Below, piece by piece: positions 1 through 64,000 of a stretch of DNA of 64,000 nucleotides. The notes under the pieces were generated by a model. That model was not told where the DNA came from and searched no databases. It saw only the letters and a program-made list of their open reading frames with translations. Position numbers and translations under genes: made by a program. Source of the DNA: a virus; IMG/VR virus record IMGVR_UViG_2786546475_000019, positions 974 through 64,973 of that record; one strand, written 5' to 3'. How positions within the stretch are numbered: position 1 is the first letter of the stretch; the number at the start of each line of letters is the position of its first letter.

Positions 1-100
1 AAGGACCATGGACCAAGGACAAAATGATAAATCTGGAACTGGACCCCGGACCCGGACAGGCCGACCAAGGACCGTGGACCGTGGACCATGTTGACAGCAC
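1..100. repeat. Tandem GGACC heptad arrays (ggaccat ggaccaa; ggacccc ggacccg; ggaccgt ggaccgt ggaccat)
   Basis: Direct reading shows GGACCNN repeated in three short arrays at 3-20, 41-57 and 69-90. Confidence 0.7.
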
Positions 101-219
101 CTAACATGTTCGCCATCTTTGGTCGGCCTGTCCGCCCCAGCAAAAAGCCGGTTGATGTTTTGCCGCCCCAGGTGAAGGCCGGTTGTTGGGAGGTCGATCC
201 AGGTTATCATGTGGGTGTT

Positions 220-257
220 CAATTTTGCAACACCGACAAAAAAGTGTTGCAAAATTG
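220..257. repeat. Perfect 14-bp inverted repeat (caattttgcaacac / gtgttgcaaaattg) with a 10-nt spacer
   Basis: Seen directly in the sequence. Confidence 0.8.
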
Positions 258-360
258 AACACCCCCCTGAAAGTGGGGTGTGCGGTATCGCACACCCCCT
301 GAAAGTGGGGTGTGCGATACCGCACGTGCGGAACCGCACAGTGAGCGGTATCGCTCAGCT
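258..360. repeat. Two tandem ~33-bp units (acacccc-ctgaaagt-ggggtgt-gcggtatcgc), each forming a hairpin, followed by two short palindromes (gtgcggaaccgcac, gagcggtatcgctc)
   Basis: Direct repeat with internal stems. GCGGTATCGC occurs three times, once inverted. Confidence 0.7.
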
Positions 361-387
361 CAACTGCCCTATATTAGATACTTCGGT

Positions 388-404
388 GTAGTCAATTTGA
401 CTAC
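388..404. repeat. 17-bp palindrome gtagtcaatttgactac
   Basis: Seen directly. Confidence 0.7.
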
Positions 405-739
405 ATGATAGATCGGCGATTTTGCCTAAATCCAAGGCATCGCTGCCCACGGTATAGGCACAAGGATATTAGACGGTAAAAACCGACATATTGTGAGCTT
501 TCCAGATCGCTTTCCCGAAAACTAAGTGTCCAGTAACTATTTCAAAGTATTTTCACGCGGGGAAAACCGATGAATGGGAGCCGCAGACAGCGTGCCTAAA
601 ATTCAGGCAGGTATAATTGGGGCGTTCCAAGCGAACACGGGCAAGCCAAGCCAAATTCGGCACGCTTGTCAAGTTCCACGGGACTCGCTACACTGTATGC
701 TGTAGCGTTTGATCTTTGACAATTTGGTTTCTAGTTGGC

Positions 740-792
740 GGTTAAACTCGCTACGCGGTCCAAATATCGCGGACCACGTAGCGAGTTTAACC
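740..792 (+). promoter_or_regulatory. Long hairpin with a 16-bp outer stem (ggttaaactcgctacg / cgtagcgagtttaacc) and an inner GGTCC/GGACC stem, in the 5' region of ORF 856
   Basis: Perfect 16-bp inverted repeat seen directly. Confidence 0.6.
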
Positions 793-793
793 G

Positions 794-826
794 GGCTTGA
801 ACGGTGACAGGTTCAAGCCTATTTCA
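794..826 (+). terminator. GC-rich stem-loop (ggcttgaac-ggtgacag-gttcaagcc) followed by tatttcatt. This is a terminator-like or attenuator-like structure 30 bp upstream of ORF 856
   Basis: 9-bp perfect stem with a T-rich tail. Confidence 0.45.
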
Positions 827-855
827 TTAAATCCTTATTTGGAAGGAATACCACT

Positions 856-2217
856 ATGTCACAAGAATCTAAACTTACCTCTGTTTTGTCGCTGCATTTC
901 GATTTTGACGCGAAGTCTTTACTTTGCGGCATGAATCCCGGTTCAGATCGATACTTGACGCCAAACCCGGTTCAATCGCTAGTAGATAGCTTATTTGCTG
1001 GTTGGAATAGCCAGGAAAGCTTGAAAGCCATCACTAATGGCAATCTCGCTAAAATCGATCCGCGATTCACTAAAGCGGACGACGTAGCTAGTTTCGCTGC
1101 TAAACAGCGTCAAACTTTCCGTTCTGAATTCAGACCGGGGACAGACTTGTGGGCAGCTCTTTGCGGCAAGTCTGACAAGTTCATCGCCATTGGACCAGCA
1201 CCTGCAAAGGGGCAGCCTGATGAACGTTTAAAGATTCCCGTTGAATCGATCTACGCGGTCCTTAATCTTTGGTGCGGTACCAAAGCGAATGGCATGACCG
1301 TATCGGGCAACAGGCGTATGCTTGCGCTACTGTTTGTTCTGGCCCTTGAATATGCGGAAGCATTCGCGGAAGCATTAGGGGCAGGGAAAACGAACGAAGA
1401 CGCGGAAGCTGTTGCTAAAAAGACAGTGAAAGCTCATCGGATTCCCGTAGTATTCAAATCGTGGGACACGTTCCAAGATTTGACTAGCGAGCAAATTGCG
1501 GACAATGAACGGGTTCACCAGTCCAACTATACGGAATTGGATCAGGTACGTTTGGCCGTTAAGATCAAACGCGAAGACTGGGGACTGTCCAAGCGGGATA
1601 TCGCTCGACAGATTCCGGGTTTGCGGACCGTAGCCAAAAAGACTGGCGAACTACGCATTAACCAGCGTAGGGCGTCCAATGCAACGGATCGTGCCGATCT
1701 TGTCATCTATGCCGATGACGGGCTGGATATGAACGTCATGGACCGGTTGACCACGGACAACGTAGAAAGCTACGTTGAAGGTGGACCGATTCCAGTGAAA
1801 CGGATCGCTTTCGAACACGTTCCCTTCCTCATCGACGCTACCAAAGAGTACAGCAGTACCCACGCTGCTATTCTTAAAGCGGTTTACCCTGATGCTGTTT
1901 TCAGTGAAGGGGAGGCTATTGGCATCGATGCCGATTCTAAAGCTTTGGAACGCTATTTTCGGTATATTATCGAACATAGCGGTTCAGCGAAACAAGCTTT
2001 GACGATCAAGCAATTACGCGATGCGATCACAAAAATTCCGTCGTCCAAAGACGTGGAAGTATCGCTACGCAAGCTGTACGAAGTGATTGCCGCTGGCGAT
2101 CCAAACGCACTAGCGTTACCAGCTTTGAAAGCTTCAGCGTGGGCCACAATTGTGGATCGCGAAGCGGAAGCGGAAGCGGAAGCGGAAGCGGAAGCGGAAG
2201 CGGAATCCGCCAACTAG
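856..2217 (+). CDS. Hypothetical protein, 453 aa, C-terminal (EA)7 repeat
   Basis: Long ORF with an RBS (aaggaatacc) 8 nt upstream. No recognisable motifs. It is isolated between repeat-rich non-coding regions. Confidence 0.55.
   Translation: MSQESKLTSVLSLHFDFDAKSLLCGMNPGSDRYLTPNPVQSLVDSLFAGWNSQESLKAITNGNLAKIDPRFTKADDVASFAAKQRQTFRSEFRPGTDLWAALCGKSDKFIAIGPAPAKGQPDERLKIPVESIYAVLNLWCGTKANGMTVSGNRRMLALLFVLALEYAEAFAEALGAGKTNEDAEAVAKKTVKAHRIPVVFKSWDTFQDLTSEQIADNERVHQSNYTELDQVRLAVKIKREDWGLSKRDIARQIPGLRTVAKKTGELRINQRRASNATDRADLVIYADDGLDMNVMDRLTTDNVESYVEGGPIPVKRIAFEHVPFLIDATKEYSSTHAAILKAVYPDAVFSEGEAIGIDADSKALERYFRYIIEHSGSAKQALTIKQLRDAITKIPSSKDVEVSLRKLYEVIAAGDPNALALPALKASAWATIVDREAEAEAEAEAEAEAESAN
2150..2198 (+). 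repeat. (GAAGCG)x7 hexanucleotide tandem repeat encoding (EA)n at the C-terminus of ORF 856..2217
   Basis: Seen directly. Confidence 0.9.
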
Positions 2218-2267
2218 AAACCCTTAGCCGCGGACCGGTCCAATTTGGACCGGTCTATTTTTATGCC

Positions 2268-2334
2268 CTTGGAATATCAACTAGCTGCACGCAATATCAA
2301 ATAGCTGCACGCAATATCAACTAGCTGCACGCAA
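2268..2334. repeat. About 3.3 tandem copies of a 20-bp unit, (c/a)tagctgcacgcaatatcaa, i.e. iteron-like
   Basis: Direct reading. Copies start at 2281, 2301 and 2321, with a partial copy before. Confidence 0.8.
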
Positions 2335-2436
2335 ACCCGGTAGGGGTTTATCACAAGTCGTTGCACCCAGGAACAATACCGGGGTCCGTCGCCCTTAACG
2401 CGACGACACAAGCATGATATTTTGTGCCACGGTCCC

Positions 2437-2521
2437 CGGACCTAGCTACTCGGACCTAGCTACTCGGACCATGCACCCTGATCCACGGACCATGATCCAC
2501 GGACCACGGACCAAGCTACTT
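2437..2521. repeat. GGACC-rich repeat block: ggacctagctactc x2 and tccacggacc(a) x3
   Basis: Direct reading. Confidence 0.75.
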
Positions 2522-2565
2522 AGGCCAAAACACAATGATACTGGGGTAGGGGTTCAGAATCCGCC

Positions 2566-2577
2566 GGTCCGTGGACC
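2566..2577. promoter_or_regulatory. GGTCCGTGGACC 12-mer, identical to 50177-50188. Candidate protein-binding site
   Basis: Exact 12-mer recurrence. Related ggaccgtggacc occurs twice at 69-86. Confidence 0.5.
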
Positions 2578-2687
2578 AAAGAACTTCATTAACGTTTCCT
2601 CTGAAAATTATTTTCTGAATTTTTTCAGAATTAGGGGCAATCCGTCCTGCCCTCATTCGTATCTATAGGGAAGTCCACCTACTGATA

Positions 2688-3257
2688 ATGATAATGACAA
2701 GAAAACTTTATCCAGCATTACCTGATCACCCTGAGTACCGTTGCAAGTCCACGGCTCAAAACAAACATTGTACGTTTCTATCATGTGACGGACTTCGCAA
2801 ACTGAATCTGTACGACGATCCAAGGCAATCTGATAAATGTCCCAAGCACGCCGGACGACCACCAAGTAAACAAACAGCTTTGGCAAAGTACATGGACACC
2901 CATCCTCATGAGGTGGGTTATCATTTGCCGGACCAAGCACCAAAGGTGCATTCCCAATCCCGAAGTGTCGCCGAAGAACTTCACATTCTCCGCACACTTC
3001 TTCAAAACACCCTGAACCAATGCAATACGTCGCTCGACTTACTCGCTAACACTGAGCGAATGACAGTCTTAAGTGATAAGATTGCTAACTTGATAAAAAC
3101 TGACGTATTCCTCGAAGAAAAAACAAAGAACTCCTTGACGCGGGACCAAATCATGGCCGTGCTCTCGGAGATACAACAAGTGATAACTCGGCATTGTTCG
3201 CCGGAGCAGGTCGCACTGATCCGTCAAGACTTCCAAGAACTAACCATTCCTGACTAA
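2688..3257 (+). CDS. Hypothetical Cys/His-rich protein, possibly zinc-binding. First gene of the long + strand operon
   Basis: ORF of 189 aa. N-terminal CxxxxxxxxCxxxxC...CPKH pattern. Confidence 0.4.
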   Translation: MIMTRKLYPALPDHPEYRCKSTAQNKHCTFLSCDGLRKLNLYDDPRQSDKCPKHAGRPPSKQTALAKYMDTHPHEVGYHLPDQAPKVHSQSRSVAEELHILRTLLQNTLNQCNTSLDLLANTERMTVLSDKIANLIKTDVFLEEKTKNSLTRDQIMAVLSEIQQVITRHCSPEQVALIRQDFQELTIPD

Positions 3258-3268
3258 CCTCAGTTACT

Positions 3269-3574
3269 ATGCCAAGTCACATAAATCCAAATCGCATCAA
3301 ATCAGAGACGATGTTCGCCGGAGCACAGAACATCAACATTATCACTACGGAATCCAGCGTCACGCTCCGTGCTCCAGATGATACAACTCAATCGCTCACG
3401 CCAACCGGAACCCATCCAAATAAAGTAATCTCAGCAACCCTCGATCAAGCAGGTTTCTACACCGTAGACGGTCACATTGGAAAAGTCCTTGTGCTTGTTT
3501 CCACTTATGATGAAACCTACGGAGCTGCTTACAGAGGAACGGGACTCACCCCAGTAGTAGGCCAAGACGCCTAA
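3269..3574 (+). CDS. Hypothetical protein
   Basis: ORF of 101 aa in the operon context. Confidence 0.35.
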   Translation: MPSHINPNRIKSETMFAGAQNINIITTESSVTLRAPDDTTQSLTPTGTHPNKVISATLDQAGFYTVDGHIGKVLVLVSTYDETYGAAYRGTGLTPVVGQDA

Positions 3575-3585
3575 CCAAACAAACC

Positions 3586-5217
3586 ATGTCATACGCAGAC
3601 GAAACAACAGCAAAAGCAGCCGTAGCAAATGCCATTGGCAACGCAACAAGCGTCGATCCAGTGAGCAATACGGAACATGCTGACGTTCTTGATAATTTGA
3701 TCGAGAACATCTTCGCCGCTGATGGTATCACTGTGTATTTCGCCGAACCTCTGTCGGGACTTGGCGATGACGGCGACGTCACAATCTACGAAAACAAAAT
3801 CTACTCGAAAGCTGCCGGAACATGGTCCGAGGAACTTGAATTAACAAGCTGGACTTTCAATACTGCTGATCCTCCCACGTCCACGTCTCACACTTATGCA
3901 ATCTCGACAACCGGCCAATTATACGTAAACGTCGCCGGAACATGGACCTTGCAGCAGTTATCATTAGGCAAATACAAAGGTGCTCACTCAACCACCACAA
4001 AGTATTACGCCAATGATATTATCCTCTACTCAGGGGAATTGCAGTACGCTAACAGCACGCACAATCCTAAGACATATGACGCCGCAGACTGGACTTCGCT
4101 ACCTACTGCGTCATCAACCCACGTACTCCACGATGATATCTCAACACTTCCTTCCTCCCCGGACGGTTACACGCTTGAACTATATGACGGGATCGGCGAG
4201 GGGATGCTCTTTGAGCGGGTATCAAGTGCGTGGGTTTACCGAACACAGACAACAACTCCAGTTGTTGACCTAACCTCTGGCAACGCTTCAACGATTGCAG
4301 CATATTTGTCCGCTGGTCAAATATATCGGTACAATTTAACGACAGGCGAACCATACTACGTTGATAACGCCGGAGCACGGACCTCGCTTCCTCCAATCCA
4401 AACCGCCGTAACAGCCCTACCGTCAATTGTAGACGGTCCCGATCTATTGGTTTGGACCACGGACCCTGACGGGCATCGAGCGTACTTTAAAGGAGCTTCC
4501 GCGTACCAGAAGCTCCCACTTGTCCCAAGTATCCAAGAGTCCGATCAATCACTTTCGGAGAATCGGGAACTAGCGTACAACGCCCGAACACTATCATTCG
4601 ACGGTGACGGCACATTCCGCTTCGGAGACTTAAGCGACAACACCGACGGATATTATGCGGCCTTCAACTCCGGTGCGTTACAGTGGGCCAATGCTACACC
4701 GGAAACGAACCTCACGTCCATCACCCCTACCATTGTCAATTCGCAAAACCTAGCTCTGGTAAACGACGGCACTAGCAACAGTTTCACGTTGAAATACGCA
4801 GGAAGCCAAGATCAAGACTTTACGTTTCCAGCAGATCTTCCAGCTTTAGGTAATATTCTGGAAGTCACGGGCCTTGCAACAAGTTCCATTGTAGTAGGCT
4901 GGCGTAAGCCCGTAAAAGACTGGTTCACGCTAACCTCAGCCACCCCAACTGTGACAGTTGACGGCAATGATAGCAAACGCTTTAAACTTGACCCTGGGCA
5001 CACTCCAATTACAATTGCTTTCACTAATTGTGAGCAACATGATTTTGTTCTCCTCAAGATACGAGGTCACGCTACAAACTCAGTGTCAATGCCTGCCGGA
5101 GCAGACGGTGACGTTTTCTCTCTTAGTACGGATGATACAAAAGCAACTTTAGTCACAGCTATCATTGATGGTTCCGCCATCCATCTTGGCGTAATGAGGG
5201 ACGTATCATGGGCTTAG
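3586..5217 (+). CDS. Putative tail fibre or structural protein (543 aa, Thr/Ser/Asn-rich)
   Basis: Large ORF. The composition is typical of fibre proteins. It lies adjacent to a beta-helix protein. Confidence 0.4.
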   Translation: MSYADETTAKAAVANAIGNATSVDPVSNTEHADVLDNLIENIFAADGITVYFAEPLSGLGDDGDVTIYENKIYSKAAGTWSEELELTSWTFNTADPPTSTSHTYAISTTGQLYVNVAGTWTLQQLSLGKYKGAHSTTTKYYANDIILYSGELQYANSTHNPKTYDAADWTSLPTASSTHVLHDDISTLPSSPDGYTLELYDGIGEGMLFERVSSAWVYRTQTTTPVVDLTSGNASTIAAYLSAGQIYRYNLTTGEPYYVDNAGARTSLPPIQTAVTALPSIVDGPDLLVWTTDPDGHRAYFKGASAYQKLPLVPSIQESDQSLSENRELAYNARTLSFDGDGTFRFGDLSDNTDGYYAAFNSGALQWANATPETNLTSITPTIVNSQNLALVNDGTSNSFTLKYAGSQDQDFTFPADLPALGNILEVTGLATSSIVVGWRKPVKDWFTLTSATPTVTVDGNDSKRFKLDPGHTPITIAFTNCEQHDFVLLKIRGHATNSVSMPAGADGDVFSLSTDDTKATLVTAIIDGSAIHLGVMRDVSWA

Positions 5218-7058
5218 GATTAGGATTAAACATGGGCTTGTTTCCTTTACCATCGGTTAAAGCAACATTGGACAACCGTCCTTTGTTCACGTCGCTTGCA
5301 TTTTTGCAATGGCGTCGCGATATAGTAACTGCAAAAGAACGCCCCACGTATTGGATCCCTCAAACAGAGTATTACGTCAGTGAATCGACCGGTAACGACG
5401 CTAACGCTGGAACAGAAGTCGCCCCTTGGCAAACACTTGAAAAAGCTCAACAAGTTCTTGACGCTTTGTCTGATGAATCGTATACCGTTATACGGCTCAA
5501 ACGTGGTGATACTTGGGAAGAAGAAGGAACTGTTTTAGCGGTAGACGGAAACTCGTGCTTACTGCGACTGACAAAGACGTTCAGCGGGATCAGTTCTTAC
5601 GGGTCCGGTGACCTGCCGTTTATCAATCAATTTGCTACCAAATACACGTCGGGTTGGACTGTTCACAGTGGGAACGTCTACGTCCGATCGGAAGCCAATG
5701 ATATTGTTAGCGTTCGGCTAACAACTGATCGCCTTGTACCTTTTTACGACGCCACAGACGCTACAGATTGTGCTACCGATATTGCTGACACAAACGGCTC
5801 ATATTTTTATGATGCGACTGGCAACAACTTATATGTCAACCTTGGCGGTACTGATCCGAATACAGTAACGATTGAAGCTGCAATTTCTAATGATGACACA
5901 GTTGAAGCGGTAGCACATGGTTGTTTCATCGAGAACATTCGGCTCGACGGCACGTTAAAAAGAACAACAAGGGACGAGCAGGCGGGTATCCGTTTAAATA
6001 TCAATGGCAGTGAAGTCGCAAGAATCGAGAACTGTGAAGCGTATTATGGTTCGTCTCACCTGATACACCAGAACGGTTTAACCGGGACTGGCGGCATCGG
6101 TATTATCAAGAATTGCAAAGCTGGCTATTCGCTCTGGAATACTGGCGGAAACACGATTTTCAATTCATACACATTAGGCGGCGATCAAGAGACTTATGTC
6201 CAAGACTGCGAGGTTCCTTATGGAACATTACCAGGTCACGAGTGGACGTCGACTAACTCAGCACACGATGCTTTAGATGGTTCAGCGTTTTATTGTCATG
6301 CTGGTGGCGGGGCAAACACTGGGTTTATCCTCGTCGATGGGATGAAGTGCGACCATGATAACGCTTGGGGTCCGCAAGAAGGGTCTTACAATGGTAGTGC
6401 TCCAGCAGCAGCAACAATCGAAGACGCCAAGGTAGTTGTCTTCGGAGAGGTCGTAGATAACAGCCGACTTGGGTTGCGATGTTTCCGATTATCACCTGCG
6501 AACGGAGTTGGAATTTGCAACACGTACACAGGAGGCTACGGCACCGATAGAAATTACCGAGCACTTTCAGCAACAAACCAAAGCGGCTTTATGTTTAATT
6601 GTCGCTTCGACGTTTCTCTCCCTGCTGGACTATTTAACGCTCACGGATTCTGGAACGGTTCTGGAACGTCAAATGTAAGCTGGTTCTTTAACCGTTTTAT
6701 CCAACGAGCTTCTCACGGATCGCATGATCTTGCGTTTAATTATGACTCCGTTTCTACATGGCCTGACAGCACGCTTTACAACAACGTTATCGCTCGCGTT
6801 GGAACCTATGATAACTCGGTCGCTATGTATAACGGCACTCCCGATTCCAACAACAATGCTCTGTATCAATTCAAAGGGGCGAACGCAGGAGCAAACTCAA
6901 TTGACATTACAACCGAGGCCGAAGCGGTTCAAGACACAGCAAATGTTGATACTTACGGTACATGGGAAGCTGCAAATACAGCAATCGGAGTTGTGCCTGA
7001 GTACGACAGGCTTCTGAACCCGCGAACAGCAACAACAAGCATTGGAGATTTGGCGTAA
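5208..7058 (+). CDS. Putative right-handed beta-helix (pectate-lyase-fold) tailspike/depolymerase-like protein
   Basis: 616 aa. The N-terminal ESTGNDANAGT...PWQTLEKA region, many G-x-N/D/T repeats and low-complexity Asn/Gly-rich segments suggest beta-helix. Confidence 0.45.
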   Translation: MGLGLGLNMGLFPLPSVKATLDNRPLFTSLAFLQWRRDIVTAKERPTYWIPQTEYYVSESTGNDANAGTEVAPWQTLEKAQQVLDALSDESYTVIRLKRGDTWEEEGTVLAVDGNSCLLRLTKTFSGISSYGSGDLPFINQFATKYTSGWTVHSGNVYVRSEANDIVSVRLTTDRLVPFYDATDATDCATDIADTNGSYFYDATGNNLYVNLGGTDPNTVTIEAAISNDDTVEAVAHGCFIENIRLDGTLKRTTRDEQAGIRLNINGSEVARIENCEAYYGSSHLIHQNGLTGTGGIGIIKNCKAGYSLWNTGGNTIFNSYTLGGDQETYVQDCEVPYGTLPGHEWTSTNSAHDALDGSAFYCHAGGGANTGFILVDGMKCDHDNAWGPQEGSYNGSAPAAATIEDAKVVVFGEVVDNSRLGLRCFRLSPANGVGICNTYTGGYGTDRNYRALSATNQSGFMFNCRFDVSLPAGLFNAHGFWNGSGTSNVSWFFNRFIQRASHGSHDLAFNYDSVSTWPDSTLYNNVIARVGTYDNSVAMYNGTPDSNNNALYQFKGANAGANSIDITTEAEAVQDTANVDTYGTWEAANTAIGVVPEYDRLLNPRTATTSIGDLA

Positions 7059-7309
7059 TGCTACTAAACATAACTGATAAACACGGTGTCACTGTGGGTG
7101 TTGTTGAAGCAGACACCTTGGAGAAAGCTTCCAAGCTCGCAAGAGATCACGTCACCAAGTTGGTAGATCCTCCTGCTCCTGACGGCACTCCAGGCATGAA
7201 GTACCCTAAGACTGAAAGCTCTGATTTGTTCATCGCATTCTTCCGAGAAGAAACTGATAAGCGACCAATATTGAAATTCAAATTCAAGCCACTTGATGTG
7301 ATCAAGTAG
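7058..7309 (+). CDS. Hypothetical protein
   Basis: ORF of 83 aa, start coupled to the upstream stop. Confidence 0.35.
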   Translation: MLLNITDKHGVTVGVVEADTLEKASKLARDHVTKLVDPPAPDGTPGMKYPKTESSDLFIAFFREETDKRPILKFKFKPLDVIK

Positions 7310-7320
7310 TTAATAGACCA

Positions 7321-8034
7321 ATGAAAGAAATTTTAGATTCACTATCACTAATCGGGCTGTTTGTGCTATCCATCGTAACGATCATGCATTTCGTACAGCT
7401 TGACAATCGAGGCGAGTGGATGCGACAAGTGCAAGAAAATTTTGACTACGGACAGCGATGCAGCTTGCACGATTTGAAGCAAACCATCAAAGCAAACAAT
7501 TTAATAGAGCCTGATTTTGCACCGCGTCCTCCAGTCCCTGAACCGTTTTGGCGAGAAACTACAACGTCTGCAAAATCAGACACCTGCCCACATTGTAATG
7601 TACCAATGAGATTTTTTGATTGTGTTGGAACCGTTCGGGCGTGGCGTATTATCATCGCACATTCTCTGATCAGTGCGATGTATCTGGGTATTGCGTTTTT
7701 CCGTTTTCTTCCGGCTGGAATGGAAGCACGAACGCAAACGGAACGAGTTGTTTGGTATTCGCTCGCGTTTATCTTCCCGTTTTGCTGGGCTGCGGGATAC
7801 GGGACGACGATACTCGCCGGCTGGTTTCCTGCTTTGGCGTACTTTTTGAAAGAATCAGCGTGCTACGTTGACGCTGCATTTTGTGTTACTTTTCTATGGT
7901 CGACGCGAAATCAAAATTTGGTTTCGGTTACTGTTGATAGTTTTCGAGACGAAATTGAAGACATTGTCAACAACGAAGACTCTGACTTATCTCACGGCGA
8001 CCGCATTCAGCAGATTCGAGACTCTTTGCAATGA
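7321..8034 (+). CDS. Multi-pass membrane protein with a CPHC...C zinc-ribbon-like loop
   Basis: 4-5 hydrophobic helices visible (LSLIGLFVLSIVTIM, IIIAHSLISAMYLGIAFF, VVWYSLAFIFPFCWAAGYGTTILAGWF, etc.). Confidence 0.5.
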   Translation: MKEILDSLSLIGLFVLSIVTIMHFVQLDNRGEWMRQVQENFDYGQRCSLHDLKQTIKANNLIEPDFAPRPPVPEPFWRETTTSAKSDTCPHCNVPMRFFDCVGTVRAWRIIIAHSLISAMYLGIAFFRFLPAGMEARTQTERVVWYSLAFIFPFCWAAGYGTTILAGWFPALAYFLKESACYVDAAFCVTFLWSTRNQNLVSVTVDSFRDEIEDIVNNEDSDLSHGDRIQQIRDSLQ

Positions 8035-8408
8035 ATATCTGGCTCTTGATGCAAGAATCGACAGCCCCTGGAATGCCTGCATGGGTGGGGTTCGTCACTG
8101 GTACGGGAGGTGGTCTAGTGATGGCAATTTTCGGACTGATTGCGTTGTGGAAGCGAATGATCTTCAAGGAAACACAGTACGAAAAACGGCTCGAAACGAA
8201 AGACAAAGAAGTCAATCAAATCGGGCGAGAGTTCGTTGAACTATCGATAAAGATGTTGGAACGGGACGAAAAAAACCGGGAAAACGATAAGGCAATCCGC
8301 GATGGTTTCGACAGACTAATTGAGCACGTTAAAACCGACTCACTTAAAATGGAGAATTGGCGGAAAGAGGTGGATCGAATATTGGCACAGCTGGTACCCC
8401 GTAAGTAA
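8031..8408 (+). CDS. N-terminally membrane-anchored coiled-coil protein (i-spanin-like architecture)
   Basis: TM segment WVGFVTGTGGGLVMAIFGLIALW, then a charged heptad-like region. Confidence 0.4.
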   Translation: MNIWLLMQESTAPGMPAWVGFVTGTGGGLVMAIFGLIALWKRMIFKETQYEKRLETKDKEVNQIGREFVELSIKMLERDEKNRENDKAIRDGFDRLIEHVKTDSLKMENWRKEVDRILAQLVPRK

Positions 8409-8430
8409 AACGCAAAACAAAAGAGAACAA

Positions 8431-9531
8431 ATGACGAATTTAAGAACCCTGCTGCTGCTTCTAACAATTGTTGTTTTTCCGTCCATTTGTATCGGACAAG
8501 AGGGTCCAGATATCACTCAATGGCTGAAAGACAAGATCGCGAACCACGAACCTATCAAGTTGGAGCGTGGCGATTACTTCATTACAGAAACGATCAAGCT
8601 TCCAGGCAAGTACGGATCTTCGATTGAGGGTGTCGGTGTGGCTGCTGCTCACTTGTCTTCTGCAAACCCATACAATTGGCAGTCGACACGCATCTTCTGG
8701 CGTGGTGAACCGAATGAAGCCATGTTTCGGGCAGATGGATCGAATCAAACATTTAAAAACCTCACTCTTGTCGGCAAGCCAAGCTACAACGGCTCGACAG
8801 TTGAGGGCGTCGTCGGCGTGAAAGTCTTAAAAGCTCGCGGGCTTGGAACAGGCAAGCATCGATTCGAAAGTGTTTGGTTCCAGAACTTACACTACGGAAC
8901 ACAATGGGGTGAGTCTGCTACAGGGGCAGGTGCAAATTGCGACGAATCGTATTTTGACTCTTGTACATTCATGCAATGCCATTCAGCGACACGGTACGAG
9001 CACAGCCAAGCACTCGGCTTTACGTACATGAATTGTGTCTATAAGCAAGTTGAACGGTGTCATGATATTCAAGCCGGTGGGCATATCACAGCGTACAAGT
9101 GTTTCGTATCACAACCACCAAGCGGCAAGAAAGTTAACTTCTTTCACTTCACCGATGAAGCACAACGACGATATCGTATTGGAACATCGGCTGGAATGAT
9201 CACAGCTTACAATCTTAAGGTGGATTATCAATCAAAAGAAAACTTCCGAGCAGTCTGGATGGACAGCGACGTGAACGGTGTAACGATCACGTTCCGAGAT
9301 TGCCAAGTATCATTCACGGACTACGGCAAGGAACTATTCATCAAGGCAGGTGGTCCTGCAAAGATCGTCATTGATAACTGTCGCTTTCCCGGATATACAA
9401 CCTCACGCTACCAATTGAATACAGATGATCGTGGATTGACGCCAACGATGCAACGACCAACGATGGAATATATTCCACGAGCGATCGATACGGACCCTGT
9501 TCCTTCACCTACACCTATCGGACAAGGCTAA
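8431..9531 (+). CDS. Secreted protein with a signal peptide and beta-helix-like repeats
   Basis: Start refined to MTNLRTLLLLLTIVVFPSICIG (the ORF-track start at 8320 lies inside the upstream gene). Shows a GDYFITETIKL pattern. Confidence 0.45.
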   Translation: MTNLRTLLLLLTIVVFPSICIGQEGPDITQWLKDKIANHEPIKLERGDYFITETIKLPGKYGSSIEGVGVAAAHLSSANPYNWQSTRIFWRGEPNEAMFRADGSNQTFKNLTLVGKPSYNGSTVEGVVGVKVLKARGLGTGKHRFESVWFQNLHYGTQWGESATGAGANCDESYFDSCTFMQCHSATRYEHSQALGFTYMNCVYKQVERCHDIQAGGHITAYKCFVSQPPSGKKVNFFHFTDEAQRRYRIGTSAGMITAYNLKVDYQSKENFRAVWMDSDVNGVTITFRDCQVSFTDYGKELFIKAGGPAKIVIDNCRFPGYTTSRYQLNTDDRGLTPTMQRPTMEYIPRAIDTDPVPSPTPIGQG

Positions 9532-10265
9532 TGGATTGGACTGTAGCTGTAACTGCTTTAATTGCTTCTTTGCTTGGTTCCGGGGCTACTGGTGGTGCGA
9601 TTGCTGCGTACTTCAAATTTCGTACAAACCAGCAAGCTGTAAAATATGAACAGCAAGAAGTGTTATTCAAACAGATAATGGAGAACGCGAACCGAGCAAC
9701 GGCAAGAGTTGATATCTTGCTCAACGAACTTGCGAAACGCGACGAAGCCATCACTGAACGCAACACTAAAATTGGACAGCTCCAAAACGAAGTTCACGCC
9801 CTATCCGAAAAGGTCGATCGGCTCCGCAAGCAGATTAAACAAATGGAGTCTAACCGAATAGCCTACGACACCATGCACGTAGTCGAAGGTATGATGGACA
9901 CGTTCCCGTTCCCAGCTTGGCTACACTCAGTTGGCGAGAATAAATGGTACGTCAACGACGCATATTGCAAAGCATTTGGAATACACCGCGACACGTTCTG
10001 GCAAGGGGTAAACATCTTGGCGATGTACCCCGCTGAAATTGCGGCAAAGTACGTTCAACATGATATGAAAGTGGTAGAGTCCAATATGGGTTCGCTGTTT
10101 ACCGAGCAAGTCAGCAAAAACGTGATGCAACACGATCCACAATCTGAATTTGAGTGTGACATTTACAAGATGCCAATTGTAGCAGGCGGGAAAAGATACA
10201 TTTTCGGGCTGGCAAAGCTTGGGCATGACGTATGGGGCAACAAACTAGCAACTATTTCAGACTAA
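9531..10265 (+). CDS. Membrane-anchored protein with a coiled coil plus a PAS-like C-terminal domain
   Basis: N-terminal TM (VAVTALIASLLGSGATGGAIAAYF), heptad region, then a C-terminal region with PAS-like features. Confidence 0.4.
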   Translation: MDWTVAVTALIASLLGSGATGGAIAAYFKFRTNQQAVKYEQQEVLFKQIMENANRATARVDILLNELAKRDEAITERNTKIGQLQNEVHALSEKVDRLRKQIKQMESNRIAYDTMHVVEGMMDTFPFPAWLHSVGENKWYVNDAYCKAFGIHRDTFWQGVNILAMYPAEIAAKYVQHDMKVVESNMGSLFTEQVSKNVMQHDPQSEFECDIYKMPIVAGGKRYIFGLAKLGHDVWGNKLATISD

Positions 10266-10274
10266 GGTGATAAA

Positions 10275-10526
10275 ATGAATACCGTTATTATGGGGGTAAC
10301 AGTTAGTTGGAAAACTACTGTTGCTGCAATTCTTTCCTCTCTGGCTGCTATTTTTATGGTGCTAGCTGCTTATTTTGATGGCGACCCAGCCACGATCCCT
10401 AATTGGGAAACTGCAGCAATTGCCGTGTTGGCAATCGGCCAAATGATTATTGGGGTTTTTACTAAGGACAATGATAAGTCCACTGAAGACCATAAACTTC
10501 CTCGTAAACGATTGAGGACAAAATAA
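10275..10526 (+). CDS. Holin-like small membrane protein (2 TM, charged C-terminus)
   Basis: 83 aa, two hydrophobic helices, KLPRKRLRTK tail. Confidence 0.4.
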   Translation: MNTVIMGVTVSWKTTVAAILSSLAAIFMVLAAYFDGDPATIPNWETAAIAVLAIGQMIIGVFTKDNDKSTEDHKLPRKRLRTK

Positions 10527-11554
10527 TGGCTACTACCAAAACATTACTTCAAGGCTTTGACGGGCGGGAAGACTTTCGTGATATGCTTCGCGAAATGCGA
10601 ACGGCTGCCCTTCGGTCTTGGGACATTACTCTTGCAATACGTATTCGCAAAGTTCTTCGAAACAATAAACTGTTTGAAAAAGTCTACGACCATGCAACTG
10701 TAACTTCGGCTCAAGCTCTACTTGATAGTCCACGGCTCTCGGAATTTGGCGATGGGGAGTTTGGCAAATGGTTCCTCGATTGGTTCAAGAACGGTGGGGC
10801 TCAAGCTATCATTGAGTTCATTCGAGCATTGCTCCCGTTGTTTGGAGCTTTTATGAGCGTTCTGTTACCGCTTCTTATCACTTTGTCTTTGTGTGCCACG
10901 GCCCAAGGTCAAAGTATCAAAGGAGCCGAAACTGCTAAACCGGGATCGCTCGTTGTCTTAACGCCGGTGGATGCTGACGATGTTCGAACAGTTTGGAACT
11001 TGAATTACCCCGAACAATTCGAGGAGTATGCAGAAGAAAACGGCAAGCTTTTCATTGCAATGCCGTCAAAAACAATTTCGTTTTCACTTCTGGTGATTCC
11101 AAACGATACAACACTCCCAATTCGTAACCTACGTCATACAGTTTCTCCGTCTGACGCTCCAGTGGTTCCGGGCCCCGGTCCTGATCCAGTAGTGCCGAAA
11201 CCTCCAGAGATTGACGTAACTCAATCTCCAATTTATCAATTTGTCAAGAACAGTTTTGAGAGTATCCCGGACCCTAATAAGCGAGAAAGGGCCGGTAAGC
11301 TTGCAAAATCCTTTGGCATCATTTGTGCTCAAATCAAGAATAAAGAAATTACAACAGTCAACGACCTCTTGACTGATATTCGAGAGGCTAACCTGAAAGA
11401 TTGGCCCGAAGACTCTAGGCAACTGTGGACCTCTTTCCGTAACGGTATGGCTCGCCAGTTTGATACTTTGGAAGACGCTGGGGAGTTGGAGACCGTTGAC
11501 GATTTCTACCTTCATTTGAAAGCAATTCAAGTCGCTCTTGAGGAGTCAGTTTAA
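10526..11554 (+). CDS. Hypothetical protein with a central TM segment and a Pro-rich linker
   Basis: ORF of 342 aa. LLPLFGAFMSVLLPLLITLSLCATAQG looks like an internal signal or anchor. Confidence 0.4.
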   Translation: MATTKTLLQGFDGREDFRDMLREMRTAALRSWDITLAIRIRKVLRNNKLFEKVYDHATVTSAQALLDSPRLSEFGDGEFGKWFLDWFKNGGAQAIIEFIRALLPLFGAFMSVLLPLLITLSLCATAQGQSIKGAETAKPGSLVVLTPVDADDVRTVWNLNYPEQFEEYAEENGKLFIAMPSKTISFSLLVIPNDTTLPIRNLRHTVSPSDAPVVPGPGPDPVVPKPPEIDVTQSPIYQFVKNSFESIPDPNKRERAGKLAKSFGIICAQIKNKEITTVNDLLTDIREANLKDWPEDSRQLWTSFRNGMARQFDTLEDAGELETVDDFYLHLKAIQVALEESV

Positions 11555-12492
11555 TGTACCCAATTCGTAGATTACCCGACGACCTTATCGTCAGTGAAGG
11601 GTTAACAGCTAAACAAATCAAAAGACAAGACGTTGGCTGGGATGAAATTGATCTCCAGCTTGATAAAGCTTTTGGCCGAGAAAATGAAAACCGATGCCCG
11701 ATTTTTATTGCAGACACCGGTCTTCCTGAACATCCAGATATTCCTAAAGCCCAAGAAGCTTGGAATTTTACCGACGACCCTTCTGTTGTGGATTTGAACT
11801 TCCACAGCACTTGGATCAATGGTAAGATGACGGCGTACAACAATGATATTGGGTACGAAGGTATTTGCCCTGAGGATACTCCAGTATTCATACTTAAAGT
11901 CTTGAACAATCAGGGTTCTGGTTGGCGTATGCTTCAAGCAATGCGTAAAGCGTTAGATTTCTGGGTCAACCATCCTAAACGTCGCTCAGGGGAGTGGGTT
12001 GCGGCAGTTTATAATATGAGTTACGGGGGTGGCGGCTATTCACAAGATGAACAAATTTTGTTTAAGGATATGATAAAAGAGAACATTCTTCCGTTTGCTG
12101 CCAGCGGCAATGAAGGACGTTCGGCTCCCTCATTCCCTGCGAAATATGAAGGAGTTCTATCAGTTGGAGCTTATGACCCTCAACGAGAGAAAGCAAGCTT
12201 TACTAATTACGGCCCGTGGACTGATTTTGTTGCTCCCGGCGTCAACGTCCCTTCCACAATCGGCAAAAACAAGTACGGCCCATATAGTGGGACGTCAATG
12301 GCTTGCCCAATTAAAGCAGCGTGTGCCGCTAATTTTATCAGCTCTCGCCCTAATGATAAATGGATGCATGATGTTCCAGGTTATCAAGAAGCTGTACAAC
12401 CGTATATGGAGAATCTGCCCGGCACTTGGGATGGAGACGGAGTATTCCTTCCCGCAAAAGGAACAGTTCGCAACAAATACTTTTTCTGGTAA
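11554..12492 (+). CDS. Subtilisin-like serine peptidase (S8 family), no signal peptide
   Basis: Motifs: IADTGL (Asp), HST...KVLNNQGSG (His region), ASGNEG (Asn oxyanion), GTSMACP (Ser). Confidence 0.65.
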   Translation: MYPIRRLPDDLIVSEGLTAKQIKRQDVGWDEIDLQLDKAFGRENENRCPIFIADTGLPEHPDIPKAQEAWNFTDDPSVVDLNFHSTWINGKMTAYNNDIGYEGICPEDTPVFILKVLNNQGSGWRMLQAMRKALDFWVNHPKRRSGEWVAAVYNMSYGGGGYSQDEQILFKDMIKENILPFAASGNEGRSAPSFPAKYEGVLSVGAYDPQREKASFTNYGPWTDFVAPGVNVPSTIGKNKYGPYSGTSMACPIKAACAANFISSRPNDKWMHDVPGYQEAVQPYMENLPGTWDGDGVFLPAKGTVRNKYFFW

Positions 12493-12503
12493 AGGAGATC
12501 CCA

Positions 12504-12961
12504 TGAGATCACTACTATTATCAATGCTGACTTTGTCACTTGTTTGTTTTATTTCGTCTATTGGAACAGCAAGCACTCCGCTTACGTTTCAAGACGCTTT
12601 CAACCCCTGCCCTAACGGAGTGTGTCCAACTCCAGTACAAGGCGTCACGGTTCGCAAACCTTTGCTTCGCCCACAAACCACGATCTATGAAGCTTGGGAC
12701 GCGACACAAGGAGTTGTTCAATATTCCCAACCAGTGATAATTTCACAAGGAGTTGTTGAACAATTCACCGCCCCAGTCCAAGAGGTTATGACTACGGAAG
12801 TCGTTTACGAGTACACAACTTTATCAAACGCCATGTACTCGCAATGTGCGACTGCCAATATGGCAGTCGATATTCAACGACGGCGACGTAACTTGGTAAC
12901 GGCGTGGCGACAAAGACCTGGACTATTTGGATGGCGTAAACGACGAGGGCTATGTCAATGA
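12504..12961 (+). CDS. Small secreted protein (signal peptide, basic C-terminus)
   Basis: Start refined to MRSLLLSMLTLSLVCFISSIGTAS. The ORF-track frame 12095.. overlaps the protease gene. Confidence 0.45.
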
Positions 12962-13218
12962 ATCCAGTAGCTCACACCCTTCGATTGATATCAGTGACAG
13001 CAACAGCCGAAACTCTTAAGAGCCAAAACGATTTGTTCCACGGAGCTTCGGAAATTCGAGTGACCCCTGCTGCTGATATTACAATGAAGGATTTGCAGAC
13101 GGGAGCTTCTGTTACATTAACTTCCGGCCAAACACATTCCCTACCTGCCGCTAACGTTGCGACAGAATTTCAATTCACCACAAGTGGAGCCGAAGTGTTC
13201 CAAGTTTACTCCGCATGA
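12952..13218 (+). CDS. Hypothetical protein immediately upstream of the terminase. Not an obvious small terminase subunit
   Basis: 88 aa, start/stop coupled (atga) with the next gene. Confidence 0.3.
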   Translation: MSMNPVAHTLRLISVTATAETLKSQNDLFHGASEIRVTPAADITMKDLQTGASVTLTSGQTHSLPAANVATEFQFTTSGAEVFQVYSA

Positions 13219-14894
13219 TAACTGAACTGTTTGACCATTTAGCCGAAAGCTTAACCCACAGCACAATCACAAATTGTGCTCAGTGGGCGTTAGAGCGTAG
13301 GGTTATGGGACGACCGTTCGAGGGCCCATGGAATTTTAAATTATTTCCGTGGTTATACACTCCGCACGTTTCCAACCATCCATTTCGGTTGGCATTGAAA
13401 GGTGCTCAATTAGGGTTTACAGAGTGGGCAATTAACGAAGCTTTTTACGCTATTGATCATAAGCGTTCAAATGTTTTATATTGTCTGCCTACAAAGGGCA
13501 ACGCGGGTGACTTTTCAACCACCCGCTTCAACCCTGCCCTAGCCCTTAGCCCCTATATCGCGAACTTGTTCTCTGGTGCAGATAATGTATCATTGAAGAC
13601 GGCAGGTTCTCGGTCACTGTATATTAGGGGTTCAAAGGCTAGAGCAGACTTGAAGTCTTTGCCAATTACTGTTTTGATACTTGACGAAATTGATGAAATG
13701 CCTAAAGAGTCAATCTCTCTAGCTCATCATCGTCTTGATGGACAAGCCGTAGGTTCAACTTCATTGCTTGAATTATCAACTCCTACTCTACCTGATATGG
13801 GGATTGACGCTGAGTACAAATTATCAAACCAGATGATTTACGTATTCCAGTGCCCAGGATGTAGCAAGTATATTGACTTGCAATACCCTAGGAATTTTAA
13901 GCTAACTGCTACGCGAATGAACGATCCTGACATTGAAAAGAGTTATTTCTTTTGTCACGAGTGTGATTACGTAATAGACCACGAAGCCAAACCAGAGATT
14001 TTTAAATGCAAGGAAATGGGCGGCACGGGTCACTACAGACCGCAAGTAAAATATGCTGACCGAGAAGGGTACTATGTAAATCAAATGTACTCCTCGGCCA
14101 AAGGCGGAACGCCAATTGAGTGGGCTAAAGCCGTAATACTTGCAGAAACAAATCCGTCAAAAGAACAAGAGCTTTGGAACTCTAAAGTTGGTAAAGGCCA
14201 TGCAACAGAGAACGCAAAGCTAGAAGAAGGAGTCTTAGAGCAGCATAAGCGAAACTACACTATTGCCGACTACGAACTCCATGATAATCGTATTAGAACA
14301 ATTGGGTGTGATGTTGGAGCAGTTTGCGATTTAGTGTGCTTAGAGTGGACGTGGGAGTCTGATCTTGGCCTGCCTAATGATAGATACCGTCCTCGACTGG
14401 TAGGTGAATTATCATTGCCCCGATCTTCGGAAGATGCCCGAGCCATTTTGGACTACTTCCGAAAGATGAACGCTCATATGTTTGTTATGGATTCCGAACC
14501 TGAAAGTCGTTTTGCTCGACAAGTCATCAATTTGCTAGGCGACTATGGGTTCATGTGTGATTATGGGAAAGGATACAAAGCAGGACAAGTTAATGTTAAA
14601 GAAGAAGATGGCTTTATCACTGTAAATCGAACTACATGGTTGGATATAACTATGTCTCGATTCACAGCTGCTAACAAAGACGGAACAGATTTACCTAGCG
14701 ACATAAGCGAACGATTCCTTCAACATATGACAGCCCCTGCTAGATATTACAAAGATGATGCAAATGGCGACCCCATAGCTATTTACAAAAATGAAAAAGC
14801 GGATCACTTGTTTCATGCGTGGACCTACGCTGAGATAGGATTGCCTCTTTACTTCCTAACAGCCGAAGGCGAAGATATCGATGTTATCTTTTAG
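13215..14894 (+). CDS. Terminase large subunit (GpA-like family)
   Basis: ALKGAQLGFTEW Walker-A-like, VLILDEIDEMP Walker B, CPGC...CHEC zinc motif. It sits before the portal gene. Confidence 0.6.
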   Translation: MITELFDHLAESLTHSTITNCAQWALERRVMGRPFEGPWNFKLFPWLYTPHVSNHPFRLALKGAQLGFTEWAINEAFYAIDHKRSNVLYCLPTKGNAGDFSTTRFNPALALSPYIANLFSGADNVSLKTAGSRSLYIRGSKARADLKSLPITVLILDEIDEMPKESISLAHHRLDGQAVGSTSLLELSTPTLPDMGIDAEYKLSNQMIYVFQCPGCSKYIDLQYPRNFKLTATRMNDPDIEKSYFFCHECDYVIDHEAKPEIFKCKEMGGTGHYRPQVKYADREGYYVNQMYSSAKGGTPIEWAKAVILAETNPSKEQELWNSKVGKGHATENAKLEEGVLEQHKRNYTIADYELHDNRIRTIGCDVGAVCDLVCLEWTWESDLGLPNDRYRPRLVGELSLPRSSEDARAILDYFRKMNAHMFVMDSEPESRFARQVINLLGDYGFMCDYGKGYKAGQVNVKEEDGFITVNRTTWLDITMSRFTAANKDGTDLPSDISERFLQHMTAPARYYKDDANGDPIAIYKNEKADHLFHAWTYAEIGLPLYFLTAEGEDIDVIF

Positions 14895-16407
14895 AAACAC
14901 TTCCGACTCGTTCAACTTTGATTTGAATATTACCAAATGGTATGAAGCTTATTATGGCGGGTATCAATTCATTGATAAATATCTGTACCAACAATCAAGC
15001 GAAAAGACAACTGAATTTGAGATACGTAAAAAGATTGCGTACAACCCTCCAGTATTGCAAAACGAGGTAGATCGTATTTTAAGAGCCGTCCAAGAACGTT
15101 TGCACTTGGTCAAACGGCGTAACGGCTCTCGAACCTATCAACAAATGGTAGCAGGAGAGAACGGCGGAGTAGATTATTTTGAGACCAACATGAATTTGTT
15201 TATGGCGGATCAAGTTCTACTTCACTTACTGATAGGCGGCGGGTGTGGAATCTTTATTGATAATTACGGCCCCGAAGATTTAACGTTTGAAGGGAACACT
15301 CACCCGTTCCTTCGAGTAGTTCCTCGTTACAAAATCACGCAAATGGAATACGGAGCTAATCGACAATTTGATAAAGTTTGTTTTGAAAATTTCAAATTTG
15401 AACGAGATTCAGACGGTCAACTTTGGTACACAGTTTACGACACGGACCCCGAAAAAGAGAAAGAGATCGATACACAAGGCCAATTGGAACTAAGCCGTAT
15501 TCCTTTTGTGTGGATTGAAATGCCACGACCCTTGTTGCGAGATGCAGCTGATATGCAAATTGCTTTGTTGAACCAACACTCAACTGAGCTTGAGTTCGCT
15601 ACCAAGTACAACTTTCCAATTTATTACGAGTACACGTCTCCTCGCGGTGGCGGAGACGTGCGTGATAAAAATCGAGAAATTGAACTTACCAAAACAAAAG
15701 GACGTAAAGTTAAACAAGGTTCTGGCCCTCCAGGTTATGTTACCCCGCCAACTGAAAATTTGGACGCGTCCATGCGTAAGAGTGAGCAGATCACTCAATT
15801 GATAAAAGACACTATCAATTCGAACATGGAAGAAAATAAAGAGGATGGTCAAAGCGGCTTGTCCTCATTGGGTCGCTTAATGGAGCGAGCGGAAAATGAA
15901 GTAGCCACGCTTCTAGAAGAATATATCAATGAAGGCGGACAAGCAAGAGTTTGTTACCCAAAAGTGTTCACCCTTCAAACGGTTGAAGAACGAACAGCTG
16001 AAGCTGAACTGTTTGAAAAAATGAGCAATTGCGTACCATCCAAAACGTTTCGAATGGTAACGCATAAGCAAAAAGCAGAAACGCTACTTGGCCCTGTTCT
16101 AACTACCGAAGAACTTGATGTTATATTCAAAGAGATCGAAGAAGCTCCGGCTTCGTGTGTAAACCCTGAAATGCTTTTAAAGCTTCTAGAAAAAGGAGCT
16201 TTGACTACTCATTTAGTTAATGAAATTCTTGGGTATCCTGCTGACGAAGCAGATAAAGCTTTGGAGCAACTTGCTGACCGAATGGCCGTCACTGTGGTAG
16301 CTCAAAGCAAAGCTAAAGAAGTTCAAAGTGATAGTTTACCAGACGACGCTCGACAAGCTCAACGCGGCGAGCAAGATGTTCCTAATGATATTGGAGAGCC
16401 TACCTAA
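14881..16407 (+). CDS. Portal protein
   Basis: 508 aa immediately after the terminase, acidic C-terminal region, canonical position. Confidence 0.55.
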   Translation: MLSFRNTSDSFNFDLNITKWYEAYYGGYQFIDKYLYQQSSEKTTEFEIRKKIAYNPPVLQNEVDRILRAVQERLHLVKRRNGSRTYQQMVAGENGGVDYFETNMNLFMADQVLLHLLIGGGCGIFIDNYGPEDLTFEGNTHPFLRVVPRYKITQMEYGANRQFDKVCFENFKFERDSDGQLWYTVYDTDPEKEKEIDTQGQLELSRIPFVWIEMPRPLLRDAADMQIALLNQHSTELEFATKYNFPIYYEYTSPRGGGDVRDKNREIELTKTKGRKVKQGSGPPGYVTPPTENLDASMRKSEQITQLIKDTINSNMEENKEDGQSGLSSLGRLMERAENEVATLLEEYINEGGQARVCYPKVFTLQTVEERTAEAELFEKMSNCVPSKTFRMVTHKQKAETLLGPVLTTEELDVIFKEIEEAPASCVNPEMLLKLLEKGALTTHLVNEILGYPADEADKALEQLADRMAVTVVAQSKAKEVQSDSLPDDARQAQRGEQDVPNDIGEPT

Positions 16408-16859
16408 TGTACGGAACAATTGCAGAAGCTGATATTTATTTCACAACAAAACAATTTGATAACTTGAACGTCTGGCGAGACGCTCTAGACACTGATAAAA
16501 CAATCGCGTTAACTCAAGCCGCTCTACAGATTGATGGTTTGAAATACGCAACGGATACTCCATCTGGCCAAGAACATAAGTTTCCCTTGACGGGCCAAGA
16601 TGCAGTACCTACTAACGTAAAATATGCAGCGTATGAGATTGCTCGTGCGTTGCTATTTGGTGCGGACCCCAATCAAGATGATGAACTTCTTGACGCATCG
16701 GGAATTACTTTAGGAGAAATGCAAGTTTCCAAAGACCTAAAGTATATCTCAAGGGCGAAAGACAATGGAATTTCTTCTGCTGTCGCTTTTAAGTTTTTAT
16801 TACCGTACCTTATCAGTGACGATTACATTGATATTGTACGAGACCAACCCTCTGTTTAG
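16407..16859 (+). CDS. Hypothetical head-morphogenesis protein
   Basis: ORF of 150 aa between portal and scaffold. Confidence 0.35.
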   Translation: MYGTIAEADIYFTTKQFDNLNVWRDALDTDKTIALTQAALQIDGLKYATDTPSGQEHKFPLTGQDAVPTNVKYAAYEIARALLFGADPNQDDELLDASGITLGEMQVSKDLKYISRAKDNGISSAVAFKFLLPYLISDDYIDIVRDQPSV

Positions 16860-16871
16860 AAAGAGAGATTT

Positions 16872-17738
16872 ATGTTTGTTCCATTTTATCAACGCTTTCA
16901 ACTACCATTTTTGAATGTTGACGACGGTGCTGGCGGTTCTGGTGGCAGCAGCGAAGGTGATACTGGAGAAGGTGATACTGGAGAAGGAGGCTCTTTTGAA
17001 CCTATCACTTCTCAAGATCAACTAAACCGTGTCATCGGTTCGCGAATTGCTAAAGTCAAAACGCAAGCTGAGAAGCTACAGAGTCAACTGGAAGCTGTAA
17101 AGCAAGAGAAGCGTGCAACTCTTGAACACTTGAAAGAGCTTGAACAAAATCATTCGTTAAGTGAAGAACAACGAGAGAAGAATCGGTCAAAAATCCAAGA
17201 ACTCGAAAACTCTCTAATGACAGAGAAAGAACGAGCTGAAAAAAGGGCCAAAGAACTCTCTACAAAACATCAAAAAGAGTTGAAAGCTCTGGAAGATGAA
17301 AAAGACACTTGGCGGTCTCGTTATGAAAATTCAAGCATTGAACGTGCTATCAAAGACGCGGCTCTTGAACATGGAGCTAAAGTTCCAAACCAGATTTTTA
17401 GTATGCTTCGCGGCAACACGAAACTGGAAGAAATTGTTGAAGATGGGCAAGCAACTGGCAGGTTCCAATCTGTGACTACTATCATGGGTTACGGAGAAGA
17501 TGGAGAAAATGTTACAGATTTCACTTTGCCAACCGCAGAAGCAATTGCTAAGATGCGGGAAGATGGCTTGAATGATAATCTGTTCGACTCCAAACAAAAA
17601 GCTGGAACTGGTCGAGGCGGACGAACCGGGACTCAACGATACACCGCAGATCGTCCACCTGTTCCTGCCGATTTCGGCGGAGATATGGACGCTTTCAAAG
17701 ACGCTTACGACGACTGGCGTAAGAAATTTTTAACTTAA
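16872..17738 (+). CDS. Scaffolding protein (coiled-coil, charged), with an EGDTG x2 tandem repeat near the N-terminus
   Basis: Heptad-rich EK-rich sequence directly upstream of the capsid gene. 15-bp tandem repeat at 16957-16986. Confidence 0.5.
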   Translation: MFVPFYQRFQLPFLNVDDGAGGSGGSSEGDTGEGDTGEGGSFEPITSQDQLNRVIGSRIAKVKTQAEKLQSQLEAVKQEKRATLEHLKELEQNHSLSEEQREKNRSKIQELENSLMTEKERAEKRAKELSTKHQKELKALEDEKDTWRSRYENSSIERAIKDAALEHGAKVPNQIFSMLRGNTKLEEIVEDGQATGRFQSVTTIMGYGEDGENVTDFTLPTAEAIAKMREDGLNDNLFDSKQKAGTGRGGRTGTQRYTADRPPVPADFGGDMDAFKDAYDDWRKKFLT

Positions 17739-17757
17739 ACACTACAGGAGATGAAGT

Positions 17758-19122
17758 ATGGCTTCGCCTAACGATGCGTTGATTCCTGAGCTATGGGCCC
17801 AGGAAGCTATTAACTTGATGTGGGAAAATTTCCTTTTCGGGCAATTGTTCCACACCGAATTCAAAAACCAAATTGCTGTTGCTGGCGACGTGGTTAACAC
17901 CTCTCGACCTGTTCGGATGCGTGCTCACCGTAAGAACAGCGACATTCAAACTATCAATGACCAAACCGCACGTTCAACTAATATCAAAGTTGAACTGAAC
18001 CAGCAAATTTACGTTTCGTTCTTGCTGGGTTCACGGGACCGGTCTTTGAGTTTTGTTGACTTGACAAGCAAGTATCTTGTCGAAGCGATGCAAGCTCAAA
18101 TCCGAATGATCGATCGCTCGATTGCTGGACACATTGCATTGTTCTTGGCCAACGCAGTTGGTACTTCAGGAACTATCAGTGCGTCTAACGCTTACAACCA
18201 ACTCACGTTGGCTCGTAAGAAACTGAACGATTACAATGTTCCTGAGCCAAACCGTCGGTTTGTCTTTGGCAATCGTTCGGATATCGCGTTCTTGCAAGAT
18301 GATCGCTTTATCAATAGCGATTACAACGGCATGGGCGGTACAGCGGTTCGCGAAGCGTATCTTGGTCGAACTCTCGGCTTTGATATGTTCCGTTCGCCAA
18401 ACTTGCCTATGGCTGAGAACTGCCCTCAACAGTCGCCAACGACTGTTGACGGAGCGGCAGCAGCAGGAGCTACGACTATTGACGTAGCAACTGGTACAGC
18501 CCCAGCTGTGAACTCGTACATCGAGATCGCAGGGGAAGGTTCTCCAAACTTGGTCACGGGAGTTTCAACTGATACTCTCACCTTGAAGCGTCCTCTGCGT
18601 AACGCCGTTGCTGACGGTGCCGCAGTCAAGATTTTCTCTCAAGGTGCTGTGAATAACGCAGCAGGCCACGATGCTGGTGATAACTTTGACGCCAAGGCAA
18701 ACGGTTACGCTGCTAACTGGGCCGAGGACATTGCTGTTGACGGTAACGTCCCAGCAGTTGGTCAAATTATCTCGTTTGCTTCGCATGACGCCGAGTACGT
18801 TGTTGTGAATCTCGAAGGTAGCAACATTCTTTTGGATCGCCCATTGGAAGCTGCAATCGATGACAATGACACTGTTGCTTTGGCTGGTGACTTCGAATTG
18901 AACTTCGCGTTTAACCCGAAAGCTATCGGTATCATTTCCCGTCCATTGGCTGTGGAGATGGAAGGAACTGGCGTCCGTTCAGCAATCGCCGAAGGTTATG
19001 GCTTTGGTGTTCGCGTGGATATCGGTTTTGACGGGACCAAGCAAGCACAACGTGTGACCATCAGCTCGTTGCTCGGTCTCAAGCAGTTGGATGAAGAACG
19101 CGGAGTACCTCTCCTTGCGTAA
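17758..19122 (+). CDS. Major capsid protein (with a probable insertion domain)
   Basis: 454 aa, strong RBS (ggagatgaagt ATG), position after the scaffold, Ala/Gly-rich insertion. Confidence 0.55.
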   Translation: MASPNDALIPELWAQEAINLMWENFLFGQLFHTEFKNQIAVAGDVVNTSRPVRMRAHRKNSDIQTINDQTARSTNIKVELNQQIYVSFLLGSRDRSLSFVDLTSKYLVEAMQAQIRMIDRSIAGHIALFLANAVGTSGTISASNAYNQLTLARKKLNDYNVPEPNRRFVFGNRSDIAFLQDDRFINSDYNGMGGTAVREAYLGRTLGFDMFRSPNLPMAENCPQQSPTTVDGAAAAGATTIDVATGTAPAVNSYIEIAGEGSPNLVTGVSTDTLTLKRPLRNAVADGAAVKIFSQGAVNNAAGHDAGDNFDAKANGYAANWAEDIAVDGNVPAVGQIISFASHDAEYVVVNLEGSNILLDRPLEAAIDDNDTVALAGDFELNFAFNPKAIGIISRPLAVEMEGTGVRSAIAEGYGFGVRVDIGFDGTKQAQRVTISSLLGLKQLDEERGVPLLA

Positions 19123-19546
19123 TCAACGGCAAAGAATTGATAGGCTGCTGTATGCTCTGCAAAGGGCGTACAGTCAGCCCTGTCATTACGTGACAGTTAC
19201 TGGGGTGTCAACTGATTATGATACTGGAGCTATCTCCACTTCACAATCTGTGACACTTCATCCGCAGACTATCACGTTCCGTTCTAAATACGCACAGGAG
19301 CGACTTGCTAGCATTGGCCAATTATCATCTGGAGTTGAAGTCGCAGAACGAATGTTCGTTTTTCGAGGAAGCTCTTGGGAAGTAAACGAAAATGACTTTA
19401 TTGTGTATAACGGTAAAGCATTTGAGATTATTTCACATGATAACTTGGACGGAGCTGGCATGAGCTTTGCAACTAAATCCACTCAAAATGCGACTTTTAG
19501 CTTGTCTAAAACACACAGAGTGAGTGTTTATGTCTACGCAACTTAA
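19091..19546 (+). CDS. Head-tail connector/completion protein (putative)
   Basis: Position and size. Confidence 0.3.
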   Translation: MKNAEYLSLRNQRQRIDRLLYALQRAYSQPCHYVTVTGVSTDYDTGAISTSQSVTLHPQTITFRSKYAQERLASIGQLSSGVEVAERMFVFRGSSWEVNENDFIVYNGKAFEIISHDNLDGAGMSFATKSTQNATFSLSKTHRVSVYVYAT

Positions 19547-19976
19547 CGAAGTCTGGACCAAAGCTATCAAGCGGCGAGTCAATTTAGTTTGGCAGCCGAA
19601 ATTGGTAAATGTTTTAGTCCCAGAAGAACAACGACACTCCAAGGACTATAGTTCTTGGTTTGAAGTTAGAGTAGTCAATTTGCGATTTCGTGAACTCACT
19701 CACGGTTGTTGGAGAGCGAGTTTTGAAATCAGCATTTTAGTTATCTCTCCTGAGAGTGATAACATTTACACCCACGACGAAAGATCAGGTAAGGCAGCTT
19801 CCACAATGGTGGGCTGTTTTACCTTTTCGTCGGCGGGACTCGTACACTTTCAAAGAGTGCGAGAAGACGACGTGCAGATTCGAAACTTAGCTCGAAGGAG
19901 CCAAGGGTCGATTATTTTTGATTACGAAGTGATAGCCAAATACCAAGGAGATTTTGAGCATGGCCAGATCACCTAA
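19524..19976 (+). CDS. Head-tail joining protein (putative)
   Basis: Position and size. Confidence 0.3.
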   Translation: MFMSTQLNEVWTKAIKRRVNLVWQPKLVNVLVPEEQRHSKDYSSWFEVRVVNLRFRELTHGCWRASFEISILVISPESDNIYTHDERSGKAASTMVGCFTFSSAGLVHFQRVREDDVQIRNLARRSQGSIIFDYEVIAKYQGDFEHGQIT

Positions 19977-20463
19977 GATCGATTTGAAAAATGCTACCAT
20001 CAAGTTTCTTGACGGTACTGCTGTGACTCCACAAGAGTTGGAGTTGAAAGTTGATGATGGAAACATTACGTTCCAAAGTCAACGTGAAATTGAATACGTC
20101 CTTAATCGAGGCAAACTTGATTCAACGCGAGAAGGGGACGAAGTCCCAATGTCCGTAAGTATCAACTTGCGATGGGACGAAATTCGAGCCTCAACCGCTG
20201 ATTCTCATATGTCACCATATGAGTTTATCACTGGAGAGAATAAAGGATCAGCTGTTGTTTCAACAGGAGCTGATTGTGAACCGCTTGCCATTGATATCCA
20301 AGTTGTCTTGGGCCTCGACGCTTGTAGCGGTTCAAATGTTGAAGACGAAACAATCGTCTTTACTCAATTCCGTTACGAGTCTATTGACGGCGATGCATCT
20401 AACGGCACGTTGTCCGTGCAAGGACGATGCAATGCTAAACACCCAACTTCAACACGAGGGTAA
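19954..20463 (+). CDS. Putative major tail protein
   Basis: 169 aa, beta-rich, position three genes upstream of the TMP. Confidence 0.3.
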   Translation: MSMARSPKIDLKNATIKFLDGTAVTPQELELKVDDGNITFQSQREIEYVLNRGKLDSTREGDEVPMSVSINLRWDEIRASTADSHMSPYEFITGENKGSAVVSTGADCEPLAIDIQVVLGLDACSGSNVEDETIVFTQFRYESIDGDASNGTLSVQGRCNAKHPTSTRG

Positions 20464-21054
20464 TTGATGAAAATCAAGGGAACCAAACTTGGACCAGTGG
20501 GACGTCACCCTATCACTTTGTTTTTTACGGATAAAAAACTTGTGGTATGGGTGAAGCCCATTTCTGATGAAAGTGAACTACACGCAGTCTATCCAGCTCC
20601 TCAACCTCCAACTGTTACAAAACGAGGGCAGGAGCCAGTTCAGGATTTCAAAGATCCACGCTACTTGGAAGCTGCGAAAAAATATAATGAAATTCATACT
20701 ACTTGGATGCTTTGGCATTCTTTGGTAAATGCCACTTTGGACGAAGCCGGAGAGCAGCCAGCAGGTATTGAATTTGAAACTATCAAGTTGGAAGAACCTG
20801 AAACTCTTCTCAACATTGATAAAGAATTGCACGAAGTAATGACTAGCTTGACGGTCATGAAAGTGTTCAATGATATTATGCGAGCTAATGCACCTTCTGA
20901 AAAGACTTTTGATGAATCTCTTGAAGCTTTTCAACTAGCTCGTCAAGCGGGCGGACAGTCTTCATTCCTGAAGGACGAACCGGAGACTACGGAGCTTGGC
21001 GAGCGTGCGAGCGAGCGGGAATCGGATTCCCCGGAATTGGCGGAAAGTCAGTAA
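20464..21054 (+). CDS. Tail assembly chaperone-like protein (acidic C-terminus)
   Basis: Position before the TMP. C-terminus is Glu/Ser-rich. Confidence 0.35.
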   Translation: MMKIKGTKLGPVGRHPITLFFTDKKLVVWVKPISDESELHAVYPAPQPPTVTKRGQEPVQDFKDPRYLEAAKKYNEIHTTWMLWHSLVNATLDEAGEQPAGIEFETIKLEEPETLLNIDKELHEVMTSLTVMKVFNDIMRANAPSEKTFDESLEAFQLARQAGGQSSFLKDEPETTELGERASERESDSPELAESQ

Positions 21055-21135
21055 ATTGGGACGATCTTACTTGCTGGGAGCAGGAAAGATTATTAGCTTA
21101 CGATTTAGTCCGAGCAAAAGACGAGCAATTGAAAG

Positions 21136-21633
21136 ATGCTGAATTTCTCAAAAAACTTGCCCAGCTTACGATTAGATCGAAGTTTAGCTAATAAGACTTT
21201 TCGACGAGTTGCCGCCCAAGTTTGGAGAGAGTCTGCACGGGAATGGTTAAGGAGTATCATTGAAAACGTTCCAGTGGAGACTGGAATGGCCCGTGCGACT
21301 CTCATCCCTTTGGGTGAGTATTTGAATAATGTTGGAGGATTATCATTTTCAGCTACGCGACGACCTTACTACTCTAAACTAGAAGGTGGCGTTCAAAGCA
21401 TTGACTTAGGTATTGACTACACTGAATTTGAAATAGATGATGACGCATTAGACGGAACATTAAAGTTAATTTGGAACCCTCACACAATTCACTATTGGGT
21501 CGCGGGCTACTACAAAGGTAACGCAACTCCAGGTCCAGAGCTTCTTGATAACGCTGAATCTGTTTTCGAAGAAGCGTTTCAGACAAGAATGGACAAACGA
21601 CTTCCTGCTGCTCTTGACGAACTCATTAAGTAA
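21136..21633 (+). CDS. Tail assembly protein (putative)
   Basis: Directly upstream of the TMP. Confidence 0.3.
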   Translation: MLNFSKNLPSLRLDRSLANKTFRRVAAQVWRESAREWLRSIIENVPVETGMARATLIPLGEYLNNVGGLSFSATRRPYYSKLEGGVQSIDLGIDYTEFEIDDDALDGTLKLIWNPHTIHYWVAGYYKGNATPGPELLDNAESVFEEAFQTRMDKRLPAALDELIK

Positions 21634-21641
21634 GGATTGCA

Positions 21642-24600
21642 ATGGCCAAGCAATACGATATTGATACCCAACCTGCGATTAAAAGTCTCGCTGATTTAAC
21701 ATCAATGGTAGGGAAGCTGACTAAAAAGTCAGAAACTTATAATGATAGGCAACGTACCGCGAACCGAGCACTTAAAACTGCTGGGGATCGCCTTGTTACG
21801 TTTAAAGATAATGTCAAGCACGCTGCTTCCGGTGTTCGATCTTTGAACACGGCTCTTGACAAAATGGACACAACCAATGATAATTTCAACAAATTAAATA
21901 CGGCTGCTGGTGTTTTAGGCCGAAGACTAGATAGCTTAGAGACTAAAGCCGGAACTACTATCATTCGGTTGGGGGAATTACGCACAGCCGCAGGTCGAGC
22001 AGCAGGGGCTTTGGAGCGTGAAAAGAAAATCATTGGAGAGTTAAACAGCTCTCTAAGTCAAATGAACCAACGCTTCAAGCGTATGGTTCAAATCTTTGAT
22101 GATAAGAACCAAAAGTTGAATCTGCAACAAAGGGCAATGCTGGCAGACGCTAGAGCCATGGGCCAAGGTACTAAGTCTGCTAACCTGCTCTCTCGTACTT
22201 TGCGACGATTGAGAGATATTGTCGGAACGTTCGCAGGATATGGAGCTTTGTTCCTTATCACTAACGAGCTACGTCAATCCATTGGTTCCGCAAAAGAATA
22301 CGCTAAAGCCATTTCCGAGATTAGAACAATCTCGGACCGAGCTGCAGTCTCCAGTCAAGAGTGGACCAATAAGCTTTTAGAACAGTCTAATGCGTATGGC
22401 TTTACGTTTCTGGATCAAGCCGAAGCTGCGTATCAATCTCTTTCGAATCAGGTCACCAACGCTGGTGATACTTTTGCTTTCTTGCGGTCAGAAGCTGCTT
22501 TGTCTATGGTAGCAGTTTCTTCGTTGGAAGCTGCAACTAACTCAACAACTGCTACATTGAACGCGTTTGGAGACTCGGCAGGAGCTGCTAGTCGCGTGAA
22601 CGCAATTCTGTTTAAGACGGTTGAAGAAGGTCGTATCCGCTTGGAAGACATGGCGAATACAATTGGTCGTGTTTCGATTCTATCATCCCAACTTAACATT
22701 AGCTTTACGGAACAACAAGCTGCTTTGACTCAACTAACAAAGCTTGGTGTACGGACCGAAGAAGCTATGACATTGTTGCGTAACGTCGAACTTAAATTGT
22801 TGAAGCCGTCGGAACGAATGTCTGAGCTGTTCAAAGAGTGGGGCTTTACCTCAGGTCAAGCAGCAGTTGAGACGTTAGGATTGGCTGGCGTCATGGAGAA
22901 GTTTGTCGAAACTGCTAAACAAAATGGCGACGTAGCCGCAGAGCTGGGTGATATTTTCAATCGCTTGAGGGCTATTGTCGGTGTCGCTGGTTTGACTCAA
23001 GCCTCATTAACTGAGGAAATGGAGAAGTTTGAGAACGCGTCGGAAAGTGCTTTAGGTGCTTTCTTGGAGCGAATTAACTCAATTGATACTAGAGCTAATC
23101 GCCAAATTCAACAGTTTAAGAATACGTTTGTTTCGGAGTTTGGGGCTCCTATTCTTAAAGTTCTTGTTGAGACCGCCGAAGGTATGGGCGGCATGGAAGC
23201 TGCAACAATTCAATTGATTCGCAACTTGAAACAGCTAGTGACAATTGGCGGAACTGTAGCCACGGCCCTTGGCGTCTTGGCCACAGGTCGTGGAGTTTAC
23301 GCCCAAGTTACGTACTGGACTAACCAGTACCGGATTGCCACTCTAGCAAATACAGCGGCTTTGTCGGCGGAACAAGTGGCATTAGTTCAAGCGTCAAGGG
23401 CTCGGATTGCCTACGCTTTGACTTCGCTAGGTGTGGCGGGGGGCGTAGCGTTAATTGCATATCAAATATATCAAGCCACTCAAGCTCACGAAGACTACGC
23501 GTCAAGTGTAAGACAAGCTGCTGCTGAGTTCCGTAACAACTTTGGACCGGACGGGCTTAAAGCTTATGAAACGCTTAATGTCGAAATCAACAACACTACC
23601 GAAGCAGCTCTAAAGCAAACACGAGCAATGCGTAGGGCCTTTGGAGAAAGTGCCGCCGCTATTACTCGCAACTTGAACGCGTTAGAAGCGGCAAATGATA
23701 GTACCATTAACGCACTAGACGAATCTATCTCCGCCTACGTTGATAAGATGGAGTCTAAGTTCCAGAAGATTCTTCGGGAAAGTGCCAAGATTTCAGCCAA
23801 GCTAGCTAATAATATTGCTCAAGGTACAGCGGCCACACAACAAGTTGATCTTAGCTTACGTGTGCGTCGACAAGTATCTAATATCAACCAAGGTGCTGAC
23901 CCTTTAATGGGGTACAAAAAGCTGTTCAAGCAGCTTGAGGCTGAGGCTTTTGCAGCTCTTGATAAAGGAGATAAACAACGAGCAGATAATCTGTTTGCAG
24001 AAGTTGACAAGCTAGTTTCTGAGTATCGCAAACGATACACTAATATTAAAGCTCCGACGCTCCCTATTCCAACTATTCCTGCGAACGCTACGCCGATGAT
24101 GCGTAGGCGATATCGAGGATACATTGAAAACATCAAAAAGCAAAATGCTGAGATTAAGAAAGCAACTGCTGATGATAAAGCGGAACTTAACCGAAAATTT
24201 GAAGAAGGTCAAATTAAGTTTTATCAACGACGTAATGATAAAATCAAAGAATACATTGAACTTCTTAAGAAACAAAAAGCTGCCGAGGATAAAGCTCGTG
24301 AAGTAATGACTCAAAAGTTTAAAACTTTTGAAAATATTTTCGAACAAGTTGATGAAGCTAAGACGGGAGACGAAGTTCGATCTCTTACTAATAAATTCAA
24401 AACAGCTTCCGCTGGTGTTCTGGACCCAACGGAACGTCTTAAGTTTATTCGGGACTTGAACCAGAAAGCCCTCGCTTTAGACGAGAAAGCAGAGATTGAG
24501 CGTAAACGAGTTCTGGTTGCACGGGCCAAAGAAACCCAAGAGGCGTACTTAAAGACTCGCGACGAATTGATAAAACGTCAAGAAGAAGCTCGACGTAAGC

Positions 24601-25241
24601 TCAATGAGTCCTTGACTATTAACTTAACAGACGGGGAGTTTGCAGATCGGTTTGCTAATAAAGATAAAGCGTTACAAACCATAATTAAAGACGCCCAAAA
24701 ACAAATTAGGCGATCCAAAGCTAGGTTAACTCCGGGTTGGCTTGTAAAGGAAGACAGCATTAGAGCGGAGAAGTTGACTCTGCGAGAAGCTGAACAGACT
24801 TTAAAAAGGGCTATGGCTCAACAAAAAACTCTTAAAGATCTTTATCGCCAAGTTAAGGACTTTAACCTCAAGCCTACTGATAAAAAAGCCGAAGCTTTGA
24901 TGGATACTTTAGGTAACCTTCCAGGTTTCGAAAAGTTTACTAATAAGATTGGGCAAGCAGCTGATGAAGTGAACCGGTTACGTAACCTTTCGCTCCAACC
25001 ATTTGATTTGAAAATTGACGCTGACGCCAGTTTGGAAACAATTCGAAAATTGCAGAAAAATATAGACATGTTGCGAGAAGGGTTGGAGTTGACACCAATT
25101 AATTTTGCTCCGCTTCAACAACCTACTACTCAAAACAACATTACGTTCAACGTATCTCCGGGCCAAGGACCAGATGCTTTGGTGGCGGACGTTACTGATA
25201 AAATTTACGATGCCTTTAGACGAGGATTGATAAACGTATGA
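21642..25241 (+). CDS. Tail tape measure protein (1199 aa)
   Basis: Very long, alpha-helical/coiled-coil, Ala/Leu/Lys/Glu-rich. Has a central hydrophobic stretch. Canonical position. Confidence 0.75.
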   Translation: MAKQYDIDTQPAIKSLADLTSMVGKLTKKSETYNDRQRTANRALKTAGDRLVTFKDNVKHAASGVRSLNTALDKMDTTNDNFNKLNTAAGVLGRRLDSLETKAGTTIIRLGELRTAAGRAAGALEREKKIIGELNSSLSQMNQRFKRMVQIFDDKNQKLNLQQRAMLADARAMGQGTKSANLLSRTLRRLRDIVGTFAGYGALFLITNELRQSIGSAKEYAKAISEIRTISDRAAVSSQEWTNKLLEQSNAYGFTFLDQAEAAYQSLSNQVTNAGDTFAFLRSEAALSMVAVSSLEAATNSTTATLNAFGDSAGAASRVNAILFKTVEEGRIRLEDMANTIGRVSILSSQLNISFTEQQAALTQLTKLGVRTEEAMTLLRNVELKLLKPSERMSELFKEWGFTSGQAAVETLGLAGVMEKFVETAKQNGDVAAELGDIFNRLRAIVGVAGLTQASLTEEMEKFENASESALGAFLERINSIDTRANRQIQQFKNTFVSEFGAPILKVLVETAEGMGGMEAATIQLIRNLKQLVTIGGTVATALGVLATGRGVYAQVTYWTNQYRIATLANTAALSAEQVALVQASRARIAYALTSLGVAGGVALIAYQIYQATQAHEDYASSVRQAAAEFRNNFGPDGLKAYETLNVEINNTTEAALKQTRAMRRAFGESAAAITRNLNALEAANDSTINALDESISAYVDKMESKFQKILRESAKISAKLANNIAQGTAATQQVDLSLRVRRQVSNINQGADPLMGYKKLFKQLEAEAFAALDKGDKQRADNLFAEVDKLVSEYRKRYTNIKAPTLPIPTIPANATPMMRRRYRGYIENIKKQNAEIKKATADDKAELNRKFEEGQIKFYQRRNDKIKEYIELLKKQKAAEDKAREVMTQKFKTFENIFEQVDEAKTGDEVRSLTNKFKTASAGVLDPTERLKFIRDLNQKALALDEKAEIERKRVLVARAKETQEAYLKTRDELIKRQEEARRKLNESLTINLTDGEFADRFANKDKALQTIIKDAQKQIRRSKARLTPGWLVKEDSIRAEKLTLREAEQTLKRAMAQQKTLKDLYRQVKDFNLKPTDKKAEALMDTLGNLPGFEKFTNKIGQAADEVNRLRNLSLQPFDLKIDADASLETIRKLQKNIDMLREGLELTPINFAPLQQPTTQNNITFNVSPGQGPDALVADVTDKIYDAFRRGLINV

Positions 25242-25564
25242 TATTTGCCTTGGAAACTATCACGGATCTTTATGGTCACTTGTTGTCCGCCCCAATGTTG
25301 TGCGGATTGATTACAGAGGAATTACCGACCTCATCAGATTCATGGGCCCTGAAGCCTTGGACTGCATCACAAGAGAAATCAATAGACGGTTCAGTCGTAG
25401 ACGATAAAATTATTTTTGATGATGTGTCGTTTACCTTGGAGTCTAACATCAAGGGCTTCTATATTCGTCATGCGTCTCGTTTGATATTTACAGACACTTT
25501 GGACCTTGGTTCAGAAACTGAATTTACCGTGTCGCCCCAATTCTCAATTATCAACGTGAGCTAA
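25238..25564 (+). CDS. Minor tail protein (M-like position)
   Basis: Position after the TMP. Confidence 0.35.
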   Translation: MIFALETITDLYGHLLSAPMLCGLITEELPTSSDSWALKPWTASQEKSIDGSVVDDKIIFDDVSFTLESNIKGFYIRHASRLIFTDTLDLGSETEFTVSPQFSIINVS

Positions 25565-25567
25565 CTC

Positions 25568-25921
25568 ATGTCTTGCCTAACTGAACGAGCAAACGATGTA
25601 TTGTTTGGAGCAACATCTGTTCGCAAACCTGAGTTTAATAATCAAAATCAATATGATAAAATGGTGGACGAGTACCGTACTCCAAACGGTCCCACCATTT
25701 TTATTGACCAAGATTGTTTAGAAGATAAACACGATCTTAGATTCCACCAACAAGATTGGACCACGATCTTTGAATTTTGGCTAGCAAACAAAGGCATCAT
25801 TTTTACGTACACTGACCATCACGATATTGAACACAATGCTTTGTTTCGGCGAGGTCCCCGTATCGTAGAGAAGCACGACGATTGTACGTACAACGTTCAA
25901 GTGGAGTTGCAGTATGTTTAG
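25568..25921 (+). CDS. Minor tail protein (L-like position)
   Basis: Position. Confidence 0.35.
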   Translation: MSCLTERANDVLFGATSVRKPEFNNQNQYDKMVDEYRTPNGPTIFIDQDCLEDKHDLRFHQQDWTTIFEFWLANKGIIFTYTDHHDIEHNALFRRGPRIVEKHDDCTYNVQVELQYV

Positions 25922-26231
25922 TATTGATGGAATTGACGTTCCGATGCCAAAACGAGGGAACTCGTTTGAAGATACAACGCAAATTATCATCCAGCAAACT
26001 GAGGATGATAGTGTCCACACGCAAATCAAAGATGGTGAAATTATTCGCCAGATGCAGTGTGAAGTTCCAAATGATGTTTACGACCAAATAAAAACTAAGA
26101 GAGGCACAGAAGTAGCTTTAATCTTTGACGACTATTCGGAAAATGTCACAATGATGTTTGACGCATCCCCTAACTTCCAACGCACTCTTTGGAATGTGAG
26201 TTTTACTTTCTATGAGAAATATAGCAGTTAA
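25914..26231 (+). CDS. Minor tail protein
   Basis: Position. Confidence 0.35.
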   Translation: MFSIDGIDVPMPKRGNSFEDTTQIIIQQTEDDSVHTQIKDGEIIRQMQCEVPNDVYDQIKTKRGTEVALIFDDYSENVTMMFDASPNFQRTLWNVSFTFYEKYSS

Positions 26232-28899
26232 CCAATACGGCCATTCTTCAAAGATTGAAATTGATTTGAATGGCATGTTATACGAACCTCTTAAAATTGG
26301 TACACTGTCTCAAACCAGTGTAAACGCCACCCGTGATGTTGCAACTATTGAAGTTGTACTTCACGGTACTATTGATATTGCTTTTGAAGCTCCGTGTGCT
26401 GTAAAGTATAACGGAGAAATTTTATTTAAGGGCATTGTTGATACTCCGATTCGGCAAGAACGAGGCGTAACCAAATTCCGAGTTATTCAACAAGTGGAAG
26501 CAGAGGAAGTTGGCTTTGCTCCAGAAGAAAGTGAACTTGACTTGATAAATGAGTTCACTCCGTGGCCTATGGGTTTCGGAAGTCCGGTATACGCTAAGAC
26601 CGTCAAGGTCCGTAAACAACCTACAACCAGCACTGAGACTAACATCTGTTTGATAAATCTTGAGCTAGTTGAACGACGCGACCAGCTTCTAGACGCAATA
26701 AATCGTGGGTTATTTATCATTAACTATTGGCGAACTGCTGCGGATAAGCAAGTCAATCCTAATGCTGAAACAACATTAAACCAATACATTGCAGTTCTCA
26801 CTACAGGAGAAGCTCAAAATATCCTCTGGGCTGAAGCTCGTAATTTGCTTCAACAACGTCAAGATGATCTGAACAAACATCCAAACGACATTGATACGCT
26901 AACTGAATTTTACAATCAGCAAGATGAAGTAGCTTCTTTAAGTGATACTATTAACGCTTTGCTTCAAAGCAAAGTAACGCTAGAGGACCATATACAGTTC
27001 CTACGCTTCATGGCTCGTATGAAGCGATATGCAGTTGATAACATGCTTAAGATTTGGAAGCAGCTTCGCATATGGACTTACGAGTATTTTGAGCTTGCGT
27101 TACAAATCTGTGAACAAGAACGGTGTGCTCAACCTGTTCATTACGTTGAAGACTCTAGGGACTTTCCTCAGAACACTGATGTTGATGTTCGGATCAATGA
27201 CTTCATTTTTACTGTCCAGTTCGACGGTAAAAAGATGACAGGTATCAGTGGCCCGAACCCTGAACAAGAGAACCTAACAGTTAGCCCACATCGAGAGGAC
27301 GATGCTCCGTGTTCCGAGTACGAGTTTTTCAACGGTGTCAACGTATTTTACACTCCCGCTATCGGCCTAGAAAATACTTGGTGTTTGGTCAAAGACACCA
27401 GCGACAATTATCACGTTATCTACGTCGAGAAGCAAGAAGATGATAAGTGCACGTTTCGAGTTGTTCCATGGTCCGGGGAGCGTTTTAAACAAGCACAGTC
27501 TCAATCTCTTGAAGCGGCAACTTTACAGTTAGCCGACGCTCCAATTTATGATATTTTAAGAGACGGAGTAAACTCGTCTCTTTACCAAAGTCAAGCGTTT
27601 AATCCTAATACATGGCTTGACCGTAAATCAGCTGACTACATTCAAGCTATCGCTCCGTTGTCAAATCCCGGACCAGACGTTCGTCGAAACATTGCTATGC
27701 TGGTCCACTTAAAGAAGTTTGATAACCTTAACGGTTTAGTGATTCCGGACCCTCAGCCTAGGGACATTTACACTATCATTGGGGAAGATATTGCTAGCAT
27801 TGAGCAAGTAGCCTCCCGTCCGTTACCTTCTTGGTATGACTATAATTTGATACCAGAAGAACTTCCTGAATTAGAAAACTGGGAAGCTCCTCCCGGCACC
27901 GAAGTCACAATGGACACTTGTGAAATTTACGCCATTAACACAATTCAATCTCAAGTTCATGGAGTTTATGCTTATTTCACGGATCGAGATAAGAAAAGTT
28001 TACGGGCCCTTCCTGAAAGTTATTATGAGATTGAGACAGAGGACTTAGGCACGTTACGTCCAACTCTTTTAAAGCTTCGGCGACCTTTGCCAAGTAATTG
28101 GGATAAAGAGATTTACGCCACCTACACGTCCAAAGTTGGACCAAACGTGGCAGATATCTTACGATACATTATCAATAAGTACACTGATAAAACACCAAAT
28201 TCGTCTTTTGATACTGTCAAAGAGTACCTCGTAAACTACCCTGCTAACTTTGTAGTGTATGATCGTCCTGACGCTCTTTCGCTGATAAATCGTATTTGTC
28301 GCGAAGCTCGCTGTGCGGTCACGTTAAGAGACGACCAGTTCCACTTGACTTACCTTTCCCGAGTTCCAGGCTCTGACGGCATTGGATTCACTTCTAGCAC
28401 TGTGTTGAAGAAATCACGCTCAGTAAGAGTTTCTAAAGTTGAAGATATTATCACTCGGTACAATGTTACGTGGACGCCGAACGGACTGCCCATTGAACCT
28501 GAGAAGCTTGTCTTGCGACATAATGTTGGCAAGTACGGGTTAAAAGATAATGACTACGATTTCCTGATTTATGACCAGTATGACTTGGTGCATAAAACAA
28601 TTAACTTCTGGTTGATTCGCAACTCAGAAATTTATCAATTTTGGAAAGGCAATTTAACAATTGGTGGCATCAACTATCAATTGCTTGATGAGCTGTCTAA
28701 TGGCGTTGGAACGGGTAGAGTACAGTCTTGGGAATACGCTCATGATACTCGGACCGTTACTGTTGAAGTAAACACTGGAATTCCTTACAACGAAGACGCG
28801 GTAAATCAATATTACTGGCCGTCTCAAATTGATGCTGAACTTATCTGGCCAAATGAAGCTGACACCACTGGAGTAACAGGAACAATCGAATGCCCGTAG
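26212..28899 (+). CDS. Tail tip / host-specificity (J-like) protein, 895 aa
   Basis: Large ORF after the small tail genes. Confidence 0.5.
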   Translation: MRNIAVNQYGHSSKIEIDLNGMLYEPLKIGTLSQTSVNATRDVATIEVVLHGTIDIAFEAPCAVKYNGEILFKGIVDTPIRQERGVTKFRVIQQVEAEEVGFAPEESELDLINEFTPWPMGFGSPVYAKTVKVRKQPTTSTETNICLINLELVERRDQLLDAINRGLFIINYWRTAADKQVNPNAETTLNQYIAVLTTGEAQNILWAEARNLLQQRQDDLNKHPNDIDTLTEFYNQQDEVASLSDTINALLQSKVTLEDHIQFLRFMARMKRYAVDNMLKIWKQLRIWTYEYFELALQICEQERCAQPVHYVEDSRDFPQNTDVDVRINDFIFTVQFDGKKMTGISGPNPEQENLTVSPHREDDAPCSEYEFFNGVNVFYTPAIGLENTWCLVKDTSDNYHVIYVEKQEDDKCTFRVVPWSGERFKQAQSQSLEAATLQLADAPIYDILRDGVNSSLYQSQAFNPNTWLDRKSADYIQAIAPLSNPGPDVRRNIAMLVHLKKFDNLNGLVIPDPQPRDIYTIIGEDIASIEQVASRPLPSWYDYNLIPEELPELENWEAPPGTEVTMDTCEIYAINTIQSQVHGVYAYFTDRDKKSLRALPESYYEIETEDLGTLRPTLLKLRRPLPSNWDKEIYATYTSKVGPNVADILRYIINKYTDKTPNSSFDTVKEYLVNYPANFVVYDRPDALSLINRICREARCAVTLRDDQFHLTYLSRVPGSDGIGFTSSTVLKKSRSVRVSKVEDIITRYNVTWTPNGLPIEPEKLVLRHNVGKYGLKDNDYDFLIYDQYDLVHKTINFWLIRNSEIYQFWKGNLTIGGINYQLLDELSNGVGTGRVQSWEYAHDTRTVTVEVNTGIPYNEDAVNQYYWPSQIDAELIWPNEADTTGVTGTIECP

Positions 28900-29705
28900 A
28901 AGACCGTAAACCTAGTGACCTGTCTGATGAATTTCCTGAACGAATTTTTCCAAATTTAAAACCGCCTGGAACTATTCGAACTGAACGAATAGGTCTCCCA
29001 AAACAAGACGCGTTCTACAACGACACTACCGAAGATCCGTACACAGATGATAGGTTGTTGTCGGAAGTTGGGGTCGTTGTTAAAAAGAACAGTAATGCCG
29101 TTTACGTAGTCCATACTCAAAATGGCGTTCAACGTACTTCGTTAGCTTTGGACCCAAATCGAGAATATCAAATTGGACGGGAAGTAGTTTTACAGCCGCC
29201 CCGATTAGAAGGGGATGACTGGCTTATCATTGGTGAGACTCGTCAACGAGAGAGTGAGTATGTAATTTGGAAAGCTCGCCATAATGGAACGTCCTATGCT
29301 TTCCAAGCTGACCCAATGAAAGAATCCCATTTGGAGCTAGACGGAGCTGACTGGAAACGATTTGCTACGGTCCTTGGCTCAACAATGACGCTACCTCCAG
29401 GTTGGTATGATATTTCAATCAACGTTAAGAGCCTAGGCAGCTCTCTGCTAGTTGTTGATATGACGCAAGTTGGTGGAGATCAAGGAAGCGACTCAGCCCC
29501 AGCTTCATGGACATATGACGTGGAACACAATGGCACGGAGCTTGCTACAGATTACGACCCTGTGAGCGGTAACATTTATAAACGTCCATCTATTGGCCAA
29601 CTAAGTGTAGCAACCAAGGGTATCTGGGCAGCAGGAGCTATTGTTTGGTGTAACGAAGCTTTGGTTGGTGGCGACTGTGACGATCTTGTAGGATGGGAAG
29701 GGTAA
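28890..29705 (+). CDS. Tail-associated hypothetical protein
   Basis: 271 aa, coupled to the J-like gene. Confidence 0.35.
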   Translation: MPVEDRKPSDLSDEFPERIFPNLKPPGTIRTERIGLPKQDAFYNDTTEDPYTDDRLLSEVGVVVKKNSNAVYVVHTQNGVQRTSLALDPNREYQIGREVVLQPPRLEGDDWLIIGETRQRESEYVIWKARHNGTSYAFQADPMKESHLELDGADWKRFATVLGSTMTLPPGWYDISINVKSLGSSLLVVDMTQVGGDQGSDSAPASWTYDVEHNGTELATDYDPVSGNIYKRPSIGQLSVATKGIWAAGAIVWCNEALVGGDCDDLVGWEG

Positions 29706-30379
29706 TGAAGAAGTCAATCGTATTGGTAGCAGTTGGCCCCATGTTCCAATTCTATCAACAGTATACTAAACGCCGCTTTGAAGCTTACGCTGATAAAATA
29801 GGAGCTGAGTTAATAGTCCTAACTGGCATCACTCAAAAGTGGTGGGGTTTAGAGAAATACCGAGTGTCTAAACTTGAACTAACTGGCCCAACAGTTTACA
29901 TTGATGTAGACGTTTTGATTCAAAGTTGGGCTAGAGACATTTTTGAACTTTATCAACCGGGGAAAGTTGGGATTTATGACGACTACCCCGAAGCTAGAGA
30001 AGCTCAACCGGGAAACGACTGGGCTCCCCGTGAATGGTCGGAAATGATGCAGTACCAACACATCGATGACCCTTTTAGGGAGCGACTTTTAAATAGCGGG
30101 GTAGTGCTTTTTGATAAAGAGACCCAACATATTTGGAACCCGCCGCCTTTTCGATTTAAGCCTAGGCATTGTGCGGAACAGTTCTGGATTGATTATCAAG
30201 TCGGTGACAACTGGTTCCCGTTGCCTAGGGAATTCAACCATCAACATTGGACTAAAAGCTTTGCTACCTCGTTTCATAAAAGCGATTTTGTGCACTTGTC
30301 CGCCTGCAAGAATCGAGAATATTGGATCGCTAAATACGAGCACCTTTTAGATAGGAGCCAACCTTATGACAACAATTGA
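29693..30379 (+). CDS. Putative nucleotide-sugar glycosyltransferase (GT-A fold, DXD motif)
   Basis: IVLVAVGPMFQ ... TVYIDVDVLI (DXD) pattern. Confidence 0.4.
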   Translation: MGRVMKKSIVLVAVGPMFQFYQQYTKRRFEAYADKIGAELIVLTGITQKWWGLEKYRVSKLELTGPTVYIDVDVLIQSWARDIFELYQPGKVGIYDDYPEAREAQPGNDWAPREWSEMMQYQHIDDPFRERLLNSGVVLFDKETQHIWNPPPFRFKPRHCAEQFWIDYQVGDNWFPLPREFNHQHWTKSFATSFHKSDFVHLSACKNREYWIAKYEHLLDRSQPYDNN

Positions 30380-30528
30380 TATTTCAGATATGACGTTTGA
30401 AATTAACTCGGATGGAAGCATCTCAATTCGATTCTTTAGCTCTACGACGTTTTCTATCAATTTGCTTGATGGAGTAGACGGCGATGAAGCAGTTGTATCT
30501 GTCACTCGAAAGAAACAAATGGATTAGA
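30366..30528 (+). CDS. Small ORF (54 aa), unlisted in the ORF track
   Basis: ATG at 30366 fills the gap between the GT and the next gene. Weak support. Confidence 0.2.
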
Positions 30529-30530
30529 AA

Positions 30531-31748
30531 ATGCCTAAATTTACGCTTCTTGATTTTGCGGAAACAGAGACTCAAAGAAAATACGTAAAAGAGTATTTAG
30601 CTGTAAGGTCAATGCAAAAAGTAGCTGATACTTTTTCAGTCAGTAGGCCCGCAGTTTCCAAGTGTTTGAAAAGAGTTCGAGCGTTAGCTATTGTTCAAGG
30701 ATGGGACCCGGACCGTGGGTTTGATAAACCTGTAGCTACTAATCAAATAGCTCACGGAATTAGTAGCTATTACAATTCCGAAGGAGTTAAAACTCAAGAA
30801 TGGGTCAAGTCTTCTCTGAATCTTGATAAACTCAAAGATTTGATGAACGCCCTAGTGGGAGAGTTTAAGAAAGATATTAAACCGATTCGTCCTACAAAGA
30901 TCCTGAAACGAGCTAAATTTTCAGAAGACGCTATTACGTTTTATTTAAAAGGAGATGCTCACTTAGGACTACTTTCCTCCAAAGAGCTTACAGGAGTAGA
31001 AAACCACACTCTGGATTTAGGGATTCAGGTTAATAAAGCAGCTACCGCCAATTTGATAGATCGAGCAGCTCCAACTAAAATTGGAGTTTTAGTGAATTTA
31101 GGAGACGTCCTACACGCTAATGATAGCTCTGGCTTGACTCCTCGGAACCGCCATAAGCTGGACACTCATCTTAATTTTACAGAAGTTGCTCGCGGTCTTA
31201 GAAAATTGCTCTTGTGGGAAGTGGCTCAAGCTTTAAGTAAACACAAAGAAGTTTGGGTAGTTAACGTGAAAGGCAATCATGACCCGGACCCTGCAATCTG
31301 GATCAACGAAATTCTTGAAACAAAATATGAGAATGAACCAAGAGTTAAAATTATTCCCAACGCTCAACCTATCATTCCTTTAGCTTTTGGGGACTCTGCT
31401 GTTTTCTTAAGGCACGGAGACAAAGCCCCTCACTCTAGGGCGTATGAAGTTATTACGTCACATGAGGAGTATTCAGAAGTTTTCTGTAACGCTCGCCCTG
31501 CAAACACCTACGTGTGGTCCGGACATATACATCATGAAACCAAGAAAGAAATTGGTAAAACTAAGATTGAAACGTTCCCAAGCTTAGCTCCAATTGATTT
31601 ACACCACGCTCAATCGTTGTACGGAGCTTCCCGTTCAATGGTAAGTATTGAGATACATGAAGAATACGGAGAGATTGCTAGACGAACTTGTAACCATCGT
31701 ATGGCTAAAGAGTTAATTCGAACTTACGCAATTACTTCGGGTATTTAA
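30531..31748 (+). CDS. HTH domain fused to a calcineurin-like metallophosphoesterase with Mre11/SbcD-like motifs
   Basis: N-terminal HTH-like (SRPAVSKCLKRVRA). GDAHLG (motif I), GDVLHAND (II), KGNHDPD (III), GHIHHE (V). Confidence 0.6.
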   Translation: MPKFTLLDFAETETQRKYVKEYLAVRSMQKVADTFSVSRPAVSKCLKRVRALAIVQGWDPDRGFDKPVATNQIAHGISSYYNSEGVKTQEWVKSSLNLDKLKDLMNALVGEFKKDIKPIRPTKILKRAKFSEDAITFYLKGDAHLGLLSSKELTGVENHTLDLGIQVNKAATANLIDRAAPTKIGVLVNLGDVLHANDSSGLTPRNRHKLDTHLNFTEVARGLRKLLLWEVAQALSKHKEVWVVNVKGNHDPDPAIWINEILETKYENEPRVKIIPNAQPIIPLAFGDSAVFLRHGDKAPHSRAYEVITSHEEYSEVFCNARPANTYVWSGHIHHETKKEIGKTKIETFPSLAPIDLHHAQSLYGASRSMVSIEIHEEYGEIARRTCNHRMAKELIRTYAITSGI

Positions 31749-32255
31749 ATGATACTTCAATGGCTTTCTGATCTGCTTCAAATGTTCACGGACCTCGTTC
31801 CTCGGCCTTTGATTGTGCGGGCTGACGAGGAGCTAGTATCATTTGTCTTTGGTAAATACACTAGGAAGCTTGGGCCAGGTTGGTACATTTCTTGGCCAGC
31901 TTTTGAAGAATTAGAAGTAGTTCAAGTCAAAAGAGATTTTGTTTCTCGCCAACAGAAATTTTGTAAAAACGGCATCACTTATGCTTATTCTTGGCAAGTG
32001 CCTTACGAAATTACTGATGCCTTAAAGATGGTAGTTAACACGTACGACTACCAAGAGACAATTGCTGATTTTGTAGAAGTGTCTTTAGCGGAGTGTTGGC
32101 AAAACTTTGGACCTGCCGAAATTTGTAACCTTGAAACACAAGATAAAGTGTTTGATAAAGTTCGCGGTATTTTGGAAGAGTACGGGGTTGAAATTAAAGC
32201 GTTTCGTATCACCTCGCACTCCGAAGTAATTGCTTTATCCATTTGGGAGAAATAA
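31749..32255 (+). CDS. SPFH/band-7-like domain protein (short, no obvious TM)
   Basis: VRADEELVSFVFGKYTRKLGPGWYISWPAFEELEVVQVK matches the SPFH N-terminal core pattern (V.RFGK...L.PGLHF.IPF...V). Confidence 0.45.
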   Translation: MILQWLSDLLQMFTDLVPRPLIVRADEELVSFVFGKYTRKLGPGWYISWPAFEELEVVQVKRDFVSRQQKFCKNGITYAYSWQVPYEITDALKMVVNTYDYQETIADFVEVSLAECWQNFGPAEICNLETQDKVFDKVRGILEEYGVEIKAFRITSHSEVIALSIWEK

Positions 32256-33403
32256 TGCCTTTTCTATTTCGTAACGGCCGCTTAGTTTATCAAGACGGCA
32301 AAGCAGTAGTTAGCGACGATACTACAGAGTGCGTCTGTTGTGATCAAATTGGAGAAGATCCTTGTACGTGTGCCGGGCTCCCTGATGCTATTTACGTCTA
32401 CGCTTACGACCGTTGGGCTTTGCAATATGATAGCTTTAGACCCATGTGGACGTGGGATGAATTCTTGTTTGAGAGGCAAACTGATACAACGTGGGAGAGC
32501 GTGGAGCTTGAAACTCTTAGGTGTGACGGAAGTAACTACTTAACGTGGGACGGCGTTGGATTGTTGCAAGGCCCGGGAAATAGTAATCTTGTTTGTGGGT
32601 GTGATCTTTTTGCAAGTCGTCAACCTTATTATGGGTATTATCGAATAGAGGAGTGCCACCCTGATTTCCAATCTTTTAACGCAACAAATCCTACTAGACC
32701 AATTCCTTGTCCTATTGAGAATCAAAATGATTTCGGGTATTCTATCAGTCGCACACTTAGCGGCTTATTCTTGGGATTTGAAGAATCGTATCTAGGGGGA
32801 GGGACTGGATACGATGGCGGCGAGAGCGGAGCCGGTAAACAATACGGCTACGGTCCATGGCAACGAACCTTGGGAAATGTTCAACGACCTGCGTTCCGGG
32901 ACCCATGTTTAGATTATCCTCCGTGGTTAGGAGCTACAGCTTACGGACCTTCGGCCTATGGAGCAGGGAGCATTGATTTTGACGAGTGTTACTCTCTTGA
33001 GTATTTAGAAGGTCCTTCTGAGACGTACCCTCAAGATTGGCAATATACTTGGGCTTTTGGTTGGAGTCAAGCGGAAGCTCCTAACATTGCCAAGTTTCTA
33101 AATTTGATAATTAAAGGCGATGGTACGCTATCTGTTATCTTCCACCGAGGCGTGCCTAATACAACTCACGCGTACGGCAAACCAATTATGTCGCCCCTGA
33201 ATCCTTTAGAAATTTGGGGAGGTACTGCTACAGGATACGACTTCAATGATAGCTCTCCACAAACTTTTGATATTGAAGTAAAGCGACATGGAATATATGT
33301 CACGCCTTTACCGATGACATACACTTTTACGATTCTTCAACAGAATCCGACAATTGATACTCCAGGCCCAACATCGATTTACACAGGGAGTTTTGAAGCA
33401 TGA
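32255..33403 (+). CDS. Hypothetical protein (Gly/Tyr/Trp-rich). ATG start at 32255 preferred over the TTG at 32243
   Basis: gggaga RBS upstream of the ATG. Confidence 0.4.
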   Translation: MPFLFRNGRLVYQDGKAVVSDDTTECVCCDQIGEDPCTCAGLPDAIYVYAYDRWALQYDSFRPMWTWDEFLFERQTDTTWESVELETLRCDGSNYLTWDGVGLLQGPGNSNLVCGCDLFASRQPYYGYYRIEECHPDFQSFNATNPTRPIPCPIENQNDFGYSISRTLSGLFLGFEESYLGGGTGYDGGESGAGKQYGYGPWQRTLGNVQRPAFRDPCLDYPPWLGATAYGPSAYGAGSIDFDECYSLEYLEGPSETYPQDWQYTWAFGWSQAEAPNIAKFLNLIIKGDGTLSVIFHRGVPNTTHAYGKPIMSPLNPLEIWGGTATGYDFNDSSPQTFDIEVKRHGIYVTPLPMTYTFTILQQNPTIDTPGPTSIYTGSFEA

Positions 33404-33612
33404 GCCAAAGCCAACTTGAAGCTTACGCCAGACAACGTAAGTTTAGGCCCAAGATGGAAAATGTTCAAATTTGTGAACAGTGCGACCACTTAATACGTGA
33501 TCGCTACTGTTCCAAATTTGGCAAGTGTCCTGACGCTCAAAAAGATTTCTTTAAAGCCCTTGAACGAAGTAAATGTCCTTTAGAGAAATTTCCGTCGCAG
33601 CTCAGCGAATAG
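33400..33612 (+). CDS. Small Cys-rich protein (CEQCDH...CSKFGKCPD)
   Basis: ORF of 70 aa, last gene of the + strand block. Confidence 0.3.
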   Translation: MSQSQLEAYARQRKFRPKMENVQICEQCDHLIRDRYCSKFGKCPDAQKDFFKALERSKCPLEKFPSQLSE

Positions 33613-33996
33613 AATTCTAACTTGCTTAGGAGTTAACTCTAACAAACGCCCGATTTCCGAATACGTATAGTATTGAAGTCGTAAACTTACAGCCCATCGC
33701 TCCTCGACAGTTAGCCTATCTAGGTCAAACTGATCGAGGAATTCTTCTGCACTTCTTGATAATTCTTCAATATCGCCTAACGCTTCGGTATCATTGTTTG
33801 TTTGCATTTTCTTTCGACGACGGTAAGCGTCAATACCTCTCGACCGTAGTAAGGTTCTTAAGTGTGAGATGAATTTCTTTTCCTCAACTAGCTCATGATA
33901 ATTCTCCCACGCTTGTAAAAATTCCAAAGATAGCGAGCAGTCAAATTTAGTTTCAAACTCTCGCAACAAGTAAACATAATCGTCGATCCTTCGCAT
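33580..33996 (-). CDS. Sigma-factor region-4-like HTH protein (possible ECF-type sigma or anti-sigma-related)
   Basis: C-terminal YSEIGRLLELTPKQVRILFAELRRKF resembles a sigma-70 region 4 HTH. Confidence 0.35.
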   Translation of the reverse strand: MRRIDDYVYLLREFETKFDCSLSLEFLQAWENYHELVEEKKFISHLRTLLRSRGIDAYRRRKKMQTNNDTEALGDIEELSRSAEEFLDQFDLDRLTVEERWAVSLRLQYYTYSEIGRLLELTPKQVRILFAELRRKFL

Positions 33997-34005
33997 GATA
34001 GTCTC

Positions 34006-34593
34006 CTACACTGCTGTTAAGTCTAGCCAACACAATTTTTTGTAAATTTTAGCAGTCAACAACGTATCATAAAGAGCGTCATGCAAACTAGCTTGATCGT
34101 AAGGAATGTCCAAAGCTTTGGCTAATGAGCTAAGCTTCACATCTGGGAACAATGGCTTATGGCCCCGAAGCTCACATCTATCATTGATAAAGTGAGCATA
34201 ATCCATGGTGTCTCTACAGAACCCGTGGAAGTGGAGTCCATAAGTTGCCGACCCATATAGTTTCTCCAACATAGGCCTATCAAAATCTTTGTAGTTGTGT
34301 CCAACTGGCAAGATTCTAGACCATTCCGCTGAGAAGTTTAACCGTTCAACCCAGTCTTCAAACGCATCCATTGCTTGGTCCTGAGTCAATCCATGGATGC
34401 TGGCTTTAGCTGCGTAGGGCGAAGTGATATTTACTTCTGGTTTTATCAACCACTGAACCGCTAGATGTTCAACAGGATCAAGATTATCATTAAGAGGAAT
34501 CATAGCAACTTGCCAGACCTCATCTAGCTCTACATCCGTTCCTGTCGTCTCAGTATCAATGCAGACTAACAAACTTCCTTTATGGTTTAACAT
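34006..34593 (-). CDS. DEDD-family 3'-5' exonuclease (DnaQ-like)
   Basis: Exo I motif LLVCIDTETTG. YDTL in the C-terminal region is consistent with Exo III. Confidence 0.6.
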   Translation of the reverse strand: MLNHKGSLLVCIDTETTGTDVELDEVWQVAMIPLNDNLDPVEHLAVQWLIKPEVNITSPYAAKASIHGLTQDQAMDAFEDWVERLNFSAEWSRILPVGHNYKDFDRPMLEKLYGSATYGLHFHGFCRDTMDYAHFINDRCELRGHKPLFPDVKLSSLAKALDIPYDQASLHDALYDTLLTAKIYKKLCWLDLTAV

Positions 34594-35230
34594 TTTCTAG
34601 GCCCCCAGAATTAAGACCTTTGATAGACTTAGCCAGTTTTAGGGTCTTCGCAATCAAATCCTGAATGCTTCCATCATTTTCCAAAATGAAAGTTGCACGC
34701 TCCTTGAACCGTCCAACATCTTCGGAGACGTGCTCAGGTTTAGGAGGAATCTTGCCCGGACGTTCAAGATAAATTGTAACATCGAACAAATCAAACTCGT
34801 TATCAAACCTAACGTCGTCAGCCAAGAATGAATTTGACCCCATGAAATTTAAAACGCCTCGGACGTGAGCGTCCTTATTAAGCGTTCGAACAATCCCCGT
34901 CCCAAAATATTGCATCAACATTCGAGGAGTCTGCATGATAGGATGGTCCCAATGAGCCACTCGTTCAATTCCTCGAAGCGAAACTCCGCTACGTGTTTGG
35001 AAATGGAGACAAAACTTACGAATAACTCTGGGCCCGATTACTCGTTCATTGATGCGAATGCCTTTGAAGAAACTTTCAAGCCAGAAACATCGCTCCAAAC
35101 CAAAAGTCAAAGACAACGCACTTTTCAAATGTTTAGCCAACGGATGATAGTAAAGCTCTAGCTCTTGGGTAAGAACTTGAGCCACGAGACTTTTTCCACT
35201 TCCTTTGTAGCCAATGATACCTACTCTCAT
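34580..35230 (-). CDS. P-loop nucleotide/nucleoside-monophosphate kinase
   Basis: Walker A GIIGYKGSGKS at the N-terminus. Confidence 0.5.
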   Translation of the reverse strand: MRVGIIGYKGSGKSLVAQVLTQELELYYHPLAKHLKSALSLTFGLERCFWLESFFKGIRINERVIGPRVIRKFCLHFQTRSGVSLRGIERVAHWDHPIMQTPRMLMQYFGTGIVRTLNKDAHVRGVLNFMGSNSFLADDVRFDNEFDLFDVTIYLERPGKIPPKPEHVSEDVGRFKERATFILENDGSIQDLIAKTLKLAKSIKGLNSGGLENVKP

Positions 35231-35655
35231 TCTTTTTCTCCTTTTTCTGGATTACCGAAACAGTTGTAACAAATACCTTCTACTAAGCAATAAGCTTCAC
35301 AATCCCCGCAATGTTCGCCAAGGTCTGTAGGAATACCATGATATTCGATAGGCTTATTGTGCTCTGTTGCGTAGTCCAACTCAGCTTGAACGCCGATTGA
35401 TTGTCTCCAACCCCACTGAGTTAGAACTATCAAAGATTCACAAAAGCTCAAATACTCTAAGTCAATCTTTTCCCAAAAGTCCCAAGTGGTGGCCACGTTG
35501 GACATATGTTTCTGAAGCTCATGACTGTGAGTAATAGGGCTGTAAACGTTGGTCCCATTCTGAACCAAACGGGCCGCGTACCTTGTGACTACTCCAAACC
35601 GATGGTCTATCATTCGAGAATCAGAGTGAGTGTAAGGGGTAGCTAAATATATCAT
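35227..35655 (-). CDS. Nucleoside 2-deoxyribosyltransferase-like fold protein with a C-terminal Cys cluster
   Basis: IYLATPYTH ... VYSPITHSH ... pattern, then CGDCEAYC...CYNC. Confidence 0.35.
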   Translation of the reverse strand: MIYLATPYTHSDSRMIDHRFGVVTRYAARLVQNGTNVYSPITHSHELQKHMSNVATTWDFWEKIDLEYLSFCESLIVLTQWGWRQSIGVQAELDYATEHNKPIEYHGIPTDLGEHCGDCEAYCLVEGICYNCFGNPEKGEKE

Positions 35656-36347
35656 TTGCTTCTCCGGTTAGCTTGATAATTTGCGATTGAAAACCCACGA
35701 GGAGTCATACTACGAATCTCTTTTACGTTAGGGTGTGATCCTCCAATTTTACCATATTGCCGGGAGTATCCATCTTCTGGTATCACTTTCTTTTTAGGCG
35801 GCATCTTAAACCCGCCACCTGTCCACAGGTATGTTTCCTTCGGGTACGCGTCCCGTGGAGCAATATATTGTGGCCAAGTAGGGTGTTCATCATCTTCTGG
35901 TAAGTACCCACCGTATTCGTACGGGTGAAACTTGTAATCTGGTTTACGCCACAAAGATGATAGTCTCGATTTAGGATTCTCAATGAACCACGGACATTGC
36001 AACTCTGTGAAAACGCGACGACACCAGATAGCGTAACGTGCAGCTTTGTATTGGAAGTCTGGATCGTGGCCTTCTTTCGAGGGCCAGTGAATAATTCCAG
36101 AGACTGCCAAGTCGGTACAAACAGGGAACGCCGCCCCAAATACCACTTCCTTTCCTTGAAAAGTATCAATGATACGCCTAACTTGTTCCAGGTCGTGAAG
36201 GTCAGCCTTGTGGAAATGAATCACGTTGTCCCCGATCCGTTGTCGATGATCTACGTGCTTTATATCGTAAGCATGACATTCGTAACCTGCTCTGGCCCAA
36301 GGATGAAGTAACACCCCGGAGTGATCGTACAAGCTTAAAACTATCAT
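35652..36347 (-). CDS. Short cytosine-C5-methyltransferase-like protein (divergent, 231 aa)
   Basis: LSLYDHSGVLLHPWARAGYECHAYDI (motif I-like), FPVC (PC-motif-like), FIENP (ENV-like). Too short for a canonical DNA C5-MTase. Confidence 0.3.
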   Translation of the reverse strand: MIVLSLYDHSGVLLHPWARAGYECHAYDIKHVDHRQRIGDNVIHFHKADLHDLEQVRRIIDTFQGKEVVFGAAFPVCTDLAVSGIIHWPSKEGHDPDFQYKAARYAIWCRRVFTELQCPWFIENPKSRLSSLWRKPDYKFHPYEYGGYLPEDDEHPTWPQYIAPRDAYPKETYLWTGGGFKMPPKKKVIPEDGYSRQYGKIGGSHPNVKEIRSMTPRGFSIANYQANRRSK

Positions 36348-37168
36348 ACGGCCACGTCACCTTTGATAGCCGGATGGGGATTGTAACCTTCAAGAATAAT
36401 ATCTTCCCACCGAAGTGATAAAATATTCTCCAAAGGAGATAACACCGGATCAGCTTGCCTTGCAAAACGAAGCTTTGGAGCTTCTTTAGCTGGGCGTCTC
36501 AACTGTAGGTTGACTTGATCTACGTGGTTGTTGTAGATATGAGCGTCGCCAAACGTATGGTAATACGTCTTGGGTTTAAGGTCCGTGGCCCACGCCAAAA
36601 TGTACATAAGCAACACGTAGGATGCAATGTTAAACGGAACGCCAAGAAACATATCAGCAGAGCGTTGATACATTTTCAAGGACAGTTCTCCATTTGATAC
36701 GTAGCATTGGAAAAACATATGGCACGGCGGTAAGGCCGCATCTCCACCTGGAAGGTGATGTTTTGGGTGCCAAGCAGAGCAAATAACTCGTCGGCTGTTT
36801 GGAGACTCAGTTAGGCAATCAAGCACGTACTGAATCTGATCTACGCCGTTGAAGTCTCTCCACATCTTCCCATACACCGGACCAAGCTCTCCGGCAGCGT
36901 CTGCCCATTCGTCCCAGATATGAACATTCAGGTCTTGTAACGATTTGATATTTGTCTCTCCTCGAAGAAACCACATCAGTTCCTCAAATACCAACCGCAA
37001 AGGTACAAACTTTGTAGTGAGCAATGGGAAGTGACTACTGATTGTTCCGTAAATTTGAGGGCCGAATAGACGAATTGTTCCGGTCCCTGTTCTATCATCA
37101 TGTGTTTCTCCGTGGAGCAAAACACTTTTAAGTAATGACAGATACTGTTGTTCTAACGCTGAATACAT
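36344..37168 (-). CDS. thyA: Thymidylate synthase (ThyA family)
   Basis: DRTGTGT, ALPPCHMFFQCYV catalytic Cys motif, FLGVPFNIASY (Asn for dUMP), DAHIY. Aligns along its length with E. coli ThyA by eye. Confidence 0.85.
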   Translation of the reverse strand: MYSALEQQYLSLLKSVLLHGETHDDRTGTGTIRLFGPQIYGTISSHFPLLTTKFVPLRLVFEELMWFLRGETNIKSLQDLNVHIWDEWADAAGELGPVYGKMWRDFNGVDQIQYVLDCLTESPNSRRVICSAWHPKHHLPGGDAALPPCHMFFQCYVSNGELSLKMYQRSADMFLGVPFNIASYVLLMYILAWATDLKPKTYYHTFGDAHIYNNHVDQVNLQLRRPAKEAPKLRFARQADPVLSPLENILSLRWEDIILEGYNPHPAIKGDVAV

Positions 37169-37294
37169 TAAGTGCTCCTTTGTTTTAGGTACGTGTCTAA
37201 GGTAATTACTGCTGCTTCAATAGTAGACTTCTCCTGTTCAAATTCTTTCAATAGGATCTCCTGATGATCTTTGGAAAGAATTATCAATGAATTT

Positions 37295-37573
37295 CTAGTT
37301 CTGATTTTTTTTTTTTTGACCTATTTTAACTGCCAGTATTAAATCTTCAACGTTCCAGGCGTCAGTTTCAATACCAGTAAATGATAGTTTTCGATTCTCA
37401 GGACCGGTATAAATTACTCCGCCCAAGTCATAGATCATATTAGATCTGAATGTTGCACTGTCTGGTGTAACATTGTAGACTCGCTCGCAATGAAGAATCC
37501 GTTCACAAGCCGTAGCCCAATCCGAACACCATTGGTTAACAACTACTTCATCTTGGAAATTGATAAATACCAT
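37295..37573 (-). CDS. Hypothetical protein ending in KKKNQN encoded by an A13 tract
   Basis: ORF of 92 aa. T13 on the + strand at 37305-37317. Confidence 0.35.
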   Translation of the reverse strand: MVFINFQDEVVVNQWCSDWATACERILHCERVYNVTPDSATFRSNMIYDLGGVIYTGPENRKLSFTGIETDAWNVEDLILAVKIGQKKKNQN

Positions 37574-37585
37574 AAACAGCCTTTC

Positions 37586-38236
37586 TTAAACCATATTCAA
37601 AGTAATTGGAGGTTTGTCGCTTTTTAAAAGTTTAGCTAGCTTTTCTAACGCTCGCTTTTCAAGTTGACGAACTCTTTCTCGCGAGATATTAAGAGTTTCC
37701 CCAATAGTCTTAAGAGGAATCCCTTGGGCTCGTAGCCTCAAAACTAAAGCATCTCGACTATTTAACTCAAGAAAAGCTTTTTCTAGAGCAATAAGCTCCT
37801 CTTGCCATTCTATCAAATCCCTATCAAGACATTCTAAAGGTGTAACAGGGTTATTAAATAGCCCGTGTAAGGTTTGAAACATTGGAGCACGAGCTATAGC
37901 AGCTTTAGCTCTGTCAAGATGAGCTGGATTTGGAGATACTTTAATTAACTCCACCTTGGTTTTCATGTAAGTTATCATTCGTTGTTTCACCCACGGAGTG
38001 GCGTAAGTTGAAAACTGATAACCTTTACTAGGGTCAAATTTTTTGACCGCCTGACATAACCCACTCATTCCTTCTTGAATTAAATCGTCTAAATCAAGCT
38101 TAGAATTTTTCTTGGCAAAAGACACCGCTATCTTGATAACCAATCCTTGATTATCTAACACTAACCGATTGAGTGCTTCATCAGCTTCCTTTCTAGCAGA
38201 ATGATATTTTTGTAATAACTCGTCATTAGTATCCAC
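37586..38236 (-). CDS. Sigma-70 family RNA polymerase sigma factor (group 3/4-like, SigF/FliA-sized)
   Basis: Region 2: DLIQEGMSGLCQAVKKFDPSKGYQFSTYATPWVKQRM. Region 4: TIGETLNISRERVRQLEKRALEKL. Confidence 0.65.
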   Translation of the reverse strand: MDTNDELLQKYHSARKEADEALNRLVLDNQGLVIKIAVSFAKKNSKLDLDDLIQEGMSGLCQAVKKFDPSKGYQFSTYATPWVKQRMITYMKTKVELIKVSPNPAHLDRAKAAIARAPMFQTLHGLFNNPVTPLECLDRDLIEWQEELIALEKAFLELNSRDALVLRLRAQGIPLKTIGETLNISRERVRQLEKRALEKLAKLLKSDKPPITLNMV

Positions 38237-38239
38237 AGT

Positions 38240-38425
38240 TCACTCACAATCTAAAGGGAATTGTTCATGTATTTCCAAACTCACAACCAACTTCCCACAC
38301 TTAGGACAACGAACCGACTGTTTTCTTTTCTTGAGCCGATGCTCAAGCTCCTGTTTTGTTGACCGTTGTTCAGCGGGAAAAGTTGTTTTGACTACCACAG
38401 GCTCCGGGGTTTCATTTACGTCCAT
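38240..38425 (-). CDS. Small zinc-ribbon protein (CPKCGK)
   Basis: ORF of 61 aa. Confidence 0.3.
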   Translation of the reverse strand: MDVNETPEPVVVKTTFPAEQRSTKQELEHRLKKRKQSVRCPKCGKLVVSLEIHEQFPLDCE

Positions 38426-38805
38426 AAGTCAACCAAATGTTCAGGAACAGGTTGTAGCTCTCCGTTACGTTCAATCAAAACGCTTCCAGGGCAAACTGTG
38501 TAAACTCTATCACCATAGTCAAGTATAGCATGTTCACTAACGGAACAGTGACAAACCGGACAGAGCCACTCGCCATCAATGTTAGGGTGACGAAAATGTC
38601 TCAACGAGCTGTCGTCCTTCAACGTGTTAAAATGTTTCACGAACCCGCCAAGCTTGATCTCTGCTACGGCTTTCGGGTAATTGAGTTCGAGTAGCTCATC
38701 TTGTGTCAGTGTCACGACCTGACCACGTTTAAATGGTCCACGGTCCGCGAAGCGACCATTGAAATAATGAGCACCTGCCGCTGATAGTTTTACTTTGAAA
38801 TTCAT
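38416..38805 (-). CDS. Hypothetical protein (CPVCHC...C cluster)
   Basis: ORF of 129 aa. Confidence 0.35.
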   Translation of the reverse strand: MNFKVKLSAAGAHYFNGRFADRGPFKRGQVVTLTQDELLELNYPKAVAEIKLGGFVKHFNTLKDDSSLRHFRHPNIDGEWLCPVCHCSVSEHAILDYGDRVYTVCPGSVLIERNGELQPVPEHLVDLWT

Positions 38806-39149
38806 TTCAAAACCTCGTTACACCACTCTTCCAAATCATTCACCCAACGTCCAGCTAAGTTGAACACAAACCATAAATGATACCACTTATGGTCTTTACC
38901 TAACTGCGTTTCGAAAGCTTCCTTCCACCACTCACTTGGTATCTGAAAATTACCCCATCGAGGCGTTTCGTCTCTTGCCCAGCGTTCAAGAACTGTTTGC
39001 ACGGTCCGTGCTACTTGCTTCAAGGAGTCTTCTTCGAATCCTTTCACACTTGCGACAAGTAAATCACGAAGTGATAATCCGTTGTCTTTTGCAAGCTCCT
39101 GAATCTTTTTGCGAGCTACTTCAGACATTTCAATTTTTAATGTTGGCAT
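38802..39149 (-). CDS. Hypothetical protein
   Basis: ORF of 115 aa. Confidence 0.35.
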   Translation of the reverse strand: MPTLKIEMSEVARKKIQELAKDNGLSLRDLLVASVKGFEEDSLKQVARTVQTVLERWARDETPRWGNFQIPSEWWKEAFETQLGKDHKWYHLWFVFNLAGRWVNDLEEWCNEVLK

Positions 39150-39327
39150 TCATTTTCTCCGATACGAAAATATAGATTGTACGAAACGTTAGACTAACAG
39201 TCACAAACCAAAGCACAATGAACGTAGGAAATGAGTGCCAAGCTTTCATATCACAGTGATGTAAGAAATATGCCAACAAATACCCCGAAGCAATTGTTAA
39301 TAGGCTAAATAATATCACTTTTACCAT
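39130..39327 (-). CDS. Small membrane protein
   Basis: 65 aa, two hydrophobic stretches. Confidence 0.3.
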   Translation of the reverse strand: MVKVILFSLLTIASGYLLAYFLHHCDMKAWHSFPTFIVLWFVTVSLTFRTIYIFVSEKMNANIKN

Positions 39328-39682
39328 CCGGTTTCTCCGTATTTGATAACAATATTGCAGTCCGCGTAACGCCGCCTATGGTCCACGTATTAGGGAGTAG
39401 CTCAATAAGCTCCTCTGCAATCTCTTGCATCTCCTCTTTATCAATGCTATTTGAAGTTACAAGAATATCAACGCCATGGTCGTAGACCATGTTTCGCCCG
39501 CAGAATGAACAGTTTTCGGCCATATAAGCGTAGACTATTTGGAAAGGAGAAAGATCTTCAACAGTGATATAAACGTTGTAGGTGTCAATACTGATACTCA
39601 AAGATTGAGCATCTTCAATATCAGACAATGCTTCACGTAACTTGCCTGCCGTTAAAGTCTTATCTTCTAGTTTCATCTTCAT
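39305..39682 (-). CDS. Hypothetical protein
   Basis: ORF of 125 aa. Confidence 0.35.
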   Translation of the reverse strand: MKMKLEDKTLTAGKLREALSDIEDAQSLSISIDTYNVYITVEDLSPFQIVYAYMAENCSFCGRNMVYDHGVDILVTSNSIDKEEMQEIAEELIELLPNTWTIGGVTRTAILLSNTEKPDGKSDII

Positions 39683-40206
39683 AGGTCCCCGTCCTTTCGG
39701 TTGTTTGATTCTTCGACGGTAAAACCTTTCTTGTACCGTCCTTCAAGTTTGTTTCGATTCATTTGTAGCACTTCTTCAAGTGTTGAGCCAATTGTTTGAG
39801 CGGCTTCCCGTATGTAGCCTATTAAAAGGCCATGACACCGTTTCACAAGTTCTCGGTCAAAAGGCAGACCTTGATAAAAGACTTTCTTTTTATGTTCTGC
39901 CAATGTTTCGAGGGTTTCTAAAATGCTGTCCCCACTATCTACCCATATCTCGAACGGCTCAATATCAATTGACGCCGCAAGCAGCAAAACGTAGAACAAC
40001 ATATCGCCAAGCTCAAGTTTAATATGTCGAGCGTCGTCCGTGTTCCTCGTTTCAAAGAACTCAGCCACGATCCCATCAACAGCAGTCGCGAATCGCGGAA
40101 CGTCGACCTCTTTATGAAGGTTCCTTTGAGCTTCAAAATACTCGTGAAGATCGCTTGATTGAGGTGATAATTTTTCGTTAATAAAGTTAAGATGTTCTTT
40201 AAACAT
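39679..40206 (-). CDS. MazG-like nucleoside triphosphate pyrophosphohydrolase
   Basis: IKLELGDMLFYVLLLAASIDIEP matches the EExx(E/D) MazG helix. Confidence 0.55.
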   Translation of the reverse strand: MFKEHLNFINEKLSPQSSDLHEYFEAQRNLHKEVDVPRFATAVDGIVAEFFETRNTDDARHIKLELGDMLFYVLLLAASIDIEPFEIWVDSGDSILETLETLAEHKKKVFYQGLPFDRELVKRCHGLLIGYIREAAQTIGSTLEEVLQMNRNKLEGRYKKGFTVEESNNRKDGDL

Positions 40207-40216
40207 TGTTTCTCCT

Positions 40217-40426
40217 TTAGGCAGAACCTAAACCTTTCCCACAAATGGCACACTCAATAGTATCATACAACCAGCCCGGAATGATAATTACAAGCCGTTT
40301 CTTGTACTTAGGGCCGCAGCATTCCTTTCTTGATTTAATTTGTTTAACTTCCTTGTTGGTAGCCTCTCGAACTTTCGATGATAGGACGTGTCCTGCGAAA
40401 CGTTCCGTAACTATTTCGACTTTCAT
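40217..40426 (-). CDS. Small Zn-finger protein (CAICGKG)
   Basis: ORF of 69 aa. Confidence 0.3.
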   Translation of the reverse strand: MKVEIVTERFAGHVLSSKVREATNKEVKQIKSRKECCGPKYKKRLVIIIPGWLYDTIECAICGKGLGSA

Positions 40427-40710
40427 TCTTGCTCCCCGAGTGCGAAGCCAAGCTCTTGGTACCGGCTAACACGTTCTTCTGCGGATCCACCACTGAAAAC
40501 TACTCTATTTTCTGTCTTGAAAATACTGCCGGTCCAAGTAAGATTTTCAATCTTAACTGTTACTTCTTCGTCTAACTCAAGCAACAAACCTTCAAAAGGT
40601 TGAAACGGTAGCTCATACAGCAAACTTAAACTCCCATGATACTTACTCACATACCTTCCGTTAAGGTCCTTATTCTCTTGTAAGTGAACTTTAATTAGAA
40701 TATGATACAT
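40423..40710 (-). CDS. Hypothetical protein
   Basis: ORF of 95 aa. Confidence 0.3.
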   Translation of the reverse strand: MYHILIKVHLQENKDLNGRYVSKYHGSLSLLYELPFQPFEGLLLELDEEVTVKIENLTWTGSIFKTENRVVFSGGSAEERVSRYQELGFALGEQE

Positions 40711-41024
40711 TACTTCTGCTCCTCGAAATGCTTAGATGGAAAACGATGCCAGCCAAATAATAACCGCTCCATGTTCCGTGGTTCGTCGATCTCAGCAACC
40801 GGACGAGCACCACCGACCGTGGTGAACTGGACGTACATACACTTCTTACGCTTATACCCAATACACAGATGGCCTTTCAACCGTTTGATAGGTCCACGGT
40901 ACATGTAGTATTTGGTGCGACTGAGCCGCCGGAACCGTTTCGTTAACCTTTCCATGACTGTTCCCAAGCGTGCAACGCTTTGAGCAAGTTCCTCAGTTGA
41001 ACAACTTAAAAGGTTATTTATCAT
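40710..41024 (-). CDS. Hypothetical protein
   Basis: ORF of 104 aa. Confidence 0.3.
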   Translation of the reverse strand: MINNLLSCSTEELAQSVARLGTVMERLTKRFRRLSRTKYYMYRGPIKRLKGHLCIGYKRKKCMYVQFTTVGGARPVAEIDEPRNMERLLFGWHRFPSKHFEEQK

Positions 41025-41377
41025 TTGTTAAACTCCTCAATATATTTTATCAACTCAGGTGTCGGTTCTGCAACAATAATCGGTAACATTAGTCCGATCT
41101 CACTGATACTTCGAGCCAACGTTTCAACATAATCTTGAGGTGCGACCCGTATAGGGTTTGGTGTTAGCTCGATATCTTCAATTTTCAAAACTTTTTGAGT
41201 CCGATTATCCGGCCCACGAACCACGTAACATTTGATAGAGTCGTACCCTACCAACTTACACGCTTCCAATCTTGCGTTGCCGCCAAGGACCACGTACTTT
41301 TTCTTAAGTTTGAAGCCTGGAGTCGAAAGCACACAAGCCGCAGCTCCGAGGGCCGCCATAAATTCTCTACGTTCCAT
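41021..41377 (-). CDS. ParB/Srx-like N-terminal domain protein (short)
   Basis: VLGGNARLEACKLVGYDSIKCYVV resembles the ParB GxxRxxA box. Confidence 0.4.
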   Translation of the reverse strand: MERREFMAALGAAACVLSTPGFKLKKKYVVLGGNARLEACKLVGYDSIKCYVVRGPDNRTQKVLKIEDIELTPNPIRVAPQDYVETLARSISEIGLMLPIIVAEPTPELIKYIEEFNK

Positions 41378-41567
41378 TTTTCTTCCAAATAAATACTGTA
41401 TATTTGTCCGGGTCCGTCACGTACGAAGCGAACCCTTTCTCAATCGCCTCTTTCTCTCGCTTTTTCTTCCCAGCATACTCGCCGAAAGCGTAACAAATGA
41501 ATCCGACTGCGGAAACAAGGCAAACGGCTGACGCAATCAACGGTGGAATAATCCTAGGGTCTATCAT
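41367..41567 (-). CDS. Small membrane protein
   Basis: 66 aa, one TM. Confidence 0.3.
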   Translation of the reverse strand: MIDPRIIPPLIASAVCLVSAVGFICYAFGEYAGKKKREKEAIEKGFASYVTDPDKYTVFIWKKNGT

Positions 41568-42001
41568 TTGTTAACCTCACAAGTGAACCGGATACCGTTT
41601 GGAGCACAAAGATCTCGCAACTCAGCGAGGGTTGTATCCTCCCTAATAGATAATCCATTCCCACCCGCATCGTGAACCGCCTTCGTGAGCGAGTCCATGA
41701 ACTCTCGCTCGGGGTCCGGCTTGACTCGGAGGATGTAGAAATCCTCTGGTGAAAAAGGAGCACGCGAAATCATATCGCTCCAGTTTCGCCAACCATGTGG
41801 TTTGATTTTGACTTCAAGATTACCTTGAAGGTACGCTGCCCACAACTCTTTTTGTTCAGGCGGTATCACTCGGTAACGATTTGCTGACCAATCAGGGGGA
41901 CAAACGAGGGTCCAATCTTGCCCATCGAGTGATGACCATACCTTAACATCTTGATGGTCGGCCCACATCTTTATGTAGTCAGCGTGTCTGTGTCTAGCCA
42001 T
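41564..42001 (-). CDS. Hypothetical protein, paralog of 45794..46369 (shared N-terminal M.KH.HAD.I..WA ... PE.KE.W..YL.G.LE)
   Basis: Similarity between the two translated ORFs judged by eye. Confidence 0.4.
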   Translation of the reverse strand: MARHRHADYIKMWADHQDVKVWSSLDGQDWTLVCPPDWSANRYRVIPPEQKELWAAYLQGNLEVKIKPHGWRNWSDMISRAPFSPEDFYILRVKPDPEREFMDSLTKAVHDAGGNGLSIREDTTLAELRDLCAPNGIRFTCEVNK

Positions 42002-42082
42002 TTTTCCAATTCTCCCACTCTTGATAACATTTGGTCATGAACGGTTGGAACTGTTCCAACGCTCTTTGTTCTTCAATGGATA

Positions 42083-42991
42083 TCATAACATCAACTCCCG
42101 CTCGAAACCAGCTGCATTTTCGTGCCCGCCACCATTGTAGAACTCGGCCACGGTTCTTGCTTTAATGTAACACTCTGCCGTAGACCGGATGCTGTACCGG
42201 TATTTCTTGGCAACGCCATCGTAGAACCAAGACATTGCTGGTTTACCAGTAAGGTTGCAAATCTCATGAAGCAAGTCACTGATAATATCTCCGTGAGTGT
42301 TGTTAAGACACGGAAGGAATCCAAATGGAGTCACGACTCCTGTGAGAATAGCCCCGTCCTCACCTACTGTTCTTTTTAGAATCCCTTTGATTTTATGGGC
42401 CAAATACTCATTGATAACTTTACCTTTATCGATAAGCTCAGAAATATCAAGCTCGGCCCATACTCCAAAATTCCAGTCCGTGGCCCGAAGGGCACGGTCC
42501 ACGTTAATGGTTGCGGGGTATTTCCAATTCCAAAGATCACGATCTTCGGTATATTGAACGAGAGCTTCAACATTCCCGCTCCCCATGGAACAGTTCATAA
42601 ACTCCCAAGTAAGTCTAGCCCCGGACTTCTCCATATTCAACTTGATAAACAACTTATGTTTCTGGATGATAGTTTCTTGCCCACTCTCTTGGATATCGTA
42701 ACCTGTCGCTTCTTTAGCTTGAGTTATCAATTTCTCAACCGCAGATTTATGGTGATCTAAGACCACAACCTGATCAAAATTCCGAGCGTATTGTTCCAGC
42801 ACTTCCAAGTCATAGCTGAAATCAACAATATACAGCTGGTTGCCTTGTGCTTCTGGAGCAGGTTGCCCGTAATGCACTGGAAGGTATTCAGTGAAATCTT
42901 CCCCATGTTTCATCCAAAGAACATAGGCTGAGCAGAATCCATCCAAACAACTGGCATGGTAAATGATAGTTACGTCTTGAGTGTTAGGCAT
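42083..42991 (-). CDS. DHH-DHHA1 family phosphoesterase (NrnA/RecJ-like)
   Basis: VVVLDHHKS (DHH motif), C-terminal GGGHENAAG (DHHA1). Confidence 0.65.
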   Translation of the reverse strand: MPNTQDVTIIYHASCLDGFCSAYVLWMKHGEDFTEYLPVHYGQPAPEAQGNQLYIVDFSYDLEVLEQYARNFDQVVVLDHHKSAVEKLITQAKEATGYDIQESGQETIIQKHKLFIKLNMEKSGARLTWEFMNCSMGSGNVEALVQYTEDRDLWNWKYPATINVDRALRATDWNFGVWAELDISELIDKGKVINEYLAHKIKGILKRTVGEDGAILTGVVTPFGFLPCLNNTHGDIISDLLHEICNLTGKPAMSWFYDGVAKKYRYSIRSTAECYIKARTVAEFYNGGGHENAAGFERELML

Positions 42992-43442
42992 TTGTTACTA
43001 CTTTCACGTTAGGTTTAAGAATATTTCTCCAAGCTTCGGGAACACGTCCCGCGTGCCAAACATTGTTACAAATGTAACAAATATCATCTCCTTCGAAACG
43101 AAGGACTCGGCCTCCGAAACCAAGAAAGTGGTCCGTGCCCCACTCCATTGGTACATAGTAAGCGTGATAATTTTGATCGACTATCACTTGGGCCATTCGG
43201 TCGTACCAAAAGTTACAACTGAAACAGAGCTTACGGGTCCTCATATCATCTTTGCAACTGTACGTCAAAGAGATGCACTTGCCGCACTTACAACAAGGCT
43301 CTTCTAAGATATTTTGGTTCCCCCGAAGCTTTTCCTCAGTATCAAAGCCGCCAACTCGTGAACTTTGGAAAGAGGGCGGCTCAATGGATTCAACAATTTT
43401 ACCGTCGACTAGCCAGAATGTAGCCACTTTAAGAGAGTTCAT
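42984..43442 (-). CDS. Cys-rich hypothetical protein
   Basis: ORF of 152 aa with CCKCGKC...CFSC. Confidence 0.35.
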   Translation of the reverse strand: MNSLKVATFWLVDGKIVESIEPPSFQSSRVGGFDTEEKLRGNQNILEEPCCKCGKCISLTYSCKDDMRTRKLCFSCNFWYDRMAQVIVDQNYHAYYVPMEWGTDHFLGFGGRVLRFEGDDICYICNNVWHAGRVPEAWRNILKPNVKVVTNA

Positions 43443-43693
43443 CGCTTTTTCTTTCTTTTTGGAGGTTTAGTAGCTTTCTTTGCTTCCGTTACTAAAACGA
43501 AAGCATAAATTTGCACCACTTCATCTGGAGTATGGGGACCTGTAGTGCTTTTATCAGGGTGACGTAACCTGTAATCTGGAAGCAGTTTGTACTTCCGCTT
43601 ACGCAACCCTTTCAAAGCTTTGTGCAACGGTGAATTTTTGATAGTTCCGGTTACTTTTCCAGGGTCTCCGACGTAGTTTACTTTAACTTTCAT
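43439..43693 (-). CDS. Small basic protein (C-terminal KKATKPPKRKKKR)
   Basis: ORF of 84 aa. Confidence 0.3.
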   Translation of the reverse strand: MKVKVNYVGDPGKVTGTIKNSPLHKALKGLRKRKYKLLPDYRLRHPDKSTTGPHTPDEVVQIYAFVLVTEAKKATKPPKRKKKR

Positions 43694-43911
43694 CGTATTT
43701 CAATCTCTCCCATCATAAGAAGTTCTTCTAGCCCAAACACTTCATCTTCCCCACAACTGGTACAGTGATAGTTTCGAGCGTCTGGCTCACAATAATCATC
43801 CGCAGGCTCCTCGCACTTGCGACAGAAACCGTGTCCGCCTTCCATAGACATCTCAGTGTATTCAGTTTCAGTTAATTCAATCATAGCTTTCCTTTCAAAT
43901 GAAGTAGCCAT
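43690..43911 (-). CDS. Small Zn-ribbon protein (CRKCEEP...CTSCGED)
   Basis: ORF of 73 aa. Confidence 0.3.
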   Translation of the reverse strand: MATSFERKAMIELTETEYTEMSMEGGHGFCRKCEEPADDYCEPDARNYHCTSCGEDEVFGLEELLMMGEIEIR

Positions 43912-44387
43912 TCCGGCTCAGTAGTTCCAACGTATCCCATACCTTTGCCAAGAATCTTGTCTTGATAATAATACCATCGGTATGAGAAGATACAGTCTTC
44001 GAAATCTCCGGCCAAGCCTTTATAATATCCAGGCATAGCCAAGTTTGGAGGAGTAAGAGGGCCACGTCGTATGTAACACGGAGATTGATAAAGATACCCA
44101 ACCCGGTTCCATACTTCATGTAAAGCTAACCCTCTCTTATCCCGCTCCTTCAACAACGCTATCATATGCTTCAAAGTCCATTGATAATTTGAATCAGTGG
44201 AACGAACCCATTGAGTTGACGGGTGATTTGCGAAGCATGGTTTACACATTCCTTGACGCCAAAGTCCAACTTCGTCATGTGCCGTTGATAACATTTGGGC
44301 ACACTCAATCGGCATTTTTGTTAAATGGTCCGTGGCCATGTAGCTAGCTGCAAGGACCGGGTCCATATCAAGGAAGAAAACATTCAC
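43881..44387 (-). CDS. Conserved phage protein of unknown function (N-terminal FFLDMDPVLAASYMATDHLTKMPIECAQMLSTAH)
   Basis: ORF of 168 aa. The N-terminal motif looks familiar from phage/viral proteins but I cannot assign a family. Confidence 0.35.
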   Translation of the reverse strand: MNVFFLDMDPVLAASYMATDHLTKMPIECAQMLSTAHDEVGLWRQGMCKPCFANHPSTQWVRSTDSNYQWTLKHMIALLKERDKRGLALHEVWNRVGYLYQSPCYIRRGPLTPPNLAMPGYYKGLAGDFEDCIFSYRWYYYQDKILGKGMGYVGTTEPEWLLHLKGKL

Positions 44388-44770
44388 GCCCCAAGTCCAA
44401 GCGATTTGATGGAAGCCCTTTTGAGTGCTGTCAAGGTAACAACACGTCCAAGTAGCTTGGAAAGTGTTTCTTCGAAGTTATCAAGTTGCTCCGATAATTT
44501 GTATTCGAAGCCGTTCAAAAGTATCACTTCTTCCAAGTTCTCAGAAACCCAAGAATTTAAGTCTTGGTCTTTCACAAGATACTTACCGTCTTGAATCGTT
44601 AACTTGCCATTGATAGTTGGGCCTTTCAATTCGTCTCGCCAAATTTTCACGTTTTCAGGAGCGGTTATGTTAATTGAAGCAGCTCCTGATCCTGCATCAA
44701 AGATTGTTACCCGAACGTCGTTCCCAATTGTAAATGATTGCGACGCCCAGCGTTTAAGAGTTAACGCCAT
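44384..44770 (-). CDS. Hypothetical protein
   Basis: ORF of 128 aa. Confidence 0.35.
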   Translation of the reverse strand: MALTLKRWASQSFTIGNDVRVTIFDAGSGAASINITAPENVKIWRDELKGPTINGKLTIQDGKYLVKDQDLNSWVSENLEEVILLNGFEYKLSEQLDNFEETLSKLLGRVVTLTALKRASIKSLGLGA

Positions 44771-44790
44771 GATAAGCTCCTAGTATTTCC

Positions 44791-45816
44791 TTAAAGTGTG
44801 ACTGTGAATGTTTCCGAAGCCCGTGTGACTGCCGTATATCGCCAACGGACCGGGCTCCAAAGGTCGCATTGTTCATCTACAATATGAACGTGCTCCCACT
44901 CAGAACCTTGTGATTTGTGTGTTGTAATAGCGTAAGCGTGATCAATTGCAAGCAGCCCTTTTGGAAAGGCATCATACAAATCACGCTGGTTCATGGACCG
45001 TCCAATCGAATCCAAGCCTACGTCGCTAATTGTATCATCTTCAAAAGTGACGTTAGCTACCATATCGTCATGCCATTTGTTCACTTTTCGAATGACCTTA
45101 ACCATTCCGTTGTAGAATGGTGGGTCATTTTTCAAAATGATAATTGGCCGCCCTGGAATCAAAGGGTTTGAAGGGTTGTCGTGGAGTTCCCGATTCAAAG
45201 AGTGACGAGTTTTATTAAACCCGCACAAAATGATCTTATCACCGGGCGTGGACCTGTACCATGATACAGGGTCCGTGTCCGCTACGAAACGATCTGAATA
45301 TTTGCCCGACGCTCGAACATACATGGACTCCTGAATGATAGGGTTGTCTGCTGCTTGCCGATGAATCGTGGACAACTCTACATCAAGGTCAAGCATCAAA
45401 TTTGGATTCTTACCGACTGGCTCCAACTGTCCATGATCTCCGGTGAGTATCACTTTCATGTTGTAACTCAGAAGGTCTTCCCAAAGCCGTTGATTCACGG
45501 TGCTTGCTTCGTCAATGTAGAAGTAAGTCCCAAGAATATCTTTCTTTGGCTTCTTGAAGAATCTCATACTCTTTCTATCAAATCGATAGATTGTGCTATG
45601 AATTGTTTGAGCTTTCTTTACTCCTTTCTTACGCAACTGCTCAACGGCCTTACCCATAAAAGCACAAGGGACTCCTCCGGGTTTACGTCGCAATATCTCT
45701 TGGGCAATCGTAGTCTTCCCAGTACCGGCGTACCCGCCAATACGGAAGACTTGCTGACTGGAACTAAGAGCTGTGTTGATTACAGACTCTTGTTCAGGCG
45801 TTAGAATTATCATCAT
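44791..45816 (-). CDS. SF1B helicase, Dda/RecD-like
   Basis: Walker A GYAGTGKTT, Walker B YFYIDEAS, ILTGDHGQLEPV, AITTHKSQGSEW. Confidence 0.65.
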   Translation of the reverse strand: MMIILTPEQESVINTALSSSQQVFRIGGYAGTGKTTIAQEILRRKPGGVPCAFMGKAVEQLRKKGVKKAQTIHSTIYRFDRKSMRFFKKPKKDILGTYFYIDEASTVNQRLWEDLLSYNMKVILTGDHGQLEPVGKNPNLMLDLDVELSTIHRQAADNPIIQESMYVRASGKYSDRFVADTDPVSWYRSTPGDKIILCGFNKTRHSLNRELHDNPSNPLIPGRPIIILKNDPPFYNGMVKVIRKVNKWHDDMVANVTFEDDTISDVGLDSIGRSMNQRDLYDAFPKGLLAIDHAYAITTHKSQGSEWEHVHIVDEQCDLWSPVRWRYTAVTRASETFTVTL

Positions 45817-46369
45817 TGAACCTTTCTAGAAACTCAGGGGCACAGACCGTGGGTCGTGTGTCTTCGAAATCCGTAACACTCAGTGGGAGGCCGAAACCAA
45901 TTGCCCCGTCGAAAGGGTAGTATGCTGCAATGTAACTTTTAAGATAGCCGAACGTCTGTATCGGCTCCGACTTTCCCGCGTATCGATACCCATGTTTCAC
46001 GAAGCAATTGATAACATCAATGGCTTCTTGCGACGTGTTGCACTCGACTTGGAATCCTGACAACCAAACGTTCGCCTTACGTGCACGTCGGAAGTGTTCA
46101 GGTTTAGTCACTGAAAAGATCGGCGGCTCTTTGTCCGTCCACGGCCTCCACTGGTTGTCCAAGATTGAATAATACTCAAGCTCGCCGTCGAGGTACACCG
46201 ACCACGCCTCTTTATACTCAGGTAAGATGGTGCGGTATTCTTGGTCGAGAGCCCAGTTCGGGTTAACAGGAATAAAAGCCCAAGGGCTAGTAGACGTCCT
46301 AGTCCAAACTTCTGCTTCTTGGTTCAGGGCCCATTTGATAATTTCGTCTGCATGTTTGTGTTTCATCAC
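45794..46369 (-). CDS. Hypothetical protein, paralog of 41564..42001
   Basis: Shared N-terminal domain. Confidence 0.4.
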   Translation of the reverse strand: MMKHKHADEIIKWALNQEAEVWTRTSTSPWAFIPVNPNWALDQEYRTILPEYKEAWSVYLDGELEYYSILDNQWRPWTDKEPPIFSVTKPEHFRRARKANVWLSGFQVECNTSQEAIDVINCFVKHGYRYAGKSEPIQTFGYLKSYIAAYYPFDGAIGFGLPLSVTDFEDTRPTVCAPEFLERFNDDNSNA

Positions 46370-46998
46370 TCAACTCCTCCAAATAAATTGTCTTGACACG
46401 TTTGACACAAGCCACTGATTTGATATTCGCGGATACTGGCTTCGTCTTCGAAATTGTCAGCAATGTTCCCACACCCAATGGGGCTTGGCACACATTGAGC
46501 TTGTTTGATACAACGCCTACGGTCCTTGCCCAACTGTTTAGTTAAAGCTGCTTCAATTGCTTCGTCTTTAACGGTAGGCGTATACCGTTTGATAAACTTT
46601 TCGACTTTCTCCAAGTTATCACGCCATTCAAAATTTCCTAAATACCAAAACGTATTTTTAGGGCAATCTTCTGTCCCGTAAAATGCCCACAATCCTTCTA
46701 GTCGCCCGGAACGACATTGATCAATAGCGTTTTCAAAAGCGTTCAAATCATCAAAGTCAAAGTCCAAGAACTTAGCCCTTGACTCACAGTCCCAAATTAC
46801 GGAAGTGGTTAACCGCTTCTCCGCTATTTTTTGGATAGTACAGGTCGCGGCACAGCCTATACAAATGCCTTCTCGTTGAGCACCCCAAGACCCCATATAC
46901 ACTTCAAAGTCCGGGGCTTTATCAAATTCTTTTAGCGAGTCAACCATGACTTGCAACGCGTCGATTGGAGTGGGGACTATTTCTTTGATACTTTTCAT
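46366..46998 (-). CDS. Cys-rich hypothetical protein
   Basis: ORF of 210 aa. Confidence 0.35.
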   Translation of the reverse strand: MKSIKEIVPTPIDALQVMVDSLKEFDKAPDFEVYMGSWGAQREGICIGCAATCTIQKIAEKRLTTSVIWDCESRAKFLDFDFDDLNAFENAIDQCRSGRLEGLWAFYGTEDCPKNTFWYLGNFEWRDNLEKVEKFIKRYTPTVKDEAIEAALTKQLGKDRRRCIKQAQCVPSPIGCGNIADNFEDEASIREYQISGLCQTCQDNLFGGVE

Positions 46999-47606
46999 AA
47001 TGATAATGCCTTAATGATAAGGGACGCTCGGATAGTTTCTGCTTCAATTTGAGCTTTTTTAAGCTCTTTCTCGTAGGTTCGCTTGGTCCGGGACCCTAGC
47101 CCCTGTTCCAAGTCCCAATAACGAGGGGTTACGTACTCCATTACAGACGTGGCAAATTGGCTTTCAGCTTCACACTCTAAAGCAATTTGTGCTTGGTCGC
47201 CTTGAGCCGAGTAGCCTAAGTATAAAAAGTCTTCTTTAGCCGCCCGGAAAGCAGCGACTCGTATGCACATTTTCATCGCATTGATAATATGAGACTGTTC
47301 CATATCCTCAATGTTAATGCTTTTGCCTCCTTTCATAATCCAGGTCGGTTTACGTAAATACTTGGAAGCGTGAGCACTTTTCACTGTGGAGCGTACTCGA
47401 CTGTTCCAAATCTCTAAATACGTCTTTTGAAGGTAACCCGCTTTTCGAAGTTTTTCCTCAAGCTGGCGAAGCTTTTTATCAATGTGACGATGTTTTGTAG
47501 CTCGTCTGGAGTCATCACTATGTTCGTAAGTTACGTCAAAAGTGTTGAGTAACTCTTTGTACTCCTCTAAACTCATGATATCTCCTTTTGGTTGTACCTG
47601 GCCCAT
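46995..47606 (-). CDS. Hypothetical protein
   Basis: ORF of 203 aa. Confidence 0.35.
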   Translation of the reverse strand: MGQVQPKGDIMSLEEYKELLNTFDVTYEHSDDSRRATKHRHIDKKLRQLEEKLRKAGYLQKTYLEIWNSRVRSTVKSAHASKYLRKPTWIMKGGKSINIEDMEQSHIINAMKMCIRVAAFRAAKEDFLYLGYSAQGDQAQIALECEAESQFATSVMEYVTPRYWDLEQGLGSRTKRTYEKELKKAQIEAETIRASLIIKALSL

Positions 47607-47848
47607 ATTTTTTTCATTTTATCAACTGGAACATCTCCAATGAAAAGAAAACGAATGCTGAGAGATAATTGAATCATGTCCCACGAAACTTTCTCTCCAT
47701 CGTCGAACTCAATCATAGGCTCTAAAGACCCATGATCGTTAAGAAAAATACCGACATATGTGGCCCTCGTAACTTTATCAATGTCTCCATATTGATTGAA
47801 CCATGTGAACTTTTTATCACGTACCGCATCCACTTGGTGCGTGGCCAA
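47573..47848 (-). CDS. Hypothetical protein
   Basis: ORF of 91 aa. Confidence 0.3.
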   Translation of the reverse strand: MATHQVDAVRDKKFTWFNQYGDIDKVTRATYVGIFLNDHGSLEPMIEFDDGEKVSWDMIQLSLSIRFLFIGDVPVDKMKKIWARYNQKEIS

Positions 47849-47992
47849 GAACTCGACTTCGGGTACTGTTTTAAGGTTCTTGAAAGGTACACCTGCGTGA
47901 CAAAGGGCTTTCTTCCCGTCAACAATGATAAAATCTCCTGTAAATGGAAGGTTACGAAAAATCCGTGATTTCAGTTATTGCGTATTTTTTCA

Positions 47993-48277
47993 TTACGAGT
48001 CTCCTAAAAAGAATTTATGGCTTATTTTATCATCAAGAATGTTTTCGACTTCTTCCCAAGTTGTAATTCCTTGGTATCCTCGTCCGTCGTACTCAAGAAC
48101 AACGTCTCCAAAGGTTAAGTCCCACGTGAACTCAAGCACGGCCCACACTCCATCTGCGTACTGGCACAGAAAAGAGCCTTGTTGCAAAGGACATTTTCCA
48201 TCAAGGAAAGAAGCGGCTTGCTCTGTAAAATCGGAGTCTTGGTTTTTAACAAAGTCAAGTAATGTATCAAAGTTCAT
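47993..48277 (-). CDS. Hypothetical protein
   Basis: ORF of 94 aa. Confidence 0.3.
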   Translation of the reverse strand: MNFDTLLDFVKNQDSDFTEQAASFLDGKCPLQQGSFLCQYADGVWAVLEFTWDLTFGDVVLEYDGRGYQGITTWEEVENILDDKISHKFFLGDS

Positions 48278-48281
48278 TTTT

Positions 48282-48650
48282 TTATCCTTGTGGAAAATAA
48301 TGATTTAAAAAAGGTTCCAAGGCCCGGGCACAACGAGCACATGAGTGTTCCCAGTCCCCGTTATCACTTAACTCCCCGTGGCCTACTTGATACGTGCCGT
48401 TAGTATGGAGCGTCACTTGGCAACGTCCGCCACACTCAATACCGATACTCTTGTTGTGAGATTTGATAATCTCATCAGCGATCTCGTAACACGGAGCTTC
48501 AACAACAATGTACGTATCAGGGGCGTTGACCATTACTACTACTACTGCGTAAGATTTACGCCCCATTCCCCGCTCATTAACACCTAGCCGCCACTCCAGA
48601 GAGCAGGCTTTTTCTTGAAGAAAACGTAATCGTTTCAAAGCTCCATTCAT
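48282..48650 (-). CDS. Hypothetical protein
   Basis: ORF of 122 aa. Confidence 0.3.
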   Translation of the reverse strand: MNGALKRLRFLQEKACSLEWRLGVNERGMGRKSYAVVVVMVNAPDTYIVVEAPCYEIADEIIKSHNKSIGIECGGRCQVTLHTNGTYQVGHGELSDNGDWEHSCARCARALEPFLNHYFPQG

Positions 48651-48850
48651 ACCACGCTCCTTGTTGCTTTAGTTTCATCTCCAAGGCCCACGACAGGAAC
48701 TATCAATTCCCCGTTTGGGACAGGGACCGTGACTTCTTCTGGCAATTCAAACCAGTAGTTATAGTGTCGTCCACAAGGGAATTCCACTTTGATAGCTACC
48801 TTAGCTACTGAATCCCTTGTACTTTCTTTGATTCCTTCTTGGGTAATCAT
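48647..48850 (-). CDS. Hypothetical protein
   Basis: ORF of 67 aa. Confidence 0.3.
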   Translation of the reverse strand: MITQEGIKESTRDSVAKVAIKVEFPCGRHYNYWFELPEEVTVPVPNGELIVPVVGLGDETKATRSVV

Positions 48851-48910
48851 TGTTAAACTTTCTGTAAAGTGAGTATAGTCCGTAAATAAACACTAATAAG
48901 TAAAGCATCC

Positions 48911-48940
48911 TGCTCCCCTTTGCTCCCCTTTGCTCCCCTT
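48911..48940. repeat. tgctcccctt x3 tandem 10-bp repeat (minus strand aaggggagca x3), intergenic
   Basis: Seen directly. Confidence 0.85.
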
Positions 48941-48951
48941 TGCTTCATTCG

Positions 48952-49341
48952 CTAGTTAAGACCTGGAAATGTACCCATGATACTTCCAAAGTGTTCCAAA
49001 CCCCCTAGCCCCAAGTAGTACCGCTCCACATCGATATCTAATAAATGATAGTGTGCGTTGTACAGCTCTAAATAATCTAAATATCGTTTGATAATTTCAG
49101 CTTGTGTCTCTCCTTTACAAAGAGACTCACGACTTATTGCATATACGTAACGATATATTCCCTTATTCTTAGGGACTGGGTTCTCCCATAAATGTTGTTG
49201 CACGTAATCTACGCCTAGAAGCACTAGGCTGTCAACGTACGTGCAAGTATCAGCGTCCATCTTATGTCCAATGATACTGAGATGTAGCTTTAGGTCCATC
49301 TCCAAAGCCCATGGACCTACTTGCTTTTGCCATTCGGTCAT
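48952..49341 (-). CDS. Hypothetical protein
   Basis: ORF of 129 aa. Confidence 0.35.
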   Translation of the reverse strand: MTEWQKQVGPWALEMDLKLHLSIIGHKMDADTCTYVDSLVLLGVDYVQQHLWENPVPKNKGIYRYVYAISRESLCKGETQAEIIKRYLDYLELYNAHYHLLDIDVERYYLGLGGLEHFGSIMGTFPGLN

Positions 49342-49508
49342 TTGTCTCTCCGTACAGGTAGATGGTAATATTGGCCGTGTTCTTCAAACAAACATCTGAT
49401 AAAAATGTTCACTTTTGACATTTCTGTCCACGGCCCTTTAGAGGCCATCCAAATTACAAAAAGTCCGGCCCCCAATATTAAAGCCATTGATAAAGCTTTG
49501 TGTTTCAT
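49338..49508 (-). CDS. Small membrane protein (start refined to MKHKALSMALILG...)
   Basis: Conserved RBS gaaaggaatatcATG. The ORF-track start at 49550 lies inside the upstream element. Confidence 0.35.
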   Translation of the reverse strand: MKHKALSMALILGAGLFVIWMASKGPWTEMSKVNIFIRCLFEEHGQYYHLPVRRDK

Positions 49509-49520
49509 GATATTCCTTTC

Positions 49521-49578
49521 TAAACAAGTAAACAACGGTCCACGCTCCATGATACTTGGAGCGTGGTACGTTGGCTAC
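49521..49578 (-). promoter_or_regulatory. Conserved palindromic element copy A: GTAGCCAACGTACC-hairpin-GGACCGTTGTTTAC (minus-strand sense), immediately 5' of the RBS
   Basis: Four copies share conserved 14-bp arms with variable, self-complementary inner stems. Confidence 0.6.
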
Positions 49579-49586
49579 TCTTACCG

Positions 49587-50147
49587 TTAGGTAGACTCAA
49601 ACGTTACGATATCCGGGTCTTGTAGCCCTCCGCCTAAGTCGGAAGCTTTCAACTCAAATTCGTAATTAACTCCACGGAACCCCGTGAAGTTATCACCGAC
49701 CCAGCCGTCGAAAGTGAACTCAACCCGCACCGTGACAGTAGGAGCGGGAATAGCTACTTCCTCAATGAATACGTCGGTCCAGCCTTGACCGCCAGAACCT
49801 CCATTAAGCGGGTTAGTGTTGTTTCCCCAATTCATAGGAAATTTTATAGTTTCCGTCACGCTCACGGGACCATTTGGGCCTTCTACCACGACAGTGTGGT
49901 CAACCATTTGATAAGTTCTCACGTGAACTGCAAGCCACTCCAAACGATTGTCAACCCACCAAGTTGCAGTTAAGTTAACTTTTGTAACGTCCCCGGCTGA
50001 GACTTCCGTGACTCCCATTGAGGCGGAGCTGTAGTAGTCTCCGGAAGTGCCGTGCACCGGGTTGTTGCCGCCTCCGCCTACTTGACCGTAAGCAGTTGTT
50101 GCTACGAGCAACAGAATAGTAAACAACACAAGTGATAAAATACGCAT
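49587..50147 (-). CDS. Secreted protein (signal peptide MRILSLVLFTILLLVATTAYGQ)
   Basis: ORF of 186 aa. Confidence 0.45.
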   Translation of the reverse strand: MRILSLVLFTILLLVATTAYGQVGGGGNNPVHGTSGDYYSSASMGVTEVSAGDVTKVNLTATWWVDNRLEWLAVHVRTYQMVDHTVVVEGPNGPVSVTETIKFPMNWGNNTNPLNGGSGGQGWTDVFIEEVAIPAPTVTVRVEFTFDGWVGDNFTGFRGVNYEFELKASDLGGGLQDPDIVTFEST

Positions 50148-50176
50148 AGTCTCTCCTTAAAAGAGTAAAGATTTGT

Positions 50177-50188
50177 GGTCCGTGGACC
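50177..50188. promoter_or_regulatory. GGTCCGTGGACC 12-mer (second exact copy), intergenic
   Basis: Exact match to 2566-2577. Confidence 0.5.
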
Positions 50189-50189
50189 A

Positions 50190-51014
50190 TCATTTAGTAG
50201 GACGACACAATGCTCGTGTCTTCCAGTAGTTGAAGCTACGTTCCAACTCTTTGACGAACGCTTCCGCATCCATCTGAGTATCAGTGCCGCCGTCGCTGCC
50301 GAAGTGGTTGTGCAGCAACGTTTCAGGTTTCATCGGAGCATTCAGGTCTTCTAAGTCCACCCCAGCGTTGACTGAGATGATATTCCACCGCCCGTAGGCT
50401 TGTTCTCCGCTCTCATAGAGCACGTCTCGATGATAAAGGACGACTTCGACGTGGCAGGCGGCGGCCTTATTTACGCCGTCCAAGTATTCATGCCGACGTG
50501 GCGACTCGCCGTCACGTCGTGGCTTATACTCCACGATCAAAGTATCATTGTTCCGAAGCTTACGAATAGGGCAATAAACCCCGTTCGCGTCAATCGGAAC
50601 GATGATAACTCCGTCTCTATAGCCGGGACGCTGCTCGTGAAATCGGGCTTGTACCTGTTCAACGAGCACTTCGTCTGAGAACTTCCAGTGGGAGAACTCA
50701 CTATTGGCTGTCTGCCGACTAACGAAGTCGTGGACCGCTACGTCTGGAGCTGGGTTGCTCCAGTTCTGTTGCGTAACCTGCAACACGGTGGGTTCTCCAT
50801 TAGGGTGGATCGCCGCTTTGTCCCTTGGCTCGTAGTCATAAATGAAGGTATCTCCGTCCGAGGATTGAAGGGCATTACGCCCCGATCCATCTTCTTCTGC
50901 GTCGCCGTAGGGGACGTAGCCGTTTTTAAGAAGTATGATAAATTCGTCGTTACTTAACATTTGTTGGTTGTCAGTTTTCATCTCGCTCTCCTGTTTATTT
51001 AACAAGCTTTCCAT
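50190..51014 (-). CDS. Hypothetical protein
   Basis: ORF of 274 aa. Confidence 0.4.
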   Translation of the reverse strand: MESLLNKQESEMKTDNQQMLSNDEFIILLKNGYVPYGDAEEDGSGRNALQSSDGDTFIYDYEPRDKAAIHPNGEPTVLQVTQQNWSNPAPDVAVHDFVSRQTANSEFSHWKFSDEVLVEQVQARFHEQRPGYRDGVIIVPIDANGVYCPIRKLRNNDTLIVEYKPRRDGESPRRHEYLDGVNKAAACHVEVVLYHRDVLYESGEQAYGRWNIISVNAGVDLEDLNAPMKPETLLHNHFGSDGGTDTQMDAEAFVKELERSFNYWKTRALCRPTK

Positions 51015-51283
51015 TCAGCAATAAGTTTAGCAGCTTCGGGTGAGACTTTCACCCACTGTTTCACTGAAATGTCCTCATGGGTTTCAACAGCTGCCGTGAT
51101 ACGTGTGTTGGTCTTCGGACCATTAGCCGCTAAGCCAAAGAGTCCACCGCACTCAGAACTCCAGTAAAGGACCATTCGAGCGTTTCGCAATTTGATAGGC
51201 TTTCCAGCTTCGGGGTCTTTGTCCGCCATACCGATTATAACGGCTCGTCCGTTTTCCCCGCAACAAACTAGATACATCGACAT
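50999..51283 (-). CDS. Hypothetical protein
   Basis: ORF of 94 aa. Confidence 0.35.
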   Translation of the reverse strand: MSMYLVCCGENGRAVIIGMADKDPEAGKPIKLRNARMVLYWSSECGGLFGLAANGPKTNTRITAAVETHEDISVKQWVKVSPEAAKLIAEWKAC

Positions 51284-51284
51284 T

Positions 51285-51629
51285 TCAGTCTCCTCTTATC
51301 AATTGATAAATTTCTTTGTAAGTATGTACTGGCATATTATACTTGTCCGCTATATCCTGCCAGTTCTCTTCCCACCAGCTAAAAGAATGACACTGACCCC
51401 CAACTTTCAACACTCCAAAGTCTTGGTTGACTTCTACTTTGCGGCCGTGTAAAATTCCGAGTGTTATCAGTTTGCCGTAGCCGTAGCCGTAGCCGTAGCC
51501 GTAGCCGTCGCCGTCGCCGTAGCCGTCGCCGTAGCCGTAGCCGTAGCCGTAGCCGTCGCCGTAGCCGTAGCCGGTCCCGTAGCCGGTCCCGTAGCCGGTC
51601 CCGTAGCCGTCGCCGTGGTTACTTAACAT
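51285..51629 (-). CDS. Gly-Tyr repeat protein: N-terminal (GYG/DGYG)n low-complexity region (~50 aa) plus a ~60-aa C-terminal domain
   Basis: RBS taaggaactatcaATG. Encoded by a (GCCGTA/GCCGTC)n hexanucleotide array at ~51470-51610. Confidence 0.45.
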   Translation of the reverse strand: MLSNHGDGYGTGYGTGYGTGYGYGDGYGYGYGYGDGYGDGDGYGYGYGYGYGKLITLGILHGRKVEVNQDFGVLKVGGQCHSFSWWEENWQDIADKYNMPVHTYKEIYQLIRGD

Positions 51630-51726
51630 TTGATAGTTCCTTATAAATGATCAACTTTGGTCTTTGCTTCACGCGGACCGATGTACGGTTCCAACGTAAA
51701 TAAGTCATTGATATTTTCACATAGTT

Positions 51727-51933
51727 TCATCTTGCTCTCCTGTTTGCTCGCTTAGCGAGTCGTTGAGTTTCAGGATCGTCCGGAAGTATCACTAGCGATC
51801 CTGCGGTCTTATGGCCGTACACCATGTACCCTGTAGCACGCTCCGTGGTGCTACAGGTTGCACACGTCATTGTGTGCGGAAGTACCTCTAAGCGTTCACT
51901 ATCAATTTGTGTTTTGCAGTTTATGCAGTTCAC
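51727..51933 (-). CDS. TraR/DksA-like C4 zinc-finger protein
   Basis: CINC...15 aa...CATC in a 68-aa protein, typical of the phage TraR-like family. Confidence 0.4.
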   Translation of the reverse strand: MNCINCKTQIDSERLEVLPHTMTCATCSTTERATGYMVYGHKTAGSLVILPDDPETQRLAKRANRRAR

Positions 51934-52178
51934 TCTTGCTCCTTCCAGAACTTGATATTTTTGACAACCCCTTCGGCGAGGTCAGCGATAGAATCTATCA
52001 CTTCTCGCTCACAACCGGGAATGGTGTAGAAGTAATTAAACTCCCCACCCTCGGTGAAGGTAACAAGTTGCGTGAAGCGACCCTTGTTTATCTTGGACAA
52101 GTGCCAGTAGACTTCGCGAACGCCTTCGTTAAGAAAAATGTAACAGGGAGTTTCGCCAATGACTTTAGTTTCGTACAT
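51930..52178 (-). CDS. Hypothetical protein (start refined to MYETKVIGE...)
   Basis: The internal ATG is preceded by the conserved tgaaaggattatcATG start context. Confidence 0.35.
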   Translation of the reverse strand: MYETKVIGETPCYIFLNEGVREVYWHLSKINKGRFTQLVTFTEGGEFNYFYTIPGCEREVIDSIADLAEGVVKNIKFWKEQE

Positions 52179-52188
52179 GATAATCCTT

Positions 52189-52518
52189 TCAGATTGAGTA
52201 AGTGCGAGATTGAAGTGCTTGTTTCGGTTCACGGCCCTTGTACTTAGTTCCAGGCTGCTCGAACCACGTTCCACGTGAGATGTGAATATCCAAGTCAAGA
52301 TATTCATACTTCGGGACGTTATAATAGTCTGCTAAGTCGTAAACGTCCAGATTATCAAGATCTGGAATTGGTCGCAACGTAATATGCGACAGTACGTAAG
52401 CCGCCACATTACGTTGCTTACGCTTGAGCGTTGGGTTAGCCGCTTGGACCGTGGCCCACAGCCGCTCAAAAGACTCTAGAGTTGGACACAACTCAATGAT
52501 AGATACTCTCTTAGACAT
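52189..52518 (-). CDS. Hypothetical protein (start refined to MSKRVSIIEL...)
   Basis: Avoids the 185-bp overlap with the upstream gene. gggag RBS. Confidence 0.3.
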   Translation of the reverse strand: MSKRVSIIELCPTLESFERLWATVQAANPTLKRKQRNVAAYVLSHITLRPIPDLDNLDVYDLADYYNVPKYEYLDLDIHISRGTWFEQPGTKYKGREPKQALQSRTYSI

Positions 52519-53062
52519 TGGCCACGGCTCCCATCTTAAGAACCTTGGCACACATTGCCAACAATTTGGCGTGGTGTCGGGGAGCTTCAACATGGTTCTC
52601 GAACCATGAATCATCCGCCCCACATGGTAGCTTGACTCCCCCGGCTCGGAAGTATTGATAATTGTGCCGTGCGACACGGGCATTGTCCCGTGCATTGAGC
52701 AAGCACTCCCGTCTCGTGGCCCGTGGCGGACGAAGATGGTCGAATTTCATCAAAAGAACGCTATCAATGGAAGATTTCCCGCATCCTGCGTCTCGCAGCG
52801 TGCGAATATCATCCGCTGCGGCTTTGCGAGCGGTTCGAACCCACTCAATATGGGCCAGAGCTTCCCGATAAAGGTCGATCTGTTCGCTGATCCAGTAGCC
52901 AAGGGTGGCCTCAAAATCATGGAGAGTTACTTGATAGTCCAGAGTTCCGACCCAACGTAGCGGGGTGCCTGGAATGTAAGCTTTGTAGTCGTGGCCGGAA
53001 GCCTCGACCTCGACAGGCAAATCGTTGACGTAGAACATTCCAAGAGGTTGCATAGCTTTCAT
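52511..53062 (-). CDS. Hypothetical protein (start refined to MKAMQPL...)
   Basis: Conserved start context. The ORF-track extension to 53152 runs through element copy B. Confidence 0.4.
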   Translation of the reverse strand: MKAMQPLGMFYVNDLPVEVEASGHDYKAYIPGTPLRWVGTLDYQVTLHDFEATLGYWISEQIDLYREALAHIEWVRTARKAAADDIRTLRDAGCGKSSIDSVLLMKFDHLRPPRATRRECLLNARDNARVARHNYQYFRAGGVKLPCGADDSWFENHVEAPRHHAKLLAMCAKVLKMGAVANV

Positions 53063-53087
53063 GATAATCCTTTCAAGTGAGAAAAAA

Positions 53088-53134
53088 GTAAACAACGGTC
53101 CCTGCACCTCACGAGTGCATGGTACGTTGGCTAC
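53088..53134 (-). promoter_or_regulatory. Conserved palindromic element copy B
   Basis: gtaaacaacggtcc ... ggtacgttggctac on the + strand. Confidence 0.6.
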
Positions 53135-53144
53135 TGGCTTGCTA

Positions 53145-53570
53145 CTAAACAATTGCCCTCTGATTCAGTTCAGGAACAACAGTGTGAGCTATCAATATCC
53201 CAAGCTTGACGCCCCAGTTGACGAGTCTTTGATAAGCTTCGTCCAGCTCCGCCAACGTCTTATATTTAAGGGTCAGCCCGCTGATTAGCAAAGGCTCACC
53301 GTCGCGAGTCGCTCGCAACACGCATTTCCCGTCCCCGGTTGTGATAGAAAAGCTGCATTTATCAGCTAGTCGTAGCTGCGGTATGCCAACCATGTTCAAT
53401 TTTCGTCGAACGTATTGGCGAGCCGCCTGGGAGTCCGTAGCATACGTGACCTTGAGGTGCTCAATAATTTGTTGAGTGTCGGACGTGCCATACAGCTCCT
53501 GAAGTCGCTGATCGGTCTCAAACATCAGAAGTTGCTCGATGAAATTCCAAGTCGTGTGATTGTTAATCAT
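53145..53570 (-). CDS. Hypothetical protein
   Basis: ORF of 141 aa with the conserved start context. Confidence 0.4.
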   Translation of the reverse strand: MINNHTTWNFIEQLLMFETDQRLQELYGTSDTQQIIEHLKVTYATDSQAARQYVRRKLNMVGIPQLRLADKCSFSITTGDGKCVLRATRDGEPLLISGLTLKYKTLAELDEAYQRLVNWGVKLGILIAHTVVPELNQRAIV

Positions 53571-53591
53571 GATAATCCTTTCAAGAAATTA

Positions 53592-53638
53592 GTAAACAAC
53601 GGTCCATGCACCTCATGGGTGCACGGTACGTCAGCTAC
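53592..53638 (-). promoter_or_regulatory. Conserved palindromic element copy C
   Basis: gtaaacaacggtcc ... ggtacgtcagctac. Confidence 0.6.
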
Positions 53639-53645
53639 CAACTAC

Positions 53646-54014
53646 TTATACTTCAGTCCGCCACTTAAGCCAGAATTCCAACATAGCGTTAAAGTTGTGG
53701 TAAGTCCCGTCGTCTTCGACGTTATGATAATCTTCAAGGTCCAACGGGGCGAACTCCTCAAGTGTCTCACGCAACGGTCTGACGGTGTGTGAACCATTCG
53801 TTGAGTAAGAATATGAAACTTCCGTTAACGCCTCACATCGCACAATAAAGGTTTCGAAAGTTTTCTCAAGCCGAGATTGGAGCCTGCGATCTTTGATTTC
53901 TCGAACTATCAGTACCGGGGTTCCTGGTCCTTTGACCAATAACCCTTTCTTGATTTCGATTCGGTTCTCTTTGACTTCTCGACAGATTTTGAACAACATA
54001 GACTTAGCTTTCAT
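53646..54014 (-). CDS. Hypothetical protein
   Basis: ORF of 122 aa with the conserved start context. Confidence 0.4.
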   Translation of the reverse strand: MKAKSMLFKICREVKENRIEIKKGLLVKGPGTPVLIVREIKDRRLQSRLEKTFETFIVRCEALTEVSYSYSTNGSHTVRPLRETLEEFAPLDLEDYHNVEDDGTYHNFNAMLEFWLKWRTEV

Positions 54015-54038
54015 GATAATCCTTTCAAGTGAGAAACA

Positions 54039-54086
54039 GTAAACAACGGTCCGGGCTACCCGTGGGCAGCACGGTACGTTGGCTAT
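54039..54086 (-). promoter_or_regulatory. Conserved palindromic element copy D
   Basis: gtaaacaacggtcc ... ggtacgttggctat. Confidence 0.6.
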
Positions 54087-54142
54087 TGATAGACCTAGGC
54101 CCGAAGGCCCAGGATTAAATCCAGATTGTCAAAGATCAAAAT

Positions 54143-54285
54143 TATCATTTGTGTCCCGCCACTGGCGGAAATGATATGATAGCTTACAGACCTACGGTCA
54201 ATCTATTCTATACTTAATATCGGCAATTGGGAAGTAAGAAAATAGATTATTTTTGAAAATAATCAAAACTTTATCATATCATTTT
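54143..54285. promoter_or_regulatory. Operator-like region. It has the palindrome TATCATTT-gtgtcccgccactggcgg-AAATGATA. It also has the inverted pair AAATGATATGATA (54169-81) and TATCATATCATTT (54273-85)
   Basis: Seen directly. The same architecture recurs at 59145-59359. Confidence 0.55.
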
Positions 54286-54627
54286 TTACACTGTTTCCTT
54301 CTCAATGATAATCCCATTGATTTCGAATTGGTTCGTGACCATATGCCAATGCATATCATTATACAGGAACCGATAGCAAGTTCTCCGATACCTGAACTCG
54401 TGACTAGGCCCATGGGCCGTGTACTCGGGTGTAGGCCATTTATCAATGTACCCTGTTAGAGACACGGACCTTTCATCTGGAAAAAAGAATTCAGGCTCTT
54501 GGACCTTGATCAATTCATCGTTGGACAAGTTACGGAGCCAAAGCCTATCTTCATCAAGATGATAATTTGCCTGCCACTCAAACCAAGCTTCAAACTCAGT
54601 CATGAAACAGTATGGGTTTCTGTTCAT
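54286..54627 (-). CDS. Hypothetical protein (start refined to MNRNPYCF...)
   Basis: gggagttaacATG RBS. Avoids the 175-bp overlap with the Dam gene. Confidence 0.35.
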   Translation of the reverse strand: MNRNPYCFMTEFEAWFEWQANYHLDEDRLWLRNLSNDELIKVQEPEFFFPDERSVSLTGYIDKWPTPEYTAHGPSHEFRYRRTCYRFLYNDMHWHMVTNQFEINGIIIEKETV

Positions 54628-54628
54628 G

Positions 54629-55396
54629 TTAACTCCCAAGAATATAAAGTGCTTCAACCACGGAAGATCGAATCTCGCCAGCAGATTGATAGATTCGATA
54701 CTCGTACTTTTCAGTCCATTCCTGAGCTTCCAAGTATGTGTTCTTGTAGTGATTGATAACAACAGTGCCTTGTCGGTCCTTGGCCCACGAAACAATTTCC
54801 TCAAGCGAGATCAGATCGAACCCTTGTGTCTCATCGTAAGGCGGGTCCAAGTAGAATAACGCATCGACACTATCATATGAAGCTAGCTTCTTCCAGTCCC
54901 AATTCTCGATTTGCCACTTGCTAATACGAGCACGAAGCAGGGGCCAGATTCTCATTTTACTGGCTACATTCGGCTGCTTCTGTGAGAAGTTGCGAGCGTA
55001 GTTAAGCCTCCGCCCCAAGTAAGACATAACCGCTGTCACGTACCACTTTGCTGCACGCTTCACGGGGTTACTTGATAGCTGCCAAGTCTTTTTGCAATGC
55101 AACCATTCTTCTTCGGAAGAAGGATGATACTTTTTAAGTTCTTCGACAAGCTCCTCGTAGTGGTTACGGAACGCTCGATAGAAGTCAATGATCCCGGAGT
55201 CTTTATCATTAAACACCATGTACGGGAACTGAGCCACGTTCAATGATACCATTCCTGTCCCGCCAAACACGTCAATAAATTTCTTGTGCGTGTCTCGCAT
55301 GTGGTTCAGAATAGGAAGAATATGTTGCAAGGCCCGTGCCTTAGACCCTATCATTCGAAACGGAGCTTCACGTTTCTTGAAGTCTTTATCAGTCAT
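54629..55396 (-). CDS. DNA N6-adenine methyltransferase, Dam family
   Basis: DVFGGTGMVSLNV (motif I, FxGxG) and YLDPPY (motif IV DPPY). Confidence 0.7.
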   Translation of the reverse strand: MTDKDFKKREAPFRMIGSKARALQHILPILNHMRDTHKKFIDVFGGTGMVSLNVAQFPYMVFNDKDSGIIDFYRAFRNHYEELVEELKKYHPSSEEEWLHCKKTWQLSSNPVKRAAKWYVTAVMSYLGRRLNYARNFSQKQPNVASKMRIWPLLRARISKWQIENWDWKKLASYDSVDALFYLDPPYDETQGFDLISLEEIVSWAKDRQGTVVINHYKNTYLEAQEWTEKYEYRIYQSAGEIRSSVVEALYILGS

Positions 55397-55581
55397 CCTA
55401 GTATCTCCAAGAGAACATTTAATTGGTCAGCACACGTCCGATACCCTTGTCGCTCGGCTTCGCGACGGTTTTCAAACTCCTGACCTTCTGGAGACCCATC
55501 AACTATTTCAGGTCGAGCCCCTTTCTCTCGCCACTTCTCAATCAACGCTTCTAAAACTTCTCGCTTGATACTTTTAGTCAT
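55393..55581 (-). CDS. Small hypothetical protein (ATG start at 55581 with a gggagg RBS; the ORF track uses GTG at 55641)
   Basis: RBS spacing. Confidence 0.3.
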   Translation of the reverse strand: MTKSIKREVLEALIEKWREKGARPEIVDGSPEGQEFENRREAERQGYRTCADQLNVLLEILG

Positions 55582-55976
55582 ACGACTTTCCTCCCGTGTG
55601 TTAATGTAATTGTTTCGCCAGTTTGGGTAGTCTCTGTCCACGTCTTAGACCACGGACCTCGAATTGATAGCATCCACCCTTTGCCCTCGACCTTATGGTT
55701 CAGCTCGTGAGGTGTGTACTTTACTCGGAACTTTTTATACTCCCGTGGCCAGCCGTAAATACAGTCAAAGTCGTCCGGTTTCCGAACAAACTCCGTGGCC
55801 CATCCCATTAGGAGCATGGTCCATGCATTGAACGCATGGGTGTGGAAGTTCCGTTCAGCAGCACCGCCCTTCACTCGAAGCAGAACGATTGAGAACAAAC
55901 ATTTGATTTCAATGATAAAGAACCCTGTTACGTTGGACTTTGGTCCACCATCTTTACGCCATGATAATAACCTCAT
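55578..55976 (-). CDS. Hypothetical protein
   Basis: ORF of 132 aa, atga-coupled to the downstream gene. Confidence 0.35.
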   Translation of the reverse strand: MRLLSWRKDGGPKSNVTGFFIIEIKCLFSIVLLRVKGGAAERNFHTHAFNAWTMLLMGWATEFVRKPDDFDCIYGWPREYKKFRVKYTPHELNHKVEGKGWMLSIRGPWSKTWTETTQTGETITLTHGRKVV

Positions 55977-55979
55977 AGT

Positions 55980-58586
55980 TTAAGTTGCCCTTTCTCCCTT
56001 AATCGTTTCCCTTTTAACACCGTCTGGAGTTTCAACAAAACGAAACCCGTTGTCTTTCGGAGCTTCATACGAGAAGCGAACATTGTAGATACATGTCTTT
56101 TGCATCTCGTCAATAGCTATCAAATACATTTCCGCTAGGTTCTGTTCGAACTTCTTACGATTTGCTCGCCCCCCGTCGTCCATGTAGTTCTTATACAGAA
56201 GTTGAAGCTCCACTTTTGATCCAGGCTGTTCTTGGAGCACGGACCGTGCAAAGAGTTCAACGTCGGTTCGGTTCAAGTCCGCAGCTTGCTCTTTATCAAC
56301 CGTATCCACAACAGGAACATTCAAACGCCCCTGAGTTGGCGGTATTTGATACGCTAACAAGGCATACAGAAACGCGGGAGCTTGAGCTTCCAGTTGTTCC
56401 AAAAGAAGTTTCTTTGGAATAACTTTATCTGGCTTCTTGGGTACATTGATAACCGTGATTCGGGTGTCTCCGGGAAGTATCGGACAGAACTCACGATTGT
56501 TCGCGGTGTGAATCCAATGCGACGTATTAGGTATCATGTAAGCGGGCTTGCCTTTTGTGTTGACTGAGATTACTTTGGACGTAACATAGTCTTTAACTTT
56601 TTGATAAACAGTGGAGTCCGAGTTCAAGTTAATCTCCTCAAGAACGCAAAGCACCGCCCCAGCAAGTTCACTGTTGAACGAGCTGACTAACGCGTTCTCC
56701 GCTCGAACGACACCGGGACTAAACAACAATGATAATGCTTCATGCAAAATCGACTTCCCGGTGTCTTGCTCCGTGGAATACAAAAACAGAAACGGCAAAG
56801 GTTCAAACGGTTGTTGTATCAATGACGCGACCCACGCAAACAGATAGTCGTGTCCTTTGCAAATACCGTTCTCCGTGAACCAATTATCCTTACGAACGTA
56901 TTGATCTAGAGAGTGTCCGATATGGTCCAGAATCTTCATCCAAAGATCAAAGTTTCCTTCTTCTGGAGTGTGTCGCAGTTGAGCAGCTCCCCGATTCCAT
57001 AAACGATTACCCGGATATTCAGACTCAAAGGGTCGTGAAACAATGTTCCAGGGCTTCATGATAGCTTCACCCTGCATCTGCTGAATCTCTTTAGTGTTCA
57101 TTCCTTGGCTTTTGAGACCGAGCGTCAGGTTGGCGATCGGTTCTTCGATCCAACCGTTATCATGCGTCTCAATAGCCCAACCGGCGTCCACGCTACCCAT
57201 AATCATGTGACGAATCTGCGTATTCGTGTCCACGTCATACGGGCTACCAGTACGAGACTCTTTTATCACTTTCAACCAACGTGTTCCTTTTGCGATCCAA
57301 CCTTCAATGCCGCCTGGGTCGCCTTTGATTTTCGGAATCTCAATTTTAAGCTTGTTTTCCTTTAGCTGAGTGACAGTTGCTTGACGAGCTATCAATACTT
57401 CGTCAATGGCTTGCATTTCATGTTGCTGGAAAAGCTTAGTCAATTTATGAGCAGGAAGCACCATTCCTTTTTTATCATCTTCTAACGCTCCTGAATCTTT
57501 CACCAAGGTCCAAAGCGGTGGAACATAATTCAAATACGTGCGAGTCCATCCGTTCTTCGTGGTCCACGATTCATGTTCCTTGGCTTCGTTGCCATATCGG
57601 TACACGGCCCATGCTCCGTGTGGAAGCGGATACGCGAAGCAGTTCTGTTTGTGGAGATCAGTTCCGTCACTGATAGTCTGGAAATCGCCTTTAAACCCGA
57701 GTTCTTTGGAAGCTTGCTCCAATAGTTTAGTGTGCGTGATAAACATCTTTCCTTCCGCGTTCCAGTAACCAAACGCGGAGTTGTTATTCATCCACTCAAG
57801 CAAACGCTCATGTTCTTCTTCAAGCGTCACGGACTGTTTGTGCTTGATAATTTCTTCCATACGGTCATCAGCATAAGAGTGTTTCTTCTTACCGCTCACG
57901 ACGCCAATATGATCTCGCCATCCCAGCGGCTCTTTGATATGGGCCTCAGCTTCCTTAATAATTTGAAAGCCGTTCTCTCCCGTTTTCCGTGACCATACCC
58001 ACATATTACAACCGAAAACATCAACTGCAAGGTCAAAGTCGAAACCAGTCTCAAGACATAGTTGACTCAGAACGCCGCGAGCAAGAGCAGCGTGTTCTGC
58101 CCGACTTGTCGTAGTGATAAGGTCTTCAAAGAAAACATATAAGTGGTAGCCAGCTCCACTTTTAGATCGTTGTACTCGCACCCAAGGTACGTTACACGCT
58201 CGTTGTTGAATATCAAGTAGATCAGTCTGCGTTAGCTTGTGCTTGTGCCGAGCTGAGTGGCCCACGATACCGTCAAAGTCGAAAGCAACATATCGCGAGA
58301 TGCATTGCCCAAAGTCCCACCCCGATAAACCAACCATTGAGGCGTGATCTTCCAGGCTGAACTTGATATTTCCTTCATCGTATTTGCCATCAATTCGAAA
58401 ATTCTTCCAGACTTGAACACCGTCAGTCCACTCCCGGTAGGTCCGACCTTTGTATTCCTTATCAACAGGCTCGCCGCCATCAGCGGCTACGTTTACTTGA
58501 ACTTCCATTGTAGGCGAGTATAACGCCGCCATGTGGGGTTCTGCGTTATCACGCAAGAATCGTTCTAAAGCTTCACTTTTACGCAT
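55980..58586 (-). CDS. Bifunctional primase-helicase: AEP/PrimPol-type primase N-terminal domain plus a D5/P4-alpha-like SF3 helicase C-terminal domain
   Basis: VAFDFDG ... SGAGYHLYVFF (AEP motifs). LYSTEQDTGKS Walker A. ATG at 58586 with a gagg RBS preferred over the TTG at 58592. Confidence 0.75.
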   Translation of the reverse strand: MRKSEALERFLRDNAEPHMAALYSPTMEVQVNVAADGGEPVDKEYKGRTYREWTDGVQVWKNFRIDGKYDEGNIKFSLEDHASMVGLSGWDFGQCISRYVAFDFDGIVGHSARHKHKLTQTDLLDIQQRACNVPWVRVQRSKSGAGYHLYVFFEDLITTTSRAEHAALARGVLSQLCLETGFDFDLAVDVFGCNMWVWSRKTGENGFQIIKEAEAHIKEPLGWRDHIGVVSGKKKHSYADDRMEEIIKHKQSVTLEEEHERLLEWMNNNSAFGYWNAEGKMFITHTKLLEQASKELGFKGDFQTISDGTDLHKQNCFAYPLPHGAWAVYRYGNEAKEHESWTTKNGWTRTYLNYVPPLWTLVKDSGALEDDKKGMVLPAHKLTKLFQQHEMQAIDEVLIARQATVTQLKENKLKIEIPKIKGDPGGIEGWIAKGTRWLKVIKESRTGSPYDVDTNTQIRHMIMGSVDAGWAIETHDNGWIEEPIANLTLGLKSQGMNTKEIQQMQGEAIMKPWNIVSRPFESEYPGNRLWNRGAAQLRHTPEEGNFDLWMKILDHIGHSLDQYVRKDNWFTENGICKGHDYLFAWVASLIQQPFEPLPFLFLYSTEQDTGKSILHEALSLLFSPGVVRAENALVSSFNSELAGAVLCVLEEINLNSDSTVYQKVKDYVTSKVISVNTKGKPAYMIPNTSHWIHTANNREFCPILPGDTRITVINVPKKPDKVIPKKLLLEQLEAQAPAFLYALLAYQIPPTQGRLNVPVVDTVDKEQAADLNRTDVELFARSVLQEQPGSKVELQLLYKNYMDDGGRANRKKFEQNLAEMYLIAIDEMQKTCIYNVRFSYEAPKDNGFRFVETPDGVKRETIKGERAT

Positions 58587-59017
58587 TAACAAACCTCATT
58601 AACAAATTGATATCATTTTCGATAACAGATTCGAGAAAGCCCGAAACAACCAGACTTCACCCTATAGCTACGAGTGGCGGGATATCGGATTGCCCCACAA
58701 AATGAAAATAAATCGAGTTAATGGAAATTGATACGAAACTTTAATGACGTTTCCAGTGCAGCGTTATCATTATTCTCTCACGTACGCGAAGCCATTAACG
58801 TTTTTGATACTCAAACCTTTAATTTAAGCTTCTACTTCTTATGGGTACGAGGTGAAAGTAAAATATAGTAGTAGTGTAAATATTATAAGGATTTCAGCCG
58901 CTCAGGCGAGCTTCTGATAAGAAAACGTTAATGAGCCAAATTTTACGTTAAATTGGTATGTTTCGACGGGAATTGATACCGTCTCACTGCTCTCCTCCCG
59001 AACCTTGCATCTTGGCT

Positions 59018-59059
59018 CACGCTACACGTATCACGCTACACGTATCACGCTACACGTAC
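59018..59059. repeat. cacgctacacgtat x3 tandem 14-bp repeats (iteron-like), followed by the ACGT-rich palindrome tacgcgta
   Basis: Seen directly. Confidence 0.85.
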
Positions 59060-59144
59060 GCGTAGCACGTGGGTACGTGCCAGGGCCAAAGACCTTGAGT
59101 TCTCTTTTAAGTCTCGGAACTGACGTGTAAATTAGTAAGCGGTT

Positions 59145-59359
59145 ATCATTTTGCGTGAGCAAATGATAATTCTCGCGTGCTCCCGCGTGTCCCGCACGTG
59201 CGACTATTTAAATACGCGACGTGCGTAAATGATATGATACATGGTTTTCAAAATACTTGAAAATATTTTCAAAATACGGGGCAATCCTGCCCGGTTTTAT
59301 TCGTAGCTATAGGGGGAAAGTAGACTGTTTTACTTTCCAAAACGACTATCATATCATTT
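59145..59359. promoter_or_regulatory. Operator-like region. It has the palindrome TTATCATTTtgcgtgagcAAATGATAA (59144-69). It also has the inverted pair AAATGATATGATA (59227-39) and TATCATATCATTT (59347-59). Inside it are the 16-bp palindrome ttgaaaatattttcaa and two copies of ttttcaaaatac
   Basis: Seen directly. Same architecture as 54143-54285. Confidence 0.55.
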
Positions 59360-60403
59360 GTGGAGAAGTCCAACATGGCAGAAGAAACTCAAGCTACCGA
59401 AACTATCATTTCAGAAGGATTGACTCAAGAGCAGTTCGAATCCGTGGGTAGCGACATTCAGGCGATTTCTATCAATGAGATCACCGTCCCTGAAGTTAAG
59501 CTTCGTGGCGTGAACACCGAAGGGGAAGAATACTTGGAACTCAAGGATTCTATCAAATCGCAAGGACTGTTGCAGAACATTACTGTACGTCCCGTCGAAA
59601 TCGCTGGCAAGCAAGGCTACGAACTTATCACTGGGCTCCAGCGATATACTGCTTGCAAGGAACTCGGACATGAGACTATCGACGCTCGTGTGAAAGAAAT
59701 GTCCGAGCAAGAAGCTTGGTTGTGGATGATCCACGAAAACACTCAACGTGTTACGCAAAAAGCGTCAGATATCACCAAGCTCTTGAAGCGTCTGATCGCC
59801 AAAGATCCAACGATGTCTATTCCACGACTCGCGAAGCTTTTGTCGAAGTCCGTGCCCCAAGTACAGAACTATCTGGCACTTGATAAACTGACCGACGAGG
59901 CAAAGGAATTGGTCGATGATGAAACCATCGGTTTGACCAACGCAGTTGCTCTCGCCAAGCTCCCACCTGAGGAGCAGGAAGACTTGCTTGCTGACGCGTC
60001 AACAATGACCGTTGCTGAATTTGTTCCACTTGTAAACGAACGAAAAGAAAAGGTTGATCAAGCCAATCGTGAAGCTCGTGAACAGGAAAAGAACACGTTT
60101 TCTCCGAAACCAAAAGCTCGCAAGAAAGACGATCTCGTCACCGAGCTTGGAATTATCATGGGCACGGAGACTGGCACTTCGCTTCTTATGGAGTGCTTGA
60201 ACGGTCAGGATGTTGATACTTCCAACCAGAATGTCAAGGCAGTTATCACTCAGACAATGGAGTGGGTCCTGAACCTTGATCCAGCGTCCGTCGACGCTCA
60301 ACGAGCGAAATGGGAAGACGCCAAAAAGAAGCGGGAAGAACGAGAAAAAGCGAAAGCTGCCGCTCGTGCCGAACGTGAAAAGGCGAAAGCCCTGGAAATC
60401 TAA
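59360..60403 (+). CDS. ParB-like N-terminal domain protein with a highly charged KE-rich C-terminal tail
   Basis: YELITGLQRYTACKELG matches the ParB GxxRxxA box. RBS ggagaag. Confidence 0.55.
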   Translation: MEKSNMAEETQATETIISEGLTQEQFESVGSDIQAISINEITVPEVKLRGVNTEGEEYLELKDSIKSQGLLQNITVRPVEIAGKQGYELITGLQRYTACKELGHETIDARVKEMSEQEAWLWMIHENTQRVTQKASDITKLLKRLIAKDPTMSIPRLAKLLSKSVPQVQNYLALDKLTDEAKELVDDETIGLTNAVALAKLPPEEQEDLLADASTMTVAEFVPLVNERKEKVDQANREAREQEKNTFSPKPKARKKDDLVTELGIIMGTETGTSLLMECLNGQDVDTSNQNVKAVITQTMEWVLNLDPASVDAQRAKWEDAKKKREEREKAKAAARAEREKAKALEI

Positions 60404-60487
60404 ATTGATAGTTTCAATTTAGTTTCAATTTAGATTCCATCTGATACTTCAATTTTAAACTTCAACTTCAATTTAAAAGGACATTTT

Positions 60488-61156
60488 ATGTCTCAACTTG
60501 CACAGCTCAAGAAAAAAGTTTCCAACAAACCTGATCCTCAAGAACGTAACTTGATAACATCCGGCTCTAACATGCCGTACGTCAAGTTGTGTGGCTCAAG
60601 CACCACGCTTGTGAAGCAGGGTATCATTCCAATGGGGCATCACTCCCTAACGGAAGGTCAGAATCACATTGACCTTGGAAACGAGTTTCTTGCTGCGTTT
60701 ATTTCAAATCGTCCAAAAGCCGTTCACTACGGCGAAGATTTGACTATCAGTTATGATCCGACGAAACCTGAGTTTCAGGAGATTATGAAGAAAGCTGATT
60801 TGGGTGGACAAGCCGCTCGTGGGTATTCCTACGGTTACGAGTTTCTTCTATACTTGCCAGAGCAAAACAAAATGGCAACGTATCATTTTGGAAATCCCAC
60901 GGCTCGCCAGTCAACTGATGCGATCCTTGCATTGTTTGACGACCACAACTTCTTCATGGCGACGGTCAGCTCCACACTGATCGAGCGGAAAGGCAATTCA
61001 TGGCACGGTCCTGTAGTCAAATACTACGAGAACCCTGTTGAAATGCCAAAGTTTGATGCTGAAACTGTTCAAGCTTCCATTGAGAAGTTTGATAATCCTG
61101 TCCCATTGATCGGTACCGAAGTGGCTACTGACGAAGTGGCAAACGATCTTGAGTAA
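60488..61156 (+). CDS. Hypothetical protein
   Basis: ORF of 222 aa. AT-rich direct repeats upstream. Confidence 0.4.
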   Translation: MSQLAQLKKKVSNKPDPQERNLITSGSNMPYVKLCGSSTTLVKQGIIPMGHHSLTEGQNHIDLGNEFLAAFISNRPKAVHYGEDLTISYDPTKPEFQEIMKKADLGGQAARGYSYGYEFLLYLPEQNKMATYHFGNPTARQSTDAILALFDDHNFFMATVSSTLIERKGNSWHGPVVKYYENPVEMPKFDAETVQASIEKFDNPVPLIGTEVATDEVANDLE

Positions 61157-61442
61157 GCGACCAAAGTGGGAGTTCTTTGAACCTCAAAAATTCAAAAAGC
61201 TTCTATACGAAGCAGACCAGACTGATTTGTCTGGTCTGCATTCGCTTACTGATATTTCACAACATTACGGCGAGCGTAATAGACACCACTATTACGCTCT
61301 CGTTTTCGTTTGTGACATTGAGGAAATAACTCGTATTGCCCCACACGTCAACGTAACAATCTGTACGGTCGTTGATAAAAAGTATTATTGTTTGGCCTCA
61401 GGAAGTAAAGAATCATGGATCAAGCTCGGTTACATGAAATAA
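61149..61442 (+). CDS. Hypothetical protein
   Basis: ORF of 97 aa. Confidence 0.3.
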   Translation: MSKRPKWEFFEPQKFKKLLYEADQTDLSGLHSLTDISQHYGERNRHHYYALVFVCDIEEITRIAPHVNVTICTVVDKKYYCLASGSKESWIKLGYMK

Positions 61443-63412
61443 GAAATTCACACAAAGGGATAAACGTCATCCGCCCCAGCTTAATGAGTAAGCTGGCAGA
61501 AGGTCCAGTACGTCTAAAGCTCACGTACCAAGGCCGACGTTATCCTATGACGTTCAACATCAACAGCGATGCCACTGAAATATCAATTAAGTTCCCCTTC
61601 TCAAGAAAAGGGCTTGAGCTGGTCAAGACTCGCTTCGGGGGACGTAAATGGGACAAAACCAATGAGCGTTGGACCATGCCGCTCACAATGCGTAACTTGT
61701 TCCTAATGGACCTACTCTCAGGAGGCAAACCTCATTTAAATTGGCGTCGTGAGGAAGACTACACCGACTTTATCAAAGAGTTCTGGGCTCAACGAGATAA
61801 ACCTTTCGAGTGTGAATTGTTTCAACATCAGATTGAAATGATAAATCTTGCTCTCAACTCTCGACACGTAATCCTGGCCGCAGATATGGGCCTTGGCAAA
61901 ACGTTAACGGCAATCGTTGTTATGGAGATTCTAGGAATTCCCAAGTGTACTTGGGTGGCTCCTAATGCTCCGTTAGCTCAAGCAAAGAACGAGTTTCGAG
62001 ATTGGCGAACACTGACTCAGGCTCGGTGGCTCACGTATCGTGGAGCCGTAAAATGGCAAAACGAATACACTGGTAAAGCTCCGAAAGCTTTTATCATTGA
62101 CGAATCTGCCTACATTAAAAACAAATCACAACGAACAGATGCTTGTTTGTACATTGCCGACTGCGTACGAGAGGAGCATGGCCTGGACTCATTAATCCTG
62201 CTCCTGTCGGGTAAACCAGCTCCTAAGTCCCCACCTGATTGGTTTAACCAAGTGGAAGCAATTTGTCCCGGAGCTATCAACGAGAATTCAAAATATACTC
62301 TTGAACGTCGCTTAGGTCTTTGGAAACAATCTGAATACGGCGAGTTCCAAGAACTTGTTACTTGGTATGATAACGAAGATAAGTGTGCCCATTGCGGGGA
62401 GATTAAACTTCACCCTAACCATCAAGAGCTTGACTTCGAAGAATTTATTCGTCACGGCTCTACTGGCGAACTAGCCACGTATGAGCGTCACGAATTCCAA
62501 CCGTCGGTAAACGAAGTTATCAAGTTCGGTCAACGGCTTAATGGCTTTTGTGGTGTGTGGCAAAAAGAAGATTGCACTGACTTGCCGCCAAAGCAATTCC
62601 ACGTGGAACAACTCGTTGTTACTCCTGAAATGTTGAACTTAGCTAAGTCTTACATGGCGAAAGCAACATCAGGTTCCGAGTCTTTGATATTTTTACGAAC
62701 ATTATCTGATGGTTTTGTTTACCAGAAGATACCAACCGATCAACTTGCTGTATGCCAAGGGTGTCATGGCGAAAAGCAAGTCGAAATGATAGACCCTGAC
62801 ACTAACGAAACGTTTTGGGCTGATTGTCACACGTGCCACGGTGAAGGATCAGTGCCGCTTATTGAACGAGTCTATCAAACGTACCCAACACCTAAGTTGG
62901 ATTACTTACACAAGTTACTTGAACTTCATAAGGAGACTGGACGATTTGTGACATTTGCAGCTTTCCAAGCATCAGTAGACATCATTACCAACTTTGCATT
63001 GCAAAAGAATTGGCAAGTGATACAAGCTGATGGGCGAGGCTGGATGTTCCACAAAGGTATTGATAACGTTGCTAAGATGAAGAAAGGGGAAATGCTAGAT
63101 TACTTCCAGAAAGGCCCGGACGACCGCGTATTATTCGTAGGTCAACCCGGAGCTGCTGGTAGTGGATTGACATTGCATCGCTCACCCGGAGTCTTCTTTT
63201 ACTCCAATGATAACGTACCGAATAACCGGTTTCAAGCTATTGATCGAGTTCATCGTATTGGTATGCGTGACGATGGTGGTCACGTCTACGATTGTTTGTG
63301 TTTACCGTCGGATAAACGTATTTTGTCCACGTTAAATAATTCAGAACGATTATCATCTATTACTCTTGACCAGTTGAAGAAGGATTATGAGCACTACCAC
63401 CCCACAAATTGA
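61415..63412 (+). CDS. SNF2-family helicase with an inserted CxxC...CxxC zinc finger
   Basis: ILAADMGLGKT (motif I), IIDESAYIKN (II), LFVGQPGAAGSGLTLH, QAIDRVHRIGM (VI). Confidence 0.7.
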   Translation: MDQARLHEIRNSHKGINVIRPSLMSKLAEGPVRLKLTYQGRRYPMTFNINSDATEISIKFPFSRKGLELVKTRFGGRKWDKTNERWTMPLTMRNLFLMDLLSGGKPHLNWRREEDYTDFIKEFWAQRDKPFECELFQHQIEMINLALNSRHVILAADMGLGKTLTAIVVMEILGIPKCTWVAPNAPLAQAKNEFRDWRTLTQARWLTYRGAVKWQNEYTGKAPKAFIIDESAYIKNKSQRTDACLYIADCVREEHGLDSLILLLSGKPAPKSPPDWFNQVEAICPGAINENSKYTLERRLGLWKQSEYGEFQELVTWYDNEDKCAHCGEIKLHPNHQELDFEEFIRHGSTGELATYERHEFQPSVNEVIKFGQRLNGFCGVWQKEDCTDLPPKQFHVEQLVVTPEMLNLAKSYMAKATSGSESLIFLRTLSDGFVYQKIPTDQLAVCQGCHGEKQVEMIDPDTNETFWADCHTCHGEGSVPLIERVYQTYPTPKLDYLHKLLELHKETGRFVTFAAFQASVDIITNFALQKNWQVIQADGRGWMFHKGIDNVAKMKKGEMLDYFQKGPDDRVLFVGQPGAAGSGLTLHRSPGVFFYSNDNVPNNRFQAIDRVHRIGMRDDGGHVYDCLCLPSDKRILSTLNNSERLSSITLDQLKKDYEHYHPTN

Positions 63413-64000
63413 AATGATTCCGTTAAGCGACATCTATTCAGATGATTCGTTTAACTGTCGTCAAAAATTTAAAGATCGCGAAGTCAGAGGACTTTCCCGA
63501 AGTATCAAAGCTAAGGGATTGTTTACTCCGATTATCGTTCGACCAAAGCCCGGACCTAATGGTGAGAAATACACTATTGTCGCGGGACACCGTCGTAAAC
63601 GAGCCACGGAGCTTGCAGGCCAAACCCATATTCAAGCTATCGTTAAGAACCTTACGGACGACGAAGCTCGAAATATCAATTTGAAAGAGAACTTGGAACG
63701 CCAAGATTTGACACTTTGGCAAGAAGTGAAAGCTCTTGAGTGGTATCGAGATCAACAACTGAACGTCTTTCAAATTATGGACCGTATCAATCAAACAGAA
63801 GCGTGGATTGAGAACCGGCTTCTCGTTCTTCGGATGCCTGCGGGGGTTCAAGAAATGGTTGAAATGGGTCACTTAACTTTAGGCCATATTCGAAGCTTGA
63901 AAAAGTTTATGAATCGTCCTGACTTGCTTGGAAAGTATGCAGCCAAGCTATCAGAGCGGTACGCTTTGGGCAACAAAAACGTCACTCTTGCCCACATTCT
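63387..64000 (+). CDS. ParB-like N-terminal domain protein (3' partial at the window end)
   Basis: TIVAGHRRKRATELAG ParB box. The ORF runs off the window. Confidence 0.5.
   Translation, partial: MSTTTPQIEMIPLSDIYSDDSFNCRQKFKDREVRGLSRSIKAKGLFTPIIVRPKPGPNGEKYTIVAGHRRKRATELAGQTHIQAIVKNLTDDEARNINLKENLERQDLTLWQEVKALEWYRDQQLNVFQIMDRINQTEAWIENRLLVLRMPAGVQEMVEMGHLTLGHIRSLKKFMNRPDLLGKYAAKLSERYALGNKNVTLAHI

Follow-up and report, generated by a model that had tools for sequence, protein, structure and literature searches.

The locus lies in a stretch of 64,000 nucleotides of viral DNA (positions 974 to 64,973 of IMG/VR record IMGVR_UViG_2786546475_000019), which is called the window here. The interval from 34006 to 37168 carries five minus-strand ORFs, all of them found where an earlier reading of the letters (the original prediction) had placed them. 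Each has a family match far above chance, and the gene identifications of that reading are correct. The same gene calls were made on independent contigs by public gene callers. The five genes and two others of the window are as follows.

36344..37168, minus strand: thyA, predicted folate-dependent thymidylate synthase of the canonical kind (274 aa)
35652..36347, minus strand: predicted Dcm-like orphan C5-cytosine methyltransferase of a short phage family (231 aa; phrog_757)
35227..35655, minus strand: DUF1937 protein with a predicted NDT/MilB/Rcl-like fold and a C-terminal Cys cluster (142 aa; PF09152)
34580..35230, minus strand: predicted T4-gp1-type deoxynucleoside monophosphate kinase (216 aa; PF21448, phrog_139)
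34006..34593, minus strand: predicted DnaQ/RNase T-family DEDDh 3'-5' exonuclease (195 aa; PF00929, phrog_192)
39679..40206, minus strand: predicted MazG-like nucleotide pyrophosphohydrolase (175 aa; PF03819, phrog_229)
54629..55396, minus strand: predicted Dam-like (D12 class) N6-adenine DNA methyltransferase, a second orphan methylase (PF02086, phrog_56)

At the thyA/methyltransferase, methyltransferase/DUF1937, and DUF1937/kinase junctions, stop and start codons overlap as ATGA, the kinase gene shares 14 nt with the exonuclease gene, and GGAG-type ribosome-binding sites lie upstream of the starts; the five genes are predicted to be translationally coupled. The nearby MazG of the original prediction was recovered 2.5 kb upstream of the block, transcribed in the same direction and above the PF03819 cut-off (29.7 bits versus 22; phrog_229 E value, 5.7e-18). 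The five genes close the arm of early and replication genes in an uncultured tailed phage of marine origin. Nucleotide searches against GenBank phages did not turn up any relative of the window, and a distant search with the five-gene region gave short gene-level matches only.

RESULTS

ThyA has the features of a canonical thymidylate synthase

ThyA matched PF00303 with an E value of 2.6e-97 (325.6 bits versus a cut-off of 24.3) and scored above both NCBIfam equivalog cut-offs (NF002497, 330.5 versus 327; TIGR03284, 309.8 versus 108.35). Its identity is 52% with E. coli ThyA and 47% with T2 Td; with T4 gp42, SPO1 gp29, and a Xanthomonas phage thymidylate synthase homologue it is 21 to 24% (gp42, 21%; gp29, 23%). 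The motifs DRTGTGT (residues 25 to 31), IWDEW (84 to 88), PPCH (147 to 150), and YQRSAD (167 to 172) are followed in the C-terminal half by PFNIAS (178 to 183), GDAHIY (207 to 212), and KGDVAV at the C-terminus. The catalytic Cys-His, the dUMP Asn, the folate Trp pair, the Gln-Arg-Ser, and the closing tail align column for column with those of E. coli ThyA. The ThyA call of the original prediction stands, as the RTGTGT, the PPCH, and the Asn (in PFNIAS) that it quoted are all present.

Hydroxymethylase character was sought in an alignment with gp42 and gp29 and was absent, with every synthase feature kept. By the equivalog cut-offs, identity, and motifs, we predict the protein to be a canonical thymidylate synthase. 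The suggestion that it might be a hydroxymethylase-type homologue serving base modification was not borne out, as its hydride-transfer and folate-closing features are intact. Because ThyA groups with the canonical synthases, the base-modification pathway also fails the refutation test that the original prediction had set for it.

The kinase and the exonuclease belong to nucleotide and DNA metabolism families

The kinase scored 35.6 bits against PF21448 (DNMK; cut-off, 27.1) and matched phrog_139 over residues 3 to 206 (E value, 7.4e-25), and its Walker A motif, GYKGSGKS, occupies residues 7 to 14. The T4 dNMP kinase 1dek (PDB) was matched weakly (phmmer E value, 0.044). No relatives of the kinase appeared in an IMG/VR pattern scan, and a word-indexed search of 5.8 billion clusters returned only the kinase itself. 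The exonuclease matched PF00929 (E value, 8.7e-13) and phrog_192, annotated as a DNA polymerase exonuclease subunit (E value, 3.2e-28), and its matches to NCBIfam epsilon and 3'-5' exonuclease models were all below the cut-offs. It contains the motifs DTE (13 to 15), HNYKDFD (99 to 105), and HDALYD (171 to 176).

The 142-aa protein is a DUF1937 member

The original prediction had taken the 142-aa protein for a deoxyribosyltransferase-like protein with a Cys cluster. The cluster was found at residues 116 to 132, and the family that passed was DUF1937 (PF09152; E value, 3.9e-19; 69.8 bits versus a cut-off of 23), with the nucleoside 2-deoxyribosyltransferase family PF05014 below its cut-off (22.2 bits versus 28.8). 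E92 in the motif SIGVQAE was unvarying in 21 DUF1937 sequences; its proposed equivalence to the nucleoside 2-deoxyribosyltransferase (NDT) nucleophile comes from a visual comparison of the motifs. A 37-residue Cys-rich C-terminal tail on the window protein is specific to its lineage and was seen in none of its homologues. The structural model resembles proteins and domains that cut N-glycosidic bonds, namely MilB (hydroxymethyl-CMP hydrolase), Rcl/DNPH1, and TIR/ThsB. The window protein is probably an N-glycosidic-bond enzyme. DUF1937 recurs in diverse phage replication modules, and our literature search on it returned no papers.

The 231-aa protein belongs to a short Dcm-like family

The 231-aa protein matched phrog_757 over residues 1 to 229 (E value, 2.4e-60) and showed 40% identity over 228 residues to the Dcm-like protein bas06_0055 of phage KarlJaspers (E value, 2e-59). 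The KarlJaspers protein is near-identical to the Dcm of phage K42, and its gene, at 711 bp, has the length of the K42 dcm gene in a preprint (10.1101/2023.08.16.553469). Short methylases of the phrog_757 type are present in 1489 GenBank phage records, including T1-like, rV5-like, and other phages, and in marine phages the family fills more than 1600 clusters, yet it is invisible to Pfam. PF00145 (Pfam DNA_methylase) did not match the 231-aa protein even at an E value of 10; the KarlJaspers homologue gave an E value of 0.27 (11.1 bits versus a cut-off of 22), in register over motifs I to IV. An hhalign comparison of the family with single-sequence E. coli Dcm gave a probability of 0.3, a weak negative given the low diversity of the family alignment (Neff 1.9). 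The fold of the 231-aa protein appeared closest to C5 DNA methyltransferases; Foldseek returned generic Rossmann matches only, and PDB sequence searches with the protein and with the family profile gave nothing useful.

The C5-methyltransferase-like motifs of the original prediction were recovered in the classical order, the SAM loop as SLYDHSG (5 to 11), the Pro-Cys nucleophile as the PC-type FPVCTD (74 to 79), the ENV-type Glu as ENP (123 to 125), and the Arg of motif VIII as WRKP (133 to 136), with C77, E123, and R134 unvarying across 40 family sequences. The SAM-loop FxGxG is atypical, its middle Gly being His in the window protein and Tyr, Phe, or His in the marine subfamily. The original prediction had further called the protein truncated and lacking a target-recognition domain (TRD). 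A large variable TRD between motifs VIII and IX is indeed absent, but a simple truncation does not describe the protein, which has about 75 residues (136 to 211) at the TRD position that are strongly conserved across the family and modeled with low confidence.

The Dcm of phage K42 has been reported as the trigger of retron Ec86 and to methylate DNA, giving 5mC at CCWGG; 5mC was found by LC-MS on the retron msDNA, the effect needed a CCTGG site, and it was abolished by mutating C82, E128, K175, and K176 (10.1101/2023.08.16.553469). The first three residues correspond to C77, E123, and K170 of the window protein and are kept, and K176 corresponds to E171, at a position that is Lys in at least 90% of the marine relatives. 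We predict that the 231-aa protein is a short phage Dcm-like methyltransferase that stands alone and acts on C5 of cytosine in DNA, with CCWGG as its most likely target. Its cofactor use or activity could differ, considering the altered SAM loop and the change of K176 to Glu.

The Dam-like ORF elsewhere in the window matched PF02086 (E value, 1.3e-18) and phrog_56, annotated as a DNA methyltransferase (E value, 3.9e-38). This pairing of Dam-like and Dcm-like genes is also seen in KarlJaspers and T1-like phages. The BASEL study describes such methylases as abundant in Drexlerviridae, with a presumed role against restriction, and it found no simple tie between these methylase genes and restriction resistance (PMC8594841).

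Restriction sites are avoided in the window and CCWGG is depleted in carriers

GCGC occurs once in the window against 116 expected occurrences, a near-absence that is a clean signature of restriction pressure from the host of the phage. GAGCTC and CTCGAG are both missing (19 and 11 expected, respectively). The near-total avoidance of these three sites suggests that the DNA is cleavable and not globally modified. The window still holds 45 CCWGG and 200 GATC sites, and its site statistics fit ordinary DNA with methylation at some sites and avoidance at others.

Among the marine carriers of the short Dcm-like family, CCWGG was the most depleted of the 512 strand-symmetrized 5-mers, with an observed/expected ratio of 0.35 compared to 0.93 in control loci. 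This depletion ties the family to the CCWGG site. The single-mutant neighbors of CCWGG in the carriers were all mildly and similarly enriched (1.03 to 1.19). With this evenness the loss has the look of selection against CCWGG, and we rejected C-to-T decay by deamination of 5mC as its cause.

No linkage of the genes was seen at related loci, and no modification enzymes were recognized

The original prediction had likened the locus to hypermodifying phages, in which such genes travel together. We found no such co-occurrence in 168 related loci: within 8 kb of the short Dcm-like gene at 85 loci and of the DUF1937 gene at 83 loci, none of the remaining four was present, by tblastn with single queries at an E value of 1e-5, a search that very divergent kinases or exonucleases could escape. 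The gene neighborhoods seen at these loci also differ.

ORFs scanned across the window with Pfam and PHROGs, many of which had no match at all, included no member of the hydroxymethylase, PurZ, CmoA, TET-like/dioxygenase, or glycosyltransferase families. The ORF at 29693-30379 looks glycosyltransferase-like by eye (DVDV motif) and had no Pfam or PHROG match. NDT domains associate with 2,6-diaminopurine phages (bioRxiv 10.1101/2025.10.22.683976), a link that we rejected here because neither a PurZ-like nor a DatZ-like protein turned up among the scanned ORFs. The CmoA-CmoX-CmoY system of Synechococcus phage S-B43, which makes 5-carboxymethylcytosine (PMC12783734), was set aside as well, since the ORFs scanned across the window showed neither a CmoA nor a CmoY homologue.

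DISCUSSION

We think it likely, with a probability of roughly 0.8, that the locus combines a dTTP and dNTP supply set with an orphan anti-restriction methylase, as independent accessory genes and not as a pathway. The evidence favors the salvage or dNTP-pool alternative, which the original prediction had also offered. By family membership, ThyA would turn dUMP into dTMP, and the gp1-type kinase would raise dNMPs to dNDPs, including the new dTMP and the dNMPs from degraded DNA. The MazG-like protein may trim the dNTP pool, and the DnaQ-like exonuclease may either proofread for a borrowed polymerase or break DNA down to mononucleotides. The DUF1937 protein, whose fold is one of base-sugar bond cutting or swapping, would probably tune the pool of nucleosides or nucleotides. 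The 231-aa methylase would methylate the DNA of the phage once it is replicated, CCWGG being the most likely site, and together with the Dam-like enzyme it may blunt host restriction.

On the other hand, the DUF1937 protein, the kinase, and the exonuclease could form a counter-defense or clean-up unit that destroys modified or signaling nucleotides, for example NAD-derived immune signals or the methylated dNMPs set free by DNA degradation, instead of supplying dNTPs. The likeness of the DUF1937 model to N-glycosidic-bond cleavers and the presence of the family in diverse phage replication modules point in this direction, and a methylated dNMP has been reported as an immune trigger (PMC12871103). 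We consider such a unit very unlikely. It is about as doubtful that the marine Dcm-like protein with its altered SAM loop, the Cys-tailed DUF1937 protein, and the divergent kinase act jointly, either on cytosine nucleotides or on modified nucleotides that come from DNA; if true, this would be a new route of cytosine modification or a way of hiding methylated nucleotides from host immune sensors.

A hypermodification pathway, in which the ThyA homologue makes a hydroxymethyl pyrimidine nucleotide that the kinase and the transferase-like protein then process, appears highly improbable to us. The gene types bear a superficial likeness to such a cassette (a thymidylate synthase homologue, a P-loop kinase, a transferase fold, and a nearby MazG), and the many unannotated ORFs of the window could hide an unrecognized modification enzyme. 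However, ThyA is canonical by HMM cut-offs, by identity, and by all of its diagnostic motifs, the C-terminal tail among them, the kinase belongs with the T4 gp1 nucleotide kinase family, the scanned ORFs gave no other modification enzyme family, the five genes are unlinked elsewhere, and the avoidance of GCGC, GAGCTC, and CTCGAG suggests cleavable DNA.

Action of the short methyltransferase-like protein on a mononucleotide (e.g., as a dCMP methylase), as the original prediction had proposed, or with a non-SAM donor seems highly improbable: the missing large TRD, the failure of PF00145, the altered SAM loop of the marine subfamily, and the position between thyA and nucleotide-metabolism genes would suit it, but the protein is a full-length phage Dcm-like member with a conserved region at the TRD position, DNA methylation in vivo has been reported for a homologue with 40% identity over the full length, about 1500 cultured phages carry the family, which is also present at marine loci without nucleotide-metabolism neighbors, CmoA and CmoY homologues were not detected in the window, and the CCWGG depletion ties the family to a DNA site.

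The result is mostly negative, in that what looks like a hypermodification cassette is a predicted canonical thymidylate synthase with unrelated accessory genes, and the five-gene set has no place on a list of candidate new DNA chemistries. Of modest use are a short Dcm-like family that is very abundant in marine phages, escapes Pfam, and has carriers that strongly avoid CCWGG, the recognition of DUF1937 as a recurrent gene of phage replication modules, and the near-absence of GCGC from this phage.

Compared with known systems, the window ThyA shares all catalytic and folate-binding motifs with E. coli ThyA and T-even Td, from which it differs by a short insertion ahead of the catalytic Cys, and it has no adjoining dihydrofolate reductase gene, whereas many phages have td-frd pairs. 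With T4 gp42 and SPO1 gp29 it has the superfamily fold and the catalytic Cys in common; these enzymes lack the IWDEW, the His of PPCH, the Gln of YQRS, and the C-terminal tail, all of which the window ThyA has, and the gp42 Asp is Asn in it. The kinase resembles T4 gp1 (PF21448, 1dek) in size and in its N-terminal Walker A motif and is otherwise very divergent. The DUF1937 protein has a structural-genomics counterpart in PA1492 (PDB 1t1j), to which it adds its Cys-rich tail. S-B43 CmoX is a full-length C5-methyltransferase homologue that works with the phage CmoA and an amide ligase. The closest comparison for the methylase is the KarlJaspers/K42 Dcm, with 236 aa against 231 and the same PC-Cys, ENP-Glu, WRKP, and conserved insert at the TRD position; the window protein differs in belonging to a marine lineage, in having the middle Gly of FxGxG changed to His (Tyr or Phe in marine relatives), and in having Glu in place of K176 of K42, and its gene adjoins thyA, whereas the KarlJaspers gene sits among small early genes.

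The cluster and its preferred reading

Five minus-strand ORFs, and exactly five, make up the cluster at 34006-37168, as the original prediction had it; public-contig gene callers call them identically, and all five products have a highly significant family match. These genes, and two others that enter the interpretation, are as follows (window positions).

36344-37168, -, ThyA, 274 aa
35652-36347, -, methyltransferase (MTase)-like protein, 231 aa
35227-35655, -, DUF1937 protein, 142 aa
34580-35230, -, P-loop kinase, 216 aa
34006-34593, -, DnaQ-like exonuclease, 195 aa
39679-40206, -, MazG-like protein
54629-55396, -, Dam-like D12-class N6-adenine DNA methyltransferase

At three of the gene junctions the overlap is ATGA and at the fourth it spans 14 nt, with a GGAG-type ribosome-binding site ahead of each junction start. 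Tight overlaps of this kind are the norm in phage genomes. All of the components are new members of known families, and together they do not amount to a new system. Our best reading, to which we give a probability of about 0.8, is a dTTP/dNTP-supply and replication-accessory set accompanied by an orphan Dcm-like DNA methylase. The former would consist of ThyA, the dNMP kinase, the nearby MazG-like protein, and the DnaQ-like exonuclease, while the methylase, together with the Dam-like enzyme, would shield the phage DNA from restriction.

ThyA and the case for modified DNA

The ThyA homologue passes two NCBIfam equivalog models, TIGR03284 (309.8; cut-off, 108) and NF002497 (330.5; cut-off, 327). 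When aligned with reference proteins from annotated records, its identity was 52% with E. coli ThyA and 47% with T2 Td, but only 21% with the dCMP hydroxymethylase T4 gp42, 23% with the dUMP hydroxymethylase SPO1 gp29, and 24% with a divergent Xanthomonas phage homologue. All the diagnostic features of the synthases are present, including DRTGTGT, the IWDEW tryptophan pair, PVYG, PPCH, YQRSxD, PFNIAS with its Asn, GDxHxY, and the folate-closing IKGxVAV tail at the C terminus, whereas most of these are absent or altered in T4 gp42 and SPO1 gp29. The motifs named earlier (RTGTGT, LPPCH, and the Asn) were read correctly, but the suggestion of a base-modification hydroxymethylase fails: judged by equivalogs, identity, and motifs, the protein groups firmly with canonical thymidylate synthases.

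Hypermodification had also been suggested by the company of these genes, which were said to travel together as in hypermodifying phages. We searched 80 viral and five metagenome loci carrying the methylase family (850 kb in total) and 83 loci carrying DUF1937 (1.04 Mb) with the other proteins, up to 8 kb around. None of ThyA, the kinase, the exonuclease, MazG, and the Dam-like protein was found in any of the 85 methylase loci or the 83 DUF1937 loci, and in neither set did any locus contain the reciprocal partner within that distance, which contradicts the claim. In other marine phages, the methylase is surrounded by small early genes, with GP88, integrase, and primase-helicase genes nearby, and DUF1937 elsewhere adjoins assorted helicases and recombination genes. 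Their juxtaposition is particular to the lineage of this phage.

When the larger ORFs of the window were scanned with Pfam or PHROG, many gave no match at all, and no family of hydroxymethylases, PurZ-like or CmoA-like proteins, dioxygenases, or glycosyltransferases turned up. The site statistics agree with ordinary, restrictable DNA. CCWGG (45 sites; observed/expected, 0.61) and GATC (200 sites; 0.73) persist for the most part, and GCGC occurs once in 64 kb, at position 1324, against 116 expected under a maximal-order Markov model (z, -10.7), leaving seven of the eight 8-kb segments without any. GAGCTC and CTCGAG are both absent (18.8 and 11.1 expected, respectively). This shortage of GCGC, GAGCTC, and CTCGAG has the look of strong avoidance of restriction sites under pressure from the host. 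Between the two options of the original prediction, base modification or a salvage/dNTP-pool module, a canonical ThyA and the lack of modification families among the ORFs scanned favor dNTP supply, and a DNA hypermodification pathway is very improbable.

The 231-aa MTase-like protein

No Pfam family was matched by this protein, including PF00145, for which even the KarlJaspers homologue reaches only an E value of 0.27. It does match PHROG 757, "DNA methyltransferase," from end to end (E, 2.4e-60). The metagenome protein collection holds over 1600 clusters of the family, mostly 55 to 60% identical to the query and lacking Pfam annotation, and the family is found in 1489 GenBank phage records, including T1-like Drexlerviridae, rV5-like and other enterobacterial phages, Campylobacter phages, and Roseobacter phage CRP-207. 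An alignment of 40 sequences showed invariant residues in the SLYD..G loop, FPVC77TD, E123NP, and WR134KP, in the order of a C5-methyltransferase core. About 75 well-conserved residues follow WR134KP in the position of a target-recognition domain; next come an RSxTPRGF motif and, close to the C terminus, an invariant Asn.

From end to end, the window protein shows 40% identity (E, 2e-59) to the product of a 711-bp gene of the T1-like coliphage KarlJaspers, annotated as a Dcm-like C5 cytosine methyltransferase. According to a preprint, retron Ec86 is triggered by the 711-bp dcm gene of K42, a KarlJaspers-like phage; 5mC was reportedly detected on msDNA by LC-MS, the effect needed a CCTGG site, and it was lost in a C82A/E128A/K175A/K176A mutant (10.1101/2023.08.16.553469). 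Of these four residues, C82, E128, and K175 have their counterparts in C77, E123, and K170 of the window protein, whereas K176 is replaced by Glu. The protein thus belongs to a family of phage DNA methylases that is backed experimentally by the K42 homologue. The earlier idea of a truncated enzyme that methylates a mononucleotide instead of DNA is not borne out for a full-length phrog_757 member and seems most unlikely. The SAM loop, SLFDGSG in KarlJaspers, reads SLYD[YFH][TS]G in the marine branch (residues 5 to 11 of the window protein), its middle glycine being replaced by Tyr, Phe, or His, and the branch is very strongly conserved despite this change.

In 61 marine loci carrying the Dcm-like gene, CCWGG was the most underrepresented of the 512 strand-symmetrised 5-mers (302 sites versus 855 expected; 0.35), and its ratio fell below 0.2 in 14 of the 56 loci for which 8 or more sites were expected. 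It was not depleted in KarlJaspers (1.04) or in DUF1937 control loci (0.93), which are unmatched to the carriers in phylogeny or composition. The pattern of the neighboring words points to selection against the site rather than to 5mC deamination decay. Marine carriers of the presumed CCWGG methylase thus also avoid CCWGG, which ties the family to this site, but only as a lead, because the control was unmatched.

DUF1937, the kinase, and the exonuclease

The 142-aa protein, originally described as deoxyribosyltransferase-like with a Cys cluster, scores 69.8 bits against the DUF1937 model and below the cut-off of the Pfam nucleoside 2-deoxyribosyltransferase model; the cluster is real, and the family assignment changes. 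It matches the structural-genomics protein 1t1j (E, 5e-14), and its homologues keep an SxGVxxE motif with an invariant Glu. Our literature search found no paper mentioning DUF1937 by name; the protein is probably an enzyme acting on nucleoside or nucleotide N-glycosidic bonds. The five cysteines (C116, C119, C123, C129, and C132) lie in a C-terminal tail (residues 106 to 142; 35227-35337, -) modeled at low confidence (pLDDT below 55). Homologues end near residue 105 to 110, and the tail is absent from all 20 metagenomic homologues retrieved and from 41 GenBank phage hits. This extension may serve as a small appended metal-binding module.

The P-loop kinase was identified correctly, passing the Pfam model of T4 gp1-type dNMP kinases (DNMK), matching phrog_139, and having an N-terminal Walker A motif. 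Its sequence is very divergent: a word-indexed search of 5.8 billion protein clusters returned only itself, and a pattern scan of IMG/VR gave no relatives. The putative dNMP kinase is thus unusually isolated, though above the DNMK cut-off. The exonuclease also held up as a DnaQ/RNase T-family protein with all three DEDDh motifs.

The phage and its genome

The window is the genome of an uncultured marine tailed phage, with its replication and accessory genes on a long minus-strand arm. The features used here are as follows.

13215-14894, +, large terminase
14881-16407, +, portal
17758-19122, +, major head protein
33580-33996, -, smaller, weakly sigma-like protein, just downstream of the cluster
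37586-38236, -, sigma-70-family factor (regions 2 and 4), just upstream of the cluster
43881-44387, -, weak pyrimidine-dimer excision (T4 endonuclease V-like) match, precomputed Pfam and phrog_624
44383-44769, -, CsrA-family protein on the replication arm, precomputed Pfam hit on the public contig
44791-45816, -, Dda-like helicase
55980-58592, -, primase-like protein (phrog_1156 DNA primase, Pfam DUF5906)
61415-63412, +, SNF2-type helicase

With sigma-type proteins on both sides, the cluster lies between phage transcription factors. The ORFs scanned in the window included no DNA polymerase, and the DnaQ-like exonuclease may therefore serve a host polymerase. Seven ORFs of 189 to 616 aa at 856-11554 (+) had no Pfam match (E up to 0.01), and the five of them also scanned against PHROG had no match there either (E up to 0.001); they form a sizeable block of presumably structural genes.

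Products identical to the MTase-like and kinase proteins are recorded from Tara Oceans contigs of 71 to 72 kb, and a nucleotide-level search of GenBank phages found none similar to the window. NCBI deposits the proteins of this phage under "MAG: Acidobacteria bacterium"; since the contig encodes a portal and a major head protein as well as a terminase, a phage genome appears to have been binned into a bacterial MAG.

Comparison with known phages

The remaining curiosities are the role of DUF1937 and its Cys tail, the altered cofactor loop of the marine Dcm-like proteins, the CCWGG avoidance, and the near absence of GCGC. According to the BASEL paper, methylases of these types are abundant in Drexlerviridae and presumed to counter restriction, although no simple correlation was found there (PMC8594841). 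The window phage has two orphan methylases, as do T1-like coliphages, and the pairing of a Dam-like with a Dcm-like methylase is the one also found in KarlJaspers.

Follow-up and report, generated by a model that had tools for sequence, protein, structure and literature searches.

A stem-loop and start-region module precedes four orphan genes

In an uncultured marine phage, an ~75-base module consisting of a conserved two-turn stem-loop and a shared ribosome-binding/start sequence heads four unrelated orphan genes. Within the window (the whole 64,000-nucleotide stretch that we analyzed), the four hairpins lie on the minus strand, where an earlier note on this DNA had placed them: copy A at 54088-54037, copy B at 53640-53590, copy C at 53136-53086, and copy D at 49580-49526. 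They scored 67.2, 73, 74.4, and 70.5 bits, respectively. Each carries the same two 14-nt arms (54086-54073 and 54052-54039 in A, 53638-53625 and 53605-53592 in B, 53134-53121 and 53101-53088 in C, and 49578-49565 and 49541-49528 in D), with substitutions at 3 of 112 arm positions. The left arm, GTAGCCAACGTACC, has 0 to 2 mismatches per copy, and shuffled versions of the window never reached its match count; the right arm, GGACCGTTGTTTAC, does not vary among the four copies. The arms are indeed an imperfect inverted repeat of each other, being Watson-Crick complementary at 10 of 14 positions with one additional G-T. Between them lies an inner segment of 19, 19, 20 (copy A), or 23 nt, rather than the 17 to 23 given previously, that is variable yet self-complementary. 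The inner segments had been described as different in every copy; they do vary, but B and C agree at 15 of 19 positions and two pairs (G-C and C-G) are invariant in all four copies.

The second part of the module is the start region, TGAAAGGATTATCATG, which was found as an exact match at 54027, 53583, 53075, and 52191 and with two mismatches at 49521 (AGAAAGGAATATCATG); the start-region match count of 7 was reached in 0 of 100 shuffles. In copy A (54027-54012), it comprises the Shine-Dalgarno sequence AAGGA and the ATG at 54014 of gene A (53646-54014, 122 amino acids [aa]), which has no Pfam or PHROG match. Copy B (53583-53568) begins gene B (53145-53570), a 141-aa ORFan, and copy C (53075-53060) begins gene C (52511-53062, 183 aa), for which no homologue outside its own cluster was found among 5.8 billion proteins and which is followed by an overlapping gene (52189-52518). 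The divergent copy D (49521-49506) begins gene D (49338-49508, 56 aa), which is overlapped by a 129-aa gene (48952-49341). The fifth start region, copy E (52191-52176), stands without a hairpin (z, +1.9) before gene E (51930-52178, 82 aa), as the earlier note had recognized, and its TGA doubles as the stop codon of the preceding gene (52189-52518). All of these features are on the minus strand. Since GGA or GGAG occurs in the Shine-Dalgarno sequence of almost every gene of this phage and the ..TATC-ATG spacer in several, the start region is only partly special. The right arm is separated from it by 5 to 12 nt, not by the ~10 nt given earlier.

A covariance-model scan, as the earlier note had proposed, revealed no further copy in the ~72-kb genome or in any collection searched. 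We found no copy in 185,579 species genomes, no element in the genomes and metagenomes searched outside this phage, and no homologous element in other phages usable for a test of conservation.

The copies lie between genes and in a leader

All four copies are oriented as the genes are, and the distance from hairpin to next ATG is 19 to 25 nt in each. Hairpins B, C, and D begin 7, 10, and 8 nt past the stop codons of gene A, gene B, and a 186-aa gene, respectively. Copy A is instead part of the gene A leader and follows a separate noncoding control region (54089-54285, minus strand) that contains a 16-mer (TTTGATCTTTGACAAT, 54140-54125), a GC hairpin (CCTGGGCC-TTCG-GGCCTAGG, 54113-54094), and the 11-mer TATCATATCAT as an inverted pair (54181-54171 and 54272-54282). 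The sequence of this region indicates that copy A opens what would be a separate transcription unit.

A parallel architecture precedes gene 856 on the plus strand (708-858). There, the 16-mer of the copy A control region recurs at 708-723 and is followed by a 22-bp hairpin with one C/A mismatch (740-792; z, -8.5), a terminator-like hairpin (794-819), and a related start region, GGAAGGAATACCACTATG. This leader is not a member of the four-copy family (9 to 15 bits), but it shows the same logic as the four modules. The other intercistronic gaps of the operon contained no comparable structure. The genes headed by the four modules are probably early, given their position in the replication/nucleotide-metabolism arm.

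The four copies fold into a common irregular hairpin

When each copy was folded, again as had been proposed, all four gave the same nested hairpin (-19 to -30 kcal/mol; z, -3.7 for B and -4.65 for D). With arm paired to arm and the inner segment folded back on itself, each copy forms a hairpin of 20 to 22 bp positions, or about two helical turns, with invariant noncanonical positions: a G.U pair, a C/U mismatch, and a 2x2 internal loop (UA/AC). In copy D, the upper stem has 10 bp and the loop 7 nt. The quoted inner stems proved self-complementary in every copy when the inner segment alone was shuffled (P = 0.009, 0.0005, 0.04, and 0.0005 for A to D), although the fourth, that of copy A, contains a G.U wobble; combining these values by Fisher's method gave 2e-7, with the qualification that B and C are related and the four tests are thus not independent.

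Paired cells amounted to 91%, relative to 32 to 51% in controls with slid partners. Four upper-stem pairs have changed on both sides (five with a manual register for copy A), a count reached by 4 of 500 shuffles. This covariation rests on few events, since the four copies are paralogous, belong to one genome lineage, and include a related pair, B and C. The spacing between the arms varies from 19 to 23 nt, so the arms can act together only if the element is folded. By these three measures (pairing, two-sided changes, and spacing), the suggestion of a selected hairpin rather than a plain promoter is supported.

The mRNA-sense strand contains ~10 G.U cells, relative to ~3 A/C mismatches. Only on this strand do the two left-arm substitutions of copy B (CCAACG to CUGACG) preserve pairing, as U.G and G.U, and the copy B hairpin is more stable in the sense than in the antisense orientation (-23.7 versus -18.3). 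The minimum free energies of A, C, and D are about equal on both strands, and on energy grounds a DNA hairpin or an antisense RNA could also be the acting form.

A candidate RNA processing or stability element

Taken together, these observations suggest an action on the mRNA, rather than promoter activity, as the most likely role of the module. As a candidate function, we tentatively favor, at somewhat less than even odds, a hairpin for RNA processing or stability, placed in a leader and between cistrons and coupled to a common translation start. It would be a cis-acting RNA module of nonstructural, probably early, transcripts. After transcription, the two arms would base pair and the variable inner segment would fold onto itself. 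The resulting irregular hairpin of about two turns might act as RNase III signals do in the T7 early region, being cut by a double-strand-specific endonuclease or having its conserved lower stem and loops read by a sequence-specific factor. The polycistronic RNA could thereby be split into units with defined, hairpin-protected ends, and each orphan gene would gain a common unstructured, U-rich, strong translation start. We infer that the element is transcribed through, that it is cleaved or bound, and that this affects stability or translation.

Among the readings considered, a putative RNase III-like processing site agrees best with the anatomy and location of the hairpins. RNase III substrates span two A-helical turns, and internal loops lead to single-strand cleavage that leaves 3' hairpins serving as stability determinants (PMC3867540); given these features, we count the ~22-bp helix and internal loop in favor of this reading, together with the second 22-bp hairpin that follows copy A's 16-mer in the gene 856 leader. 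RNase III needs little sequence, however, so it does not by itself explain the near-invariance of the 28 arm positions, unpaired ones included. Given that A and C share an identical 32-mer, this invariance could stem from recent gene conversion; strain variants are uninformative about constraint here, since there are zero single-nucleotide polymorphisms between 52400 and 55340. As a secondary consequence, the shared 50 to 75 nt of identity may let copies recombine, which would account for a mosaic pattern among A, B, and C and may place new orphan genes under the module's control.

Alternative readings

The arms had been likened to an ECF-type promoter (AAC...CGTT). ECF promoters need a spacing of about 16 to 17 nt, whereas the AAC-to-CGT distance here is 28 to 32 nt and variable, and we rejected an ECF or phage-sigma promoter. 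Neither a consensus scan nor direct reading found a sigma-70-type hexamer pair at consistent spacing (16 to 18 nt) in the four copies. The two sigma-70-family genes attributed to this phage came down to one solid case (37586-38236, with regions 2 and 4), the other candidate (33580-33996) having a sub-threshold region 4 hit only. Since the motif is absent upstream of the other genes, including the structural genes, which are the expected targets of a phage sigma factor, a promoter is disfavored. A broader DNA-level reading, in which sigma-RNA polymerase or a repressor binds the arms and transcription starts just before the Shine-Dalgarno sequence, is likewise quite unlikely. It would suit the encoded sigma factor, the 19 to 25 nt from right arm to ATG, the recurrence of arm words (GGACC, GTAGC, and ACGT) in other noncoding regions of the genome, and the invariant asymmetry of the arms, which recalls the ESAS of Cluster K mycobacteriophages, now read in this way, whose -35 and -10 hexamers are embedded in imperfect inverted repeats (PMC11373665). 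Arm spacing that shifts by 4 bp could not be accommodated by a rigid dimer, though, and the covarying inner segment would have no role. A partial intrinsic terminator or attenuator, in which CAACG..CGUUG followed by U-rich UUUACU halts part of transcription between cassettes, would give graded expression along the operon or insulated cassettes, much like the stem-loop half of a PeSL; PeSL stem-loops of T4-like phages have been shown to terminate (PMC2839356). The stems are GC-rich at the top, the hairpins directly follow stop codons, the right arm runs out into a U-rich tract (UUUACUUUUUUCU in copy C), and a consensus scan listed B and D as terminator-like. Nevertheless, d'Aubenton-Carafa-type scores were -2 to -12 in all four copies, compared with +21 to +30 for trp and lambda tR2, and the U run is broken by AC and partly paired with the left arm. 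The 5 to 12 nt separating the hairpin from the next Shine-Dalgarno sequence are too few to hold a promoter, and with efficient termination B, C, and all that follows them would be shut off. The putative control region of copy A precedes that copy rather than following it, and conserved arms are not needed for termination. A terminator fits only weakly, and we consider it improbable. Nothing specific pointed to an antiterminator.

It is comparably doubtful that the module is an operator for a sequence-specific phage RNA-binding protein that turns translation of a small regulon of orphan early genes on or off, as with T4 RegA or CsrA targets. This reading would explain why the apical stem drifts whereas unpaired and mismatched positions of the arms, like the 16-nt start region, hardly vary, and why the start region occurs without a hairpin (copy E), as expected of a separate operator. 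One candidate reader is a phage CsrA homologue (44384-44770; Pfam E = 1e-9), which keeps the conserved arginine-containing C-terminal strand and could bind the Shine-Dalgarno GGA and the GGA at the right-arm base; these are 25 to 31 nt apart, within the range bridged by a CsrA dimer. Yet the upstream GGA is paired in the predicted fold, no GGA lies in an apical loop, and GGA-type Shine-Dalgarno sequences are nearly universal in this phage. Very unlikely, in our view, is a primarily PeSL-like or attC-like recombination module with secondary effects on expression, in which the arms and start region would serve as portable homology or as a recombinase site for moving orphan-gene cassettes in and out. 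PeSLs of T4-like phages do so (PMC2839356, PMC4122927). The copies here flank unrelated ORFans, their region is wholly missing from the nearest relatives, and they are mosaic: C combines an inner stem like that of B with the spacer, start region, and first 10 coding nt of A. The shape (AAC...GTT arms with a variable apex, located after each open reading frame [ORF]) also recalls integron attC. Against this, 12 contigs from different samples keep the A-B-C order with no cassette gain or loss, no integrase or recombinase was found among ~70 ORFs scanned, and the element turned up in no other genome or metagenome searched. Moreover, the AAC triplet is lost in copy B, which pairs better on the top than on the bottom strand, and the element is shorter than attC, with symmetric mismatches rather than extrahelical bases.

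Comparison with known systems

Similar repeat systems are already known from other phages. In the early region of T7, the RNase III processing signals studied by Dunn and Studier are likewise irregular hairpins, about two turns long, in which an internal loop is conserved. They are related in sequence within the genome; one occupies the common leader, and the rest lie between early cistrons, immediately before the next ribosome-binding site. The internal loop here is small and symmetric (2x2 plus the C/U mismatch), whereas that of T7 R1.1 is larger and asymmetric; a start region is fused to each site here but is not a known feature of T7, sequence homology between the two would not be expected, and cleavage here is putative. 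Integron attC and REP elements are likewise imperfect palindromes whose outer parts are conserved (AAC...GTT; 5' GTAG) and whose apex varies, located right after ORFs in orphan-gene arrays. In contrast to those systems, this phage has no integrase or RAYT gene that we could find, a fixed start region follows each hairpin, and no copies occur in the species genomes searched; in addition, copy B has lost the triplet, and the folding strand preference is wrong for attC.

The closest counterparts are the PeSLs (promoter-early stem-loops) of T4-like phages and the SAS/ESAS of Cluster K mycobacteriophages. PeSLs are conserved intergenic stem-loop motifs of ~50 to 70 nt (PMC2839356, PMC4122927), clustered in a hyperplastic region where they flank ORFans, and their copies recombine, as the mosaic here recalls. 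A PeSL combines a consensus sigma-70 early promoter with an effective terminator, whereas no promoter could be detected here and the terminator scores were borderline. Indels and mini-circles mediated by PeSLs have been demonstrated; our strain contigs showed none. SAS/ESAS were described by Pope et al. in 2011 (PMC3203893) and in the Adephagia study (PMC11373665), and as late as 2025 their function was described as unclear (PMC12699233). They come from an unrelated host and phage lineage, sequence similarity is absent (the SAS reads GGGATAGGAGCCC), and copy numbers differ (11 to 19 SAS and about half as many ESAS, versus five start regions and four hairpins). ESAS have 17-bp repeats with a 4- to 14-bp spacer, departures that do not support RNA pairing, and SigA-like -35/-10 hexamers 17 to 18 bp apart, whereas the 14-nt arms here enclose a covarying stem-loop of 19 to 23 nt and no such hexamers fit. 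In both systems, nevertheless, a short asymmetric ribosome-binding-site sequence lies a few nucleotides before the start codon of a subset of nonstructural genes (PMC3203893, PMC11373665), and every copy is oriented as the genes are.

Four copies of one hairpin module head genes on the minus strand

Direct reading of the minus strand of 49300-54300 revealed four copies of a single module, designated A (54088-54037), B (53640-53590), C (53136-53086), and D (49580-49526). In each copy, a left arm (GTAGCCAACGTACC) is followed by 19 to 23 variable nucleotides, a right arm (GGACCGTTGTTTAC), a U-rich spacer of 5 to 12 nt, and a start region that runs into the initiation codon (TGAAAGGATTATC-ATG). 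Within the window, the left arm was matched at 0 to 2 mismatches only at 54086, 53638, 53134, and 49578, a count reached by none of 100 dinucleotide shuffles, and exact matches to the right arm were confined to 54052, 53605, 53101, and 49541. The start region occurred exactly at four sites and with two mismatches at a fifth; the one at 52191 (52191-52176) stands without a hairpin. Three substitutions were found among the 112 arm positions of the four copies. The location of four left and four right arms thus confirms the palindromic module with a shared start region that the earlier note had recognized by eye. Its account of the inner segment, as a 17- to 23-bp hairpin that differs in every copy yet stays self-complementary, was correct in that the segment is variable and self-complementary, but the length is 19 to 23 nt, 15 of 19 positions are identical between copies B and C, and two inner pairs are invariant in all copies.

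The inner segments are predicted to fold and covary

In the gene-sense RNA, an identical nested structure was predicted for all copies (-19 to -30 kcal/mol). Its lower stem pairs UUACU with AGUAG, an invariant G.U included, and is followed by a C/U mismatch; the middle stem pairs CGUUG with CAACG and leads into a 2x2 internal loop (UA/AC), above which GG pairs with CC beneath a variable stem of 6 to 8 bp and a loop of 4 to 7 nt. The stem totals 20 to 22 stacked positions, or two helical turns, with 5 + 5 + 8 to 10 pairs. When the arms were held fixed and the inner segment alone was shuffled, the real inner segments folded better than 96 to 99.95% of the shuffles (combined P = 2e-7). In a model-based alignment, standard pairs occupied 91% of the cells, compared with 32 to 51% when the partners were slid. 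Four pairs changed on both sides, which was equalled by 4 of 500 shuffles; this number rises to five if copy A is set in its own register. This covariation is genuine though thin, since it comes from four paralogues, two of them related. The strongest argument for structure is instead the distance between the arms (19, 19, 20, and 23 nt): given that it varies, the arms can act jointly only with the inner segment looped out. Together, the common fold, the pairing frequency, and the shuffling result support the suggestion that the hairpin has been selected.

Minimum free energies were alike on both strands except for copy B (-23.7 in the sense and -18.3 in the antisense orientation). Pair counts favored the sense strand (about 10 G.U cells versus 3 A/C cells), and the two substitutions in the left arm of copy B (C to U and A to G) leave pairing intact only in the sense RNA, as wobbles. 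These observations favor a structure read on the coding-sense strand, although they do not thereby prove that it acts at the level of RNA.

The modules lie in a lineage-specific region of orphan genes

The window is part of a ~72-kb marine (Tara Oceans) phage contig that closes on itself and carries terminase, coat, tail, and replication genes. NCBI attributes its primase to an "Acidobacteria bacterium" metagenome-assembled genome (MAG), which most likely reflects the binning of a phage genome into a MAG. The terminase, P22-like coat protein, and tail genes lie on the plus strand at 13.2-33.4 kb. Within 58.6 to 33.6 kb, the minus strand carries a primase-helicase, a Dam-type methylase, the element-bearing orphan-gene region, a helicase, and a CsrA homologue, together with genes for an endonuclease V-like protein, MazG, a sigma-70-family protein, ThyA, a dNMP kinase, and an exonuclease. 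The CsrA homologue (44384-44770, minus strand) is 128 aa long, with a CsrA domain at residues 3-48 and an 80-aa extension. Among the genes examined, none for an integrase, an RNA polymerase, or RNase III was found. A small Cys-rich open reading frame (ORF; ~33390-33583, plus strand) occupies the junction of the converging gene blocks.

The module-headed genes yielded no family matches, and the ORF headed by copy C had no homologue beyond its own cluster among 5.8 billion proteins. Duplication of whole cassettes, which would make the downstream genes paralogues, was ruled out because these genes have no mutual similarity. Beyond its own cluster, the primase had relatives at ≤43% identity only, and no cultured relative was found. 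Since the primase operons of the nearest relatives end a few genes past the methylase, the element-bearing region represents an expansion in this lineage; three such relatives (L011 to L013) have a short primase operon without comparable repeats. Three short tandem repeats were noted in the window, namely, GAAGCG runs at the end of the plus-strand gene 856-2217 (2161-2205), a 20-mer present three times in the gap after this gene (2273-2334), and three copies of AGCAAAGGGG in the 101-nt gap before gene 48850 (~48905-48935). The minus-strand ORF 51285-51629 consists mostly of GYG/GDG repeats with a 12-nt DNA period, and its product differs in length between strains (114 versus 96 aa).

Copies B, C, and D start 7 to 10 nt past the preceding stop codon and end 19 to 25 nt before the next ATG, a distance that leaves no space for a promoter between hairpin and gene. 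Copy A is located at the end of a 271-nt noncoding region that shares motifs with the two other control regions of the genome. The 16-mer TTTGATCTTTGACAAT occurs exactly twice in the window, at 54125-54140 (minus strand) and at 708-723 (plus strand, before gene 856), and both sites are followed within 20 to 35 nt by strong hairpins and then by a gene with a related start region; this 16-mer could be a promoter or the site of a regulator and has no recognizable -10 element. The 11-mer TATCATATCAT occurs four times in the window as two inverted pairs ~90 to 110 bp apart, one upstream of copy A (54171-54181 and 54272-54282) and one in the divergent primase/parB control region (59229-59239 and 59347-59357); these pairs are probably operators or divergent promoter elements. 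Since the region upstream of copy A shares these control-region motifs, copy A is most simply read as the leader element of its own transcription unit and copies B to D as intercistronic elements. No other gap of the operon showed a comparable structure.

At 740-819 (plus strand), the leader of gene 856 contains a different hairpin of 22 bp with one C/A mismatch (z = -8.5) and, after it, a second, GC-rich hairpin with a U-rich tail. The apex of this leader hairpin, TCCAA(A/G)TATC, resembles the loop of copy D, and two adjacent stem single-nucleotide polymorphisms (SNPs) separate the strains (C/A plus G-C versus U-A plus G.U). Positions 1-855 of the window, together with 19900-21500 of another strain's assembly (L099), make up ~1.6 kb of repeat-dense noncoding DNA with CATGGAC/CAAGGAC heptamer runs, a long palindrome (57-135), two copies of a 31-mer (263-325), and nested palindromes of the form GTGCG..CGCAC; in L099 this DNA also contains a poly-G run followed by Ns. 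The region could be a genome end, a packaging region, or an origin. Between the parB-like and primase genes lie three tandem iterons (ACGTGTAGCGTGAT) at ~59020-59065, and seven copies of a different 14-mer occupy the equivalent place in L012 (9794-9933). The iterons are likely a ParB-binding array or an origin of a kind characteristic of the phage family. A palindrome, ATTATCATTT-N8-AAAATGATAA, lies nearby at ~59145-59175.

The module was found in one genome and its strains only

A covariance model run with filters off returned no match in the window beyond the four copies (next best, 11.5 bits) and none in the remaining 8 kb of the genome, where weak matches of 15 to 18 bits lay in a repeat-rich noncoding region. 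The motif therefore does not recur before other genes, as it would before, for example, late genes if it marked the regulon of a phage sigma factor. A 7-kb query found no relatives by blastn among 50,697 phage records, and exact-pattern scans of IMG/VR, JGI metagenomes, and GTDB (one genome per species) returned six isolated single matches only. These matches lacked any second feature of the family and scored 12 to 21 bits each with the covariance model; five of the six, read directly, lay in GC-rich or apparently coding DNA without an inner hairpin, and we regard all six as chance. The start region had 83 single matches in IMG/VR, about the number expected by chance, and none was accompanied by a hairpin. 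The exact core was absent from 185,579 species genomes except for one of these single matches, in a Pseudomonas MAG, which is presumed to be chance. Rfam gave no match at gathering score in the window and nothing beyond chance-level matches in 49300-54400 at E values below 10; no known RNA family, ribozyme, or tRNA-like element was found. The idea that the inner stem-loops serve as antisense guides to the rest of the genome was rejected, as no targets were found.

Strain variants from other samples were 99.1 to 99.6% identical, with identical elements. The SNPs are grouped in tracts, and none falls in 52400-55340. Because 52.4-55.3 kb has zero SNPs, the identity of the elements between strains says nothing about constraint. 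In 50400-52400, strain differences occur in short tracts (in the DUF3228 gene, the repeat ORF, the Zn-finger gene, and gene 52189-52518) separated by long identical stretches, the pattern expected from recombination among co-occurring strains.

Promoter, operator, and terminator readings

ECF promoters have ~16 to 17 nt between AAC and CGT, and sigma-70 promoters have 16 to 18 nt between their hexamers. The proposal that the arms form an ECF-like, phage-specific promoter did not hold up, since the four copies place CGT 28, 28, 29, and 32 nt from AAC and a hexamer scan found no sigma-70-type pair at a fixed spacing common to them. A sigma-70 promoter assembled from TTTACT and either GATTAT or TATCAT was likewise rejected, as its spacing would be 11 to 20 nt depending on the copy, with 11 to 17 nt for the TTTACT/GATTAT pair, and its start would lie inside coding sequence. 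Given also that the covariance scan placed the module at no other gene start, a conventional promoter is unlikely. A DNA operator is still conceivable, but it would leave the covarying inner stem without a role and is hard to square with a 4-bp change in half-site spacing.

Intrinsic (Rho-independent) terminators consist of a GC-rich stem-loop followed at once by an uninterrupted U-run. The hairpin of the module is followed by UUUACU and U-rich sequence, and a terminator scan listed copies B and D only; d'Aubenton-Carafa-type scores were -2 to -12 in all four copies, where the terminators of trp and lambda tR2 reached +21 to +30, and efficient termination would silence the downstream genes. 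A canonical terminator sought as a yardstick at the convergent junction (33.4-33.6 kb) was not found. Partial attenuation by the hairpin is possible.

Proposed RNA processing and a possible regulon

In the early region of T7, RNase III sites lie in the leader and between cistrons, ahead of ribosome-binding sites. The modules match this location, with leader and intercistronic positions on the sense strand of inferred transcripts. RNase III substrates span ~22 bp and often carry an internal loop where they are cut, and such loops direct single-strand cleavage that leaves stabilizing 3' hairpins (PMC3867540); the predicted fold, a 20- to 22-bp hairpin with an internal loop, matches this anatomy. 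Since the placement is T7-like and the anatomy falls within the rules for RNase III substrates, we propose by analogy that the two-turn irregular helix with its conserved internal loop would be a processing or stability hairpin, coupled to a strong and unstructured translation start that the copies have in common.

This processing reading does not account well for the near-invariance of 28 arm positions, unpaired ones included, which could have arisen in one of two ways. The arms may be recognized by an additional sequence-specific reader, for which the phage CsrA homologue is a candidate, or they may be kept alike by concerted evolution through recombination. Such recombination is visible, since copies A and C share an identical 32-mer that extends 10 nt into otherwise unrelated coding sequences, while the inner stem of C is that of B.

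A bolder reading, which we regard as improbable, is that the hairpin and start region form the operator of a phage-private post-transcriptional regulon, in which a phage-encoded RNA-binding protein would jointly turn a set of fast-evolving orphan host-takeover genes on or off, and new genes would join through recombination into the module. For this role, the CsrA homologue would be the obvious candidate, as a reader of the invariant lower stem, the mismatches, and the GGA-containing start. Orphan early genes often have anti-host or anti-defense functions.

Comparison with known systems

Three classes of folded element each miss at least one testable defining feature here. The attC sites of integrons have R''/R' boxes (RYYYAAC/GTTRRRY), a bottom-strand fold with extrahelical bases, and an integron integrase or attC array; the module matches the boxes at 6 of 7 and 5 of 7 positions, copy B has GAC in place of AAC and folds better as the top strand, the mismatches are symmetric, and Pfam scans found no such integrase among the ORFs scanned. 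REP/BIME elements are present in many copies in the host chromosome, whereas the exact core is essentially missing from the species genomes searched. N4-type hairpin promoters combine a stem of 5 to 7 bp with a 3-nt loop and occur alongside a gene for a virion RNA polymerase; here, the loops are 4 to 7 nt, the stems are 20 to 22 bp, and no ORF large enough for such a polymerase and no polymerase domain were found.

The PeSLs of T4-like phages combine a consensus promoter with a proven terminator (PMC2839356, PMC4122927). They are associated with ORFans, hyperplastic regions, and recombination, to which ORFans in a lineage-specific region and mosaic copies would correspond here. The consensus sigma-70 early promoter of PeSLs is absent here, with only 5 to 12 nt between hairpin and Shine-Dalgarno sequence, and no rearranged strain contigs indicative of PeSL-type recombination were seen.

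In Cluster K mycobacteriophages, repeated start-associated sequences preceded by inverted repeats were already known in 2011, and their function is still unsettled. The SAS is a 13-bp sequence (GGGATAGGAGCCC at ≤2 mismatches) located 3 to 9 bp before the start codons of a subset of nonstructural genes, and about half of the SAS have upstream imperfect inverted repeats whose spacer varies (PMC3203893). These ESAS are 17-bp imperfect inverted repeats with SigA-like -35/-10 hexamers 17 to 18 bp apart; departures from the repeat lend no support to RNA pairing, and the ESAS are currently interpreted as SigA promoters combined with an operator (PMC11373665). The start region described here has no sequence similarity to the SAS, so that only the architecture is shared, and the module differs from the ESAS in its 14-nt arms 19 to 23 nt apart, its lack of a hexamer pair, and its departures, which support pairing.

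The practical value of the module is limited, given an uncultured phage, a four-member family in one lineage, and the need for synthesis in any experiment. If the RNA reading is true, it would nonetheless provide a second, cleaner system for common post-transcriptional control of orphan early genes and would shed light on the way such control acquires new genes. The regulon, if real, would be a functional counterpart of the unexplained SAS/ESAS in an unrelated lineage and would indicate a strategy that phages use generally. The module is a new sequence family, although phage intergenic regulatory repeats tied to gene starts are already known, and its folded, covarying core sets it apart from them. 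SAS/ESAS are the closest published architecture, of which the module is an analogue rather than a member: an unrelated marine phage shares the same arrangement, with clear evidence of folding.

Follow-up and report, generated by a model that had tools for sequence, protein, structure and literature searches.

A length-variable Gly-Tyr repeat protein of a marine phage, its apparently new protein family, and its DUF6948 neighbor

The Gly-Tyr gene and its genomic setting

The window, by which we mean the whole 64-kb stretch of DNA analyzed, is a tailed-phage genome. Its plus strand carries a structural block that includes a 1199-aa tape-measure protein (PhageMin_Tail), while the minus strand has a long block of small genes that additionally encodes a DUF5906 primase-helicase, a Dam-type methylase, an SF1 helicase, and a DHH/DHHA1 protein. 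No tRNAs were found in the window. The locus considered here comprises the following features:

51285..51629, minus strand: gene of the Gly-Tyr-tailed (GY) protein, 114 aa, stop codon within the span (from the ORF list)
51474..51617, minus strand: hexamer array, encoding residues 5-52 as (X-Gly)24
51288..51473, minus strand: C-terminal folded domain (predicted), residues 53-114, four beta-strands followed by two helices, core VGGQCHSFSWWEENWQDIAD
51637..51642, minus strand: AAGGAA, Shine-Dalgarno-like, 7 nt 5' of the GY-gene ATG (by reading of the sequence)
50999..51283, minus strand: DUF6948 partner gene, 94 aa (Pfam PF22253 at E=2.5e-11, above the curated cut-off; custom HMM at E=9e-48)
about 51290..51295, minus strand: GAGGAG, ribosome-binding site of the DUF6948 gene, within the last GY-gene codons

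The GY gene begins with ATG and ends with TGA, and the AAGGAA site upstream of it is the same in all four alleles of this gene (see below). Its product, MLSNHGDGYGTGYGTGYGTGYGYGDGYGYGYGYGDGYGDGDGYGYGYGYGYG-KLITLGILHGRKVEVNQDFGVLKVGGQCHSFSWWEENWQDIADKYNMPVHTYKEIYQLIRGD, has a net charge of about -6 and a pI of 4.9. A hidden Markov model (HMM) of the protein family described below matches this ORF at E=4e-23, and the ORF is a real gene of an undescribed family. The plus-strand ORF at 51461..51646 (SRSR...) was dismissed as a side product of the hexamer repeat, and a scan for promoters and terminators returned nothing decisive.

Genes of this kind sit in replication, recombination, and repair gene blocks. 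Besides the setting in the window, neighbors of the GY gene include Pol III alpha, RNase T-like exonucleases, and a single-stranded DNA-binding protein (SSB) at locus L007, and PD-(D/E)XK and AAA_24 proteins at locus L008.

A megablast search of 5 kb around the gene gave no match among 50,697 isolated-phage records, and neither did tblastn searches of the same records with the GY protein, the canonical C-terminal domain, and the DUF6948 protein. This result is consistent with the earlier remark, made from the sequence alone, that GY-rich domains are rare in phages. The same phage species as the window was recovered in a 71-kb Tara Oceans scaffold, a 16.8-kb Tara contig, and a 773-bp contig. 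As its relatives occur only in Tara and other metagenome contigs and none was found among the isolates, this is a marine phage known from metagenomes only. GTDB genomes likewise contained no convincing prophage copy of the family, and hence no host could be assigned. No description of a phage GY-repeat protein was found in the literature.

Protein modules, relatives, and the DUF6948 neighbor

The sequence-only reading of this locus had proposed a Gly-Tyr repeat protein encoded by a hexanucleotide array and followed by a small structured domain, and both parts of this description were borne out. Tandem Repeats Finder placed the array at 51474..51616 (143 bp; period 6, 23.8 copies, 81% matches, consensus GCCGTA), and with a score of 188, compared to 117 for the runner-up, it is by far the top-scoring tandem repeat of the window. 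Its units read TACGGC (YG), GACGGC (DG), and ACCGGC (TG, with GGG before it), and the first X residue is His (CAC). Among the 24 X residues there are 15 Tyr, 5 Asp, 3 Thr, and 1 His; the array is composed of 51% Gly, 32% Tyr, and 11% Asp, with Gln, Asn, and Ser absent. Pure GY runs are found at residues 25-33 (GYGYGYGYG) and 42-52 (GYGYGYGYGYG), and the 48 tail residues contain 15 [G/S]Y[G/S] triplets. Codon use within the array is highly uniform, Gly being encoded by GGC in 21 of 24 codons and Tyr by TAC in all 15, while outside the array four Gly codons are used and Tyr is mainly TAT. This uniformity is a signature of recent slippage or homogenization.

In the AlphaFold2 (AF2) model of the window protein, pLDDT values were below 50 for residues 1-52 and 70 to 81 for residues 53-114. 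The tail is accordingly predicted to be intrinsically disordered, and the conserved C-terminal domain of about 60 aa is predicted to adopt a beta4-alpha2 fold. Two other readings of a small Gly-rich protein did not hold. An RTX or beta-roll Ca-binding repeat was rejected on its period, which is 2, 4, or 6 residues here and not that of a nonapeptide. A RiPP precursor or secreted Gly-rich bacteriocin was rejected in view of the lack of a leader or signal peptide and of a nearby modifying enzyme, and is further disfavored by the position of the repeat N-terminal to a conserved folded domain.

Exhaustive HMMER searches with residues 53-114 retrieved two small distant homologues, P0006 and P0008, with 37-45% identity over the matched stretch. 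Both likewise open with G-Y-D/S repeats; distant homologues thus keep the repeat, and the objection that it might be missing from relatives fails. Two profile iterations extended the set to 17 clusters (adding P0009-P0022), and scans of IMG/VR and JGI contigs, led by an alignment of canonical members, yielded further copies. In all, about 20 metagenomic lineages share the C-terminal domain. When the window's own C-terminal domain was scanned against the IMG/VR and JGI contigs, this copy proved too divergent for any of the pattern matches obtained to be confirmed. Indeed, it is the most divergent of the family (GGQCHSFSWWEENWQDIAD; core region VGGQCHSFSWWEENWQDIADKYNMPV), the family core being VGCxxH[TS]xxHWREHWREIAxxxxVxVxxxEV. 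Residues G77, W86, E88, W90, and A94 are invariant in the family, and H81 and I93 are nearly so.

The conserved-looking Cys/His/Trp pattern noted earlier (residues 77-90, GGQCHSFSWWEENW) stood only in part. The tryptophans W86 and W90 are conserved, and H81 nearly so, but Cys80 is not; the family's usual Cys lies at position 78, which is Gly in the window. Canonical members carry C-x2-H-x3-H-x3-H, with the middle His replaced by Tyr, Asp, or Glu in some, whereas in the window Gly, Trp, and Asn occupy three of these Cys/His positions, leaving H81 as the only near-invariant one of the four. A Cys/His zinc-binding mini-domain was therefore rejected, as there is no conserved set of three or four metal ligands.

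No relatives of the family were found in Pfam, PHROG, NCBIfam, PADLOC, PDB, or BFVD, the PDB having been searched with a sequence profile. In Pfam, the GY protein gave only sub-threshold low-complexity matches and the canonical members gave nothing, and no source names any member beyond "hypothetical protein." Judged by these profile comparisons, the combination of a GY tail with the HWREHWREIA domain constitutes a new protein family outside every curated family. Its proteins are small, acidic (pI 4.5-6.4 throughout), cytoplasmic, two-module phage proteins. With the exception of P0014 and P0022, every full-length member has the aromatic-Gly repeat right behind its start codon; these two show that the C-terminal domain can exist without a tail.

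The second constant feature of these loci is a DUF6948 gene. In the window, its ATG lies 1 nt past the TGA of the GY gene. Wherever the flanks of a repeat-bearing lineage could be read, DUF6948 adjoins the GY gene on the same strand, and this includes all seven of the lineages first examined. The adjacent loci are L004, L007, L008/9/14/15/16, L012, L013, L018, L022-L024, L026, L027, L029/30, L031, L032, and L034, and the custom DUF6948 HMM confirmed members that fall below the Pfam threshold, with E values from 1e-28 to 1e-48. The order of the two genes differs: DUF6948 is downstream in the window and upstream in the other lineages, where its end overlaps or abuts the start of the GY gene (in L026 by a 4-nt ATGA overlap). 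No DUF6948 gene was seen in the available flanks of the repeat-less P0014 and P0022, a sample of two whose downstream sides are cut off.

In some phages, the GY gene or the whole two-gene unit is duplicated. L026 carries a tandem arrangement DUF6948>GY>DUF6948>GY>GY, L022 has GY>DUF6948>GY, L031 and L013/L025 have DUF6948>GY>GY, and L006 contains at least three tandem GY genes. Adjacency to DUF6948 is conserved, and the cassette is duplicated.

DUF6948 itself has no function or structure on record: no relatives were found in PHROG, NCBIfam, PADLOC, or PDB, and no paper was found that mentions the family. A single-sequence AF2 model of DUF6948 reached a pLDDT of 40 and was discarded as unusable. 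The conserved family and its DUF6948 neighbor are the most informative features of the locus, and neither was part of the sequence-only reading.

Array length and tail composition across the family

The window phage is represented by four alleles with 13, 14, 15, and 24 X-Gly units in otherwise near-identical DNA; those other than the window's come from metagenome assemblies, which can misassemble arrays. The three Tara alleles (L001/L002/L003) encode 92, 94, and 96 aa, compared to 114 aa in the window, and a search of 5.8 billion proteins yielded no close homologues of the non-repeat domain beyond these three cluster members. Over the interval that begins 70 nt 5' of the gene and ends 50 nt 3' of it, the array and one base are all that distinguishes the four alleles:

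51325, minus strand: sole substitution outside the array among the four alleles, His103 in the window and Arg in the Tara alleles (DNA alignment, blastn)

The array of the window differs from those of L001/L002/L003 by 54, 60, or 66 nt and also in the internal order of its units. Over 20 kb, the window and its Tara relatives share about 99.6% identity, with long stretches free of mismatches; other indels in this interval amount to one of 3 nt, a second 3-nt gap corresponding to an N run in the scaffold.

A second lineage behaves in the same way. Loci L008/L009/L015 and L014/L016 have flanks that are 100% identical and are separated by a 114-nt (19-unit) array indel. Both alleles were recovered from at least two independent samples each, which argues against assembly collapse. 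Two further lineages (L029 versus L030, and L022/L023 versus L024 versus L025) combine identical or near-identical C-terminal domains with preceding arrays that differ. All length differences at the DNA level (54, 60, 66, and 114 nt, from the two lineages aligned) are multiples of 6. Array length thus varies in frame between near-identical phages. The earlier expectation of copy-number change without frameshift is met by the four unit numbers in a single phage and by the three other lineages that vary, and the comparison of array length among relatives that had been suggested reveals four length-polymorphic lineages. As the unit is 6 nt long, slippage alters the length of the tail and does not switch the gene on or off.

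Part of this evidence also bears on whether the array acts as nucleic acid, with the peptide incidental (as lambda O-type iterons, a structured RNA, or a recombination hotspot), or is an assembly artifact, both of which we consider very improbable. The location in a replication module, the prominence of the array as the strongest tandem repeat of the window, and the derivation of its relatives from short-read assemblies would fit such readings. A structured element at the array was rejected, however, as folding against shuffled sequences showed no excess secondary structure (z = -0.95 for RNA; DNA folded worse, with z = +4.4). The hexamer moreover varies by lineage (GGT, GGG, or GGC; S or D units) while the peptide pattern is kept, so that, unlike in lambda O-type iterons, there is no conservation of the repeat unit between lineages at the DNA level, and what unites the family is a conserved protein domain read in frame with the repeat. 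Against an artifact, identical long and identical short alleles each come from independent samples, and alleles differ in internal unit order and not by collapse alone.

Across the family, arrays range from 6 to 34 units and tails from 12 to 70 residues, with the ORF kept throughout. The census of X positions in 220 units from 14 arrays comprised 97 Tyr (44%), 43 Asp (20%), 28 Ser (13%), 12 Phe, 10 Thr, 8 His, 6 Asn, 5 Leu, 4 Cys, 3 Pro, 2 Ala, 1 Ile, and 1 Lys. There was no Arg, Glu, or Gln, and the single Lys stands at an array edge. The Gly codon that has been homogenized differs between lineages, being GGC in the window, GGT in L004, GGG in L012, and mixed in L007. Despite these differing codons, the X-Gly reading with X = Y/F/D/S is common to the lineages.

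The composition also departs from what mutation would be expected to produce. All six amino-acid-changing (non-stop) single-nucleotide neighbors of TAC are present among the units, yet the transversion neighbors Asp and Ser are far more common than the transition neighbors His and Cys, a bias that indicates selection in favor of spacers that are acidic or small and polar. The only Tyr-free array, that of L034 (DG/SG/AG units), is out of frame with its own C-terminal domain and appears to belong to a decaying copy. The tail is thus kept by protein-level selection on composition while the DNA array is rebuilt.

These observations weigh on the view that the tail is a neutral linker or entropic spacer, with all function residing in the C-terminal domain and the array persisting as in-frame slippage is harmless. 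The repeat-less members, the persistence of the ORF across array lengths of 6 to 34 units, the codon homogeneity indicative of recent turnover at the DNA level, and the lack of structure of the tail in the AF2 model are all compatible with it. A neutral linker is nevertheless hard to reconcile with the retention of aromatic X-Gly units, written in different codons, in more than 10 lineages whose C-terminal domains have diverged to 27-50% identity, or with a compositional constraint strong enough to exclude basic residues almost entirely and to favor Asp and Ser over His and Cys against mutational expectation. Furthermore, L007 retains the X-Gly pattern although its repeat has degenerated at the DNA level, the only array to have lost Tyr is that of the frameshifted copy, and adjacency to DUF6948 is confined to repeat-bearing members (the comparison being with two repeat-less lineages with incomplete flanks). 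On balance, we consider a purely neutral tail unlikely.

RNA binding, which the sequence-only reading had raised by reference to eukaryotic GY-rich domains, is also put in doubt by the composition of the tail. Here the protein would be a factor resembling glycine-rich RNA-binding proteins, whose tail binds RNA or drives RNA-protein granules in the manner of FUS and plant GRPs. The density of [G/S]Y[G/S] triplets and the weak low-complexity similarity to Gly/Tyr-rich families would suit such a role. However, no Pfam match to an RRM, a cold-shock domain (CSD), KH, or another RNA-binding domain was found in 19 members, and faint HTH_23 matches occurred in just 2 of these 19, at E values of about 0.005. 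In contrast to glycine-rich RNA-binding proteins, the tail has no RGG-type Arg and one Lys in 220 units, and the proteins are acidic. The putative second helix of the C-terminal domain is acidic as well (e.g., SEEDVEKIL), unlike a nucleic-acid recognition helix. RNA binding therefore seems highly unlikely.

Possible roles of the tail and the cassette

We tentatively favor, as a possibility that falls short of an even chance, a protein in which the C-terminal domain acts as an anchor and the Tyr-rich tail as a multivalent self-associating element whose valence is tuned by array length. The anchor would bind the product of the neighboring, translationally coupled DUF6948 gene and/or a component of the replication or recombination machinery. 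Within the tail, Tyr and Phe would serve as stickers and the Gly, Asp, and Ser (and Thr) units as spacers, with Asp, Ser, and Thr having a solubilizing effect, and the resulting assemblies could be gel-, condensate-, or amyloid-like. In-frame slippage or unequal recombination of the array would often reset the number of stickers and, with it, the assembly threshold or the material state.

We infer tail self-association, along with a physical interaction between GY and DUF6948 and the biological role; for self-association, this draws on two precedents. The heptapeptide GYGYGYG forms amyloid-like fibrils by self-assembly (PMC8163036), and in prion-like domains, condensate formation and material state depend on how many aromatic residues there are and how they are clustered (PMC8638251). 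The phase separation suggested by the sequence-only reading may thus apply to the GY tail by analogy. Asp residues in the tail count against self-association, as they would oppose aggregation, and with 32% Tyr and 51% Gly the tail lies so far outside the prion-like domains that have been studied that these analogies may not transfer.

Rapid length change and gene duplication, moreover, are equally typical of genes engaged in an arms race and in this respect count against self-assembly. The GY protein could instead be an anti-defense or host-takeover effector, whose C-terminal domain, together with DUF6948, hits a host protein while the acidic aromatic tail serves as decoy, mimic, or sponge; changes in the array and duplication of the cassette would then reflect an arms race and not the tuning of self-assembly. 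It is a small acidic protein encoded in an early/replication block among many small uncharacterized genes, its length has evolved very fast in four lineages, and both the gene alone and the whole cassette are found in tandem duplication. Its distribution is patchy and does not extend to isolated phages or GTDB genomes, and in the window lineage patches of SNPs or recombination lie on both sides of the gene. On the other hand, no PADLOC defense model or other curated family was matched, the C-terminal domain is highly conserved (HWREHWREIA), unlike typical fast-evolving anti-defense proteins, and there is no nameable target. We regard an anti-defense role as somewhat unlikely.

With regard to an anchored, self-associating tail, the closest likeness in composition is to FUS-type low-complexity domains. 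The [G/S]Y[G/S] motif of FUS was reportedly described by Kato et al. in 2012. Like those domains, the GY tail is of low complexity, predicted to be disordered, and Tyr-based, with G-Y-G repeated 15 times in the window tail. It differs in size (48 residues in the window compared to about 200 in FUS) and in composition (about 32% Tyr and 51% Gly, no Gln or Asn, net acidic). Furthermore, it originates from a phage, is joined to a tiny novel domain instead of RRM and RGG modules, and has as its coding sequence a near-perfect hexamer array whose length varies between near-identical genomes; phase behavior is attributed to it by analogy. The Q/N/S-rich composition of prion-like domains in general is not found in the window array, nor is the RRM or cold-shock domain of glycine-rich RNA-binding proteins.

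In the sticker-and-spacer description of such domains, Gly, Ser, and Asp stand between the aromatic residues, and tuning is expected to depend on how many aromatics there are (PMC8638251). The GYGYGYG peptide of the Ventura and Sodupe laboratories has exactly the binary Gly-Tyr pattern of the window runs, but it is a designed 7-mer studied in vitro, while in the window Asp and Thr units break up the runs, and a folded domain is attached to them. Sub-threshold Pfam matches to Gly/Tyr-rich structural proteins (SGP, Keratin_2_head, KRTAP, and TrAA12) are confined to the repeat. Sulfur globule, trematode eggshell, and oocyst-wall proteins and keratin heads are secreted or structural and often cross-linked, whereas the GY protein is tiny and has no signal peptide.

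At the DNA level, the array resembles in-frame variable-number tandem repeats (VNTRs) and contingency loci in being a short-unit intragenic array whose copy number varies among near-identical genomes. Unlike the unit of phase-variable loci, its 6-nt unit is divisible by 3, although one relative (L034) does carry an array that is out of frame. Taken as a whole, the family and the cassette appear to be new, while resembling in kind FUS-type low-complexity domains and in-frame coding VNTRs.

For a mechanism of the kind proposed, a single phage precedent was found, SPO1 Gp27, a driver of liquid-liquid phase separation. This modular protein is reported to organize a phage process by forming condensates (PMC13401047). 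Gp27 is a transcription factor, while the GY protein lacks a detectable nucleic-acid-binding domain, and no resemblance in sequence or architecture is expected. Work on whether phages employ low-complexity, phase-separating proteins is very recent, and that 2026 study states that this "has remained unclear" (PMC13401047).

A more far-reaching and, in our estimation, doubtful extension of the tail-valence model is that the [DUF6948 + GY] cassette is an evolvable self-assembly module of the phage. Here it would form a scaffold, for instance around the replication or recombination machinery, with DUF6948 as partner, chaperone, or nucleator and slippage as a valence rheostat. If this were true, a bacterial virus would possess a phase-separation system that is natural, minimal, and tunable by genetic means.

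The family would offer an unusually clean natural test case, combining a near-pure Gly-Tyr tail, one small folded domain, and one conserved partner, and alleles that differ in tail length but share an identical background already exist in nature. If the tail self-assembles, simple-sequence slippage would be linked directly to the tuning of a biophysical property. Even without self-assembly, the GY proteins represent an apparently new protein family and the first functional association for DUF6948, in which protein-level selection maintains a repeat whose DNA undergoes continual rebuilding.

Tandem and apparently decayed copies of the GY gene

On metagenomic contigs carrying members of the family, both the GY gene and whole cassettes, consisting of the GY gene and its DUF6948 partner, were found arrayed in tandem.

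Tandem arrays of the GY gene or of the DUF6948-GY cassette
L026, 1-1460
L022, 2400-3180
L031, 35-1080
L013, 2-816
L006

The genes of the L026 array overlap by 4 nt (ATGA). Tandem paralogues differ markedly in the tail, which can be, for example, F/L/S-rich in one and H/N/T-rich in another.

A decayed-looking family copy is located on a further contig (L034, 1173-1464). Translation from its start codon, which shares bases with the stop of DUF6948, gives MAGALMHGDGDGSGAGDGDGDGDGSGAGDGD; this frame contains no Tyr and is out of register with an intact C-domain ORF (1294..1464). The frame shift could reflect programmed frameshifting or an error in sequencing, or the copy could be a genuine pseudogene.

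Other phage genes and substitution patches

Further genes and patches of substitution relative to L002, a Tara Oceans scaffold of the same phage species (window coordinates)
44384-44770, minus strand, CsrA-family protein of 128 aa, as annotated on co-linear Tara contigs
50190-51014, minus strand, DUF3228 protein, directly downstream of DUF6948
47986-48050, substitution patch
50432-50883, substitution patch
51750-51869, substitution patch
52225-52398, substitution patch

The conserved cassette of other lineages does not include DUF3228. In the comparison with L002, every substitution in 20 kb was confined to a few patches, with zero mismatches across positions 41282-47985 and 52399-61626. The patch at 50432-50883 comprises 27 SNPs spaced mostly 3 nt apart and falls within the part of the DUF3228 gene that encodes the N-terminal half. 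Another patch is in the DksA/TraR-type zinc-finger ORF a short way upstream of the GY gene. The pattern resembles patches of mosaic recombination on both sides of the GY/DUF6948 pair.

Intergenic element and other repeats

A conserved intergenic element of ~75 nt is present in four copies in the window, all on the minus strand, and the block that includes the GY gene lies between those at 53090 and 49530. Read in order, it consists of TAGCCAACGTACC, then a hairpin, then GGACCGTTGTTTAC, which does not vary. After a T-rich stretch comes GAAAGGATTATC-ATG, which gives the following gene its ribosome-binding site and its start. The hairpin stem varies among copies, with apparently compensatory changes. 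The element may work as a phage-specific promoter, as a terminator or as a processing site.

Intergenic element copies and other repeat-associated features of the window
about 49490-49590, minus strand, ~75-nt element
about 53050-53150, minus strand, ~75-nt element
about 53554-53654, minus strand, ~75-nt element
about 54001-54101, minus strand, ~75-nt element
2161-2205, (GAAGCG)7.5, a perfect hexamer array in frame at the 3' terminus of ORF 856..2217
55980..58592, minus strand, primase-helicase gene
59360..60403, plus strand, ParB-like gene
58600-59360, repeat-rich region between these two divergently transcribed genes
59017-59058, 14-mer in three copies, within that region
58600-58634, 59174-59195 and 59245-59276, further repeats within it

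The (GAAGCG)7.5 array is a second in-frame hexamer array in the window; reckoned from the ORF start, its predicted product is (Glu-Ala)n. Candidate roles for the region at 58600-59360 are origin, parS site and divergent promoter region.

Cys/His cluster and repeat partners of the C-domain

Canonical members share a tight C-x2-H-x3-H-x3-H cluster (GCxxHTxxHWREHW in family alignments A4/A6; window residues 78-89) running across the last strand and first helix, a pattern that could bind metal. The third ligand position is variable (H/Y/D/E/W). The window copy retains one of the four cluster positions, the other three having been lost, and has gained Cys80.

In an Oscillospiraceae MAG (Firmicutes MAG contig L019, about 3250-3567), a short fragment of a WREHWREI-type C-domain (E=3e-10) comes after a different kind of repeat, made up of (V/A)YGNAQV-like heptads. 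Because the fragment follows such heptads, the C-domain may also be joined to other repeat types beyond the GY family.
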